Assembly (NCBI GenBank): GCA_030324005.1
Contig: JARDVH010000073.1
Span: forward strand, 31,919,317-31,983,316
Source: Negaprion brevirostris
Taxonomy: Eukaryota
Direction: 5' to 3'
DNA length: 64,000 nucleotides
Shown here: positions 1-64,000 of the stretch, piece after piece
How positions within the stretch are numbered: position 1 is the stretch's first letter
Layout of the letters: every line of letters starts with the position of its first letter
The notes under the pieces: generated by a model
Database searches by the model: none
What the model saw: the letters and a program-made list of their open reading frames with translations, nothing else
Told to the model about the DNA's origin: nothing
Made by a program: the position numbers and the translations under genes

Positions 1-1029
1 CCCCACCCCGTGCATTCATGCAATAAAAGAGGAATAGAAAAAGATTTACCGGGCAAAGCTCACAAAGAAACATTGTTTCACATGAGTCCAGATTCGCAAA
101 TCAAAGTCCAATGGTGTATCCTTTCACTCTGGTCAGCAGGTTGAAAACTGATGCTGGATAATTCACTTTTCCAGTAGAGATGACTTCAACAGTGAGATAG
201 GCAGGCATGCAGAGATGAATCAATCTTGTAGGCAATAGTACTCAAGGTTGACTATTTCCAGTAGAAACAGAGCAAATGGCATCAGGATTTCAAACCTGGA
301 TAGAGTCCCCTTTCCATGTGCCTGTTTCTTAGATGGAAAGATGGCATACTGAGCTTTGCAGTATGGCAAGGCAGTTTAACTGGTTCTCCCAGTTAGAGGT
401 TCATGTCACATCTCTCCCATCTCTCTTTACCACCTGTGACAAAAGACATATATTTTTCATCTGGGTCCCAAGGTGGTTAAATGTTCCAGCCATTAGGAAT
501 TGAAGGAAGGTTGCAAGTTTCTTTGTTCTCGCAGATTAATAGGCTCCATTTGGAGAGCCTGGGTTGTGAAACATAAATGACTTTTGTATAATTCCATTTG
601 AATTTGATCTTTCAAGCCCATGGGGATAATAAGAGTTTCTTCAGAGATAACGAGGAACAAATTTCCCTCATACTGCCAGATTTTGCCTGTTGCTCGAAGG
701 TCATAGATAGATACAGCTTCAGCCATTTTAAAAGATCATTGTCTAATGTTAAAATTTTATAAGTCAGCTATAATATAAATATATGTAATAAAAATATATT
801 GTGAGGTTTTAACCCCAATTTATCATAGTAAATGTTTTATATAGAGACAGTGTTGCATCACAAGATCAGATGTTTGACTAGCTAATTTAAGTAAGTCTAC
901 ACAAGTTTTAAAAGGATTACATCTATTTGTATGGATGATTAGAAACACCAAGTAAGGGCTAGCTAGGCTTTCTGNNNNNNNNNNNNNNNNNNNNNNNNNN
1001 NNNNNNNNNNNNATAATCTGGTTCACACC

Positions 1030-2680
1030 ACTGGAGACATGACTGAACGCTACTTAGAATAACATTATCTACAGCACGGAAACAAACAAGTCAGCTAAAT
1101 TAAGCCAATCACTTAACAGTGGGAAAAGGTTTAGAGATGATAACCTGGAAGAAAATCAAAGCACGTGGACAACTATGGTTTAATTAGGGAACCCCAGCAT
1201 CAATTTGTTGAAGGAAGGCTGTGTTTATAAACTAACACAAAAGCAAAATACTGCAGACGCTGGAAATCTGCAATAAAAACATAAAATGCTATAAATGGTC
1301 AGCAGATCAAAACAGGACTCTTTCCCTCCATAAATCTTACCTGACCTGCTGAGCATTTACAGTGGTTGTTTTTGTTTTAATTTCATGTTTGATGAATCTG
1401 AGGTGACAAAGATGGGTTGATGAGGGTGAAGCAGGTTATGTGGTGTATAAAGACTTCCAAAGTATGTTTGATAAAGTGCTATATGATAGACTTGCCAGCA
1501 AAGCTGAAGCCCATAGTATATGTGGAAAAGTGGATACCATTTTCCATTTAAGGCTGAACCAGACTTGAAAGTTTATCATAACTTCCTTGCTTTTGTACTC
1601 TATTTATAAAGCCTCGTATCCTGTATATTTTAACAGGAGCAGTTGGATAAACTTGGATTGTTTTCAGTGGAAAGACAGAGGATGAGGGGCGACCTGATAG
1701 AATTCAACAAAATTGTGGATAGTGGATAGTCAGAGGCATTTTTCCCAGGGTGGAAGGGTCGACCACAAGGAGACACAGGTTTAACGTGAGAGGTGGTAAG
1801 TTTAGGGGAGACATGCAGGGAAAGTTTTTCTGACAGAGAGTGGTGGGAGCAGAGACGTTAGCAACATTCAAGGTGTATCTTGATTCACACATGAATGGGA
1901 CAGAGAGGGATAGAATCTGTGTATTGGTGCAGACTCGGTGGGCTAAAGGGCCTGTTCCTATGCTGTATTGTTTTTTGTACTTTCTCAATCCCTCCCTTTA
2001 CACATTCCAACAGTTTCTGCAGGTATACTCCAGTTCTTCCTCTTTCTACAACCCTTTTAGAATTATGATTGTTTTATATTACATATCTTCAATCTTTCTA
2101 CCAAGATGCACCACTTCACACACTGCATATTTAATGTCACATTTTCACCCAATACGCCAGCCTGTATATTTATTACTTCATATATAAATATCAAAAAAAC
2201 CTTAATGATAACCCTTAGAGGACCACTGCATGTTTTCCTCTAACTGTAAAACAAATGTTTACCACTATTTTTCCCTCCACATGGCCAATTTCTTTTTGTC
2301 TTTGGCAGGGAATGACTAGTGGGATACTGGAGGGATCTGTGCTAGGACCCCAACTGTTCACATTATATATTAATGATTTGGAAGAGGGAACTAAATGTAT
2401 TATCTACAAATTTGCAGATGATACAAAGTTGGGTGGGAGGGGGAGCTGCTTGGAGGTTGCANNNNNNNNNNNNNNNNNNNNNNNNNNNNNNNNNNNNNNN
2501 NNNNNNNNNNNNNNNNNNNNNNNNNNNNNNNNNNNNNNNNNNNNNNNNNNNNNNNNNNNNNCATGGGACTTAATAGAATTGAGGGTTATAGGTAAGCCTA
2601 GTAGGTAGGGATATCATCGGTGCAACTTGTGGGCCGAAAGGCCTGTTTGTACTGTAGTTTTTCTATGTACTACGTTCTAT
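1030..2680. mobile_element. Cluster of decayed CR1-type LINE fragments in mixed orientation
   Basis: RT motifs GSVLGPQLFTLYINDLEEG/KFADDTKLGG (2309-2460, +). CR1 3' tails 'gggctaaagggcctgttcctatgctgta' (~1940-1967) and 'gggccgaaaggcctgttt...ttctatg' (~2631-2680). Boundaries approximate. Confidence 0.75.
1232..1385. repeat. Palindromic Penelope-derived short repeat (shark type)
   Basis: 'aaagcaaaatactgcagacgctggaaatctg...acctgctgagcatttacag...ttttgttttaatttc'; same family as 15955-16055 and 59506-59700. Confidence 0.5.
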
Positions 2681-4029
2681 ATAGCCAGGCAGCGAGGTTT
2701 TGTTTAGTGGGAAAGGTATCACCCCTCAACCAAATGTTCATCACAATTTCATGCAGTTATCTAAGGGTCATCATGTAGATAAAAAGCTATAGATGAGTCA
2801 GGAATGAATAATTCCAGTTGTGTGGAGAGCAGAGAAAGTTAGGAGAAGATTTTGGAGAGATATTCCAAGGTTATGAGGTCATCAAAATGAATTATTGCAG
2901 ATAATGTTGCAGATCTGTACAAAGGGTTGTTGCAGATCTGTAGATCCTGTTCACCAAGTCACTTCAAGAAACAGAATAGGAGCTGATAGTGATTCACTTG
3001 GTTAAATCAGATCAAGCAGATGCAAACCTATAAACTGAAAAGACCATAAATCAGCTGCAAAAAAACTGACAATCAAAACAAGTACCACTGATAAATACCC
3101 GAGTAAAGGCAACGGCATCAAGACAATTGAAGAAGTTACATTATTTTATAAATTACATTGCATTTTAGAATTTATTAAAGACGGATGAAGGTGATTCTTT
3201 CACCCATTAATTTATTTGGCTGTAAACAATATATCCCACAAACTAAAGGACAGGATTCAATGAAACCTGATAGGACATGGCCCAAGGAAGAACTGATTAC
3301 TTTTTGGCCAAGATGCAGATCTGGATCCTGGAATTTTTATTTGACTGGAAAATAGGGTCAATTGATTTATTTTAAAAAGTTGTTGTTTTTTGATTTAGAA
3401 GGCTGTTGATAGCTTTAGAATGTTGTGGGTTGCCTCAGCTCCCATGGTGGAATTTATCACAGCTGTCAAAATGTGAGCAGAGTTTTCAGAGCAGGTTACT
3501 GGCCTTGAACCACCAGTAAAATAGAAACTCTTGATAATTTTTGTTTCAGTTTTGTAGTTAAAGCATCAGTCAAGCAGAGAAAAGCCTCAAGGAAAACATG
3601 TATTTGTAATAATATTTGAGTTAACACAGCATAGTGGAAATATGCTTAGAGTGCCCTCTTCACTTTTTAATGATGCAAGAGCACTTCATTCAATTTATAA
3701 AACTAAAGACGAATGGCTTCAAAGACATGAAGATATTTTATAACCCAAGCTGCAGCTATACAAAATAACCAATAGAATATTGGGTACGAGGTTGAATTGA
3801 AGTACACAATAATGCAGTTCCCAGTGATACATTTAAATTGTTTTTAAAAAAGATGTAAACTCTGGTGGTGTAATATTTATTTTCTGTGTGGCAAAGAGCA
3901 TAGCCCTGGAAAATTTTGATTTCTAAAACTTTTCAACACAATATTCAGCATTTTTGTGTGCTATAATTCAGCATAACAGCAACAGCCCAAACCATAACTG
4001 ATTAACTTTGTGCATTCAGGTGATACTCA

Positions 4030-4500
4030 GTGTATGGAACAACTTGTACTTACAGAGAACCACCAAAAGAAAATTCCAAGATGCATCACAGGAGCATTAT
4101 AAAACAAATTTTGAGACCAAGACACTAGACATGAGAGCATATGACCAGAAAGATCTGATCAAAAGCTAGGGTTTAAGGAGCCTCTTAAAGGAGAAAACAG
4201 TACTTAGGACCTTGGCAGTTGAAGGTACAGCCGGCAATGATGCAGCAATTAAAATCAGGAACGCTTAAGAAATCTCTTAAAGTTGTAGGACTGGATGAGG
4301 AAACAGAGGTTACATAAGGAGAGGATTTGAAATCAAGGATGAAAATGTTTAAAATCAAGGTACGCTTAAACCTATATTAGCAAACTTAGTGGTGATAGGT
4401 GAAGGAGACTTGGTGCAAGTGAAAACACAGGCAGCAGAGTTTTCAACAAACATATATTTATAGAATGCAGGAGATGGGAATCCATCCTGGAGTTCCAGAA
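4030..4500 (-). mobile_element. Probable L2-type LINE 3' fragment
   Basis: Resembles the common shark LINE 3' region ('aacaacttgtactta...caggagcattataaaacaaattttgagacc'); related degenerate copy at ~44270-45075. Family assignment tentative. Confidence 0.4.
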
Positions 4501-4924
4501 ATTGAAGAATGATCTGCAGGCCACTGTTCGTAGCAACCCAGGAAGCAAATACAGAGGCATCAAAAAATATTCACTTAACACTTCTATTTGTAACCAAAAT
4601 ATTAGAACTGGGGGCTGTCTGTCTGATGGTCAAGGAGTATCCAGTCAGGTAATGAAGTATTTGTTCACTTTCCAATGGCGGAAGGCATAGGGCCTCACAA
4701 ATAGACATGTTGGGCAACCAATGGGGCAAGTGGGGGATGGCAGAGCTATTAAAGGGAGAAGCACACATGAAGAAGCTTTCAGGAACATATCCGGCCAGAA
4801 TAGGCAATTCTAATGTATGGAGGTGCCATTGTCGATGATATAAATAATAATGATTTGTGGCTTATAGACAACAAAATAGAGGATGAAAGAAAATATATTC
4901 AAGTAAGCAAATTTTATTCCCAGA

Positions 4925-6205
4925 GTATCACTGCATTCACCGACCTGATCAAAGTATTTGACTCAGTAAATCACGAGGCTCTGTGGACTGAACTCCAAAG
5001 ACTTGGATATCTAAGCAACTTCATCACAATCCTGCAATTAGATCAAGATGATATAACTGCAACTGTCTGGAGTGGGAAATCTGAAAAAGACACCTTCAAA
5101 ATCCAGACCAGGGTAAAGAAAGGTTGTGTAATTGCCCCTATACCTTTAATGATCTAACTATTCACTCCACCAAAGATCAACTGCCCTCTAGTCTCTGTAT
5201 TAAATACCACATAGATGGAAAACTTTTTAATCTCAGCTTACCCCATGCCAAAATTAAACTGATCACAATAGATATACATGACCTACAGTTTTAGGATGAA
5301 TGCAGTACAGTTTCCATTGTACACCAGATTTGCAAACTAGTCCTCATTTCTCCAACTCTGTATATAAGAAACTTAGCCAGTCCTTCAACGTTGCCAAAAG
5401 AAAACCCATACATCAGCCCACTCAGGGTCCACCAAATATTCTAATGCCTATCTATGTTGAAGGAAGAATATGTTGAACATTTCCTGCATCTTGGAGCCAC
5501 CTCTCTGAAAAGGCTGCCAGTGACAAGGAGGTCAAACAATGGTCAGTTGCACCAGTTCAACCTTTTACAAACTAAGGTAACTGACAATAAAGATCTTGGC
5601 AAATTAACAAAAGTCTGAGTGTGTACAGCAGTTACTGCATTAAGACCTGAACTCTGCAGAGACAAACGAGCGCTAGCAAAATACCATCAGGAATGCCACA
5701 GCTGCATTCTCTGGACTCAGAGTGAACAACCACTAGTGTCCCTTTTGAAATCAGTGCTACTTGCATTTAGCCAAAACACCTACAAAATCAAATTCAATGG
5801 ACTGTACAGAGTTCAGGTGATCAAAAACTGTCTCAGAAGGCCTGTTCTCTCAGCTTTCAAATGGTTAATGCTCTAGGAAAGAAAATGTTTCAAAGACACT
5901 CTGACACTCTCCTTGAAGTGCAGCAGCGTTGATCTTAAGACTGGAAGGAGCTTGCTACCAATCATTTGACAACTCATCTATCAAAATGCATCATGCTTTG
6001 AGTCTCAATGTTTTAATGGTGAAGCTGAGCAGCAGCAAAGAAAAGGAAGCAAATCCTGCTTTCCAATTCCCATCATCTCACAGGCCACCATGCCCCCATG
6101 TGCGAGTCGAGAATTGGCCTGTTTAGTCACAAGAAGACCCACAACACAAACACATGACAATTAGAAGATATCCTCGTCAAATCAAGGAATAGCCAGTAAC
6201 AACCA
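4925..6205 (+). mobile_element. RTE-clade LINE, decayed RT plus C-terminus
   Basis: ORF 4813-5157 AFTDLIKVFDSVNHEALW...VKKGCVIAP matches the RTE RT pattern AFxDLxKAFDxV...VKQGCVxAP. C-terminal CESRIGLFSHKKTH near 6100-6142. Many stops and frameshifts. Confidence 0.8.
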
Positions 6206-6339
6206 GAAAGCAAAAATAATCTCATTGCACCTTAGCCATGCCAGCCATGGCTCAATTTGATCTATTTATAGAAGTACAAGTGAATCCCCTGTTAATATCT
6301 ATCACCTGAATACAATTTAAAATAATTAACATACCATCT

Positions 6340-6470
6340 AACCCTCGGCTGCGTTTTAGAGATCCCATGACATTATTTTGAAAAAGATCAGGAAAGTTAC
6401 CCCTGGTGTCTTGGACAATATTTAACCAATTACCACAAAACAATTATCTGGTCATATCATAATTTTGTCT
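6340..6470 (+). mobile_element. SacSINE1/DeuSINE fragment
   Basis: 'gatcccatgacattattttgaaaaagatcaggaaagttacccctggtgtcttggacaatattt' is similar to the reverse complement of the middle of the 22020-22510 element. Confidence 0.5.
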
Positions 6471-9400
6471 GTCACCATACCAGTTCTGAAGAAAATGCAC
6501 AGGAGAGAAATAAGATACAAGCCTCAAAAAGACTTCTGACTCTTAGAGATATACAAGATTCTTGAAGAAAAGGTAAACTGAAGCAATGCTTTGGACAAAC
6601 TGGTAAACCAGTGTGCGCCCATTTATTAGAAAGCTCCATATTTTACTTGGAATGTTAGCACTATCACTTCTGTAAACAATACCACACATTTCAACTCCAT
6701 TATTCATCACTATCTCCTCTTAAATAATGTAAAATCCATAGTTGACTCCATTACAGTTAAATGAAAAGCTTCATGATGTTAGAGTTGTTCTAACATTGAA
6801 GGACATTTCAATGCCCTTGAAATGTGTTGGCAACAACTTCAACATATAGGAAACACATCTTTCTGTGAAAGTAGTTCACATGAATTTGTAATAAGTGCAC
6901 CAAGAATAGAACATCCCTTTCAAACCCTGCATTGGATGTATTTAAAACTCAAGTTGTCTTGATCTTCAAAAATTTGAGTTGGCTCTTTCTGGCAGCTAAA
7001 TAGTTAGTTTGTGCCATTTTGCAAACCCAACTGCAGTTGTACAGATTTGACCTAGTGAATGTATGGTGTGTATCCACAGCTGCAAAGAATCTGTCAATTA
7101 GGACCACTCTGGTAGTTTAGGTTATGTTCTTAATTAAAGGTTGGATGTGTGCCTGGACACATCAGTATAAACGTGTTCCAACTTCAGAATAGATTTTGTT
7201 TCTATTAATGGAGATTTGGGGGATGGGAAATAATAAATGCACTTTGCTTTCAGTAATTATAGTAAGAGAAGGTAAAGAACCAAAATAGTAAGCAATATTG
7301 CTCTGACTATAGAAATGCTTGTCCAACACATGATGAGAAAATAATTTGTCCCAGGATTGGTACATGGTGCTTTAGATATGACAGCAAAACTGGGAAAGTA
7401 TTTGTCATGTTCAGAAGTAAATTGTGTTTAATGAAGTGTAAAAACAGAATTAACAATGGAGCACTTACACTGAGAGTAGTTGATCTTTTTCAGGATTTAT
7501 TTATTTATTTATACACAATTACTCAGTGTTGATCTGTATCTGTTGTGGAAGGAAACAGATGGTTCAGAGAAAACGTTTTCAGCACAAATGATTTATTGTG
7601 GCATAGCTAATAAAATTATAAATGCATCTCCTTAAATGATATGTGTCTATTTTAACTAGTTGGCAGGCATATTTTGTTTCACAAATCCATTTTTTGCATG
7701 CCTCCCCCTCTTTATATTAGTATCCACAAAGCCGTTCTGTCACCTGAAACACTTCACGTTACCTGCTAAATGAAATGCATGTAAATGCTGATTGGGAGAT
7801 GTCTGACATGTAATTAATTACCTTATCTCAAGGACATTGCTTACTATTTGACAATACTCACGTAGCTGTAAATCACAACCAGTCAGAATGGCAAATCATG
7901 TTGCCCAGATATATCAAAGTACCATTTTGGAGAACATTCAGGTAAATGTATAACGATTATCTTTGAATGTTGACTGATTTAAACTTGTGTTGTCAGCGAG
8001 GTATGAAGTGTTTCATTTAGATGTGACCTCAGGAGGGGGTGAAATTTTTCTTGACAGCAGTATATTAGTGGGAGTAGGCCAACCGACAGATAATCAAAAG
8101 TTCAGACTGTTGTGGGAGGCCATTACAATGGCTGCATTTAGGAATGGTGTATCCCTTGTTCCTCAGATGAGAGTTTTCCTACTGAGTCAAGCTGCTGTGA
8201 AGCAACAGTAATAGTGGAAAAAATGGTTACAGAAATCAGAAAAGAACATTCAACGAGTGTCCTTGGGAAAGTATTCCTCAATCAAAATCGGATGTGACCG
8301 CTCTACTTTTGCTAGTACCTTGGTCTAATCATCACCTTTCTCACATACTGTGACTTAGCACATGTCCTTGTCAATCAGACAGATGTATGTCTGTTTCCAT
8401 GGTTATATTGTTTAGCACATCACTGTCATTTTGACATTGCCTTTAATATCATATTATAATAGGTTCTGGCACATATTAGATGCACAAACAGTTGTTTCAG
8501 CATCTTAAATGTAAGCCTGATGTGGTTATAGTTCCTGTTCTACTTCGAGAAGAGAGACTTGAGGAGAGCTTTGATAGACATGTCCAAAGTCTTGAAGGGT
8601 TTCGATGGAATAAGTTGAGAAATTGTTAAAACAAAATACCTGGAATGCTAAGTGGGAAGAGAGAGTTTACCCTTAAAATAATAGCTGTCTTAAACCTTGG
8701 TCATCAGCACTTATACAAACCAGCAGATTCCAACATTCAGTGAATAGATTGAGTAGAAGGATGAAATTAATTCCAATACTTTCTAACAGTCTAAATTTTT
8801 ATAATGCCACAATTTTACAGCATTTTTGTGGCTTCAGTTGGGTGCCTATAGCTGTGAATTTTGTCTTGTTCATTTATTTGTAATTCGGGGAGATGCAGTA
8901 ACATCAAAATTGTTTACATTTTATTCATATTATTTATATATTTTACTGCTGTGTATTTTAAAGGAAATTGTCAATTTTAACTTTTGTATTTTCTCTTCAC
9001 CCTCAAGCAATTGAATGTTTTAATTGCAGAGAGAGGTTTTTGACATTCATTATTTTAGCTCAGCTGTAATCATTATGTTCTGATTCGTGAGCATTTTCTA
9101 TCTAAAGAAATAAATGCCTAACCCTTAAAAATATCCATCACCTGTGTTTCTTACAGCCATCTAATAATTGCAGTAGTTCCATGTTAAGTGGTTCATCAGT
9201 TGTTTGCGTTATCTGCTTGTTCAACAATCATCTCTTTTTCTTTCCTTTCATGGACTAGTTTACCACTCTAATGTGATGCTCCAATGAGCAACATACACTT
9301 TGTTCTCTTTATTTCTCTGTACAATGCAAAATTGTTGATGTATTTAACAATAAAGAATAGTTGAGACTTCCTCTTAGAGCTTTTATCCCATTTATTCATC

Positions 9401-9784
9401 ACTTTTACAGTTTAGCTTTTGTGTGAGCACACACTTTGTGCTTTTGGAGTTTTTTGCTCAGCACGTTCTTTGGAATTGATTGAATAGTCTGTACTTTAGC
9501 AGGGTTTTAAGCAAAGCTTTTTTTCCATTTGCTTATCATCTCTCTTGCTATCTTACAGGGACATTCCTGTGGACTTCAAGTACATTGCTGAGCCAAGTAT
9601 GCATTCCATGCCTGCAGTGACATTATCACCAAACGGTGAGTTTGTCTAATCATTCTGGCCATTACATCCCATTTCATTGGATGCTATGGTATATTTTTAA
9701 CAATATAGCTGATCACATTTATTTTGATGAAATGTCTTGAGGCATTTTGTAAGAGTGCAGTCAAACAAAATTTAACATTAATTG

Positions 9785-12720
9785 ATAGAATCATACAGCG
9801 TAGAAGAGGTCCTTTGGCTTATCAAGTCCACACTGACACATTAGAAACACCTGAATTCCCACCTAATCCCATCTGCCAGTAGTTGGCTCAAAGCCGTGAA
9901 TGTTATGATGTGCCAAAGGCTCATCCAGATACTTTTTAAAGGATATGAAGCAACCTGCCGCTGCAACCCCTCCCAGGCAGCGCATTCCAGACTGTAATCA
10001 CCCTCTGAATAAAAAGGTTTTTCCGTATATTCCCTCCTAAACCTCCTGCCCCTCACCTTGAACCTATGTCCCCTCGTGACTAACCCTTCAGTTAAGGGGA
10101 ACAGCTGTCCCTTATCCACTTAGTTTGTGTCTCTCATAATTTTGTACACCTCGATCAGTCGCCCTTCAGTCTTCTCTGCTCCAATGAAAACAACCTAAGC
10201 CTACGCAACCTCTCTTCATAACTTAAATGTTCCATCCCAGGCAGCATCATGGTGAATCTCCTCTGCACCCTCTCCAGTACAGTCACGTCCTTCCGATAAT
10301 GTGGCGACCAGAAATGCACACAGTACTCTAGATGAGGCCTCACCAAAGTTCTATACAACTCCAACATGACTTCCTGCTTTTGTAAACTATTCCTCAGTTG
10401 ATAAAGACAAGTTTCTTGTATGTCTTTTTCACCACCCTATTAACATGCCCTTCTACCAATGTCCTCTGGCCCCACCCACAGATTGTCCCCTTCCAGAGAT
10501 CTATGGACAAACATGCCAAGATTCCTTTGTTCCACAGAATTTCCTAGTGTCCAATCATTCGTTGAATGCTTTCTTGTCAAATTATTCTTTCCAAAATTTA
10601 TCACCTCACACGTTTCAGGGTTAAATTCTATCTGCCCATTTAATCTTTCCATCTACATCTCCTTGTGGGCCAAGACACTCCCCCTCAGTGTTAACTACCC
10701 GCTCAGTCTTTGTGTCATCCACAAAGATTCTGCCTCCCACATTGATGACAATGTCATTTATACAAATGACGAATAATATGGAGCCCAACACAGATCCCTG
10801 TGGTACGCAAGTGGACACCAGCTTCCAGTCACTAAAACAGCCTTCTGTCATCACCCTTTGTCTTCTACAACTGAGCCAATTTTTAATACACTTTATCAAA
10901 GGTCCCATATAGGAGACTTTACAAGTCACCTATGTGTGACCTTGTCAAAGACTTTGCTGAAATTCATGTAAACTACATTGACTGCACTGTCCTCATCTAC
11001 GCATCCCATCACCTCCTCAAAAAATTCAGTCAAATTTGTTCGACATGACCTCTGACGAAGCCAAGCTGACTGTCCCTGATCAAGTTTTGCCCCTTCAAGT
11101 GGAAATAAATGCTCTCCTTCAGAAGTTTCTCAAATAATTTCCCTACCACTGATGTGAGACTCACTGGTCTGTAGTTTCCTGGTTTATCTCTACAACCCTT
11201 CTCAAATAGTGGAACCACATTAGCTGTTCTCCTGTTGCCTGGCATCTCCCCCATGGCTAGAGAGGAATTGAAAATTTGGGTCTGAGCCCATGCAATCTCC
11301 TTCCTTGCCTCTCATAGCAGACTAGGGCATAATTCACCTGGACCTGGAGATTTACCCACTTCTAAGGCTGCCAATACATCCAATACTTGTCCTTCCCTAT
11401 GTCAGTTTGCTCAAGAAGCTCACAGTCTGTCTCCCTGAATTCGATATCATCATCCTCATTCTCTTGGATGAAGACAGATGTGAAGTATTCAACACTCTCT
11501 ACCAGTATCCTCTGGCTCCACCCACAGATTGCCCCCTTGGTGACAAATGGGCCCCACTCTTTCCCTGGTTATCCCCTTCCCATTGATGTACTTATAGAAT
11601 ATCTTGAGATTTTCCCTACTTTTACCAGCCAGAGCTTTCTCATATCCCCTCTTTGCGTTCCTAATTGTTTTCTGAAGCTTCACCTTGCATTTTCTATACC
11701 TCACTAATGCCCCCACTGATCTGCTCCCCTTGTACTTTTTAAAACCTTTTTCTTCCTTCACATTGTATCCTGAATATCTCTGGTCATCCATGGTTTTCTG
11801 GGCTTATTATTCCTACCTATCACCCTAGAGGGAACATGTTGGACTTGCATCCTCCCCATTTCCTTTTTGAATGCTGCCCGCCCGCCCCCCCCGCTCTTCT
11901 GCAGATTTTCCCATCCGTACTTATTCCCAATCTACCTTGGCAGATCCTGTCTTATTTTAGGAAAATCCACTCTCCCTCAATCCAGAACTTTTTGTTGCAG
12001 CATGTCTTATTTCCTTGTCCATAACACAGTTAAATTGTATCATGTTGCGATCACTATCACTAAAATGTTCCCCTACCACTACCTCAACCGCCTCTCCATC
12101 TTCATTCCCCAGAATGAGGTCCAGTACAGCTCCCTGCCTTGTTGAACCCTCCACATATTGATTTATAAGGTTCTCCTGTACCCATTTCAAGAAGTCTACT
12201 GTATCCAAGCCCTTAACACAATGTATATCCCAGTTAATGCAGGGAAAGTTGAAACACCTAATATAATAACCCTATTGTTATTGTTTTTACACATTGCCAC
12301 AAATTGAGCACATACTTGCTTCTCAATATCCCTCTGACTATCTGAGGGTCTTTAATAAACACGTAACAATGTGGCTGCCCTTATTTTACTTCTAAGCTCT
12401 ACCCACAAAGCTTCATTTGATGCCCCCGCCAAGGTATCTTCTCTCCTTACTGCAGTAACTGACTCCTGAACTAAAAATGCAATGTCTCCTTCCTCGTTTA
12501 CCTCCTCCCCTGTCTCACCTAAAGATTTTATATCCCGGAATGTTGAGTTGCCAATTGTGTCTTTCCTTCAACCATATTTCTGTGATGACTATTATATCAC
12601 ACTTCCACGTGTCAATTATCATCCTCAACTCATCCATTTTACCTGCATTACTCCTGACATTAAAGTATAGGCATCCAGCCAGGCCTTACTCCTTTGAAAC
12701 TTAATTTAGCTGCATTACCT
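9785..12720 (-). mobile_element. CR1 (HER1-like) LINE, ~2.9 kb ORF2 relic (endonuclease + RT + 3' tail)
   Basis: Minus-strand peptides QYVEGSTRQGAVLDLIL (EN), ANVVPLFEKG..PGNYRPVSLTSVVGK, VPQGSVLGSILFVICINDI, LYRTLVRPHLEYCVHFWSPH, TRGHRFKV; 3' tail at ~9785. Confidence 0.93.
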
Positions 12721-12840
12721 CTGACTTATTTGTTTTGCTGTATAATTTGTGCCCTTATTCTGCGAACAGTCTGAGTCCTGTCCCCAGGCAAATTAGTTCA
12801 CATTGAGGTCACGCAAGGAAGTACATTGCTTATTATAGTC

Positions 12841-13727
12841 CTAATGCATCTATGACTATGAGGCCAAATTCCCCTCCAATTTGATTTTCAAGTTGCAGAT
12901 GATGCCACTGTAGTGGGTCAGATCTCAAGCAATGATGAGGCAGAATAGAGGAAAGAGATAAAGAATCTGGTGAACTGGTGTGACAACAATAATCTTTCCC
13001 TCAATGTCAGCAAAATGAAGGAGATAGACATCGACTCGAGAAACACAGTTGCAGGAATGCCCTGTCTACATCAAAGGGGACAAGTTAGAAATGGTCAAAA
13101 GCTTCAAAGTTTTAGGTGTCCAGATTACCAACCATCTTTTCTGGTCTCTCCATGCAGACACTATAGTTAAGAAATCCCACCAATGCCTCTACTCCCTCAG
13201 GAGAATCAGAAAATTTGATATGTCCACTACAACTCTCACCAATTTCTACAGATGCACCATCGAAAGCATTCTTTCCAGTTGTATCATGGCTTGGTATGGC
13301 TTCTGCTCTATCCAACACCACCATAGACTACAAAGGGTTGTGAATGAAGTCCACTCCATCGCTTAAACCAACCTTCCACCCATTGATACCGTCTATACTT
13401 CCCGCTGTCTCAGAAAAGCAGCCAGCATAATAAAGGACTCAACACATCCCAAACATTCTCTCTTCCACCTTCTTCCATTGGGAAAAAGATACAAAAGTCT
13501 GAGGACATGTGCCAATTGACTCAAGAACAGTTTTTTCCCTGCTGCCAGACTTTTGAATGGACCTAACTTGCAACAAGTTGATCTTTCTCAACACCCTAGC
13601 TATGACTTAACACTACATTCTACACATTCTCCTTTCCTTATCTATGCACAGTACGCTTTGTCTGTATAGCATGCAAGAAACAATACTTTTTACCGTACAC
13701 TAATATACGTGACAATAATAAATCAAA
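12841..13727 (+). mobile_element. Rex1/Babar LINE, 5'-truncated
   Basis: WCDNNNLSLNVSKMKE and TLTNFYRCTIESILSSCIMAWYG are typical Rex1 RT C-terminal motifs; tail 'caataataaatcaaa'. Homologous to 38017-38955. Confidence 0.88.
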
Positions 13728-13769
13728 TGTATCAAACCACTATGAAGCCAAAAAGGAACAAAACCGGTC

Positions 13770-14760
13770 AGACCACTGTGGTCAACCTAAATACTGGAAA
13801 TAACATTGGCACACTGAGCCCTATTGATCCTGCAAAGCTGTCCTTATTAACATCTGGTGGCTTGTGCCAAAATTGGGAGTATTGTCATGGGTATTTAGAA
13901 AATCTTTACAACTGTACAATGTTCCAGACACCATCACCATCAACTCTGGATATGCTGTGTTCCATCAACAGGACTGACACAACAGCAGTGGCACAGTGGT
14001 ATACAGTTGGTACTCAACATCAACTCGGGACCCCATGAGGTCTCATGGCATCACTCAAAACTGGGCAACAAAGCATCCTGATAATTACTACATAATATAC
14101 CTTCCCCCCACACCCTGGGGTACTCCGACGTCTTTCTCCAAGAGTGGCTCAGTAGCACCACCAAAGACTGAGCTGGCTGAGTCCTAAAGAGATAGCTGCT
14201 ATACCTGGTCTTTGGCAGATGGTGTAGGAACCAACAAGAGGGTAAAAGCTACTTGTTGTTGTTCTCACAAATCAACCAGCCGCAGCTGTATCTGACCATG
14301 TCAGTAGTGATAGGAATGACCATTACACAAGCCTTGGGGAGACAAATTCCCATCTTCACATTAAGGAAACCCTTCACTGTGTTCTGTGGCACTATCACCT
14401 TGCTAAATGGGGTAAATTTTGAACAGGTCTAGCAACTCAAAACTGGGATATTTTGGGCATTGTGTGTCATCAACAGGAGAATTGTATACCACAATATGTA
14501 ACTTCATGACTCAGCATATACCACCACCCCCCCTCCCAGTCTAGAATTACCATCAAACAGTGGGATCAAACTTCATTCAATAAAGAGTTGCAGGAGTACA
14601 TGCAGCACAGTGGCAACAATGTGTACCATCCGCCAAGATTCATTGCAGCAACTCACTAAGGCTCCTTCAACAGCATTTTCCAAACCCATGCCCTCTACCA
14701 GTTAGGACAAGGGCAGCAGATGCACAGGAACACCACAAGCTACAAGCTCCCTGCCCAAGA
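13770..14760 (+). mobile_element. Internally deleted non-LTR retrotransposon (CR1/L2 group)
   Basis: EN-start-like 'aacatctggtggcttgtgccaaaattggg' and 3'-region 'aaggctccttcaacagc...ggacaagggcagcagatgcac'; related tail fragments at ~23395-23555 (+) and ~39855-39975 (-). Confidence 0.5.
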
Positions 14761-15746
14761 ATACTTAATCGAAGGCAGTGATTTAGATAGAGATCATGGC
14801 AGTTTTTTTAAACTGAAAACTGGTAAAATATTGGAAGCAGGGAAAGATATAGGGTTTTGTAGTAAGAGCAGGTTAGTGGAATTAGTTTTTTTTATTGCAG
14901 CAAAAAAGCCAGCACAAATTTTGTGTTGCAGACTACTGTGATTCAATGGGAAAGACTTTGGTACACATGCAAATTTCACTCACACTAAATTTCATATTTA
15001 ACAGCTCAGTATTGGATATATTGGACCAATTTTATTTTGTTGCGCATCAAGGCCCATGCAGGAACCACGATAAATTTCCCCATGTCTTTACATTAATGGT
15101 ATTTCATCATCCCCAGAAAATTCAGTCTGCTGCCTTGAAATTGCTGTTAAAAGGGGAAATAAGGTTAGAAATTTTAGCCAATGTAGTTGTAACTCTCCTT
15201 TCTGTGACTATTTGAAATTGGCAATCCTTCATGACCTGAGGGAAATAGCAAACACTTATATTTATTAAATTGCCTCTTGGCTTTTTGAGCTCCAATGGAA
15301 ATTGTTTAGGATATCAGGTTTTCCACACATCTGCAATTTTTGTCTTTGTGACTCTGTGGTAGATTCTATATCAATGCCCTGTCGATACTAATGAATCTGT
15401 AAATATGTCACTTGTCAATGGACATGAAATAGTTAAAGGTTAGTAATATATTAGGATCCAGGTATTTAAAAGTTATTTTAGCTTCACAGGCTGCCAGTTT
15501 ATTATTTTTGAATCGTGATGTCAATACAGCTTTTAACAAATACCATGCTGTTTGATTACTGTTAAATTTAGTTATGTTATATGCTAATCTGTGCCAGGAA
15601 CCAATGACACTGGTAACCCACTCAGTTGCCTTATGAATCCCACCATGTCATACACAATACTCACACTAATTCAAGAATGCTTACAAATTTACACACATCT
15701 TCAACATTTCATTTAGCCTTGAATCGTGCAGTATACAGCAGCAAAC

Positions 15747-15752
15747 TTTATT
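15747..15752 (-). terminator. Candidate distal polyadenylation signal AATAAA
   Basis: Minus strand ATTGTAAAAATTTGTAATAAAGTTTG with upstream UGUA motifs and downstream GU-rich 'ATGTGTGTAAATTTGT'. Confidence 0.55.
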
Positions 15753-15830
15753 ACAAATTTTTACAATGGGCAGTATTTTCCATGCCCTCCATGGCATGTT
15801 TCATGGTAGCAATGGCAGCCTACCGTTGGT

Positions 15831-15923
15831 GGCAGGATTTTCTGGTCCCTTTGCTGCAAACGAGGTTTCCTGTTCTATGCAGTGGCAGATCCTGCCAGTA
15901 AGAACAGCCAGAAAAGTCCGGCC
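15831..15923. mobile_element. Short MITE-like element
   Basis: Imperfect TIRs ggcaggattttctgg / ccagaaaagtccggcc. Confidence 0.5.
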
Positions 15924-15954
15924 TAAGTAACTTTGCCTCAAAGACCCAACAATC

Positions 15955-16055
15955 CTTTCTGATGAAAGATCACAGACTTGAAACTAACTCTTGTTCAACT
16001 TTCCAGAGGCTGCCAGGCCTGCTGAATATTTCCATCATTTTCTGTTCTTATTCCT
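15955..16055 (+). repeat. Penelope-derived repeat with degenerate hammerhead-like core
   Basis: CTGATGA(15959-65)-AAGATC-ACA-GACTT-GAAA(15980-83), followed by the family body 'gctgccaggcctgctgaatatttccatcattttctgtt'. Confidence 0.5.
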
Positions 16056-18120
16056 ATTTTAAAATATCTTTTATGGTCAATAAATAACATCAGTGATAAC
16101 CCATAAATGAGATACAGTAATTTCAGTTCCTCCAGTTTGATTAAAGAAATTTAGCTGTGTTTCAACTGCACTTCTTTCTGCTCTTGCTTTGGCATCTTGG
16201 TGAAAAGACTAAATGCAGATTTCACTCTTAGTTTTATTATAAAAATCAATTTTTCATTTGTTACAACTTAACTTGATAGAAACCAAAAGAGCTTTATACA
16301 AGGTGCTTTTTTTACTTTTTTTAAAAACACAGTTTAGACAAGTAAAGCACTTATTTTACATTTTCAGGATGTTATTAGGCAATTGGATAGGACTGACCAA
16401 ATGTTGGTCATTAATACAAACACATCCTTGCAAAGCATATTGGTATCAGGGATTGCTCCTGGTACACAACAAGGCTGTCAGCTTCTAACTGACAGCAGAA
16501 GGAAAATCAAAAGAAGAAAAAACGCAGAGGTTTACAATGAATGCATTCAGCAGCACCAGATCCTTCACTTCCAAACAAGGTCGTTTGCTTTAGACACACA
16601 CCGCTAGGGTGTTTTTTTGTAACAGAATTTGGCACACAAGAGTTCTATTATCACTCAGAAGTATCCCAGGTCAAATATACCAGACGTTCCTGGCATCATG
16701 TATACAGCAGCAGACAATTTAAAAATCCTCATGTACAAATCATCTTATGCATGCTTTGATCAAAGTGTTTTGTGAAAAATATTTTGACTTAATTAAATAA
16801 TTGAATACTGGAAACATCTTAAAGGGCTGCAACATGATTTAGATATCCTGGGCATGTCATTCAATCATTAGGACCATTACAAAGTATTCAATCTTTGCTA
16901 CAAAATGTAATCTTTTTATACAATGTAATATATAAAGGTGATATCTGTATTTTGCACAGTACCTTAACTGATAATTGAAAATTACATTTAAAATGGAAAA
17001 AATAAACTCATCTGGCCATCTATTAAAAAAATCTGAGATTGTCATTACCCTTATACTAATGTTTTATAGAAAAATAAAATGATGCATAAAGTAATACAAC
17101 TATACATGAAAGTACTGCAAGGATATATGGACAGGCTTTACAGATATCTAATACAAGGTTATTTTATAGCTTATAAATAGGTTATCTACACAATATGTGG
17201 TATAAAAATACACTCAGAACATTTGTGGGCACTGAAGTTAAAAGCTCATTGATGAATTTAAAAGATATCAAGGCATGTTTTATGCCCTTGGTCAAATAAA
17301 TTTTAAAAAGTCACCGGTGCTAATCCACCATTTCTCCCCATATTACTTTAAATGGTAATGATGATGATTATCACTCCAAAGAAGCTGAATCAAGGTGATT
17401 ACCCTTCAATCCTACCCCACCCTGACCATGCAGCAAGGGCACGGAATCGCTTCACAGCACATGGCACAAATTAGCTTTAAAAGCTGCAGAGTGGCTGACA
17501 CTGGCTTCACTGTGAAATTGTATACATTACTGGCACTGGCGTGACAAGAATCGCAGTACGTGACTCTACATGTGCTCTCCTTCAACTGAGCATTGCTGAA
17601 ACAGCTTTGTACAAAAATGCAAGAACAGATCCTCATGCTAGCTCTCCGTGAGTTGCTCTTCTCAATTCGTAACAGTGTTGTGCAACTGTCTTCCTCACGG
17701 TGGAAACGGAAGATAGTACAAGCATTTCTGTTTTCACTGTAGGATGCACTGTGATTCTCAATGGGCACTGAGTTGCAATCCATCCAGTATACTGTGCCCT
17801 GTTAATGTGTGTGCTAATTTTCTTCTATGTCTTCTTAGGTACAATTGCTTCCCTGGGTTAAGGCATTTTTGTTTGCATGTTGGAAAAAAAAGATTTTTTT
17901 GTTTGTACAAATTTTTACAATTCTCTTTTATGGCACAACCAGCAGATGCTGTTAGAAAATATATAAATATCCTCTCTTCTGTACAAATTGTTTGCAGCTC
18001 ATTTCCCTTCCCTCCCAATCTAATTTATTTGCACTGTACAAATCACAGCTCCCCTCTTTAGTGTTTCTTTTATGCAGTCTCTTCATATTAACAATTATTT
18101 ACAATAGGCAAAAGTGGTGT

Positions 18121-18403
18121 TCAGGAGGAGTCTGTACATGGGGAGGGAGGAGGTGGATAAAGATGGTGCGAGTAACTCCTTTCTGTATAAGGAGAGGGTG
18201 GGCAGCTTTCATAGTTCTCCTCGGCAGATAAGTACTGGCTCCGTGGAGTTGGAGGCGGAGGGAAAGGCTCAGAGTCATAGTTCAAGTCACTATAACATTT
18301 TGTCGTACCAATTCTCCTCCCAGGCGTGTAGTCACTGTCACATACGTCAGTACTGCAAGGCGTAGTAGGTGGAGCAAAATTTCGGTAAGCATATGGTCTG
18401 TAG
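18121..18403 (-). CDS. LRP6: LRP6 exon 23 (last coding exon; PPPSP motifs B-E, stop)
   Basis: [24 protein letters not shown]...[46 protein letters not shown]. Acceptor tctacag|CT; 283 nt. Confidence 0.98.
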
Positions 18404-19215
18404 CTGTAGATAGGGAAAAAAGTACAAGATATCAATGTCAACTTGTTTGTAGAGCACGTGTAATTGAATTTACTGGTTAAAATCATTTAGCTTTATTACA
18501 AAGAATGGTATGAGCACACATGCCATAATTTACAAATTTAATTAAACTTTTTTAAAAAAGGATAGAAAGAACTCTTGCACATTTCTCTTTAAGCAGAAAT
18601 GCCAGACCTTAAATTAAACCAGATGTAACCATGGTAACAAAACAATTAGTGGCTTACACAATCACCTGTTTTTCAAGTATGGTTGAATAAACTTTTGGAG
18701 TAGTTTATCTCTTCACTATGCACTGTGAATTTAAAGAAGCTATTCTAGTTCTGCGGAAAAATGAACTGAATTGTACCAGCGCAAAAAACCCACAAAACTG
18801 GTGAGATTATGGATTAAACCCTCTCTCTTTGCTGCTGCACTCCACGTACCACCCCTCCTCCCCCACCACACAGACACACCAAAAGTAAGGGAATGCTGTT
18901 TGACTTTCTAGTATAGCTTGTTGAAGTGCATGAAACTGCTCTCACTATTACACAAAAGTCTTTACTAAACTGTCAGATGAAACAGGAAAGTAAATAACCA
19001 AAATTCCAACATGTTTGCTCGAAAGATAGTTAAGCATCATTCAAGGCTCCCAGAAATTCTACTGGAAGGTGCAGTGCAATTACAGGACACAATTACATTC
19101 AAAGGGGAAAAAATCCTTTTATCTGGTTTCTGTTAGCAGTTGCAAAGTAACATAGTATGATATAGTGGTTAAGTGCACTTGAGGTAAATCTCCATCTCAC
19201 TGTGTTCTTCATTTA

Positions 19216-19350
<135 letters not shown>

Positions 19351-19959
19351 TCAACTGCATAAAAATATATGTTTGCACTGTGCAAATGCCCATTTGCTGT
19401 GGTACCGAGTTACATAGGCTTCTTGGATTGTGTTCGATTAATGTGTTGTTGTTGGCATTTTTCACAATTGAAAGATCAATTGTCTCGGCTTTCCCTTGAG
19501 AGTTGGAGGAGCAGGGAGGATTAAACAACAATTCAGCTAGCTAGTGTTCTTGCCTCCGACCATTATATGCAGTCTGTAAGAGAGTGCATGTGATTCCTTG
19601 TCAGACAGTCTGCCAATACTCTGTTCTATGCTACACACGAAAAAAAAGTGTGTCTTGTACAAGGTTCTGGAGTGTTGCTGGCATCTATTCTCAGAAAATT
19701 TGCACAGCAGCCCAAGAGGTCTAANNNNNNNNNNNNNNNNNNNNNNNNNNNNNNNNNNNNNNNNNNNNNNNNNNNNNNNNNNNNNNNNNNNNNNNNNNNN
19801 NNNNNNNNNNNNNNNNNNNNNNNNNNNNNNNNNNNNNNNNNNNNNNNNNNNNNNNNNNNNNNNNNNNNNNNNNNNNNNNNNNNNNNNNNNNNNNNNNNNN
19901 NNNNNNNNNNNNNNNNNNNNNNNNNNNNNNNNNNNNNNNNNNNNNNNNNNNNNNNNNNN

Positions 19960-20045
19960 TGTAACGTGAGCCCTGTCATATGGAGGCCCACTGCTCCCAC
20001 CCATAATGCTCAGGGAACTCATCACAGATTTGCCACGGGACATAC
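19960..20045 (-). CDS. LRP6: LRP6 exon 21 (partial; 3' part and donor in N gap 19725-19959)
   Basis: [29 protein letters not shown]; acceptor ttgcag|GTATG. Confidence 0.95.
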
Positions 20046-20149
20046 CTGCAATTAAAGAAAACCCAGCCCAGCAATTAAATTAAATATTTACAGCATGTTG
20101 AACACATTTAAACAATTCACAGTCTTATTTAAAAATTCAGATACAACCA

Positions 20150-20461
20150 GTGGCCAGATCTCATGTCCCTTCTCCTCCTTTATTCCGCCTGACGACCACC
20201 CCCACCCCGCAAACAGTATTGTTAATTTTGATGTGAAGGTTAGAGATGGAGACATGGCTTACTGTGCTTGTAGGTTTATTTTTTTTAACTGGTTGAAGAT
20301 ATCAGTTTTTCATCAATGGTAATAAAGTTTACAATAAGATATGGAAAGTGATCTTACTGGCCGTTCACACCCTGTCCCCACTACAGCAAAGCCAAATGTG
20401 CGGTCAGTGCAGCGGGATCTGAAAATCCCGCCGGTGTGAATGGCTGGAATTTTCCAGCCAT
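20150..20461. mobile_element. GC-rich MITE-like element(s)
   Basis: GC/CpG-rich patch ending 'tggctggaattttccagcca', similar in style to 15831-15923 and 37174-37301. Confidence 0.35.
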
Positions 20462-21085
20462 GGTAGTTTGTTTATTGTCCAGTTACTGCTGGGTGATTCT
20501 CAATGATGGCAGTAGGCACTGCAATCAGTTGTGGCACAGCAGATTTCTCTGGCATCTACAAAGTAAAAAACCTGGTACGTGCTCTCAGTGACCCGAGTGA
20601 TAGAAATAAAAGTGTAATAGAGTAGCAAAGACTAAGGAAGCACCAGGCTTTGCAGCCAGTTTCTGCTGGGGTTGCTATTGTTGATCCCAATGTGGCACTA
20701 GAGGATGTTTAGTTACTATGGAACCACATACCTGGTAGTTAATGACAGATAGAGCGACAATGGCTAAATGAAGGATAACCGTAGCATGGCATTAACGTAA
20801 GAAAGTGTGCCAACAGAAAATATACAAAAAGTTATCAGAATGTAATGCTGTAGTTATCGATCCAAGACTTTGCACTATCTAACACAGATTAAACTGATGT
20901 AAAGTACAAATTTTAAGTCATGTGCAGTGAGCTATGTTAAAACAGTCTCCACAAAATAAACTTTGCTACACATCTGAGGATAGAAAAAGCCTGGTTAATA
21001 ACTAAACAATTACAGTTTCTCAGTGTGAATGCCACAAAAACAAGGCTTCAATTTTCAGCATTCAAAGATAATAAATTATTCCTAC

Positions 21086-21316
21086 CTTGTAGTGATCCTG
21101 GGAGGGAGTTAGTATGTGGTACATAACCTAGAGGCACTGAAGCAGATCCATGAACAACAAAATCATTTGTCATTGTTTCACCATCGCCTTTCATCCGTGG
21201 GCACAGAACACGCTGGCAGATGAAGTATATAGCTCCAATCACAAAGACAGAGAGAATCACACCAATAATTGAACCAATGGTGTTTGTAGGTTGAGGGGTA
21301 GGCTCCTCTGTGGGAT
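21086..21316 (-). CDS. LRP6: LRP6 exon 20 (transmembrane helix, juxtamembrane cysteines)
   Basis: [51 protein letters not shown]...; ttacag|AT ... AAG|gtagga; 231 nt. Confidence 0.98.
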
Positions 21317-22019
21317 CTGTAATAATGTTGATCTTGATCAGTAAACCAAAGTGGTAAACTTCTTGCATCTGGTTGTCATTAAATATATATTTACAGCCTT
21401 TGTGCATAGATGCTTACCATTAGTATATTCAAGAAAAAAAAGGTAGATAGATAAATGTATTTAAGACAGATACTGTTGGGTTTGGTTTTAAAAAAAAGCA
21501 AACAATATAACAAAAACGATATCTCTCAGGATGAATTGAGATTTTACTGTCTTACTTTGCTTCACATTTTTAAATTTAGAGTAGCAAAGCAAAACCAAAC
21601 TGAAAAGTTTTAAACAAAATATCACTGAGGTTTAAAATACTCAGTTTCATCACAGTGTAGAGACTATGAAGTACAACACTAACTAAAATATGCAATGGAA
21701 AAACTCGGTCCTGCAATTACACAAAATTCTATTTCTGAAGTGCAAATTTCAATCTTAAAAAATACCATCTGTACCTAAGTGGCTGTTCATTTTCTCTGCC
21801 CTCTCCTGCCCAACCTCCAACAGAAATAGACTTAATTCCTTCTTCTGCTGCCAAATGTAAATGCTACTTTTTGTTACGGCCAAATCATCATAGTTCAATT
21901 CAATTTTTCTCCATCCCCCATCTCATAATTTCCATTATTTTAAAAAGACTTTGTCATTTCTTCTTGCACTTTATTTTGAATACCTCAAAATTTCATAGGC
22001 TTATTCAACTCTCGCAAAT

Positions 22020-22510
22020 GCAAAGAAAAAAAAATCCTGCATGTGCCACCGTCCCGAAGTGTTTACAGCCAATGGAGTATATTTGAAGTACAGTCACTGT
22101 TGTAACATAGGAAACATAGAACATAGAACATTACAGCCAACATAGAACATGGCAGCCAATTTGCATACAGTAAGCTCCCACAAGCAGCAAATGTGACAGT
22201 GGCCAGACAATCTGTACGTGATGATAACTGAAGGCTAAACACTGGCCAGGCTGCTTAGGATACCTTCTCGGTGCTCCATTGAAATACTGGCGTGGGAACT
22301 TTTACATCCACCTGAGGGGGAGGGAAGACAGGTCCTCATTTATTGTCCCATTGAATAAACACAGCACCTTCCATAGTGCAGCCCTCTCTCAGCACTGCAT
22401 TGCAGTGGCAGGTTTGATTTCTGTCTTCCAAGTCCTGGAATGGGACTTGAACCCACGAACTTCTGATTCATAGGTGATAATGTTGTCAATTGAACCATGA
22501 CTGACACCTG
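22020..22510 (-). mobile_element. SacSINE1/DeuSINE-family SINE, near full length
   Basis: tRNA-like head on minus with B box GGTTCAAGTCC (~22442-22452); Deu-domain-like body; 3' part 'tacagccaatggagtatatttgaagtacagtcactgttgta'. Confidence 0.7.
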
Positions 22511-22942
22511 CCAAAATGAATCGGCAAGTCAAAAATTTTCAAAAAAAAACAAATTCTTTCCTTGAGCGGACTGTGCAATTTTCACAACCTTTGTTTAATC
22601 TTCAGTACCCTATTACCTACTTTGATGAGAATTCCCAGCTAGTACCTGTAATCGTGTCAAACTAGAATTCTGATTACCTGGTAAATTCCCCCTACTGGTG
22701 TCAAACAAGAACATGGCACAAGAAACATGGACCTCAGTCCATTCAGGGTCTGCTCTTAACCTCACTCAAGTCAGTATACACCATTTTTTTGTTGTACTGC
22801 AGAAATTTGAGGCAGGGAGAGAGAAAATCATTATGTTTGACTAAAGTAAACTGTTATTTTACATTCACTGTAAATACAACGTGCAAGTGCATCAAAGCAG
22901 AGCCCTGTTGTACAAACAAGAGGTTACTTAGTGAAAACTTAC

Positions 22943-23053
22943 AGCAGGCACTTTCATCCGAATTGTCGGTGCAATCATTCTTACGATCACATCTTTTGTG
23001 TTTGGCAATACACTGGCCATCGGCACACTGGAACTGATCCATAGGGCACAGAA
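22943..23053 (-). CDS. LRP6: LRP6 exon 19 (LDLa repeat 3)
   Basis: [36 protein letters not shown]; ttctcag|TT ... GCT|gtaagt; 111 nt. Confidence 0.97.
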
Positions 23054-24617
23054 CTGAGAAAGAGCAGAAAAATGATAAGATTTCACATCGTTGAGAGGTC
23101 AAGCATAATAGGGGGGTGGGGGGATGCACAGCTGGAACACATCTTAAATGCTGGGCAATTTAAACACAGTATTCAGTTTTGCAACTTTTTCCCAATATGT
23201 TATAATCACCATCAATACTGTTCACAGAGAGATAGTTTAGTAAGAAGTAAAATAGTTACATTCTTTGTTCATTTTTCCAACACCTCCCGCCTCACCAATG
23301 TTATTTTGTGACTATCTGCCAAAAGTTAGCCAAGAGTGGGAAAGATTGATCCAACTCTCATGTGGCCACAAGACTGGGAAATTCTAGGGCCTTGAAAGTC
23401 AGTGGTGCCACAATAACCTTCAGTGTTTGAGCTTCCAAAGTGGTAAGCAGGAAACATCTTCACCACATGGAAGTAGCTCACTCCCACCTCCTTAAGAGCA
23501 ATTACATATGGTCAAAAAATGCTGGTCCCATTCCATTAATTAAGAAAAATTAAAATTCTGGAAGGCAAGCCTACATCCTGCCAGATGGTGGCGCAGCTCA
23601 CTAGTAAATCAACATACCTTCCTTACATTGGCTTATGGTATTCAAAGGGGTTGGTGGAGCCAATTTTCTAACATAAAAAGGAAGAGACATGTAATTCATT
23701 CCCAGTCTTCTGAAAATGGAGCAAAACAGTAGCCCCTGATGATTCACCCTCCTATTTCTTTTCATTCAGCATTTCTTATTCCTCAATATCACTGTACATG
23801 GTAAATTGTAAGCAAATACTTATACCTCATTGCTCAATGCTTGCTTAGTGCAGAGTGACACCAACAGTGCAATTCCCATATGGCTGAAGTTATTCATGAA
23901 GGCCCTGCTTTCTCAACCTTGCCCCTCACCTGAGGAAGGGGAGATCTAACTGGTAGAGAGGATTCTGGAACCATGGCAACTTTACACCCAATCATACAGC
24001 AATTTGCCTTTATGATTCTTTTAATTAATTTAAAGATCTTTTAAAACTTCCCAGTTGTTGGTTATGGCAATGAGTAGTTGATTCCCAAGGACCATAAAGG
24101 ACCCAAGTTGATGACCTATTCCAGAAAGCCATTTGGTGAAGGAGAGAACTGGAGCCAAAGTTTACACACTGATGTTTATTTATAGAGTTGCACCTTTATC
24201 ATTATGCACATCCTAACTACAGTTTTAGTCTGCTTATTTATATGGGGCTCAAGAAAATCTCCAGTCGGTGCTCACGTGCACATAATTAAAATACAACTAA
24301 TATAAAATCAGTGTACTAACCATTAATCTCTGGTCTGTGCTGATTACCACCGGGTTACCACAAAAGGTCTCAGCATCAGTGGATAAGTAAAAGCAAGGGT
24401 AATCTGCAAGGGCTCCTTTCCTAATTGTTAATCAGTGACCACTGCTAGAAATTGTGCTATGCCCATTGTGATCAGAATCAGATCAGCAACATCTTGATCA
24501 AACAGCTTTTGGACCATCGGATCACAGCTTGCCGTGGAGCTAGCCACCTGCAAATGGTGGTACTCCAGCAGCTTATATAAAAAAAATTCAGATTATAAAA
24601 AAGAAAATGTCAATTAC

Positions 24618-24854
24618 CTTCACACTTCTGTTCATCAGACTGATCTTGGCAATTAGTCTCTCCATTGCATCTGAAGGCAGCGTCGATGCATTGTCCACTG
24701 GCACACTGGAACTGACTGTCCGAGCATACTGGACAATTTTGCTCATCACTCTGATCATCACACTCTGGATAGCCATCACAGCGCCAAGCTAAAGGAATAC
24801 AATCAATCTCACCCGTGGCACAAGTGAAGTGATCTGGTGCACAAGTTGGTGGCT
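24618..24854 (-). CDS. LRP6: LRP6 exon 18 (LDLa repeats 1-2)
   Basis: [57 protein letters not shown]...SDEQKCE; ttccag|AG ... AAG|gtaatt; 237 nt. Confidence 0.97.
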
Positions 24855-25004
24855 CTGGAAAAAAAAAGACCGATGGCTGTTTTTACAGGTTGGAGAAAAA
24901 GGAAAATTAAGCAAGTTAAGCATATATCAATTTTTTTAAAAAAGGTAAATGGGTGGGAACAGGCAGGACAAAATTAAAAACAGACTGATAAAACAATGGG
25001 CCTA

Positions 25005-25211
<207 letters not shown>

Positions 25212-26094
25212 TTAGCGAGAAAAGCACCAATAATCTCAACAATGTTTCAAAGTTACCTATGCAAGTACTTCAATAACTGAAAAATTAATGTATAAATGCA
25301 AAACATTTAAAACTTAAAAATCTCCCTCCCATCTTTAACAAGATTTTTGATGTGATTCAACATGGTACTAATCAAAGCTGTGGATTATATATTTAAACAG
25401 TTAATAAGAACCTTTCCTGCATCACCTATATTGGTTGTAAAACAAATGATTTTTTAAAATGTTGTAAAATCTAGTCATTATTTACATGTTCATGCTTGTT
25501 ATGTTTTCTAATCACAGGTGTTATTAATCAGTACAAGTATGGGCATTGTACAGGAAAAAAATCACAAAGTCAAGGAATGGCTTGCTAAATATCCTGAAGG
25601 TGTCTGTATAATGACACAGTCAAATTATGTTTCATTTTTTTAAAAAATCCTGTTTTCAGGTGGATACAGAAAATAATGGTTTGTAGGGAAATGATTAGTT
25701 TTGAATCATTCCTTGCACACATTACTTTAACAATCTGACCTGGAATTGAGAAGGAGGTTTTACTCAACTTTGGCCTGATTTTGTGCATCAGTTGTGACAC
25801 CCATGGGCTGCCAGTTTAATCAGCAGGGTGCATGATGATATTCAGAGAGAAAGATGAAACAGTCTGATATTGCACTGCAAGTCTATGAGTAATTATCCAG
25901 TCAGACACTGGAAAGTAACATATTATTTAGTTTTAAACTGCCATGCCTTACGCAACCATAAAAAAACTCTAATCCACATGTTTGTTTGTTTTCAATTCCT
26001 TCTCCCTGAAAACAGATGTATTTAAACAGATTTCGACTTGTATTTGTTTTTTTGGAACATGGAAGAGATATATCCAGCATTTATATTATCATAC

Positions 26095-26304
26095 CAAATT
26101 CCTTCAGATCAAGTTCTTTCACGGCATGAATGTCACTCAGCTGCGCTATACGGGCTTGAATCTTAGTGCGACTGTTGCCATTTGTCTTCTCAATTCTCTC
26201 AAGCATCTGCTGCTGTCTGTCAATCCAGTACAAATGGTTACCGAATATAGTCAGACCTACAGGTTGAAGTATATTGGCATCTTCCAAAACAATTCGATTT
26301 GCAC
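26095..26304 (-). CDS. LRP6: LRP6 exon 16 (propeller 4)
   Basis: [38 protein letters not shown]...; ttttag|GT ... TTG|gtatga; 210 nt. Confidence 0.97.
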
Positions 26305-26725
26305 CTAAAAGCAAATTTAAAAGATTTTGTAAGTCTACATAATGCTTTCTGCCTTAGGCCACTCTGCATAGCAGTGTTGTTGATTACAACAGCCACTAAC
26401 CACACATGGCTGACGGGGAAATCAAGACATAACTAATTGCATTAGTAAATCATGTGATTTCAATAATTGCACAAACGTAACCTTTTTACGTTGGTGAGGT
26501 ACTAATACAGAAAAGCAGAATGATGTGTTTTCTGAATCTTTGAAGCAGCTTCTGGTCACCTGTATATATAGCTTGATGTCAGATTTTGTTTGATAACGCT
26601 CCTATTACGCTCCTTGGAACATCTTACTGCGTTAAAGGTACAATGGAAATACAGATGTTTCATGAGTGCTTTGCTTCCTCGGTTTCTGAACAATGATTAA
26701 TGTTTGTTAATTAAATCTATGTGTA

Positions 26726-26913
26726 AAGTCCAAAGATGTACAGGTTAGGTTGATTGGCCATACTAAGAAATTGCCCCTTAGTGTCTAGGGATGCGTAGGT
26801 TAGAGGGTATAAAATACGTAGGGATATGGGGGTAGGGCCTGGGTGGGATTGTGTTTGGTGCAGACTCGATGGGCCGAAGGGCCTCTTTCTGCACTGTAGG
26901 GTTCTATGATTCT
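26726..26913 (+). mobile_element. HE1-type SINE, 3' half
   Basis: 'ccaaagatgtacaggttaggttgattggccat...gggccgaagggcct...ttctatgattcta', homologous to 60524-60832. Confidence 0.8.
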
Positions 26914-27527
26914 AAAGTGCCATTTACCCATATTGTGCAAATATATGCAAGATGATTTCCACTAAAAATAGTGCATGTGGCAAAAAATGGGGTCACTAAC
27001 TATTCACCTGCAGCTAGTCAGTAATTTCCATTTAACAGCTTTCATATCGTGTATTTTTACAATATCTTCTGAATATACATTTCTAAGTTAATTCTACAGA
27101 TTTCCAGCAACATTTTTTTATTTGTTCCTCATGAGCACAGAAGAAATCCTGTAAGCACTAACATATCTCGACATCATTAGACACTGCTAGAGATCAGTTG
27201 GACTGTTCCAGTGTCAGATAGGATTGCTATACCAGTGGAAAAATTTACATTGCAGGACAAAATGAAAATGTTACCCACCCAATTCACAAATAATTGTGAC
27301 CAATGCCGATTTGGAGTGTTGCTACATGTTATATAGCATAGTGCTCAAATATTTGCTGTGGCAAAGTAAACAGAAGAAAAATCATCTGGCGCGTGAGTTA
27401 TACAATCTGGATTGTCAAGAATAGATTGCTGTAGGTAGCCCAAAGCACACAGGAAAGGAAAACATAACATTGTAAGAACTTGAAAAAGAGGAGCCTGGGG
27501 AAAATGGAAAGTGTGGAACGCATTTCA

Positions 27528-27844
27528 GGCAGCATGGTGGTACAGCGGTTAGCATTGCTGCCTCAGAGCACCAGGGGACCCAGGTTCAATTCCAACCTCA
27601 GATCACTGTCCCTGGAGTTTGCACGTTCTCCCCGTTTTGCGTGGGTTTCCTCCGGATTCTCCGGTTCCCTCCCACAGTCCAAGGGTGTGGGCTGGGTTGA
27701 TTTGCCATGCTAAATTGCCCCTTAGTGTCTGGTGAGTAGCAGGGTAAGTACTTGGGGTACAGGGTAGGGCCTGGCAGGATTGTTGTTGGTGCAGACTCAA
27801 GGTGGCTGAACGGCCTCCTTCTGTACTGCAGGGATTCTATGATT
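27528..27844 (+). mobile_element. HE1-type tRNA-derived V-SINE, full length
   Basis: Head ggcagcatggtggtacagcggttagc, B box GGTTCAATTCC, V-domain 'gagtttgcacgttctcccc...gtgggtttcctccgg', CR1-like tail. Confidence 0.88.
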
Positions 27845-28034
27845 TTTCTAATGATTTTGAATAATCATCCTCATTGTGTAGTCATTGTGCAGTCAAATTG
27901 TGATTAATCAGAAACAAAAAGACTATGCTTGCAACAACAGCACTTCACAGATGATTTAACATGGTATTTTCCTTCCTTTCCTCCCCTTGCCTCCTTCTTG
28001 AAGCCCTTCCAAAATATTGTTTTTCTCCTTCTAC

Positions 28035-28225
28035 CTGATAAGTCACTGCTCTCTATGCGACGGAGATCAGAGTCAGCCCAGAAGAGTTTGCCAAGTTTGT
28101 TGTCGATAGCGAGTGCAACTGGTTTACTTAGCCCACTGAAGAACAGAACTTCACGCTCTGTACCATCCAATGCAGCACGCTCTATTCTTGGTGATCTATC
28201 TTGAAGGTTAGTGAAATACATGTAC
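28035..28225 (-). CDS. LRP6: LRP6 exon 15
   Basis: [41 protein letters not shown]...SSDLS; ctgtag|GT ... CAG|gtagaa; 191 nt. Confidence 0.97.
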
Positions 28226-28351
28226 CTACAGGATTTTGTTTGATAGAAGGAAAGAAGAAAACAATAATTTAATATCAAACTTGCCAAAGTCACCCCTGAC
28301 AATAGCTTCATCAACAACATCTCAGAATCAAATGCCAAATTTAAGTTATAC

Positions 28352-28563
28352 CCCCGCTCTGGATTCACGATAATTGCCCTTGGCCTGTCTTGTTCTCCTC
28401 TCAGAACCACGCCTATTGGTTTGCCATCCAGCCTTGTGACGTTTATAACATTAGTCGCTTCGCAGGTCCAAAAGATGTAACGGCTGTAGATATCAATACT
28501 GAGGTCATAAGGCTGCATGTCCAAGTTTTGATTGGGAATTGCACTGGTCACAACTGTAAAACT
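28352..28563 (-). CDS. LRP6: LRP6 exon 14
   Basis: [35 protein letters not shown]...NPERG; ctgcag|AG ... GGG|gtataa; 212 nt. Confidence 0.96.
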
Positions 28564-29011
28564 CTGCAGTGAAAGTAAACAACTAAATAATGGCAGCTCA
28601 TTCACAACCATAATCTTTCAAAAAATAAAACAATTAGGTTAAAAAGGGATTAATAATTACAAAATTATATTGGAATAAGAATTTCTAAGCAATATGGCTA
28701 ATTTAACTTTAGTCTTAAGTTTTTGAAATAGGTTGCCCATTTTACGTACTCTTCTTTCAGCACAATCTGAGCAGTGTCAACCATGGATTTATAAAATGGA
28801 AATGTTCTTGGGAGACTCTAACGAATAAACTAATTATTTCAAATGGCGGTAATGCTATTTGTAATAGATCACAATAGGAAAACAGTGTATTAACCAATTG
28901 TTATTCATTTCTCCTAGTGTTTGAAAGAAGGGAAGAAATCCAAATACTGGGTTAATGCATGCGGCTCAAGACAGAAATATTTTTGTCTGGGCTCCCCCTA
29001 TTAACACAAAC

Positions 29012-29214
29012 CTGAGTTCCATCCTCCTGTGCTCTCCTGATAACATTTTGGCGAGAGTCGATCCAGTACAAATGTTTATCTACAGGATCATAATCAATGG
29101 CCCTGACGTTTCTCAGACTATGAATGGGAAGAATGATATCGGGACTCTGTTGTTCATCAATAACCATTCGATTAATTGCATTCTTTTGGCTGAAGAGTAG
29201 AAATGAAGTTGGAG
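29012..29214 (-). CDS. LRP6: LRP6 exon 13
   Basis: [43 protein letters not shown]...EDGTQ; ttgcag|CT ... CAG|gtttgt; 203 nt. Confidence 0.97.
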
Positions 29215-29753
29215 CTGCAAGATGATAATATCACTTTGTTAGGTTGGACTAGCTACTAAAAAACTTCAGTAAAGAATAATAATCAACTGCTTGAACTACC
29301 AAATTTGATGAAAATCTATGAAAAATGTTAAAGCAAGTTTCTTACAAGCTTAGTTCTAAAATTAGATTATTTTCCAAACGACCACATGCAAATCGTCACC
29401 TTGTTCACTATGCATAAATCCTGCAATTCGTAACAATAAATGTAACATATAACTTACAACTGTGAGGAATCTTCTAACCATGTGCAAGATGCAATAGTTT
29501 TAAAATATAATTGCTTTAGTAGACGGAAAGAAACCAGAGTTTTTAAATGCACGTTTTTATCTTTTACTTTCCATTTTCAAAGAACATGCATATTTGGAAA
29601 TGCATTTGTCAGTTTTGCTGTGAGCCAGCAGTCTGGTTAAGATGAGAAATTTAATGTCACTGCTTCCCTCTCCCCATTGCTATAGTGTCCCATTACAGAG
29701 NNNNNNNNNNTATAATGAAACTGCCAAGTTTAAGAGACAATAAGATTTCTTAC

Positions 29754-30080
29754 GGCTACAGGTTTTGTTGTCCACGTTCAAGTAGTAGTGAGCAGGGCAG
29801 CCACAAACATAACCAACGGTTGGCATAGCTAAACACAAATGAGAACAATGTCCGTTGCTTGAGGCACACTCATTCCAACCACCTTGCCTTGAAGAATGAA
29901 ATACTAGTATGTCCATTACATAATCTAAGTGGCCTTGAATAATTGTGCGATTTTGGCCACTAGTTTTGTTGGCTCGTTCAATACTGCGGCGGCTCCAGTC
30001 TGTCCAATAAATATAGTCCTGGTATTGGGTTAAACCAAATGGGTGAGGCAAGTCATCTGCAATAACTTCACGGTCCAGAC
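29754..30080 (-). CDS. LRP6: LRP6 exon 12 (end of propeller 3, EGF 3)
   Basis: [38 protein letters not shown]...CSHLCLA...NKTCS; ttgtag|GT ... GCC|gtaaga; 327 nt. Confidence 0.98.
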
Positions 30081-30270
30081 CTACAAGACACCCAGTTATC
30101 ATCATATTAGGCAGTTTATTTTTCAGGTCAAACACTTTACAGTGCAATTGCTCATTTTTATATATGTTGTCAATTAAACCAAACCATTGAATACACAGAT
30201 AATAGCTGTGTGCTGCCTATAATTTGTAAAAACATTTTCCTCAATTCCCTCCTCAATATGACAGAAACTA

Positions 30271-30818
30271 TGGGCTGTGATTCGCCCCAAAAAGAAAGAG
30301 CCCAATGGGTGAGGAAACAAGGGAATTTGCCACCCTCTACCTGAACGAATCTCCAATACGCTAATGCACAGAGTGGCCGAGACTCACACCAGGAAGGGGG
30401 AAGGGCTCATCCCGCTATCACCACAGTTCAGAGGGCACCTATGTATATGCACNNNNNNNNNNNNNNNNNNNNNNNNNNNNNNNNNNNNNNNNNNNNNNNN
30501 NNNNNNNNNNNNNNNNNNNNNNNNNNCCCCACCGCCACCCTCTCAGGAGGCCCCAGTGGCCTCTGTCCCCACCAGAGAGGTGAGTACACCTGTTATGTGT
30601 TGGTGGGGAGAAGTTGTAAACCCCTCTGGTAGGGACTTCTTCCAACCAAGGATGGGGTGGGAGTTTGGAATTGCTAGCTAACCATATTGAAATAACGATT
30701 TTAACATGCAAATCACCTCCACGATGATTTCCAGCATGGGGCTTATTAGGCGAAAGAAAGACATCACCCCACCCCCCCAAAACTTCTCCTGGCTCGTTCC
30801 TGGAAGAATTCCTGCCAT
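30271..30818. mobile_element. GC-rich MITE-like insertion (contains N gap)
   Basis: GC-rich island in an AT-rich intron, with ends 'tgggctgtgattcgcc' and 'ggaagaattcctgccat'; TIRs imperfect. Confidence 0.4.
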
Positions 30819-30851
30819 AGAATGAAACCAATATCGAATTCAAGAAAGTCA

Positions 30852-31163
<312 letters not shown>

Positions 31164-32443
31164 TTAGGACAAAATAAAACATTGGCATTACAGTGCAATG
31201 TGAGGGTACTGCTAGTCAAGTACAGATCCTACCCATTGCTACATTGGTGAAGCTTGGTGCTTCTGTCAAGGGAGGCAGGAAAACAATTTAATAATGGCAA
31301 CTGAGTCATCCTTGCCCACTTTTCCGTTCATCCCATCAGCCAAATATAGCCAAGTACAGGTAAGGAGAGCAGGTCACCGTTCCAACCTGGAAAGGATGCT
31401 GGATATGGGAACTTAACTTAAAGGATATTTAAAACTTCATATTGCTTGCTGTATCTTATACATCTGAAATTCTCAAACTGGGATCTGTGAATCCCTGGGG
31501 ATCTGCAGCGACTTCACAGGGAGTCCTGCCAAGCAGGGTTGGTCTTGTAGGTGGGGCAACCACCCAAAGCATAGAGGTTAGCATTCCGAACTCACCTTGC
31601 CACCACAAAGGACTATCTCCTGCTACTTAAGACATTGAACTTTTGGTTAAAAGCCTCATGCAGAGTGGTACGGCAAATGTTAACCAGGTCTGCTACCATT
31701 TGCATTGGTGAATTTTCACTTAGGGAGATGCACAAAGCTGTCAAACTAGTCTCAGACTACCCTTTAACCAATCTCCCAGTGTTCTACTAGATGTTTTACT
31801 AGATGGAATAAACAAAGCTCCATTTTTAATTAGATTAGATTTTTGTCTGTGTTTTGAGGAAACCTCATTCTACAATTCTATTCACCTTTCCTGAAAAATA
31901 CAAGAAACATTAGTTTTTATGTCAAATGATTTACAGGCTTCATTGTCAAAGATCACACCAAGGATAGGAAGACTCTGCAGTGACAAGCAATTATGTAAAA
32001 AAATACCCTTTACATGCAGCACTTTTTACATTAATACTATAAGATGCAAGGTCCTTGATCACCAATTTGGCAAGACAGCCTTCAACATGAAAAACCTTAG
32101 AATTGTTGCCTTACGTAGCAACTTTGTACATAAACTGCTCTCACCACTAGCAATACGTGAAAACTTTACTGTAATTACCATAGTAATTTTGCATTACTAA
32201 GGAGGTCAAATTATTTTTTAAAAAAACTGTAGTGGTTATATAAAGTTCATCTTTTCAAAGTCAATATTCAATTTCCAGATATAACAAATCTAAGCTGAAA
32301 TTAATCCTCCAGGCAGAAACGCTTTGAGACAGGCTGGACTAATTGATCATCAATGTTAATGAAGTGACTTTTGGGCACCTTCAGGAAAACTCGATTTTAC
32401 TTCAAAGCTAGGAGAATGCCACTGAACAGTTCTGCTGACTTAC

Positions 32444-32670
32444 CCTTGGGCAGGATCCAATGCCAAAGCTCTGGGGCTGTCCAGATCCTTCCACACCAGT
32501 ACTTGCCTATGCTGTCCATCCAGCCTCGCAACTTCAATTCGATTGGTTCCTGTATCAGCCCAGTACAAGTTCTTTCCCAACCAGTCTACTGCCATTCCTT
32601 CGGGGTAATCAAGCCCAAATTCTACAACATGCTCCAGGGAACTCCCATTCATGAAAGCCCTGCTAATGGT
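32444..32670 (-). CDS. LRP6: LRP6 exon 10
   Basis: [41 protein letters not shown]...ALDPAQG; ttgcag|AC ... AGG|gtaagt; 227 nt. Confidence 0.98.
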
Positions 32671-33440
32671 CTGCAAAGTAGAACAAGAGATATACAATAT
32701 ATTTGCTTCAATGTATCTAGGATCTGAAAGACAATGAGGGGCTGTTTATCTTTGTTATCTGTTTCTTGGTATTTATACTGTGGTGATGACAATCATATCA
32801 ATTTTACTTTCCTCTGAATATTACTTTCATCTGCAGAGATATACTTTGACTTTAAAAATAAAGACCTACTTCTATGCAACAAGGAAAATATATAAAGTAA
32901 CATGTTAATATTGTTGTCTTCCTATCTTCAGAATCATATATTTTCAGTCTAAATTTGGTCAGTCACCAATGGGTTAAAATGTGCTTAAATAACTGGTGTT
33001 GACTTTATATCAGCATAATAATCAGGTTCACATTCACCCTCCAAGCAAGTCAGACTAATTACAGAGAAGTATGTATCTTTAAAGTAATCAAAATTACTGG
33101 ATCCATCATCTTTTACGTCATGGATTTTAATTACTAAAAACTGCTTGTGATGCATTGCATTATAAATGAATTGAAACATTTAAGTAAGAGAGAGCGTGAT
33201 TTTATTTTTCCCTTCTCATTTGAGTTATAGCAATAACTGTTCTTTAAAAACAATGCACAAATATTCAACTGCACTATCCAGGCTCATGGCTTTCTTTCCC
33301 AGTGTGTTAGAAGTACAGGTTATTTTTATACTGAGGCTGCAATTATTATTCCAGCAGCATCCTGCGGGAGCCCATTAGCTCTGGCAGCTCAGAGAGGCAC
33401 ACAGATACCAGAGAAGCAGCAGCAGCAGCAAGGCTTTTCA

Positions 33441-33878
<438 letters not shown>

Positions 33879-34406
33879 TTATTAAACTATTAATACATAC
33901 ATGGCTGTATTCTTCACCTGCAAATACAACACAAGAATAAGCAGCATTTCTCAAAAATCCAAAAGGAACGGATGCAATTTTTTAAAGTACTGTTTGAAGT
34001 AAAATGGGTTGCTCCCTAGAAAATTACCCCTTGGATTAGCCCTCAAGGTTAAATGAACGATAACAGTTTCTCCCTAGTTCCCAAGCATTTCCCAATAGCA
34101 CAATTAAGAAAGGCCTGTCTACTGAAATTTCCATGGAGAACTCAACACTGCTTCTTAGCAGCAACACGCGTTCCATTCAGTCCCGTTTATCCAGCATGGA
34201 AACATCAAGAACAAAAAAAATGGTCTTTTAAAAAAAATGTTGGATTGGCCATTAGAGTCTTTANNNNNNNNNNNNNNNNNNNNNNNNNNNNNNNNNNNNN
34301 NNNNNNNNNNNNNNNNNNNNNNNNNNNNNNNNNNNNNNNNNNNNNNNNNNNNNNNNNNNNNNNTTTTAAAAAAAATGTTGGATTGGCCATTAGAGTCTTT
34401 ACTCAC

Positions 34407-34623
34407 CCAAGATCCGATGAACATTTGTGGCCTTTAAGCCCATCAGATCAGGCAGCTGGTCAATGATTATCTGTCGCTCAGCAGATGTTTTGTCAACACG
34501 TTCAATGCTGCGGCGCTGCCAGTCTGTCCAGTAAATGTAATTGCCCAACAGAGTAAAACCAAAGATGTGCGGTAATTTATCCTCAACGAGGACACGCCTA
34601 CCAGTGCCATCACAATTCATTAC
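34407..34623 (-). CDS. LRP6: LRP6 exon 8
   Basis: [43 protein letters not shown]...; aaatag|GT ... TGG|gtgagt; 217 nt. Confidence 0.98.
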
Positions 34624-36059
34624 CTATTTTACACAAAAAAAGACAAAATGTGCATTGAACAATAAAGTACATAACTATCAAGGGCACAGTTTTGTTTGTG
34701 ATGGTGTTTAAATTACAAATGGTGAGTGTTGCAAGTTAGTTCCCCTTTTCATCCACCTGATACCAGGACGACATTAAACAATGATCAAAATATTTCTGGA
34801 AAGTTAATGAATCTTCCTCCACACACGGGAAGAAGAATACTTGACATCTTACAGACGGTGCTTAATGAGTTAAGCATTAGGTTGTGAAACAAAACCTTAA
34901 AGGTGGTAACCTCTATTGCTTCCACTGATAGGTTAAGGAGCGAAAGATTAGGAAAGTTAACTTACGGCTGCAGGGCTCAAGCAGGACAGCTGGGTTTTAG
35001 ATATCAGTTTTTAGATAGCAAAGCAGACATTAGAAACATATGGAATAATTGCGATAGGTAAGTATATCTATTTGGTTTTGAAAATTGAACAGGCTTCAAG
35101 ATGGATAAGTCATTGGGTCCTAATGACGAGTACTTTTAAAGAAATCAGAAAAAAAAAGGCTTGTGCGTTGTATCAGAGCTGCATTATACCATAGAGTTAG
35201 CACAGCCTTCTTGTTCAAGGAAGGAGAGCTAGCCAAATGAGCTAACCATCAACCTGTTAACATAATACAAGTTGTGAGTAGTTTGAGAGTTTATAATTAA
35301 AGACCAATTAGTAAGTAGTATTCAAAGATCAGCCTAGATTTGTTAAAAGTCTGGTCAGGTATAGTAAATGAGTTTTTTCTTAAGATGTAACTAATGAGAT
35401 AAGATACAGGGAATGCAGTAGATGTAGGTGTCTTTGGATTTTCAGAAGGCCAGTAGTACAAATTCTCACAAGAAGCATGTTTACTGATACAGTCTAAATT
35501 GTCTTTTGGCTATTTCTGTACAGAAAAGGCTTACATATAGATTTCAACAAGTATTCCAAGCAAAAACTATTCAAAGTACTGGACAGATTGGCGAATGAGT
35601 ATTTAAAAAGTACAGGAAAGGCAGCTGTTTAGCCTGGATTCCAAACAATAGCCAGCGTGCTAACAATGTCTCGCCATTCAGGAAGATGCCAAGCACCTTA
35701 GTGTAATCAAACTCTTTCAATCTTGACTAGCTTGTGTAGCAACATTTGGAAAAATCAGGACACTGACAAACAGCAAGGGAGAAGCCTCTTTCCTGATCAG
35801 AAAAAAAGTTGTGGTTTTATGTTAAGAGTCCAAAGTGGGCTCATAGATACCACTTTTTATTTTGTAACAGTTGAACCGATTGTACCAATTGGTTCTCATC
35901 ATGCTCTGTATATGTTGCTTACTGTGGAATAAAGCTACCAATTATTGAAACAAAATCAACCCAAATGCTCCCTGATCTTTTGTAGATACATGGGAATTAA
36001 CTATGGTAGAAAGGCATCAAGAGTGCTTAAGGGAGTGATTGAGACCACAGAACACAAGG

Positions 36060-37560
36060 AGCTATTGATAATTGCCTTCTTCTTAGGCAGTGCCTCAACC
36101 CCAAGGATGACTTAGTTTCCCCCAGTTGAAGATGGCTGTTTGGTCTAAAGAGCAAACGGCATATTGCCACATGTGCCTGAAGGGTTCGAGAGGTGAATTG
36201 TATGGAAAACTGCACTTTCTTGATGCCAACTCTTGACTGGTTTGCTGCCTTCCCCCAGTGAATATTCTCCATTTTCTTGTTAAGCCTGGGAGACACCTTT
36301 GAGTCAGCGTGGCTGTCTGATCTTTTCAGGAATGATGAAAGTACATCTCTAAAACATTTCCACTCTCCTCCTGGGGTAGAATAGTTGCTTCAGGAGTCTG
36401 GTGGCATGCATACAAATGACATGTTCCATTCAGCAGAACTATTTTTGAGTTAAATGCACCATGATCTGGGCATGTTGCCATTGGAGAGGACCTGTTCCAC
36501 TACCTTGCTTTCCACCAAATCTGAAGAATTTTGCAAAGTTAGCACTGGTGGTACTTCTCCAGTATTTCTAAGTGCCTGATGTAGCTTGGCCAAGTCTCCA
36601 TGGCATCATAGGGTGTGGGGGCCACTGCTGCCCAGTAAACCACAACCCTAGTCTTTGGTTTGCGATCACAACCCTCAAATATTCTTTTCCTCAGTGGGCT
36701 GAAGGTTGAGCTGGCATATTGGAAGCAATTATGAATTTTGTCATTTATGGCAGCTCCCAAGATATGGAAAGTGGTCCACATTTTCCACAATCTCATCACT
36801 GATCTTAATAGATTGGTGGTGAGAGAAGACCGTGCGCATGAGAGCACGCGGGCATGGGGATGGGGAGCAGAGAAGTATCCTTGCAACAGGCAGCAAGGAG
36901 ACTTCTCTGTAGTTACAGCAATCAACTTTGTCTCCATTTTTGAATACTGTCATAATCACAGCTTCCCTCAGATCTCACGGCATGCACTCCCCTTCCCAGA
37001 TGAGAGATACATGAGGTTGTGTCACCACACTAGAATTGTTTTAAGAGTTGTGGCAGGAATTCCACCTGTGGAGCGGATGGAATTTTTAATTATTTTTCAG
37101 CTATTGAATGGTATTTTCAAGTTTGCTCCGTTGGGTTAGAGGAATCAAGTTGAGGACATTCAAGTTGAAGACCTTACCAGAATTTTACCCTCCTGCCCGC
37201 CACGGGATTTGGAGTGGGCAAAATGTGGACAATGGGAAGATCCATTGACCAGGGGTGGGATTTCATGTTTGCGGGATGAGAGAGACCGTAAAATTCCACC
37301 TACAATCTCAGTTCAGGAGTTCTTCAAAATGAACCAACTGCCTCTTGTCCTTGATGAGTTCCCTTCCATGCCTGCCTCTGTGGGTGGGCCATTGAGTGCT
37401 TTATCTATAGATTGTCTTGACAGTGCTGAAAAAGCCACACATGTTGTTGGTGTTTGGGAGTTGCTGGAATTCCCACATTCTTTCTATCCACCATTTGTTC
37501 TTATATGTACTGTGACCTTCAGGTGCCTGTAAGACTGCTGATTTTCTCTGGAAAATCTAT
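36060..37560 (-). mobile_element. RTE-clade LINE relic with internal deletion
   Basis: IMTVFKNGDKVDCCNYREVSLL (RT start) is joined almost directly to ENVDHFPYLGS (RT end); RVGIKK C-terminal-like region near 36230. Confidence 0.7.
37174..37301. mobile_element. MITE-like element nested in the RTE relic
   Basis: TIR cores gaattttac (37180-88) and gtaaaattc (37288-96). Confidence 0.55.
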
Positions 37561-38016
37561 GGCACATCTGACTTTGTAACAGCAAGAGGATAAAACATTA
37601 CAACACAAATCAAAAGAGATTTAGAATAAATGACTGTAGATGAGAGTGATAAAGCATTGAAAATGGTCTAATTGAAGGATAGGTCCATATGTTTTCTTTC
37701 ATATATGAAGATGGGTTGGACTTGGTTGGAAGACACAACCTCAAACTTTGAACGCAGAAGTACAAGGGTTTGAAAATCAATGAGCAGACCAGTAAAATGC
37801 TTTAAGAATATGTAGTCAGGCTAGTTCAACGGGCAGCTGCAATTTAATACAGATAACTTGAAGCAGGACACTCAGGGAAGAGACGAGAAGGACACTTAAA
37901 ACCCTGGAAAGCAGCGAGACAAAGGGGCTCATTATATATCTGTCTGAAATCAAAAACATTGGTAATCAAAGGCTAAGAAAATGCCCATAGAGATTGTGAT
38001 TTTAATCAGTAAGGAC

Positions 38017-38955
38017 AGGCAACAACGCCTCCTCCATGATTATACTCAACAACGGTGCTCCACAAAGCTGTATCCTCAGCCCCTTACTATATTCCTTATA
38101 CACCTATGACAGGATGTCCTTCAACTCGATTTTCACATTTGCTGATGTCACCACCGTACTGGGTCGGATCTCAAACAATGAGACGGACTACAGGAAAGAG
38201 ATAGAGAATCTGGTGAACTGGTGCAACGACAATAATCTATTCCTCAATGTCAGGAAAACGAAGGAGATAGTCATGGACTTCAGGAAGCATAGTGGAAGAC
38301 ATGCCTCTGTCTACATCAATGGGGATGAAATGGAAATGTTCAACAGCTTCACGTTTTTAGGTGTCCAGGTTACCAACAAACTGTCCTGGTCCCTCCATGC
38401 CAACGCTATAGTTAAGAAAGCCCACCAACTCCCCAAGACTAAGGAAATTTGGTTCTCACCAATTTTTACAGATGCACCATAGAAAGCATCCTTTCTGGAT
38501 GTATTACAGCTTGGTACCGCTTTTGCTCTGATCAAGACCGCAATAAATTACAAAGGGTTATGAAAGTAGCCCAGTCCATCATGCAAACCACCCTTCCATT
38601 CCATCTAAACTTCCCACTGCCTTGGAAATGCGGTCAGCAAATCGAGGACTCCGTGCACGCCAGACACACTCTATTCTACCCTCTTCTGTTGGGAAAAAGA
38701 TACAAAAGCCTGAGATTGCATACCAACTGACTCAAGAGCAGTTCCTTCCCTGCTGCTTTCAGACTTTAGAATGGACCTATTTTATATTAAGTTTATCTTT
38801 TTCTATGCCCTAGCTATGACTGTAATACTACATTCTCTACCCTCGCCTTTCCTTCTCCCCTATGTATTCTATGAACAGTACGCTGCGTCTGTATAGTGCG
38901 CAAGGAACAATATTTTTCACTGTGTACCAATAGATGAGACAATAATATATCAACT
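38017..38955 (+). mobile_element. Rex1/Babar LINE, 5'-truncated
   Basis: GAPQSCILSPLLYSLYTYD..FADVTTVLG..WCNDNNLFLNVRKTKE; LTNFYRCTIESILSGCITAWY; tail like 13727. Confidence 0.9.
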
Positions 38956-39580
38956 AAATACAGGAATAATGAAGTCACAAAAAACATTGCTTAGTCCACA
39001 ATTTGGGGCATCAAATTAGAGAAAGGACACGAAAGCCACAGAGCCCCCTGTGCCTAGCCAATCCTCCACCTCTGTGTGCTACTATCTTTTCTCTCCCCAC
39101 TGTCACAGCCAACAGTCAAAATTATTAACCTAAATGTGTAGGACAGGGGGCAGACACAACCCCAATCTCACCATCACACTCTAGTGGATTGAGCTTGTGT
39201 ACTACTGTAATGCCTGAAGTAATGCAAGTTAAGAATTCCTTAAAAACAGAAACTGCTTTTTTCCCCTTCGATTTACTTCAGAATAAAACGAAGGCTTGAG
39301 TTGCTTTTTTACAGCAAAACCATTATGAATTCTCAATTCTTGTAATCCAATTTAACAGAAAAAATGCTGGAATTGTGGAAGCAAAACACCATGCAAGATC
39401 TGCATTATGAATATTAAAATAATTTCTGAAATAAAACTATTAAGTTTTTAATTAAAACTAAGCCAATCTGTGTTGCTTTCTACCATGCCAAGTTCCAGAT
39501 GCTACTTCTGCTCATTTGAGATAAAAGCAGGTGTTCTAGATAACGGAAAAATAATCCATATAGCTCCTTGCCATAGTAGT

Positions 39581-39765
39581 GTAAACACAGTAAGAAGTCT
39601 CACAACACCAGGTTAAAGTCCAACAGGTTTATTTGGTACAAAAGCCACTAGCCAATACTTTTGTTACCAAATAAGCCNNNNNNNNNNCTTCAGCCTGGTG
39701 TGGTGAGACTTCTTACTGTGTTTACCTTAGTCCAACACTGGCATCTCCACATCATAACAGTGCAT
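39581..39765. repeat. Penelope-type inverted pseudo-LTR relic (hairpin)
   Basis: gtaaacacagtaagaagtctcacaacaccaggttaaag (39581-618) is the reverse complement of cttcagcctggtgtggtgagacttcttactgtgtttac (39688-726), with 3 mismatches. Confidence 0.65.
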
Positions 39766-41499
39766 GACACTGGTATATCTTCCCGTGCACCAACAAGTTC
39801 AAGTTCAACTCTGGTTTTTTGCATAGTCAATTTTTACTCTATAGCTCGTATTATTTTTTATTCATGGAATGTGGGTGTTGCTGGCTGGACCAGCATTTAT
39901 TTTTCATCCCTGGTTGACCTTCAACTGAGTGGCTTGTTAGGCCATTTTGGAGAGTCAACCACATTAGTCGAGAGCTAATCAAAAAGCACTCCATCAATCG
40001 GGGTATATTCTCCCACTCCGGCTTTTGAACTTTGCCTATGATCAAAAATAGGCTTAAATCAAAATCACTCTTGGGCCAAAATATACAAGTGCGTTTTTTA
40101 TTCCGTATTCTCTAATTTCATATGAATAGTCTTCATAGATTATCACAGGAAAATCCTCAGTAATTATCAACTCTTCTTTGGTTAGATGATTTGCAGACAA
40201 GAGGTATAATTACATATTTATTTAATTTAATAAAAGCAAAAGCCAAAAATGACAATTCTGAGTCACCCAAAAAAAGAATTCTTTTTGAATATGGATTATT
40301 TTTCATTTGGAGGAGGAACTTGTAATGCCATAAGTACATGGAACCATTCCACACGACTTTTTGTTAACAACAGTCAGGCTTAATCAAGCTACTTTTTAAT
40401 TCTAGGGAAGCTTTTCAATCTCTTTTGTAATTACTTCCCCTCTGCAAATTGGATCAAATAGCACAATTTTTAAAAAAAGCTAATCACTCACCTTTAAAAC
40501 AATATTATTTTATCAGTGCCTAGATTGCATGTATCACAAGGAAAATGGGCTGGTTCACTTCAAGGAAAACACTGCAGCACAAGACTGACACTTCCCCTCC
40601 CAAAAACAAATTTACAAGTCATGTCAGCTCTCATCGTCAAGACCTCCATCATCCAGTGTTTCCTTTCCTGTGCAAACCACACTGTGGTATAAATTTCACA
40701 TTCTAAGGCAGTCAAACACTTAAACCACAGCAAGAATATTGTCTGCAACAGCAAACAGCTGTGATGATACCGCAGTCACCACCTTCCTAGACATACTTCG
40801 GCTACACTGTAAACATAATGCAGACACAACAGATATAAAACTCTTACCGCTGCACTTGCAGTTACTGCGCTCGAATTCTTTCTCAGCAAATATGTGACAA
40901 CAAATTTCCACGTCTTAAGTTTACATACCACCAAAATAAAGGAATAATGCAGGATCAAGTTAAAACAAAGTAAAAGTGAATTCACCATTAAGAAACAAAA
41001 ATGACTTTATGATAAGATCAACCTAATTTTCCCAGGAAAATAATGTCCAAACCAGGAACTGAGTTCAGAGATGGAATGTGAATCCATTCATTTAATCTTA
41101 ACCAAAATTTAGGTTTGAAATTATTTTTATTTTCAAGTTACTAACAACATGTTTACAACCTTTTGTGGATTTCACACACATAGAGCAACTTGGGACTATA
41201 ATAATAAAATTAAAATAATTCATTATAATCACACCAATAAGAACAAAGCAAGTACAATTCTTTACAATAAACATGTCTGTCCAGCTGAGTCCCACATTGC
41301 TACATTAAAACTGAATCAAGTAGTAAATGTACTCCAATAATCAGTGCATATCACTATTCTGCTGCAGGTAGCCTGACAAACATTTCATTGAGAGCCTGAA
41401 GACAAGTGCAGCTATATGAATCAGTAGTATCTAAACAACACGATACTGTTGCGGTACAGGTGATAGAAAAATTACAAATACAAAATCAGTTATGGGGCA

Positions 41500-44067
41500 A
41501 AAACAGACATTGTTGCAGTCTGAGTTTAAAATATAGGCACATTATGGTATGGTGAGTGGTGCAATGTTGGATGACCTAGCATATTCTGGTTCATGGGGCA
41601 CTGATACTGGGGAAAGTGGGGTCTGTACTCTTGCAATAGTCTATGTCTAAACTGTGCTGGGGCCCATTTTAGAATGGGCCCCATAGCTAGCTAAGTGGAT
41701 AGGGTTTTAAACTAAATAATGGAGGGATTACATTTGGGAAAATGTGGTAAATCAAAGGTTAGAGTCAAGGCAAAAGAGAAAGGCATCATCATTTCTCACA
41801 TTAATCAGGCTATAACAGGAAGGGACTAAGAATACAGGGAATACAAATCTAAGAATAAATCGGCAGATAAGGCTAGACATTACAAAAATAATAGGACAAA
41901 ACTAAACACTCTGAATGCACGTAGCATTCAAAATGGATGAACTGATAGCACAACTAGAAATANNNNNNNNNAGCCATTACAGAGACATGGCTGCAGGATT
42001 GGATGAGAATATTGAATGGTACAAAACATTTAGGGATGACAGGAAGCCACAAAAAGGTGGAGGAGTAGCTCTTAATTACTAATGGTATTAGCGCATTAGA
42101 AAGGGATAATTTAAGTTCAATAAACCAGGATGTAGATCTGGTTTGGGTACAGATGAATAAAGATTTAGGCAAGTAGTTACTTGAGGGAGTGGTGTACAGG
42201 TCCCCTAACAGTAACCATATGGTAAGGCTAAGGAAGAAATTATGTCTGCTGTCACAAAGATACGGTGATAATCATGGGGGATTTTAATCTACATATACAA
42301 CAGAAAAATCAGATGGGCAAAGGTGGCCTTGTTGAAGAATTAGTAATATGTTTTAAGGATAGTTTCTTACAACAGCCAACCAGAGAGCATGCCAGACTAT
42401 AGATCCGATATTATGCAACATGATACGATTAATTAATTGCCTCATAGTAAAGGCATCACAGTTGGCAGTAATCACCATATGATTACATTCAGTTTAAGGG
42501 ACAGAAGACTGGGCCAAAGACTCATATTATAAACTTAAATAAGGGCAATTACAAGGGCATAGAATCTCTAGAATGCAGAAGGAGGCCATTTTGCTCATCA
42601 TGTGTGCACCAACTCTCTGAAAGAGAATCTTATCCATTAGATTGGATCCTTCCATTAAATTATTGATAAGTGAATAAAACTCCTTTCTTCAAAAGAGGGA
42701 GGCAAAGCAGAAAACTACAGGCCAGTTAGCTTAATATTTGTCATAGGCAAAACGTTGGAAACTATAGCAGGGCACTTGAATAAGTACTAGGTAATCGGGC
42801 AGAGTCAACATGGTTTAATGATGGGAAATCATATTTAAACAATTTATTGGAACGCTTTGAAGTAACACCTGCAATGGATGAAGGGATTAAGGGAAACTGG
42901 TGTATGAACTCTATTTAGATTTCCAGATGGAATTTGATAAGATGCTACATCAAATGTTATTTGTGAAAAATATAGTATAGGAGTTAACATATTGATGTGG
43001 ACAGAAGATTGGCTAATTAGCAGAATGCAGAGGTCTGGAATAAATGGGTCTTTTTCTGGATGACAGAATATAACGGGTGGTGTTCCATAAGGTTCGGTGC
43101 TGGTGACTCAACCTTTTACATCTTATATAAATGACTTGGATAAAGCGACTGACAATATTGTTGCTACGCTTGCTGGTGACACAAAGATAGGCAGAGCAGT
43201 AAGCTGTGAAGCGGACACAATAAGGCTGCAAAAGGATACAAGTAGTTTAAGTGAATGGGCAAAAATCTGTCAAATAGAATATGATGCAAGAAAAAGTAAA
43301 AATTTTGGCAGGGAAAAAAGGCACATCATCTAAATGGTGAGAGATTGCAGAATTCTGATCTAGGGGTCCTGGTGCATGAATCACAAAAGGCTAGTTTGCA
43401 GGTACAGCAAGCAACTAACAAGCTAATATAATGTTGTCATTGATAATGAGGGGAATTAATACAAAGGTAGAGAGGTAATGCTTCAGTTATACTGGGCATT
43501 GGGAAGACCAAATCTGGAGTACTGTGCACTGTACTGGTCTCTCCATTTAAGGAAGGATGTAAATGCACTGGAAGCAGTTCTGAGAAGGTTTATGCTTCCC
43601 CTTGCGGGAGAACCTAGAACTAGGGGGCCACTATGTAAAAATACGGGATCAACCAGTTATGACAGAGATGGGAAGATGTTTTTCCTCCCTCAGAGGATAG
43701 TGAATCTTTGGAAGGTAGTGGAGACAGAGTCCATGAAGATGTTTAAGGCAGAGCTCGATGAATTCTTGATAAGAAGGTGAANNNNNNNNNNNNNNNNNNN
43801 NNNNNNNNNNNNNNNNNNNNNNNNNNNNNNNNNNNNNNNNNNNNNNNNNNNNNNNNNNNNNNNNNNNNNNNNNNNNNNNNNCCCGCTTAGAAAGGATAGC
43901 AGGACTAGAGGGCATAGCCTCAAAACAAGGGGTGAAAAGTTTTCAGGGGTATGTAGGAATGTGGAATTGAAGTTACCTTATTCAGATCAAACATGATATT
44001 ATTGAATGGTGGAGCAGGCTAGAGAGGCCAAGTGGCCTACTGTTGCTCCTTATTGCTATGTTCTTAT
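41500..44067 (+). mobile_element. CR1 LINE relic (ORF1 end, EN, RT, 3' tail)
   Basis: AITETW (EN), IMGDFNL, ENYRPVSL, FTSYINDLD..AGDTKIG, LYWALGRPNLEYC; tail 'tggcctactgttgctcctt..atgttctt'. Confidence 0.88.
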
Positions 44068-44269
44068 ATACTGGGAATTAAAAAAAAAATTTTTTTGAGA
44101 TGCCTGGACTACAGCTGAAATAAAACTCACAGCGATGCAAATGATCATTATGAGAAACTCAGTGCTTTGGAAATCAATTAAATCTTTCCATTAGTTTCCC
44201 ACACTGCGTCCCTAATCCCACCAGTGAAATACAAAGTTAAAATAAATCTGGAACAAAGAATAAGTTGGA

Positions 44270-45075
44270 AGTATTTTATAAACTTACATTTTATAGTATG
44301 CTGTTAACAAAGCAAAACATCCAAGTTAGTTCCCAGAGGTCCAGGTGAACTATGAGCAGTAACAACAGAATGAGGAGAACAATGTAAAAATGGTCAAAGT
44401 GGTAGAATTTCATGAAGTTTTTGAAGTGAGATAGAAAATGGCAAGTTCAACAGAATTTAGGAGAACATGCCAAGCTAAGGGGTTAAAATGATTGAAGGAT
44501 CTGCCACTGAACCTGGATCTGAAGGTGCAAAGGAGGCCAAAATTGTATGGTTGAAAAAGGGATTGAAGGTATATTCTACCAGGTTCGGCTTAAGAAACAT
44601 TTGGGACAGGGGCTAGAACAAGCCCCTGTCAAGAAGGTGGCCTTTGTTTATTGAATTTCAAGTTATATAAACTTGCTCCTCCACAACCAGCTGTCGGACA
44701 ACATAGCAATAGTCAGTAAAGGTGCTGGATGTTATCAACATATATATATCAAAAGCTGATCCCGNNNNNNNNNNNNNNNNNNNNNNNNNNNNNNNNNNNN
44801 NNNNNNNNNNNNNNNNNNNNNNNNNNNNNNNNNNNNNNNNNNNNNNNNNNNNNNNNNNNNNNNNNNNNNNNNNNNNNNNNNNNNNNNNNNNNNNNNNNNN
44901 NNNNNNNNNNNNNNTAGGCCAATGAGTACAAGGGTGTTTGTGAAGGGGAGTGTTATGGTGAGGACATGGGCAGAGTTTTGGATGACGGAATGTTCAGAGA
45001 GAGGAAATTGAGGGGCCAGCCAGGAGTGTGGTGGAATTGTCAAATCAGAGGTAACAAAAACATACTGAGGCAATT
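44270..45075 (-). mobile_element. Probable L2-type LINE fragment (contains gap)
   Basis: Similar to 4030-4500; 'caaatcagaggtaacaaaa' is a typical reversed L2 RT tail. Tentative. Confidence 0.4.
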
Positions 45076-48000
45076 TGTAGTAACCCTTTGAACCCAGTCA
45101 GGATCATCTATCCCATGATTCAAGCAGGGTGTGCACAGAATTATTTCACTTCAGGCAGTCTGCTTAACAAATAAAATACAAAGTTTGAAATAGATTCAAC
45201 ATAGACATATAAGGGACATATTTTACATAATTTCATAAATATGCTATATAATCAAATATGTGATTCAAAAATCAGCCTACGTTCATTAAATCATAATGAT
45301 AACTGAACTTTTCCTTCTACACCTACATTGATTCTGATGGAAGTAAATGGACTACTTTTTACATACATTTTCTCTTCCAATACTTTAAAATTAATCAAGG
45401 CCCCTACTAAATCTCAACACACCAGAAATTCTAAGATTACACGTCAGCACACTTGGACACAAATCACTATTGCACTTGGACCAGATTTTCCCTCCTATCA
45501 AGTATGGAGTGAGAGGTAGGTGAAGGCTCATCATAAAAGTGCCTGACACTCAAAAATCTCATCTGACTTAATTTCTCACCCCCACCAGATTAATAATAAA
45601 TGCAGCAATCTTGAAGCACAGAGTAGGGTACCCTATTTTAATATCCTTCTTACACACACTATCAAACTAAGTGGGCTGAAGTCTCATTTCGGAACATGTT
45701 GCAGCCTGTTCTAAAGTCTGGTATGCACAAAGATTATACATCAATTAACAGTTGCATATAATAGAACCACTACCCTCCCATTTATCTCTAGGAATTGGAA
45801 TGCAAACATCTTGGTACTGATGCGAGACATGGATGCCACACCGGTGTCATTTTAACAAAATACCTTGCGTTTATTGTGATGCTGGATTACAGCCTATGGC
45901 TCTCATTCAAAGTTGGCTCAGATCACGTGGGTGAGTCTTTTCACTTTTTAAAAACAACTTTAAAACCAGGAGTGTAGCACTGACACAAGGGCCCAGGTTT
46001 TCACTCATTTCTAATCTACTGAAAATGAAGCAATATCTGACCCAACCCTTCCCAGGTTAAACAGCTTGCCTCATAATCATTATTTATAATGAAACATGAA
46101 ATATAACCATTTAGGAGCAGAGGTTATTAAAAATGAATGTGGATCTGAATCCAAGTCAAATCAAGTGTCTCCAAAAGAAGGATGAGAAAGAGGAAGTAGA
46201 AAGGAAGGAAGAGAGAAAATAACTTGTTTAAAAGGGATTTTAAAAACAAGAGCACATTCTAATATTCAACCCATTGACCAATTATAAAAATAACCTAATG
46301 AACTAGAAGTGCAGATTTAGATCATATTTCCAAAACCTTTGTATTAACCAATTGAACATAGAGCGCTTTTGGATACAACCGTCGGTTAAAAGAGGTAACT
46401 GCTGTTTCGATTTTGCCTTTTAATTCATAGTTCACCCTACAAGTCAAAAACAATTGTTGAAGAGATCTGTCTCACTCCACTTCCACCACCACCCCACAAC
46501 CCCTCTGGGAATTTGGCCATCTTAAAAATATGTCAAATCGAGTTACACACTGCCGACACACAATATCGAACAGCCCTTCAACTGCCTGAGCAGTAAACCT
46601 CCTCCCCAAATCAATTTGTATTCAACTCAGTATTCACTAAAGTCAAGGTTACAACCTTTGAATCTTCTCTGCTTGACTAAATGGAAGCCTTGTGTTTCAT
46701 TATTCCCCACAGTAGGCAGTGCAAGCTGCCACTCACCGATAGAATTTTACCCAGTCTAGACAGCTAAAAACAACCTTCTTTTTAGCTGGACTTTGTAGTC
46801 TGTCATCAGAGGAAAAGACAGCCTCAATTTCAGGATTAGGATGTAAAATGAAGCATTCTCCGGATACTGATTCTCGGTTCCCATCTAATACAACAAACAA
46901 GGGGAAAAAACCCTCTGTTTCCCTCTGACTTTGTGCGCAGCTCTTTATCAAGCAAATTACTGTGTGAACCTACTCAGTACCTCACTGAATGTAAAGAGGC
47001 TGCAACCTCAGACTACACAAATGGCTTTGTCTTACTGAAAGAAATCCAAGTACACCATATGAGCAAATGTCTACAACAGTTCTCAGTAAGCTGATGAATC
47101 AAGATGGATGACAGTGTAGAATCAGTAACTGAAAGCAAAAAAAAGGCACCTTTTAATTCCTTCTCCTTCACACTCTTCCTGTACACTTTTCCCAGAAGCA
47201 ACTTAAAACCCAAAATATGTTGGTGATCCTGCTCCACAGGTAGGACATAAGCAGAAACTACACAACAGCAGCAGAGAATTAACACAAGGAGGATTAAGGC
47301 TTTACAATCACAATCTCACCCCAGGTTACCACAACTTAATTATTTTGTTGAGAGTCACAAGTTCATTTCCTGAGTACAGGAGAAGCCATTTTCACGTAAA
47401 CCTGAATGCTGGTTAACAAAAACAAAACTCAACATTACCAAACTGGAGATTATCTATCCAAGGTTCAACTCCTCTGAAAAAACAAACAAATGTTTTCTAT
47501 TATTGCCAGCTCGCCCCTCTCCCAGAGCTTACTTTCCCATTCTCCAAACAATTTCATAATTTCCTAGGTTCCAGGAAGCCAGACTAGTGTAAAAAAAATC
47601 CCCATCACAATTGATTTTTTCCTATCTTCACCTTGGCTGCCCACAACCACAGCTGATAGAACCAAAATGTCTCCACATAAATGTAAAATTAAGACATGAA
47701 TTTGAATACAAGTTCCCTGGTCAGGAGCACAAGCAATTGTTAAGGATTTTGTGCAAACATAAGTTTACGGAATGCAGAGGTCAAAATGCAACATTGCAGC
47801 AATGCTTTTCACAATACTGAACTGTGTAAAAACCAACCTTTATAAATACAGCATTAAAAATCTGATTAAATATCTGTCTTAAAATAATTATTAATGTTTA
47901 TGCATTCTGGATCCTCCCAACACCAGCCCTATATTAAACTTTCTTACATCATGTAACATTCTTGATGCCAATTTGTCAGTTGAAATCAGAGACTAGTGAA

Positions 48001-50416
48001 GTGGATGAAAGCACCTCGGTTGACTCATCCCCAATATCACTTTGCGGAAGCACCAAGCTCCAACCTGCATTGGCCAACAACATTTTTTTAAATATAGGAA
48101 ACCATATCTCAAGATTCTGACAATGCTTTAGGTACGTCAATGCATCATACCATTGGATTGCCTTACTTAAGGGAATTTCAAACATTTTAAAATTCTAATG
48201 GAGACAACTTTCAAGAACTATAAAAGGCTTGTAAATTTTCTCTGCAAGTTGCATAATTCAGAAAGCTGCAACTTTAATACAATATTAATTTGGGAAATTA
48301 TCATGCCCCCTCAAAAATAGAATGTCTAACCTAGCTGGGTACAGTCCAGAAGTCTATCCCACTGTAAATTTATTTTTCTAATAAGTACATCCAAAAGAAA
48401 ACCTTACATACACCAAGTTAGTTTCAAAGCAGCTCAACTACATTGGATCAAAATCAGTTTGACACTATTCAAGGTTTTGACTTCATGTATGCTTACAACT
48501 GCAGATTAATAGCATTACCTAGTTATACTTTACAGGAAGCATCAAGTAATGATTTTGGAAGAAAATTGGTGAAATTACACTTATATCAATTTCAGGTATT
48601 TAAAACATTGCTTATGGCAAATGCGTCCAAATATATTTAGATGTAGAAAAATGAGGCTTTCATGCTAGACGAAAGATGTCAGCAGCCGCAATCGTATCGT
48701 AGTTTACCAGCAGCAACCAACTGTGAATAATGACAAACCAGACTGCCAAGTTGCAGGCTGCTTTGCCCACTGTACACTGCCAGATAAACTGGGAACAAAA
48801 GCATCCTGCTGCACCTCCCGCTGCTCTCCATTAACCCCTGCTGCTGCTTATTATCTCCTCGGGGCCCCAGTACTACAGCAGCCATCTCCAATGCCATGCT
48901 TCTTAATGAATGTGTCTCTGCTGATGTAAACAGACTGCATCTGCACACCATCCACAGAATTGGTTACTAGGCAATCCAAAGGTCAAAGATAGGGGAATCT
49001 GCATTCACAGAAAAGTGCAGGGCTTTTTAAAAAAAAAGTCTGAAAGAATCTGGGCTAAACATAAAGGCCAGCTTGTAGTTGCTATACCTTCAAGTGTCTG
49101 ATGATATTAGATCTGGCAAAATAAAGACTTAACACAATCTGTCTGGGGATCTAAATCCACTACACATTATTTAGCACAAGAGGTGCTTTAAAACATTTTG
49201 AAAATTGCCATTAGCAGCACAATATTTTAGCCTTCTAACAAGCTGTCCACAAAATAGTGAAATGCAAATTTGCTCCCAACTTCCACTGGCCGAGCTGAGA
49301 TTAAGTGTGTGAACACAGGAAGGAAGAAATGATGGTAGGGAAACAGGACCGGGAGCCTAGATCTGGCCGGGATAAAAGACTACCAATTTATCTTGAGTAA
49401 GAGATGAAATTTTGTGAAAAAGCAAGAACATTTTGTTTTGAAAGATATATTTGAAATTATGTTGGAGGCTGGGATGCAGGGCAGGAAACTAATCTCTATT
49501 GTTGCCACATCAATGGAGGGTAATATAACAATGTGGTGACTACAACATGTTAATAATACACTCAGAGGACAGAAGACAATTGAATTATCTACATGCAGTC
49601 TGTCTAAACCTCTGGTAGAGGAATATATTGCAACAAAGCTTTGAGAAAACAAAGTGAGGTTTCAAGTTTCCATTATAGGTGCTTTAAAATGTTTCTGCAT
49701 TAGTGGCAGGAGTATGTTGCATGCAATTTATACACAACATTGTGGTCAAAAAGACAATATAAGCAGATTAAAATGATGTGAAAATATAGGAAAAGCAAGC
49801 AAACAGGATCACATCTTAATGCAAATTTTTAATCAGCATCTTACTAATGAACCAAACTTGAATGAGTTGAACTTTGTAGCAGTTCTGTACTAAAGATCAC
49901 TCCCCTCCTTTCCACACGTCGCAATAATCCTTCACCCACTTAAAGAAAGCTGGATATAATTGTTGAATTGTTAATCATGAAGTGTGATCTTTAAAGCTGT
50001 GATTGTAGACATATTTTTCTCATCAACTGAAGATATTCAGTTAAAACGCTTTTAACACTGATGCTTTTCCAGGAAGATTTTGTTTCACCAAATGTAAGAA
50101 ATCCGTCTAAAGCAAACTTACTTTGAACATAATTCCAACAGAAACTGCCAAGTTTTAAAAGCAAACAGCGTCTTTCTCCATCCCATAAGAGATGCAGTAT
50201 ATAAAAACATGACTTTGACCATTATGAATTCTGAGTCGTAATCACATTCCTTGCCATTATTATGTTCAAAATAAGGCATCTGGTCAGCAATGGTCTGTCA
50301 AGTTAAAATGATCACTTGAGGACACGACTTATTTTTTATTGCACCAGTGTGAGATAAAACACCATTTTCTCATTACAATCGACTTGTGAAAGCAGTGGTC
50401 TCCAACTATTTGGGCA

Positions 50417-50670
50417 TAAGAACATAAGAAATAGGAGCAGGAGTAGGCCATCTAGCCCTTCGAGCCTGCCCTGCCATTCAATAAGATCATGNNNNNNNNN
50501 NNNNNNNNNNNNNNNNNNNNNNNNNNNNNNNNNNNNNNNNNNNNNNNNNNNNNNNNNNNNNNNNNNNNNNNNNNNNNNNNNNNNNNNNNNNGCATCCCAT
50601 TCGCCTTCCTGACCACCTGCTGCACCTGCAGGCTGGGTTTTTGCGACTCATGCACAAGGACCCCGAGGAA
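50417..50670 (-). mobile_element. CR1 3' end fragment
   Basis: 'taagaacataagaaataggagcaggagtaggcc...ccattcaataag'; LGVLVHESQK..VQQVVRKANGM on minus. Confidence 0.85.
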
Positions 50671-50714
50671 CAGCTCATCTGCTAAAGGGAACAAGGAAGA
50701 ACCTATCTGACTAT

Positions 50715-51100
50715 CTCTGATTTGATTTATTATTATCACATGTATTGGGATACAGTGAAAAGTATTGTTTCTTGCACACGATACAAACAAAATATACCGT
50801 TCATATATTACATATGAGAGAAGGAAAGGAGAGGGTACAGAATATGGTATTGCAGTCACAGATAGGGTGTAGCGAAACATCATATGATTATATGGTAGGT
50901 CCATTCAAAAGTCTGATGGCAGCAGAAAAGAAGCTGTTCTTCAGCTGGTCGGTATGTGTTATTAGACTTTTGCATTTTTTTCTCGATCGAAGAGAGTATG
51001 TCTGGGATGCATGGGATCCATGATTATGCTGGCTACTTTTCTGAGGCAGCAGGAAGTGTAGATAGAGTCAATGGATGGGAGGTTGGTCTGTGTGGAGACA
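50715..51100 (-). mobile_element. Rex1 3' fragment
   Basis: Reverse complement of the Rex1 tail seen at 13380-13727 and 38600-38955 ('gatttattattatcaca...cagtgaaaagtattgtttcttgc'). Confidence 0.8.
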
Positions 51101-51826
51101 GGACTGAATAATACTAGTGGGGCAGAATGGGCTCCTTCTATATTGTAACCATTTGTATGACATGAGCAATGGGCTATACAAAAGGCTATTTTTATTAGCT
51201 TTTAAATAAACTCACCTGTGGCATCCATAGATGTAATTTTTAGAAATTGTAGAGTGGAACTATTTGTGTTATTGAAACTTTAACACATCATTACTCATAA
51301 GAAGTGAGAATATGACTATACATGCAAGCTTTCTGTAGTTGTTTCTTAAGAGACAGATGCTCACTGGTACCGGAAAAGAGAAGGTTTAATTATTTAAATA
51401 GCTTTTAAAATTATGAGTTAATTATGAAGTTGGAAAATTTCAATTGTTAATTTAAATAAATTTTACTTCAGACATAAAGCAAAATGTTTTTTGGTCATTA
51501 TTATTTGGCATAACACCTAACCCAGTGAATAAATTTTATACAAGATGCACAAAGCATGGTGGATTGGGACGTGAATGAAACTGAGCTTACAAAAGAGAGA
51601 TTCCAGACATAAGATGGCATTATCCTCAATATTTACTTATCCATAGTGGCTGGACTAGTTTCAAGAGAACAGAATTGAACATCTTGAAAACAATTTGCTC
51701 TGATGTACACAAAAGAAAAAATCTGGCCTTAAATATATCCAAATTCCTTAAACATTTCAACTGGAATGTTTAACAAACATATACATCAATAGTGACTTAA
51801 TATTTTAACTCAAGTTACATACAAAC

Positions 51827-51998
51827 CTCTATCTTGTCAGTTTTAGCATCTCCCCAGTACATCTTTCTTTCCTTGTAGTCCAGGGCTAAACCATTTGGCC
51901 AGCCCAAAGAAGTGTTAACAAGGATAACTCTGTCTGATCCATCTAAAGTAGCACGTTCTATCTTTGGAATCTCACCCCAGTCCGTCCAGTACATGTAC
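51827..51998 (-). CDS. LRP6: LRP6 exon 7
   Basis: [57 protein letters not shown]; aatcag|GT ... GAG|gtttgt; 172 nt. Confidence 0.98.
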
Positions 51999-52419
51999 CT
52001 GATTGGAAGAAATAGAGATACAAATGTGGCATTGGCATTGTTACAGGATGCTTGCTACAAATTATATTCTGACTTCAAACACATCTACACAGTTGCAACA
52101 ACTAAGAAGAGATTTGTGGTTGAAAGCCCAAGAAGTTCAAGTATAAAACTGCCTTTTCTCCAGATTGCTTGTGTCAAACTTGGGAGGTGTAATGCTACTT
52201 TACATAGTAAAAGTTCACAGCAGAGTACCATTAGGCTTTATGAAGTCTCATACAAAATAAAATAAAATTGTTTCTTTAATGTTGGCATAATTTTCTCCCT
52301 CTATCAGGAAGAGCTTTTAATCTAAAGAGCACAAATTAATTTAATGCAGAGATGCAACAAGTGGACTTCAGCAAAAATGTTTTTCTTAAAATATGTAAGA
52401 TATCTTAAGTAAGTTCTTA

Positions 52420-52830
<411 letters not shown>

Positions 52831-55800
52831 TCATTTTNNNNNNNNNNAAAAGATACACAATAAGCTTACAACCAGTATCATTCTGTTTGCAGCCTACTGA
52901 CCGCTTTGCTAAATAACTGTTCGATACAAAGCCAACCCAAACCGAAATTTCACGGTATTTAGTCAGGGCAAGGCAAAAAGACACTTAGCAAACAGAAAGA
53001 CATGAAAAACACAATCAGACAGAAACAGACTTAAAAATGTGCAACAATATAATTATCTCTTTTCAAGCAGTTGGTTTCAATTGGTAATAAAATCTTTTAG
53101 ATTACTTCTGGTGATGCAATTTGGTTTGTACAGCTGTGCATGACCAATGAAGTACCACCATTCTGTTGAAATGTTTAAAATCTCTGATTCTTTCGAACAG
53201 TTTACTTATTCTAATGATNNNNNNNNNNNNNNNNNNNNNNNNNNNNNNNNNNNNNNNNNNNNNNNNNNNNNNNNNNNNNNNNNNNNNNNNNNNNNNNNNN
53301 NNNNNNNNNNNNNNNNNNATTTTTAATATGCCCAATTCTTTAATTTAGGATATCCAATTTTATCAGCCATAGAACTAGGCCCTGTTCATGTCACAATTCA
53401 GCTCCAGGTATTTTACACTCAGGCTTGCAGCAGTTTTATTGCTGTGATTGATGGCAAAAGCAGCTTTGTTGCTGGGAAGTGATGGACTAAAAAAGCCAAC
53501 TGGATGCATATAAGTCACGACACTATGGACCATCAATGTGACACAAAATAACTTAGAGCCATCTAATTACGGTGGCCTAACAGCAATAGAAGGAACAAGA
53601 TAAAGTATTTTTTTCATTCAACACTGAACAGTATTTTGGTTTTCACCTTCAGCATGGTTGGATATTTGGGCCATTTAAAAAAAAGAAATGGGTCTCTTTT
53701 GTAAACGAAGTAATCAGTAAATTAAAAGTACTGAGTATGTAAAAATGTGGGAGTAAAACAGATGTATACTTAATTTCACAGATCACAATATTTTGTATTT
53801 TTACTTTGTAGGGAAACGTTGGAAGCTTTGCTTTTAAATAATCCTGTTGCAAATTTCCTGGGTTTGATGAAGCATATACTCCTGATAATGTTATCTCTGC
53901 AATTTGAGTCTTTATGCTGATTAATGGGTTCTCCATTACAGACACAATTTGACATCATTACCACTATAATCCTTGTTCCTGGGAAAACGCCAATTGGTGG
54001 TGTCATTATTGCAAGCTGTGCAGATTGGATATGGGCTTTATTGAGGGATAATTCAGTGGCAGTATTTAGTGAAGAGTCCTACTGGCCTACAAAAGGACGG
54101 CAAGTGACGGGATAATGTTAACAATGTATACTGCAGTGATTCAATTAAAACTGTAAACAATTAAGTACTATCTTTATTTGTCCCTGAATTTCTATGGTTA
54201 TCAAAATATGGAATACCCACGCTAATCATCTGGTACATATATAGCCAAACAATTCATTTGTAGCTAGTGTTGAGATTTTTCAGATCAAGCTGGTTAGATG
54301 CAAGGCCCTTCTATTACTGTCCCAACCTCAATGTCAATAAGAAACGCGGATGTCTCCCCTCGCACCATTTTAGAAAACACTTTTGATTATATTGGTGCAA
54401 AATGTTTTACAAAATAAAATGTACACATCTCAGATAGTTACTCGGGACAGCTTTCCTTTTATTACCAAAATTTGAAACACCAGTTATCCTCACATGCTCA
54501 TGCCCTAAGCAACACAAGTCAGTCTCCTTCCAAGAAATATTTCTTTCTTGTTGTGGCAGTGTTTTTAACTACACAAATTTCAGTGGGCATGAAATAAAAC
54601 ACCATTTTTGCATATCTACAAAACTTCTTCCACCGCTGTAAGTTTCCATTTATCAGATTTCACTCAGTATGCAGTGTTTTGCAGTTGGAATGTAAATAGC
54701 ATGGGATAGTTGTATCAATGGCTCATGTCAGTCTCTATTAGAGACATCTCAACCAGGCAGCCAATGCATGCACCATGCATGACCAAACATGCACTATCTT
54801 CTTTAATTTAAAAACTGAGGGAAAAAGAAACAGTGAAGGTACAGATGAATGAAGAATTGTTCCCGCATAAGTCACAGAACCACAGAACAAAAGACACCTT
54901 TCTCCTGCAGTGGCCAGAATACATGCAGGAATGGCCTAGTTGTAAATCCTGACTATTCAAAACTACAAGTTTCCATAGTTGCTGTTATTTGCTTAGGGTC
55001 AGCTCATCTCACCTTCTAATGCAAAGACCATCAATCAATGCCAAGAGGTATCCCAACTCAAAAGTCACCATTTTGCACTCTCAAGTCAGTAACCTGCAAC
55101 ATTTGTGGGACACAACTAACACAGCATTCAAATAACTCGATAAAAGAAGGTTATTACTTGTTGGAAAAGGTGGGGTGTGAGGTATTTTTAATCAAACTTT
55201 TCTTGAATATACTTGTTTTTAAAAAAAACTTTGTTCAGAATGTCTATTGGAGAAGAGAAATTGTGAGATTGCTGACATATTGAAGATTCTTCATGCAGTC
55301 AGCAGATTTAAGACCAGCAAGGACTTGTTGGATGTCATTGTTGGGCTTAAGCCTTAACAGTGCGATCTCGAACCTGGGACGATAGAGATCAGATAGTCCG
55401 TACTCCAGCACACCCAACTAAATAGACACAACTGGACAGTTCAAGAAACAGATATTTTTAAAAGTCTGGACAGCCAATAAGTGGGAAGGTAATTTTTCAC
55501 AGAAAATTGGGGACTACATCTTTCAGGTAGGATGTATCATGAATATTTTAGATTAAACTGTGATGCGTTGAGAAACACTCCAGATCAAAAATATTACTCT
55601 CCTTGTTCTCAAAGCTCCCATCTATACACATTTTTTGCAGAATATTAATATCAAGAATGTGTGATAAATTATTATAGAATTTGAAGTTTATTAAATATTA
55701 CACAGTAGAAACCCATTAAATAATTTTCATCATCACTACAGTGCAATGGTCTAGCGATATTGTAAGAGGCTCTACAGAGTGTAACAGACAATATTTAGAA

Positions 55801-56173
55801 TTCTCCAAATCACAATGAGATATAGCATGGGATACATGCTGCCTCTGAGATAGGAACACAACTTTCAGGATTAAGACGAACTGCAAATCCATATTAACAA
55901 AACATTCACTATACTCCATGTGAACCTTATGAGACACACTTGTCTGCTATTGCCTGCATATTGATCAACCCCAAGGACAATAAAGCAAGTGACTGTAAAT
56001 CAGAGGTGGAACTTTGTATTTGCTATATTTATATGCTGAAAGGGTTTTAGTTTTCAGATTTAAATATCAGGGAGTCAACGCTGTGAAAGATCTGAAATGC
56101 TTTAGAGTGAGCAATAATTTCTGCCTTTCAATGGCACTATTTTCATTTCCTACAAGTAAGTTTTATAAATTAC

Positions 56174-56305
56174 CATCTTTGCACTTTGTCCCATCTTCTA
56201 GCAGCTGGACTCCAGTTGGGCAGGCACACTGGAAAAATGGTTTGATTGGAGACATCAGGCACAAGTGGGAACAACCGCCATTGTTGCTTCCACAGGGATT
56301 TGGAG
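56174..56305 (-). CDS. LRP6: LRP6 exon 5 (EGF 1)
   Basis: [43 protein letters not shown]; gtacag|CT ... ATG|gtaatt; 132 nt. Confidence 0.98.
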
Positions 56306-56516
56306 CTGTACGAATAACAAAGTTAGTAAGTACTAATAAAATACACTCCAAATTTTGGCCAACACAGGTTTTAAGCCTTAAATATAAAGAATTACTGTAC
56401 ATCAGCAGTTATATTTTGCAAGTTTTCACACACTTGGTGCACTTTCACAGAGAAATAAAAACCCAAGCACACGTCGCGAGTTTTAGAAATAAACATATCA
56501 AATGCATTATTTTAAA

Positions 56517-56817
56517 GGGCATGGTGGCATAGTGGTTAGCACTGCTGCCTCACAGCGCCAGGCACCCANNNNNNNNNNNNNNNNNNNNNNNNNNNNNNNN
56601 NNNNNNNNNNNNNNNNNNNNNNNNNNNNNNNNNNNNNNNNNNNNNNNNNNNNNNNNNNNNNNNNNNNNNNNNNNNNNNNNNNNNNNNNNNNNNNNNNNNN
56701 NNNNNNNNNNNNNNNNNNNNNNNNNNNNNNNNNNNNNNNNAGGACCTGGGTGGGATTGTTGTCAGTGCAGGCTTGATGGGCCAAATGGCCTCCATTTATT
56801 CTGTAGATTCTATGATA
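56517..56817 (+). mobile_element. HE1-type SINE (middle in N gap)
   Basis: Head gggcatggtggcatagtggttagcactgctgcctcacagcgccagg; tail gggccaaatggcctcc...attctatgat. Confidence 0.85.
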
Positions 56818-57527
56818 CTAACTGGTTTAAGCATCTAGACTTTGGTGTTATGCATATTGTGTTCTGTACAATATGTTACAGAGAAAGAGTTAAGGGTACA
56901 TACATGCAGTCATTTCTGATACAAAACATTATGATAAGTAATATTAGTCCATCTGTTATAATTATTTTCATCCAAATAAGAGCTGGAGGTAGGTTTAAAA
57001 AAGTCAAAACGAGTGCTTAAACTATTGTGAAAAATCAATGTCTGCAAATATATTGAAACTAGACACCAAGTTCAAGTAACCACATTCACTTTTCACAGAT
57101 CCTCTTTTCCTCCATTCACCATTTCACGCATTTTATTGTCCCTCCTTTTAGTTCATCCAAGAACCATCACGCAATGATGGGTTGTGTTGGATAGGAAATT
57201 AATTCCAGCTTTCTGACATTTACAACTCACAAAAATAATTCTTGATTAGTTCACCTTCCATTTTCCAATATTCTGGCCATAAGGTGAAAAGATCCAGCTA
57301 TTTTCTGGTTTTCACCCTCAACAATGCTCACCTTGAGCAATCCAATAAGCAGAAATCTGACACTTCTCCACTTCATGTTCCAAAGCTCAGGTAAATCAGC
57401 TTTCTTTAGGCTCTAAACACAAAAGATCTTTCCCTTTTTCTCATGTTTCACCTTCTAAGGCAATACATCATTTTTGTCTTTTTTCTGAGCACCATCAGTG
57501 TAATTTTTAACAGGCTGCCAGGAAGCA

Positions 57528-58232
57528 TGTGGAATGATACTGTGCCTTTAAGAAATATATTTACATCAGGTTTTCTGTGAGGGTATGTTTAGAATTCAAA
57601 TCTGGTTTGCAAGGTGGCAATTTGTCAAATAAATATTTTAAATTGGTAGGTGGAAGAATAGGATAAATCTCTGGGGTGTTTGTTTAAGCACTGCTAATGC
57701 GTTTATGTTTACTTATGTTTCACCTGGGGTTTCAGGGTAGAGTTTTCATTAGATTGACTGACAGGGAGAGAGTAATGTGATTAATGGGAGGAGCTAAGCT
57801 TGCAGGGACGAAATACTTTCAGTTTTGTTTTTAAATACAAGCAGTTGACTGTACTGAAAAGTAATGTCTTTGTCTGTAAAGGCCTTTGAGAGCTGTAGGG
57901 CTGTTAATCTGTGACAAACAAATAAGCCCATGGTTTGTTGACTATATCTAAAGAGGGGATTTAAAGTTTCTCAGAATATTGCTTGAATTGGAATGCAGTG
58001 TTCAGCAGAATTGTATCTTGTCTTGTTTAGTATTGTTCAACTGTTAAATGTTAAGCTAATTCAGTTAAACTGTGTTAAATAAAATTTGTTTTGATAAAAG
58101 CTTCTCAGTGTGTCTGTAGAATCGCGCCTGGAATAAAACATAATATACTCCCATTAATGACAAAATTGCAAATAGTTCAGGTCTTGATCGAATTCATAAT
58201 ATACAACGGGGTTTTTGATCTGTACCCTAACA
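57528..58232 (+). mobile_element. Possible solo LTR (~705 bp)
   Basis: TGT...ACA ends, T/G-rich body distinct from its flanks, internal AATAAA (~58078). No clean TSD seen. Confidence 0.4.
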
Positions 58233-59505
58233 CACACAATAACATTCTCGGAAAGGAAACTTCACTCTAATTTTCCCTTTCTCAGGGGGTGGTGGTAGTG
58301 GTGGTGAAATTCGGCTTCTGCTCAACATCTTCCCAACTGTTGCATCAAACGTATGCCTGTCCCATTAGGAACAGTACAAGTGACACTTCCAAAAACATCA
58401 AAATATTCTAAACAAACTTGTGTCTGCAATTTAACAGAAGAGTGGTTTTCTTTTTTATTGCAACTTTCAAGTGATTGATTGGCACAATTTCCATTCTCCA
58501 GTGCTATTTGCTGCTAAAACAAAACAGATCAAGTTAGACTAGATCTTGGCTAACTGAGCCTTATAAAATCCAAAACACCTGTGAAAACTTTATGCACTAG
58601 AGATCAACCACCACAAAAATGATAACGTACTGGAACCGTGTAACTAGAAAAGCAACCTTATAAGTCATTACTTGGAGACTAATGGTTGGAATTACAGTGT
58701 CATGATTTATGGAATAACATTTAAAAAAACAATTCAATTTGAGGCCCTCTGAGTGTTGTTCTTATGAAACCATGTGGAAACTCCCAAGTGTATTTATCTA
58801 CTAAAATGCAATCTATACAAAGAACAATCATTTTCTCCAGCTTATATTTAAGAATTGATTTGAAACATTAACGTAATTCATTAAATATTGGACAAAGTCA
58901 CACACGCAAACGTTAAAACAGGAAATGAATAATAGGCTGCAAGTTATCTTCAGTTCTGAAATATTAATTTCTTAACCCAAGCAGCAGCATGTGGATCTGA
59001 ATTTTAGGATAATAACTTGTCTCCTGCTATTCAGGAACCAAGATATTTCAGTGACATTCAATGAACATAGATTCACTGTTACTCAAACAGCTAAGGCTTA
59101 TAATTACAATAACTTCGTCAAATCAATATTCAGCATTTCTCTCAAAGGATTTTGGATGGCATAATTTTTTATTTCCTACAAAACTTTCTCCCATTTGAGG
59201 GATGGTAGTTATAAACATTAGTCTTACATCCAGTCTAAGGGCAAGAGAAACAAAGGCAGGGGGCAGACTATTTGGCTGTTTCAGCCTGCTGCACCATTCA
59301 AAATCAAGGCTGATCTGATAATGGCCTCAAATCTACTTTCCTGTCTGCCCTCCCCATCCCCCAGAACCTTAATTCCCTCGTAGATCAAAAATCTGTCTAA
59401 CCAAATGGGTAGAGAACATTCACTTCTCAGTTATAACATATTGACAAGGCTGTAATATACTTTTTCTACACAGCGGAATCCTGAAGAAAACAATGTATTT
59501 TCATC

Positions 59506-59700
59506 AACAGAAAATGCTGGAAAATCTCACCAGATTTGACTGCATCTGCAGTGAGAGAACACAGTTAATGTTTAGAGTCTGGATGACTACTTGACACATT
59601 AGCTCTGTTTTCTCACCACAGATGCAGTCAGATCCACTGAGATCACCCAGCATTTTCCGTTTTTGTTTTAGATCCCAACACTCGCAGCAATTTGATTTTA
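59506..59700. repeat. Palindromic Penelope-derived short repeat
   Basis: aacagaaaatgctgg/ccagcattttccgtt and tgactgcatctgcagtgagagaacacagttaatgt/acattagctctgttttctcaccacagatgcagtca are inverted pairs. Confidence 0.7.
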
Positions 59701-60134
59701 AAAATGTATTTTCATACTCAGTTCAGATATAAACTATGCTTCCATTCTTTGTAAAAACACGTGCATGCAAATAATGATTCTTGCACAAGGCAAATCCATT
59801 ATGGTTTAGATCAAGTGATAGTGGAGCATGTTACAGTTTCAATAAAGTTATCTACCACGCCCTGGTAACAGATTTAGGCCACTATTGACTCTCAGTTTTA
59901 AGTAAAGAAGCAGGGCAGAAGCCTTACAGGTTTTACATGGGAGGCCTCTCATGTGCAGCAGCACAGGGTAGTGACATCCCAAGGGTTCTCTTAAACTTGA
60001 ATTGTCAGGATAATTAACTATCCGCCTGTCTATACCAATTACTAACCATTACTAAAATAAAGCCGGCTTTTACAACTTTCAAAGTTTTGCCCTTTATACT
60101 TCGTGGAACAAACTGAATGGTGAAAGAATCTTTT

Positions 60135-60169
60135 TCTCTCTCTCTCTCGTGCGCACACACACACACACA
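60135..60169. repeat. Compound (TC)n/(CA)n microsatellite
   Basis: tctctctctctctcgtgcgcacacacacacacaca. Confidence 0.9.
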
Positions 60170-60523
60170 GTTTTAATTAGAATGGTTAGATTTCCAAATT
60201 ATCAACACAATATGAGAGATAATTAAGGGCTGTTGGCTTCAAAATTAAACATTTTAATAAAAAATCTTATTTCAATGACAACACTATTACAAAGCTTTTG
60301 CAATATATAGAGCACAAGCAAACATCAAATGCAATCAGCAAATTCTTCTTCTCGGATTATTCTATTCTCAACACATTTTAAAGGTTATGTGACACATATG
60401 CATTAAGCCAGATACTCTATCCTCATGTTTCCTATACTACAACAATGACTATATTTCAAAACTACTTCAACGGCTGTAAAGTAATTTAGGCCATCCAGAG
60501 TTCATCAAAGTGCTATATAAGAT

Positions 60524-60832
60524 GGCACGGTAGCGCAGTGGTTAGCACTGCTGCCTCACAGTACCAGGGACCCGGGTTCAATTCCGGCCTCGGGTCACTG
60601 TCCGTGTGGAGTTTGCATGTTCTCCCCGTGTCTGTGTGGGTTCCCTCCGGGTGCCCTGGTTTCCTCCCACATTCCAAAGATTTCCAGGTTAGGCTGACTG
60701 ACCATGCTAAACTAACTCTAGTGACGGGGGGTTAGCAGGGTAAACGAGGGTTATGGGAATAGGGTCTGGGTGGGATTGTGGTCAACACAGGCTTGATGGG
60801 CCGAATGGCCTCCAGTACTGTAGGGATTCTAT
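60524..60832 (+). mobile_element. HE1-type tRNA-derived V-SINE, full length
   Basis: A box TAGCGCAGTGG (60531-41), B box GGTTCAATTCC (60575-85), V-domain, CR1-like tail. Inserted at the end of a SacSINE-like 3' fragment (~60400-60520). Confidence 0.9.
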
Positions 60833-60880
60833 AAATGTAACTCTGTTTCTTGACCACTAAAACGCCTTCTCAATTATCCA

Positions 60881-61131
60881 CAATGACCTAAGCCGGGAAT
60901 CAACCACAGGTCCCTGGCACTGTGCGGCAGCAGTGCTAGCCACTGTACCACAGTGCCACCCTTGTTCTCTTGTATCATCATGCTGAGACACAAAGGAGGC
61001 TCCAATCTTTGTCTTATTGTCACTACAAGCTGCACCTTTCAAGGCTGCCATGAAATTCTCTACAGAGCTTCTTAATGGCATAAAGGAGTTGATGACTTTG
61101 CCAAGCAAAATATATCCTCCAAATACCAGAG
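60881..61131. repeat. Inverted duplication, arm A (pairs with 62677-62927)
   Basis: 251 bp, 14 mismatches and no indels against the reverse complement of 62677-62927 (manual alignment). Confidence 0.95.
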
Positions 61132-61408
61132 AAGTCCACAAGGGCTGTTGGGGTTCTTGGAGTCATTTAACAAGTTATAGGCACAATTTAACTGCATATG
61201 CAATAAATGGAGAGACAGACATCAGTATTGTACCACAAAATGCAGAACACATTGTCGCTTTATGGCCACAGAGTTTATTTGGTGAGTAAACTCAAGCTTT
61301 GATCAATTAAAAGATTTAATTGCTTGGCTTGTGGATTTGAAAATACTCATTAAACAATGAATAAACATATTCAGGTATATCAACTTAAGACAGAATACAC
61401 AATCTTAC

Positions 61409-61605
61409 CATTGGGTTGTCTCTGCTGGTTAAAGACATGAATGTCCATGGGGGAGAAAATGTTGCTGTGCACCTCCCGGCGAAACTCTCCAGTGTACTTA
61501 TTGCATGCATGAATAGAATGAGTGTTCCAGTCTGTCCAATATAAGGTGTCTCCAAACAATGTCAAAGCGAACGGATGTGGAAGTGAGCCTTCAACCACCA
61601 CTTGC
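61409..61605 (-). CDS. LRP6: LRP6 exon 4 (end of propeller 1)
   Basis: [39 protein letters not shown]...QRQPN; tttcag|GC ... ATG|gtaaga; 197 nt. Confidence 0.98.
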
Positions 61606-62289
61606 CTGAAAAAAACAAGATTCAGGTTAAACGAAAAATACAATACCTCTATCTTTTAAACTAAACTATACCGAGAACGTAATAAGTATCTTCCAACCAA
61701 TGCTGGCTGAAAACATAATTTGCATACCAGCATTTAAAAGTTTTGCGCTACAATTAAATGTCTAGCAACTTCAAAGTATAAAGACTAATAGTACATAAAA
61801 ACAACTTCTGTGCCAAAAAACTAAAAGCTTTTTCACAGCCATGTGTCCTCCTAATAGTAATACAAGATTGTGAGCTCTGATACCACGATCCAAAGTTGAC
61901 TGGAACAGAAAGCCAGTAGGTATTTTTTTCTTTCAGCTGGAATATGTCCTGTGGTACCATGAAGATTGAAAGAATTACCTTTTTTAGGCACAAATGTTGC
62001 ACATGAAGTCAATGTATTCATCATGTTGGTGCACTGATACACTGATGCTTTTACAATGACTGTAGTGCAGTAGTGAGTGATGCGTCACTTTGGATATCAT
62101 AATATAGTTCCAAAAATATTCTGGAATAATAACATCCCACTTTCTTTATAGCAGCATAACCTTTTCAATCATTGACTTTTTTGGTATAATTTATAAACTA
62201 AAGAAAGTTTACAGTTGATTTTTACAATTTAACAGATAATTCTGAACACAGACGCTTTGGCAGCTTATTCTGTTTTCTTTCAAAAACAA

Positions 62290-62847
62290 TTATTCAGAAC
62301 ATTGTGAATGGATTTGGACTTCATCACTCTCACTGATGAGTTGGCACAGGATAATGGTGATGTTCTGTGTTGCTCCTGGTGTTGTATGTTGTATCAATTG
62401 TTGTGATATTGCTGAATTTGGACCGCTTGTTGATGTTGCTGATGACCGTTCTTGGTTTACCAGCTCTGGTGCAGGTTGATTGGTTCTGATCTACTTACTG
62501 GTTTCTGTCTCCATTGCGTATGAACTTGGGTCTCAGTTTCAGCAACAATTTTTGCTGGCTTTCAAGATTGGATCCTGTACATGCAAAGGCTGTCCTCTCA
62601 ACTTGGGCAGGCCTTTGGCATGCTTGTTGAAGTGCTGAGTTCCCTCCACCTGTGAATTAGTGCTGTCTTACTTTTCCTCTGGTATTTGGAGGATATATCT
62701 TGCTTGGCAAAGTCATCAACTCCTTTGTGCCATTAAGAAGCTCTGTAGAGCATTTCATGGCAGCCTTGAAAGGTGCAGCTTGTATTGACAATAAGACAAA
62801 GTTTGGAGCCTCCTTCGTGTCTCAGCATAATGATACAAGAGAACAAG
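62290..62847 (-). mobile_element. Gypsy-type LTR retrotransposon integrase C-terminal relic
   Basis: Minus-strand peptides like LLSIQAAPFKAAMKCSTELLNGTK..TLPSKIYPP (cf. LLxYRxTP...SPAELLxGR...T.LP) and FNKHAKGLPKL..QPLHVQDP..SYAMETET; decayed. Confidence 0.6.
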
Positions 62848-62927
62848 TATGGTACTGTGGTACAGTGGCTAGCACTGCTGCCTCACAGTGCCAGGGACCT
62901 ATGGTCGATTCCCGGCTTGGGTCATTG
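62677..62927. repeat. Inverted duplication, arm B (probable donor copy)
   Basis: See arm A; spans the Gypsy-relic/SINE junction. Confidence 0.95.
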
Positions 62928-63092
62928 CCTGTGTGGAGTCTGCACGTTCTCTCTGTGTCTGTGTGGGTTTCCTCCGAGTGCTCCGGCTTCCTCCCACAGT
63001 CAGAAGGCCATGCTAAATTCTCCTTCAGTCTATTTGAAAAGGTGCTGGAGTGTGGTAACTAGGGGATTTTCACAGTAACTTCATTACAGTGT
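62848..63092 (+). mobile_element. V-SINE with HE1-like head and an alternative 3' tail
   Basis: Head and V-domain like 60524-60670; tail 'ggagtgtggtaactaggggattttcacagtaacttcattacagtgt' differs from the other copies. Confidence 0.8.
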
Positions 63093-63704
63093 GTTATAAT
63101 TCAGATCAGAAAGTCTAAAGTGTTTTATGAAGTTCTGCTGGATCATAGGTTTTGCAATTTGAATTTGGCTAAGCATGGGTCAGCATGAGATGTTTCACTT
63201 CAGGTACGATTCAACTGATCCAGTAGGGAGCTTTCATCAAACAAAGTTTAGTACAGTTAACACTTAGTAATAATTTTTACCAATTACAAAAAAAACCAAC
63301 CATGATATTGTGTAACCCTTGACAAATGTATGAAATATTCCAACCAAGCAATCTCCTTAAAACATATCCTTGGCACAGGTTCAGCACAGAAAATATAAAT
63401 GCTCACATGATGCTGGAACTTAGTCCTTCGGTTGGAGTCTACAGCTCTTTTAATATACAGACAAGCTTAAAATCAGAACAGCTTCCCAAAACACCAGGGA
63501 GAGAAGGAGAGTGACACTAGTTATTAACTAGCAAACCGCCAACAGCAGAATTTTCACTCTAGGAAGGTAAGACCTTTCTTTCAGATAACCAGCAGAATTT
63601 CCAANNNNNNNNNNNNNNNNNNNNNNNNNNNNNNNNNNNNNNNNNNNNNNNNNNNNNNNNNNNNNNNNNNNNNNNNNNNNNNNNNNNNNNNNNNNNNNNN
63701 NNNN

Positions 63705-63781
63705 TCTTATTGAATGGCGGGACAGGCTCGAAGGGCTAGATGGCCTACTCCTGCTCCTATTTCTTATGTTCTTATGTTCTA
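63705..63781 (+). mobile_element. CR1 3' tail
   Basis: 'cttattgaatggcgggacaggctcgaagggctagatggcctactcctgctcctatttcttatgttcttatg', near-exact reverse complement of 50417-50485. Confidence 0.85.
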
Positions 63782-64000
63782 GCCAGCAGAGTATACAATA
63801 CAAGGGAGAGAGAAAGAGAACACTGCTTTTCAGTCTGATGTTCAAAAACTTTCCAACTAAAATAGCAGCCAGCAGCTCAAAATAGAAAATGAAAGAACTC
63901 CTGTCACCTGTCAACCATCCTTTCCCTTAACAACAAAAAAAGTTGTAAAATACCAGACACTGCATGAAGCCCAGAGTAAAAATAAACAAAACCTCATTTA

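Follow-up and report, generated by a model that had tools for sequence, protein, structure and literature searches.

The 64,000-nt window analysed here, the whole stretch taken from contig JARDVH010000073.1 of Negaprion brevirostris (organism A, the source genome), carries exons of LRP6 on its minus strand. Exons 2 to 15, located with known exon lengths as a guide, joined into a single reading frame without a stop codon. Exon 4 (61409-61605, minus strand) has a length of 197 nt, AG/GT ends and a peptide that forms the end of the first YWTD propeller. This peptide matched propeller 1 of LRP6 best, with 142.6 bits compared with 73 for LRP4. LRP5 was absent from the exon 4 peptide matches, and the gene is taken to be LRP6 rather than LRP5 from its tail sequence. 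On crude scores across 14 exons, the exon 4 acceptor, with 14 pyrimidines in the 18 upstream positions, was tied for best, while the donor matched the consensus at 7 of 9 positions (tied second) and had a middling U1 energy (tied seventh).

The earlier note had claimed that skipping of exon 4 shifts the frame, and this was found to be correct. Joining exon 3 to exon 5 (56174-56305, minus strand, 132 nt), which is then read out of frame, gave 46 foreign residues followed by a stop within the first 10 nt of exon 6. With this stop lying far upstream of the later junctions, the exon-4-skipped mRNA is a predicted target of nonsense-mediated decay (NMD). Within exon 6, the TGG codon at 52777-52779 (minus strand) yields RTDWRR at the start of propeller 2, at a residue that is L in LRP6 of other vertebrates and I in LRP4; it represents either a real substitution or an assembly error.

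Exon 4 is bracketed by two arms, 60881-61131 in intron 4 and 62677-62927 in intron 3, which are reverse complements over 251 nt with 14 mismatches and no gaps. Among the off-diagonal inverted matches in the window, the pair ranked first (E 9e-109). The left arm lies 277 nt and the right arm 1,071 nt from the exon, and the loop between them measures 1,545 nt. In the pre-mRNA sense, the mismatches comprised six G-U, three A-C and five purine-purine oppositions. The layout that the earlier note had described, from the length and spacing of the arms to the lack of indels, was therefore reproduced throughout, and its counts of G-U and A-C pairs in the LRP6 sense agreed with the mismatch list.

The right arm (minus strand) straddles the border of two repeats, one continuing inwards and the other outwards. 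The inner repeat is a decayed relic of the integrase region of an LTR retrotransposon, probably of the Gypsy type (62308-62848, minus strand, limits approximate), and the outer is a high-copy SINE (62849-63006, plus strand, perhaps extending somewhat further right) that has its head inside the arm and gave 3,389 candidates in the first genome search. The left arm (plus strand) is made up of the SINE head (60881-60960) and the integrase-like relic (60961-61131), with the same relic/SINE junction as in the right arm. Among 40 scored genome matches (all genome copy counts being lower bounds), only these two arms covered the full 251 nt, and the remaining 38 spanned the SINE head only. This uniqueness and the shared junction bear out the proposal of a single duplication event.

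Elsewhere in the genome, the non-SINE portion of the arms had only old relatives, 65 to 80% identical. The label "Gypsy-integrase relic" in the earlier note drew weak support from these paralogous loci. In one of ten of them, a weak rve (integrase) hit lies just upstream of the relic match, with faint RNase H hits upstream of it in turn, which is the Gypsy-type order. The rve hit came from one of 15 open frames searched against Pfam (E 8e-5, under the cut-off), 13 of which had no Pfam hit. The relic piece of the window itself likewise gave no hit in Pfam, nor did one paralog frame in a PDB search.

Contigs of four related organisms (B, C, E and F), which reveal presence and junctions, were compared over 60760-62915, a range that ends 12 nt short of the donor's outer end. 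The right arm was present in all four, up to 62883-62897. Organism B carries both arms, and its contigs cross both left-arm junctions: one crosses the outer left junction, and another runs from the interior of the left arm through the exon to the right arm. Organism C yielded two arm-like contigs at single-copy depth, with the left-arm junctions outside contig coverage, and the left arm is probably present there. In E and F, two of the four relatives, 60881 is joined directly to 61132, leaving a clean empty site and a net insertion of 250 nt. Because both arms occur in B and probably in C, and the site is empty in E and F, the insertion is real and lineage-specific, as the earlier note had supposed. 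Its direction follows from the repeats: both the relic and the SINE continue beyond the right arm and end abruptly at the left, which makes the left arm, in intron 4, a copy of the right arm, the donor in intron 3. The poly-U tract before exon 4, at 61611, also has an extra U in A, B and C relative to E and F; it shares this distribution with the left arm, as do many other changes.

Several other origins of the pair were considered. The assembly is gappy, with 1,308 N in the window, and an artefact might have been suspected; the contigs of organism B that cross both left-arm junctions refute mis-assembly. Two independent insertions, or the ends of a transposon, would have to accommodate a relic/SINE junction common to both arms, the restriction of full copies to these two and an enclosed exon older than the left arm. 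The probability of all such accounts together is practically negligible. Terminal inverted repeats or a MITE in particular were rejected on the grounds that the right arm and the exon predate the left arm and that there are no other full copies, and retroposition because the copy lacks a poly(A) and crosses an intronic relic/SINE junction. A precise deletion in E and F was also rejected in favour of insertion, as it would require breakpoints no more than 2 nt from either end of the duplicated stretch; this polarity is read from the four relatives. Absolute dating was set aside. The mutation rate of 7e-10 per generation in the epaulette shark (PMC10587355) gives at least 2e7 generations even at the upper limit, which is too rough a figure and comes from another species, and only relative dating was retained.

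The left target flank (60869-60883, plus strand) has CAA at 60881-60883 in common with the donor, a 3-nt microhomology that is weak evidence for a repair origin when taken alone. At the right target flank (61132-61146, plus strand), 0 to 2 nt (AA) are duplicated, and the target shows neither a deletion nor a poly(A). The empty site also contains an 8-nt tandem repeat, a plausible slip site. In the repair-mediated duplications (RDs) of Pace et al. (2009), a single donor lies within 5 kb (mean, 1.2 kb), lengths are 50 to 619 bp, microhomologies are 2 to 9 nt, poly(A) is absent and outgroups have the empty site; they occur across vertebrates, with 824 in human (PMC2671141). The LRP6 insertion resembles these in every such feature: it exceeds 50 bp and, at 250 nt, stays below about 620 bp; it has exactly one other full copy among the 40 scored matches, serving as a single donor 1,545 nt away (more than 50 bp and within 5 kb); and it combines a 3-nt junction microhomology, without a poly(A/T) tail, with an empty orthologous site in the outgroups. 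It differs in setting, since the screen of Pace et al. addressed insertions inside annotated transposons and included no shark. The passages of that paper considered here name one case in opposite orientation (ACSBG2) and do not treat pre-mRNA pairing across an exon, and its main text lacks the word "inverted" (PMC2671141).

Break repair or a template switch is therefore the likely source of the left arm. A free 3' end at the insertion site would have annealed through about 3 nt to an opposite-strand template 1.5 kb away, copied about 250 nt and then returned to the target without loss. The junctions fit synthesis-dependent strand annealing (SDSA), a replication template switch and polymerase-theta joining alike. 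The origin belongs to a described class of mutation, just as the possible effect on splicing belongs to a described mechanism.

The frequency of such pairs was estimated from 1,345,911 called bases, consisting of the LRP6 block and six arbitrarily placed 200-kb blocks, in which inverted pairs of at least 80 bp, at least 85% alike and 50 to 10,000 nt apart were collected. Sixteen pairs were obtained: the LRP6 exon-4 pair, seven high-copy repeats and eight low-copy pairs. Four of the low-copy pairs were checked genome-wide, and all four proved to be local two-copy duplications of 116 to 230 bp, 86 to 98% alike, one having a third, weak partial match. Three of these four were located at C42:50147959-50148822 (159 bp, 98%), C42:50044532-50052106 (230 bp, 92%, 7.1 kb apart) and C59:50190708-50191727 (116 bp, 89%), and the fourth in LRP6 intron 2. 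The resulting rate was 3.0 per Mb (95% confidence interval [CI], 0.8 to 7.6), or roughly 7,000 (1,900 to 18,000) genome-wide. By estimate rather than by count, such pairs bracket some hundreds of exons. The exon-4 pair was the top-scoring of the 16 in 1.35 Mb and the only one with at least 200 bp, at least 90% identity and a spacing within 5 kb. It stands at the strong end of a common class and, with its empty sites, a clean and relatively dated example of it.

Two of the 15 other pairs, those screened for enclosed exons, lie in LRP6 intron 2. One, the fourth of the checked pairs, at C73:32019999-32020741 (L031:7000-7742), is a unique inverted duplication of 177 to 183 bp, 86% alike and 384 nt apart, with two genome copies and no exon between them. 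The other, L034:334-445 and 1225-1336, is a 112-bp inverted pair, 98% alike and 779 nt apart; one of its arms touches an N gap, and it may be young or an assembly artefact.

As the insertion postdates the separation of A's lineage from E and F, the divergence that neutral decay could have produced between the arms has a ceiling at about the A-E or A-F divergence. The arms differ from each other at 14/251 positions (5.6%; 95% CI, 3.1 to 9.2%). The surrounding DNA differs from organism E at 69/1,230 positions (5.6%; P 1.0 against the arm divergence) and from organism F at 96/1,553 (6.2%, in a stretch that includes the exon; P 0.89). The arm divergence is therefore the most that neutral decay allows. 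Compared with organism B, the arms differed at 9/370 positions (2.4%) and the intron at about 36/1,444 (2.5%; P 1.0). Compared with organism C, the values were 12/280 (4.3%) and 17/961 (1.8%), with an uncorrected P of 0.022 and possible contig misplacement. Covariation was assessed on 40 of 167 difference rows, and at low power no retention of pairing above the neutral rate with compensatory changes was found. This rate test is a weak one, in that a duplex of this length could lose pairs neutrally and still work.

Comparison with the relatives, ten relic paralogs and 100 SINE copies allowed 13 of the 14 mismatches to be polarised with varying certainty, six having arisen in the left arm and seven in the right. 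At least two postdate the A/B split on the A branch, namely, 61006 (A-A) and 62816 (a wobble). At 60998 (partner, 62810), a compensating change or gene conversion is possible, and a reversion in C requires equally few steps. The earlier note had also seen meaning in the G-U and A-C pattern, which did not hold up: the 6:3 split of the nine transitions is what chance gives (P 0.25).

These data bear on the suggestion that the pair is a selected regulatory switch with maintained pairing, gated, for example, by ADAR editing. The arm is fixed in at least two and probably three organisms, the arms of A have remained free of indels and the one ambiguous site, 60998, could be read as compensatory. Against this, the arms change at the intron rate relative to B and faster than the intron relative to C, pair-breaking changes are still being fixed and a G-U bias is absent. 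A maintained switch is accordingly very improbable. The 13-nt zip-2 match, by comparison, has been kept in five nematodes (PMC8330042), whereas the LRP6 pair is not conserved above the intron rate. Because the arms drift apart as fast as ordinary intron DNA, the pair is likely to be an old scar of a common kind that has little effect, and not a splicing switch under selection.

The RNA consequences were examined by folding. The arm duplex has a predicted energy of -470.5 kcal/mol, with helix runs of up to 50 bp, compared with -518.4 kcal/mol for a perfect copy, the state at birth. The best competing partner tested, an older SINE in intron 4 (60522-60832, plus strand) in opposite orientation to the SINE head of the left arm, reached -134 kcal/mol and is a weak competitor. 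A long duplex around exon 4, as proposed in the earlier note, is thus predicted, and it overlaps neither splice site. The exon accordingly has reverse-complementary arms in both flanking introns and a stable predicted duplex between them, the arrangement associated with loop-out and circle formation. Intronic duplexes edited by ADAR are typically near-perfect over more than 100 bp, with arms no more than a few kb apart. The LRP6 arms are of this kind, with 243/251 positions able to pair when G-U is included. The duplex would form in nascent RNA and would likely be edited by ADAR, in the intron only, and the arms would bring skipped (NMD) or circular RNA to no more than a few per cent.

The reading favoured here, with a probability of about 70%, takes the left arm for an inverted copy of part of intron 3, likely made through break repair or a template switch. 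On this reading the pair, although predicted to enclose exon 4 in a fold, probably alters splicing little and probably decays free of selection. The possibility of a larger effect on splicing has nevertheless to be weighed, because the layout matches that of a mouse allele which skips its exon heavily. This allele, Tbxt insRCS2, arose when 220 bp of intron 6 entered intron 5 in reverse orientation at a CRISPR target site (Xia et al. 2024; PMC10901737). Exon-6-skipped RNA exceeds the full-length form in this allele, and tails are about 10% shorter (PMC10901737). The two cases have in common that a piece of the neighbouring intron, inserted reversed, brackets one exon. They differ in that the insRCS2 arms are 100% complementary and skipping was demonstrated (PMC10901737), whereas the LRP6 pair is an old, natural and fixed one with 94% identity between its arms, loss of its exon from the mRNA would disrupt the frame and any splicing effect is putative. 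The LRP6 arms are also more alike than the hominoid TBXT AluY-AluSx1 pair, which is identical at 228/297 positions (PMC10901737).

Inverted Alus provide a second point of comparison. As in Alu loop-outs and in circles formed by reverse-complementary matches, the LRP6 exon is flanked by introns that carry inverted sequences within roughly 1 kb of it (PMC13019027, PMC13019944, PMC8330042). The LRP6 pair is, in contrast, unique, each arm having one dedicated partner, whereas Alus are interchangeable SINEs. Deletion of an Alu reduced skipping in seven of eight chosen reporters, by about 1 to more than 40 PSI points (PMC13019944).

From these precedents, the duplex could loop out exon 4 and lower the LRP6 dose through frameshift and NMD in the arm-bearing clade, the reduction being tolerated or buffered rather than tuned. 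The geometry is close to that of insRCS2 (220 bp, about 950 nt apart; PMC10901737), the duplex was perfect at birth and has since lost only the difference between -518 and -470.5 kcal/mol as predicted, and the stop early in exon 6 lies well ahead of the later junctions. The splice sites of exon 4 are good, however. In human, Alu pairs of both orientations, 232,493 in all, lie around 23,540 constitutive exons, and folding energy is nearly alike for skippable and constitutive exons (PMC13019027). Dosage is a further obstacle. Human LRP6 is haploinsufficient, and heterozygous frame-shifting alleles, one of them an exon-8 skip, lead to severe tooth loss (PMC9504909). Given this dosage sensitivity in people, a heavily skipping allele would rarely be fixed or last, and any surviving effect is likely to be small. 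Such lowering of the dose is considered unlikely, though it deserves to be kept in view. Slightly more doubtful again is the fuller version of the same idea, in which the pair is a natural, fixed counterpart of insRCS2: in one clade, a single repair event would have created a perfect 250-bp hairpin around this frame-shifting exon and, through skipping and NMD, reduced the dose of the Wnt co-receptor, with the empty site kept in sister species.

A circular product was also considered, in which the main outcome would be edited intronic RNA together with small amounts of a 197-nt circle of exon 4, and the linear mRNA would show no measurable change. A length of 197 nt is short for a single-exon circle, and the circle has no endless reading frame and bears no other mark of usefulness. 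The long near-perfect duplex that is predicted speaks for it, as does the finding in worms that reverse-complementary matches favour the formation of circles and of skipped RNA alike (PMC8330042). On balance, a circle as the main product is improbable. The inversion of exon 4 by recombination between the arms, raised in the earlier note, is unlikely to matter because the longest identical run between them is only 33 nt; its product would be a null allele.

Among the papers listed in literature searches, none was on this locus or on skipping of LRP6 exon 4. The locus nevertheless provides a natural experiment, with the same exon occurring with the hairpin in A, B and probably C and without it in E and F, and with no core splice-site change among the differences listed. 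With so strong a predicted duplex in an essential, dosage-sensitive gene, and with empty-site relatives as a ready natural control, it stands slightly above an ordinary case. If skipping occurs, lineage-specific splicing would have repair patches as a source besides Alu pairs, here in a gene linked to human tooth number. If the counterpart of insRCS2 outlined above were real, the thousands of unique inverted repair patches in this genome would constitute a transposon-independent source of lineage-specific exon skipping.

Other inverted or repeated sequences were observed in the window. Two repeat ends in opposite orientation, 50415-50486 and 63705-63776, are 97% alike over 72 nt and each meet a 100-N gap; these gaps may conceal a young inverted repeat pair around exons 4 to 7. 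Beside exon 8, identical 38-mers at 34226-34263 and 34364-34401 flank a 100-N gap and likely represent an unmerged contig overlap. Two small MITE-like fold-back elements were located at 39581-39725, with 38-nt arms at 92% identity, and at 59506-59661, with 73-nt arms at 78%.
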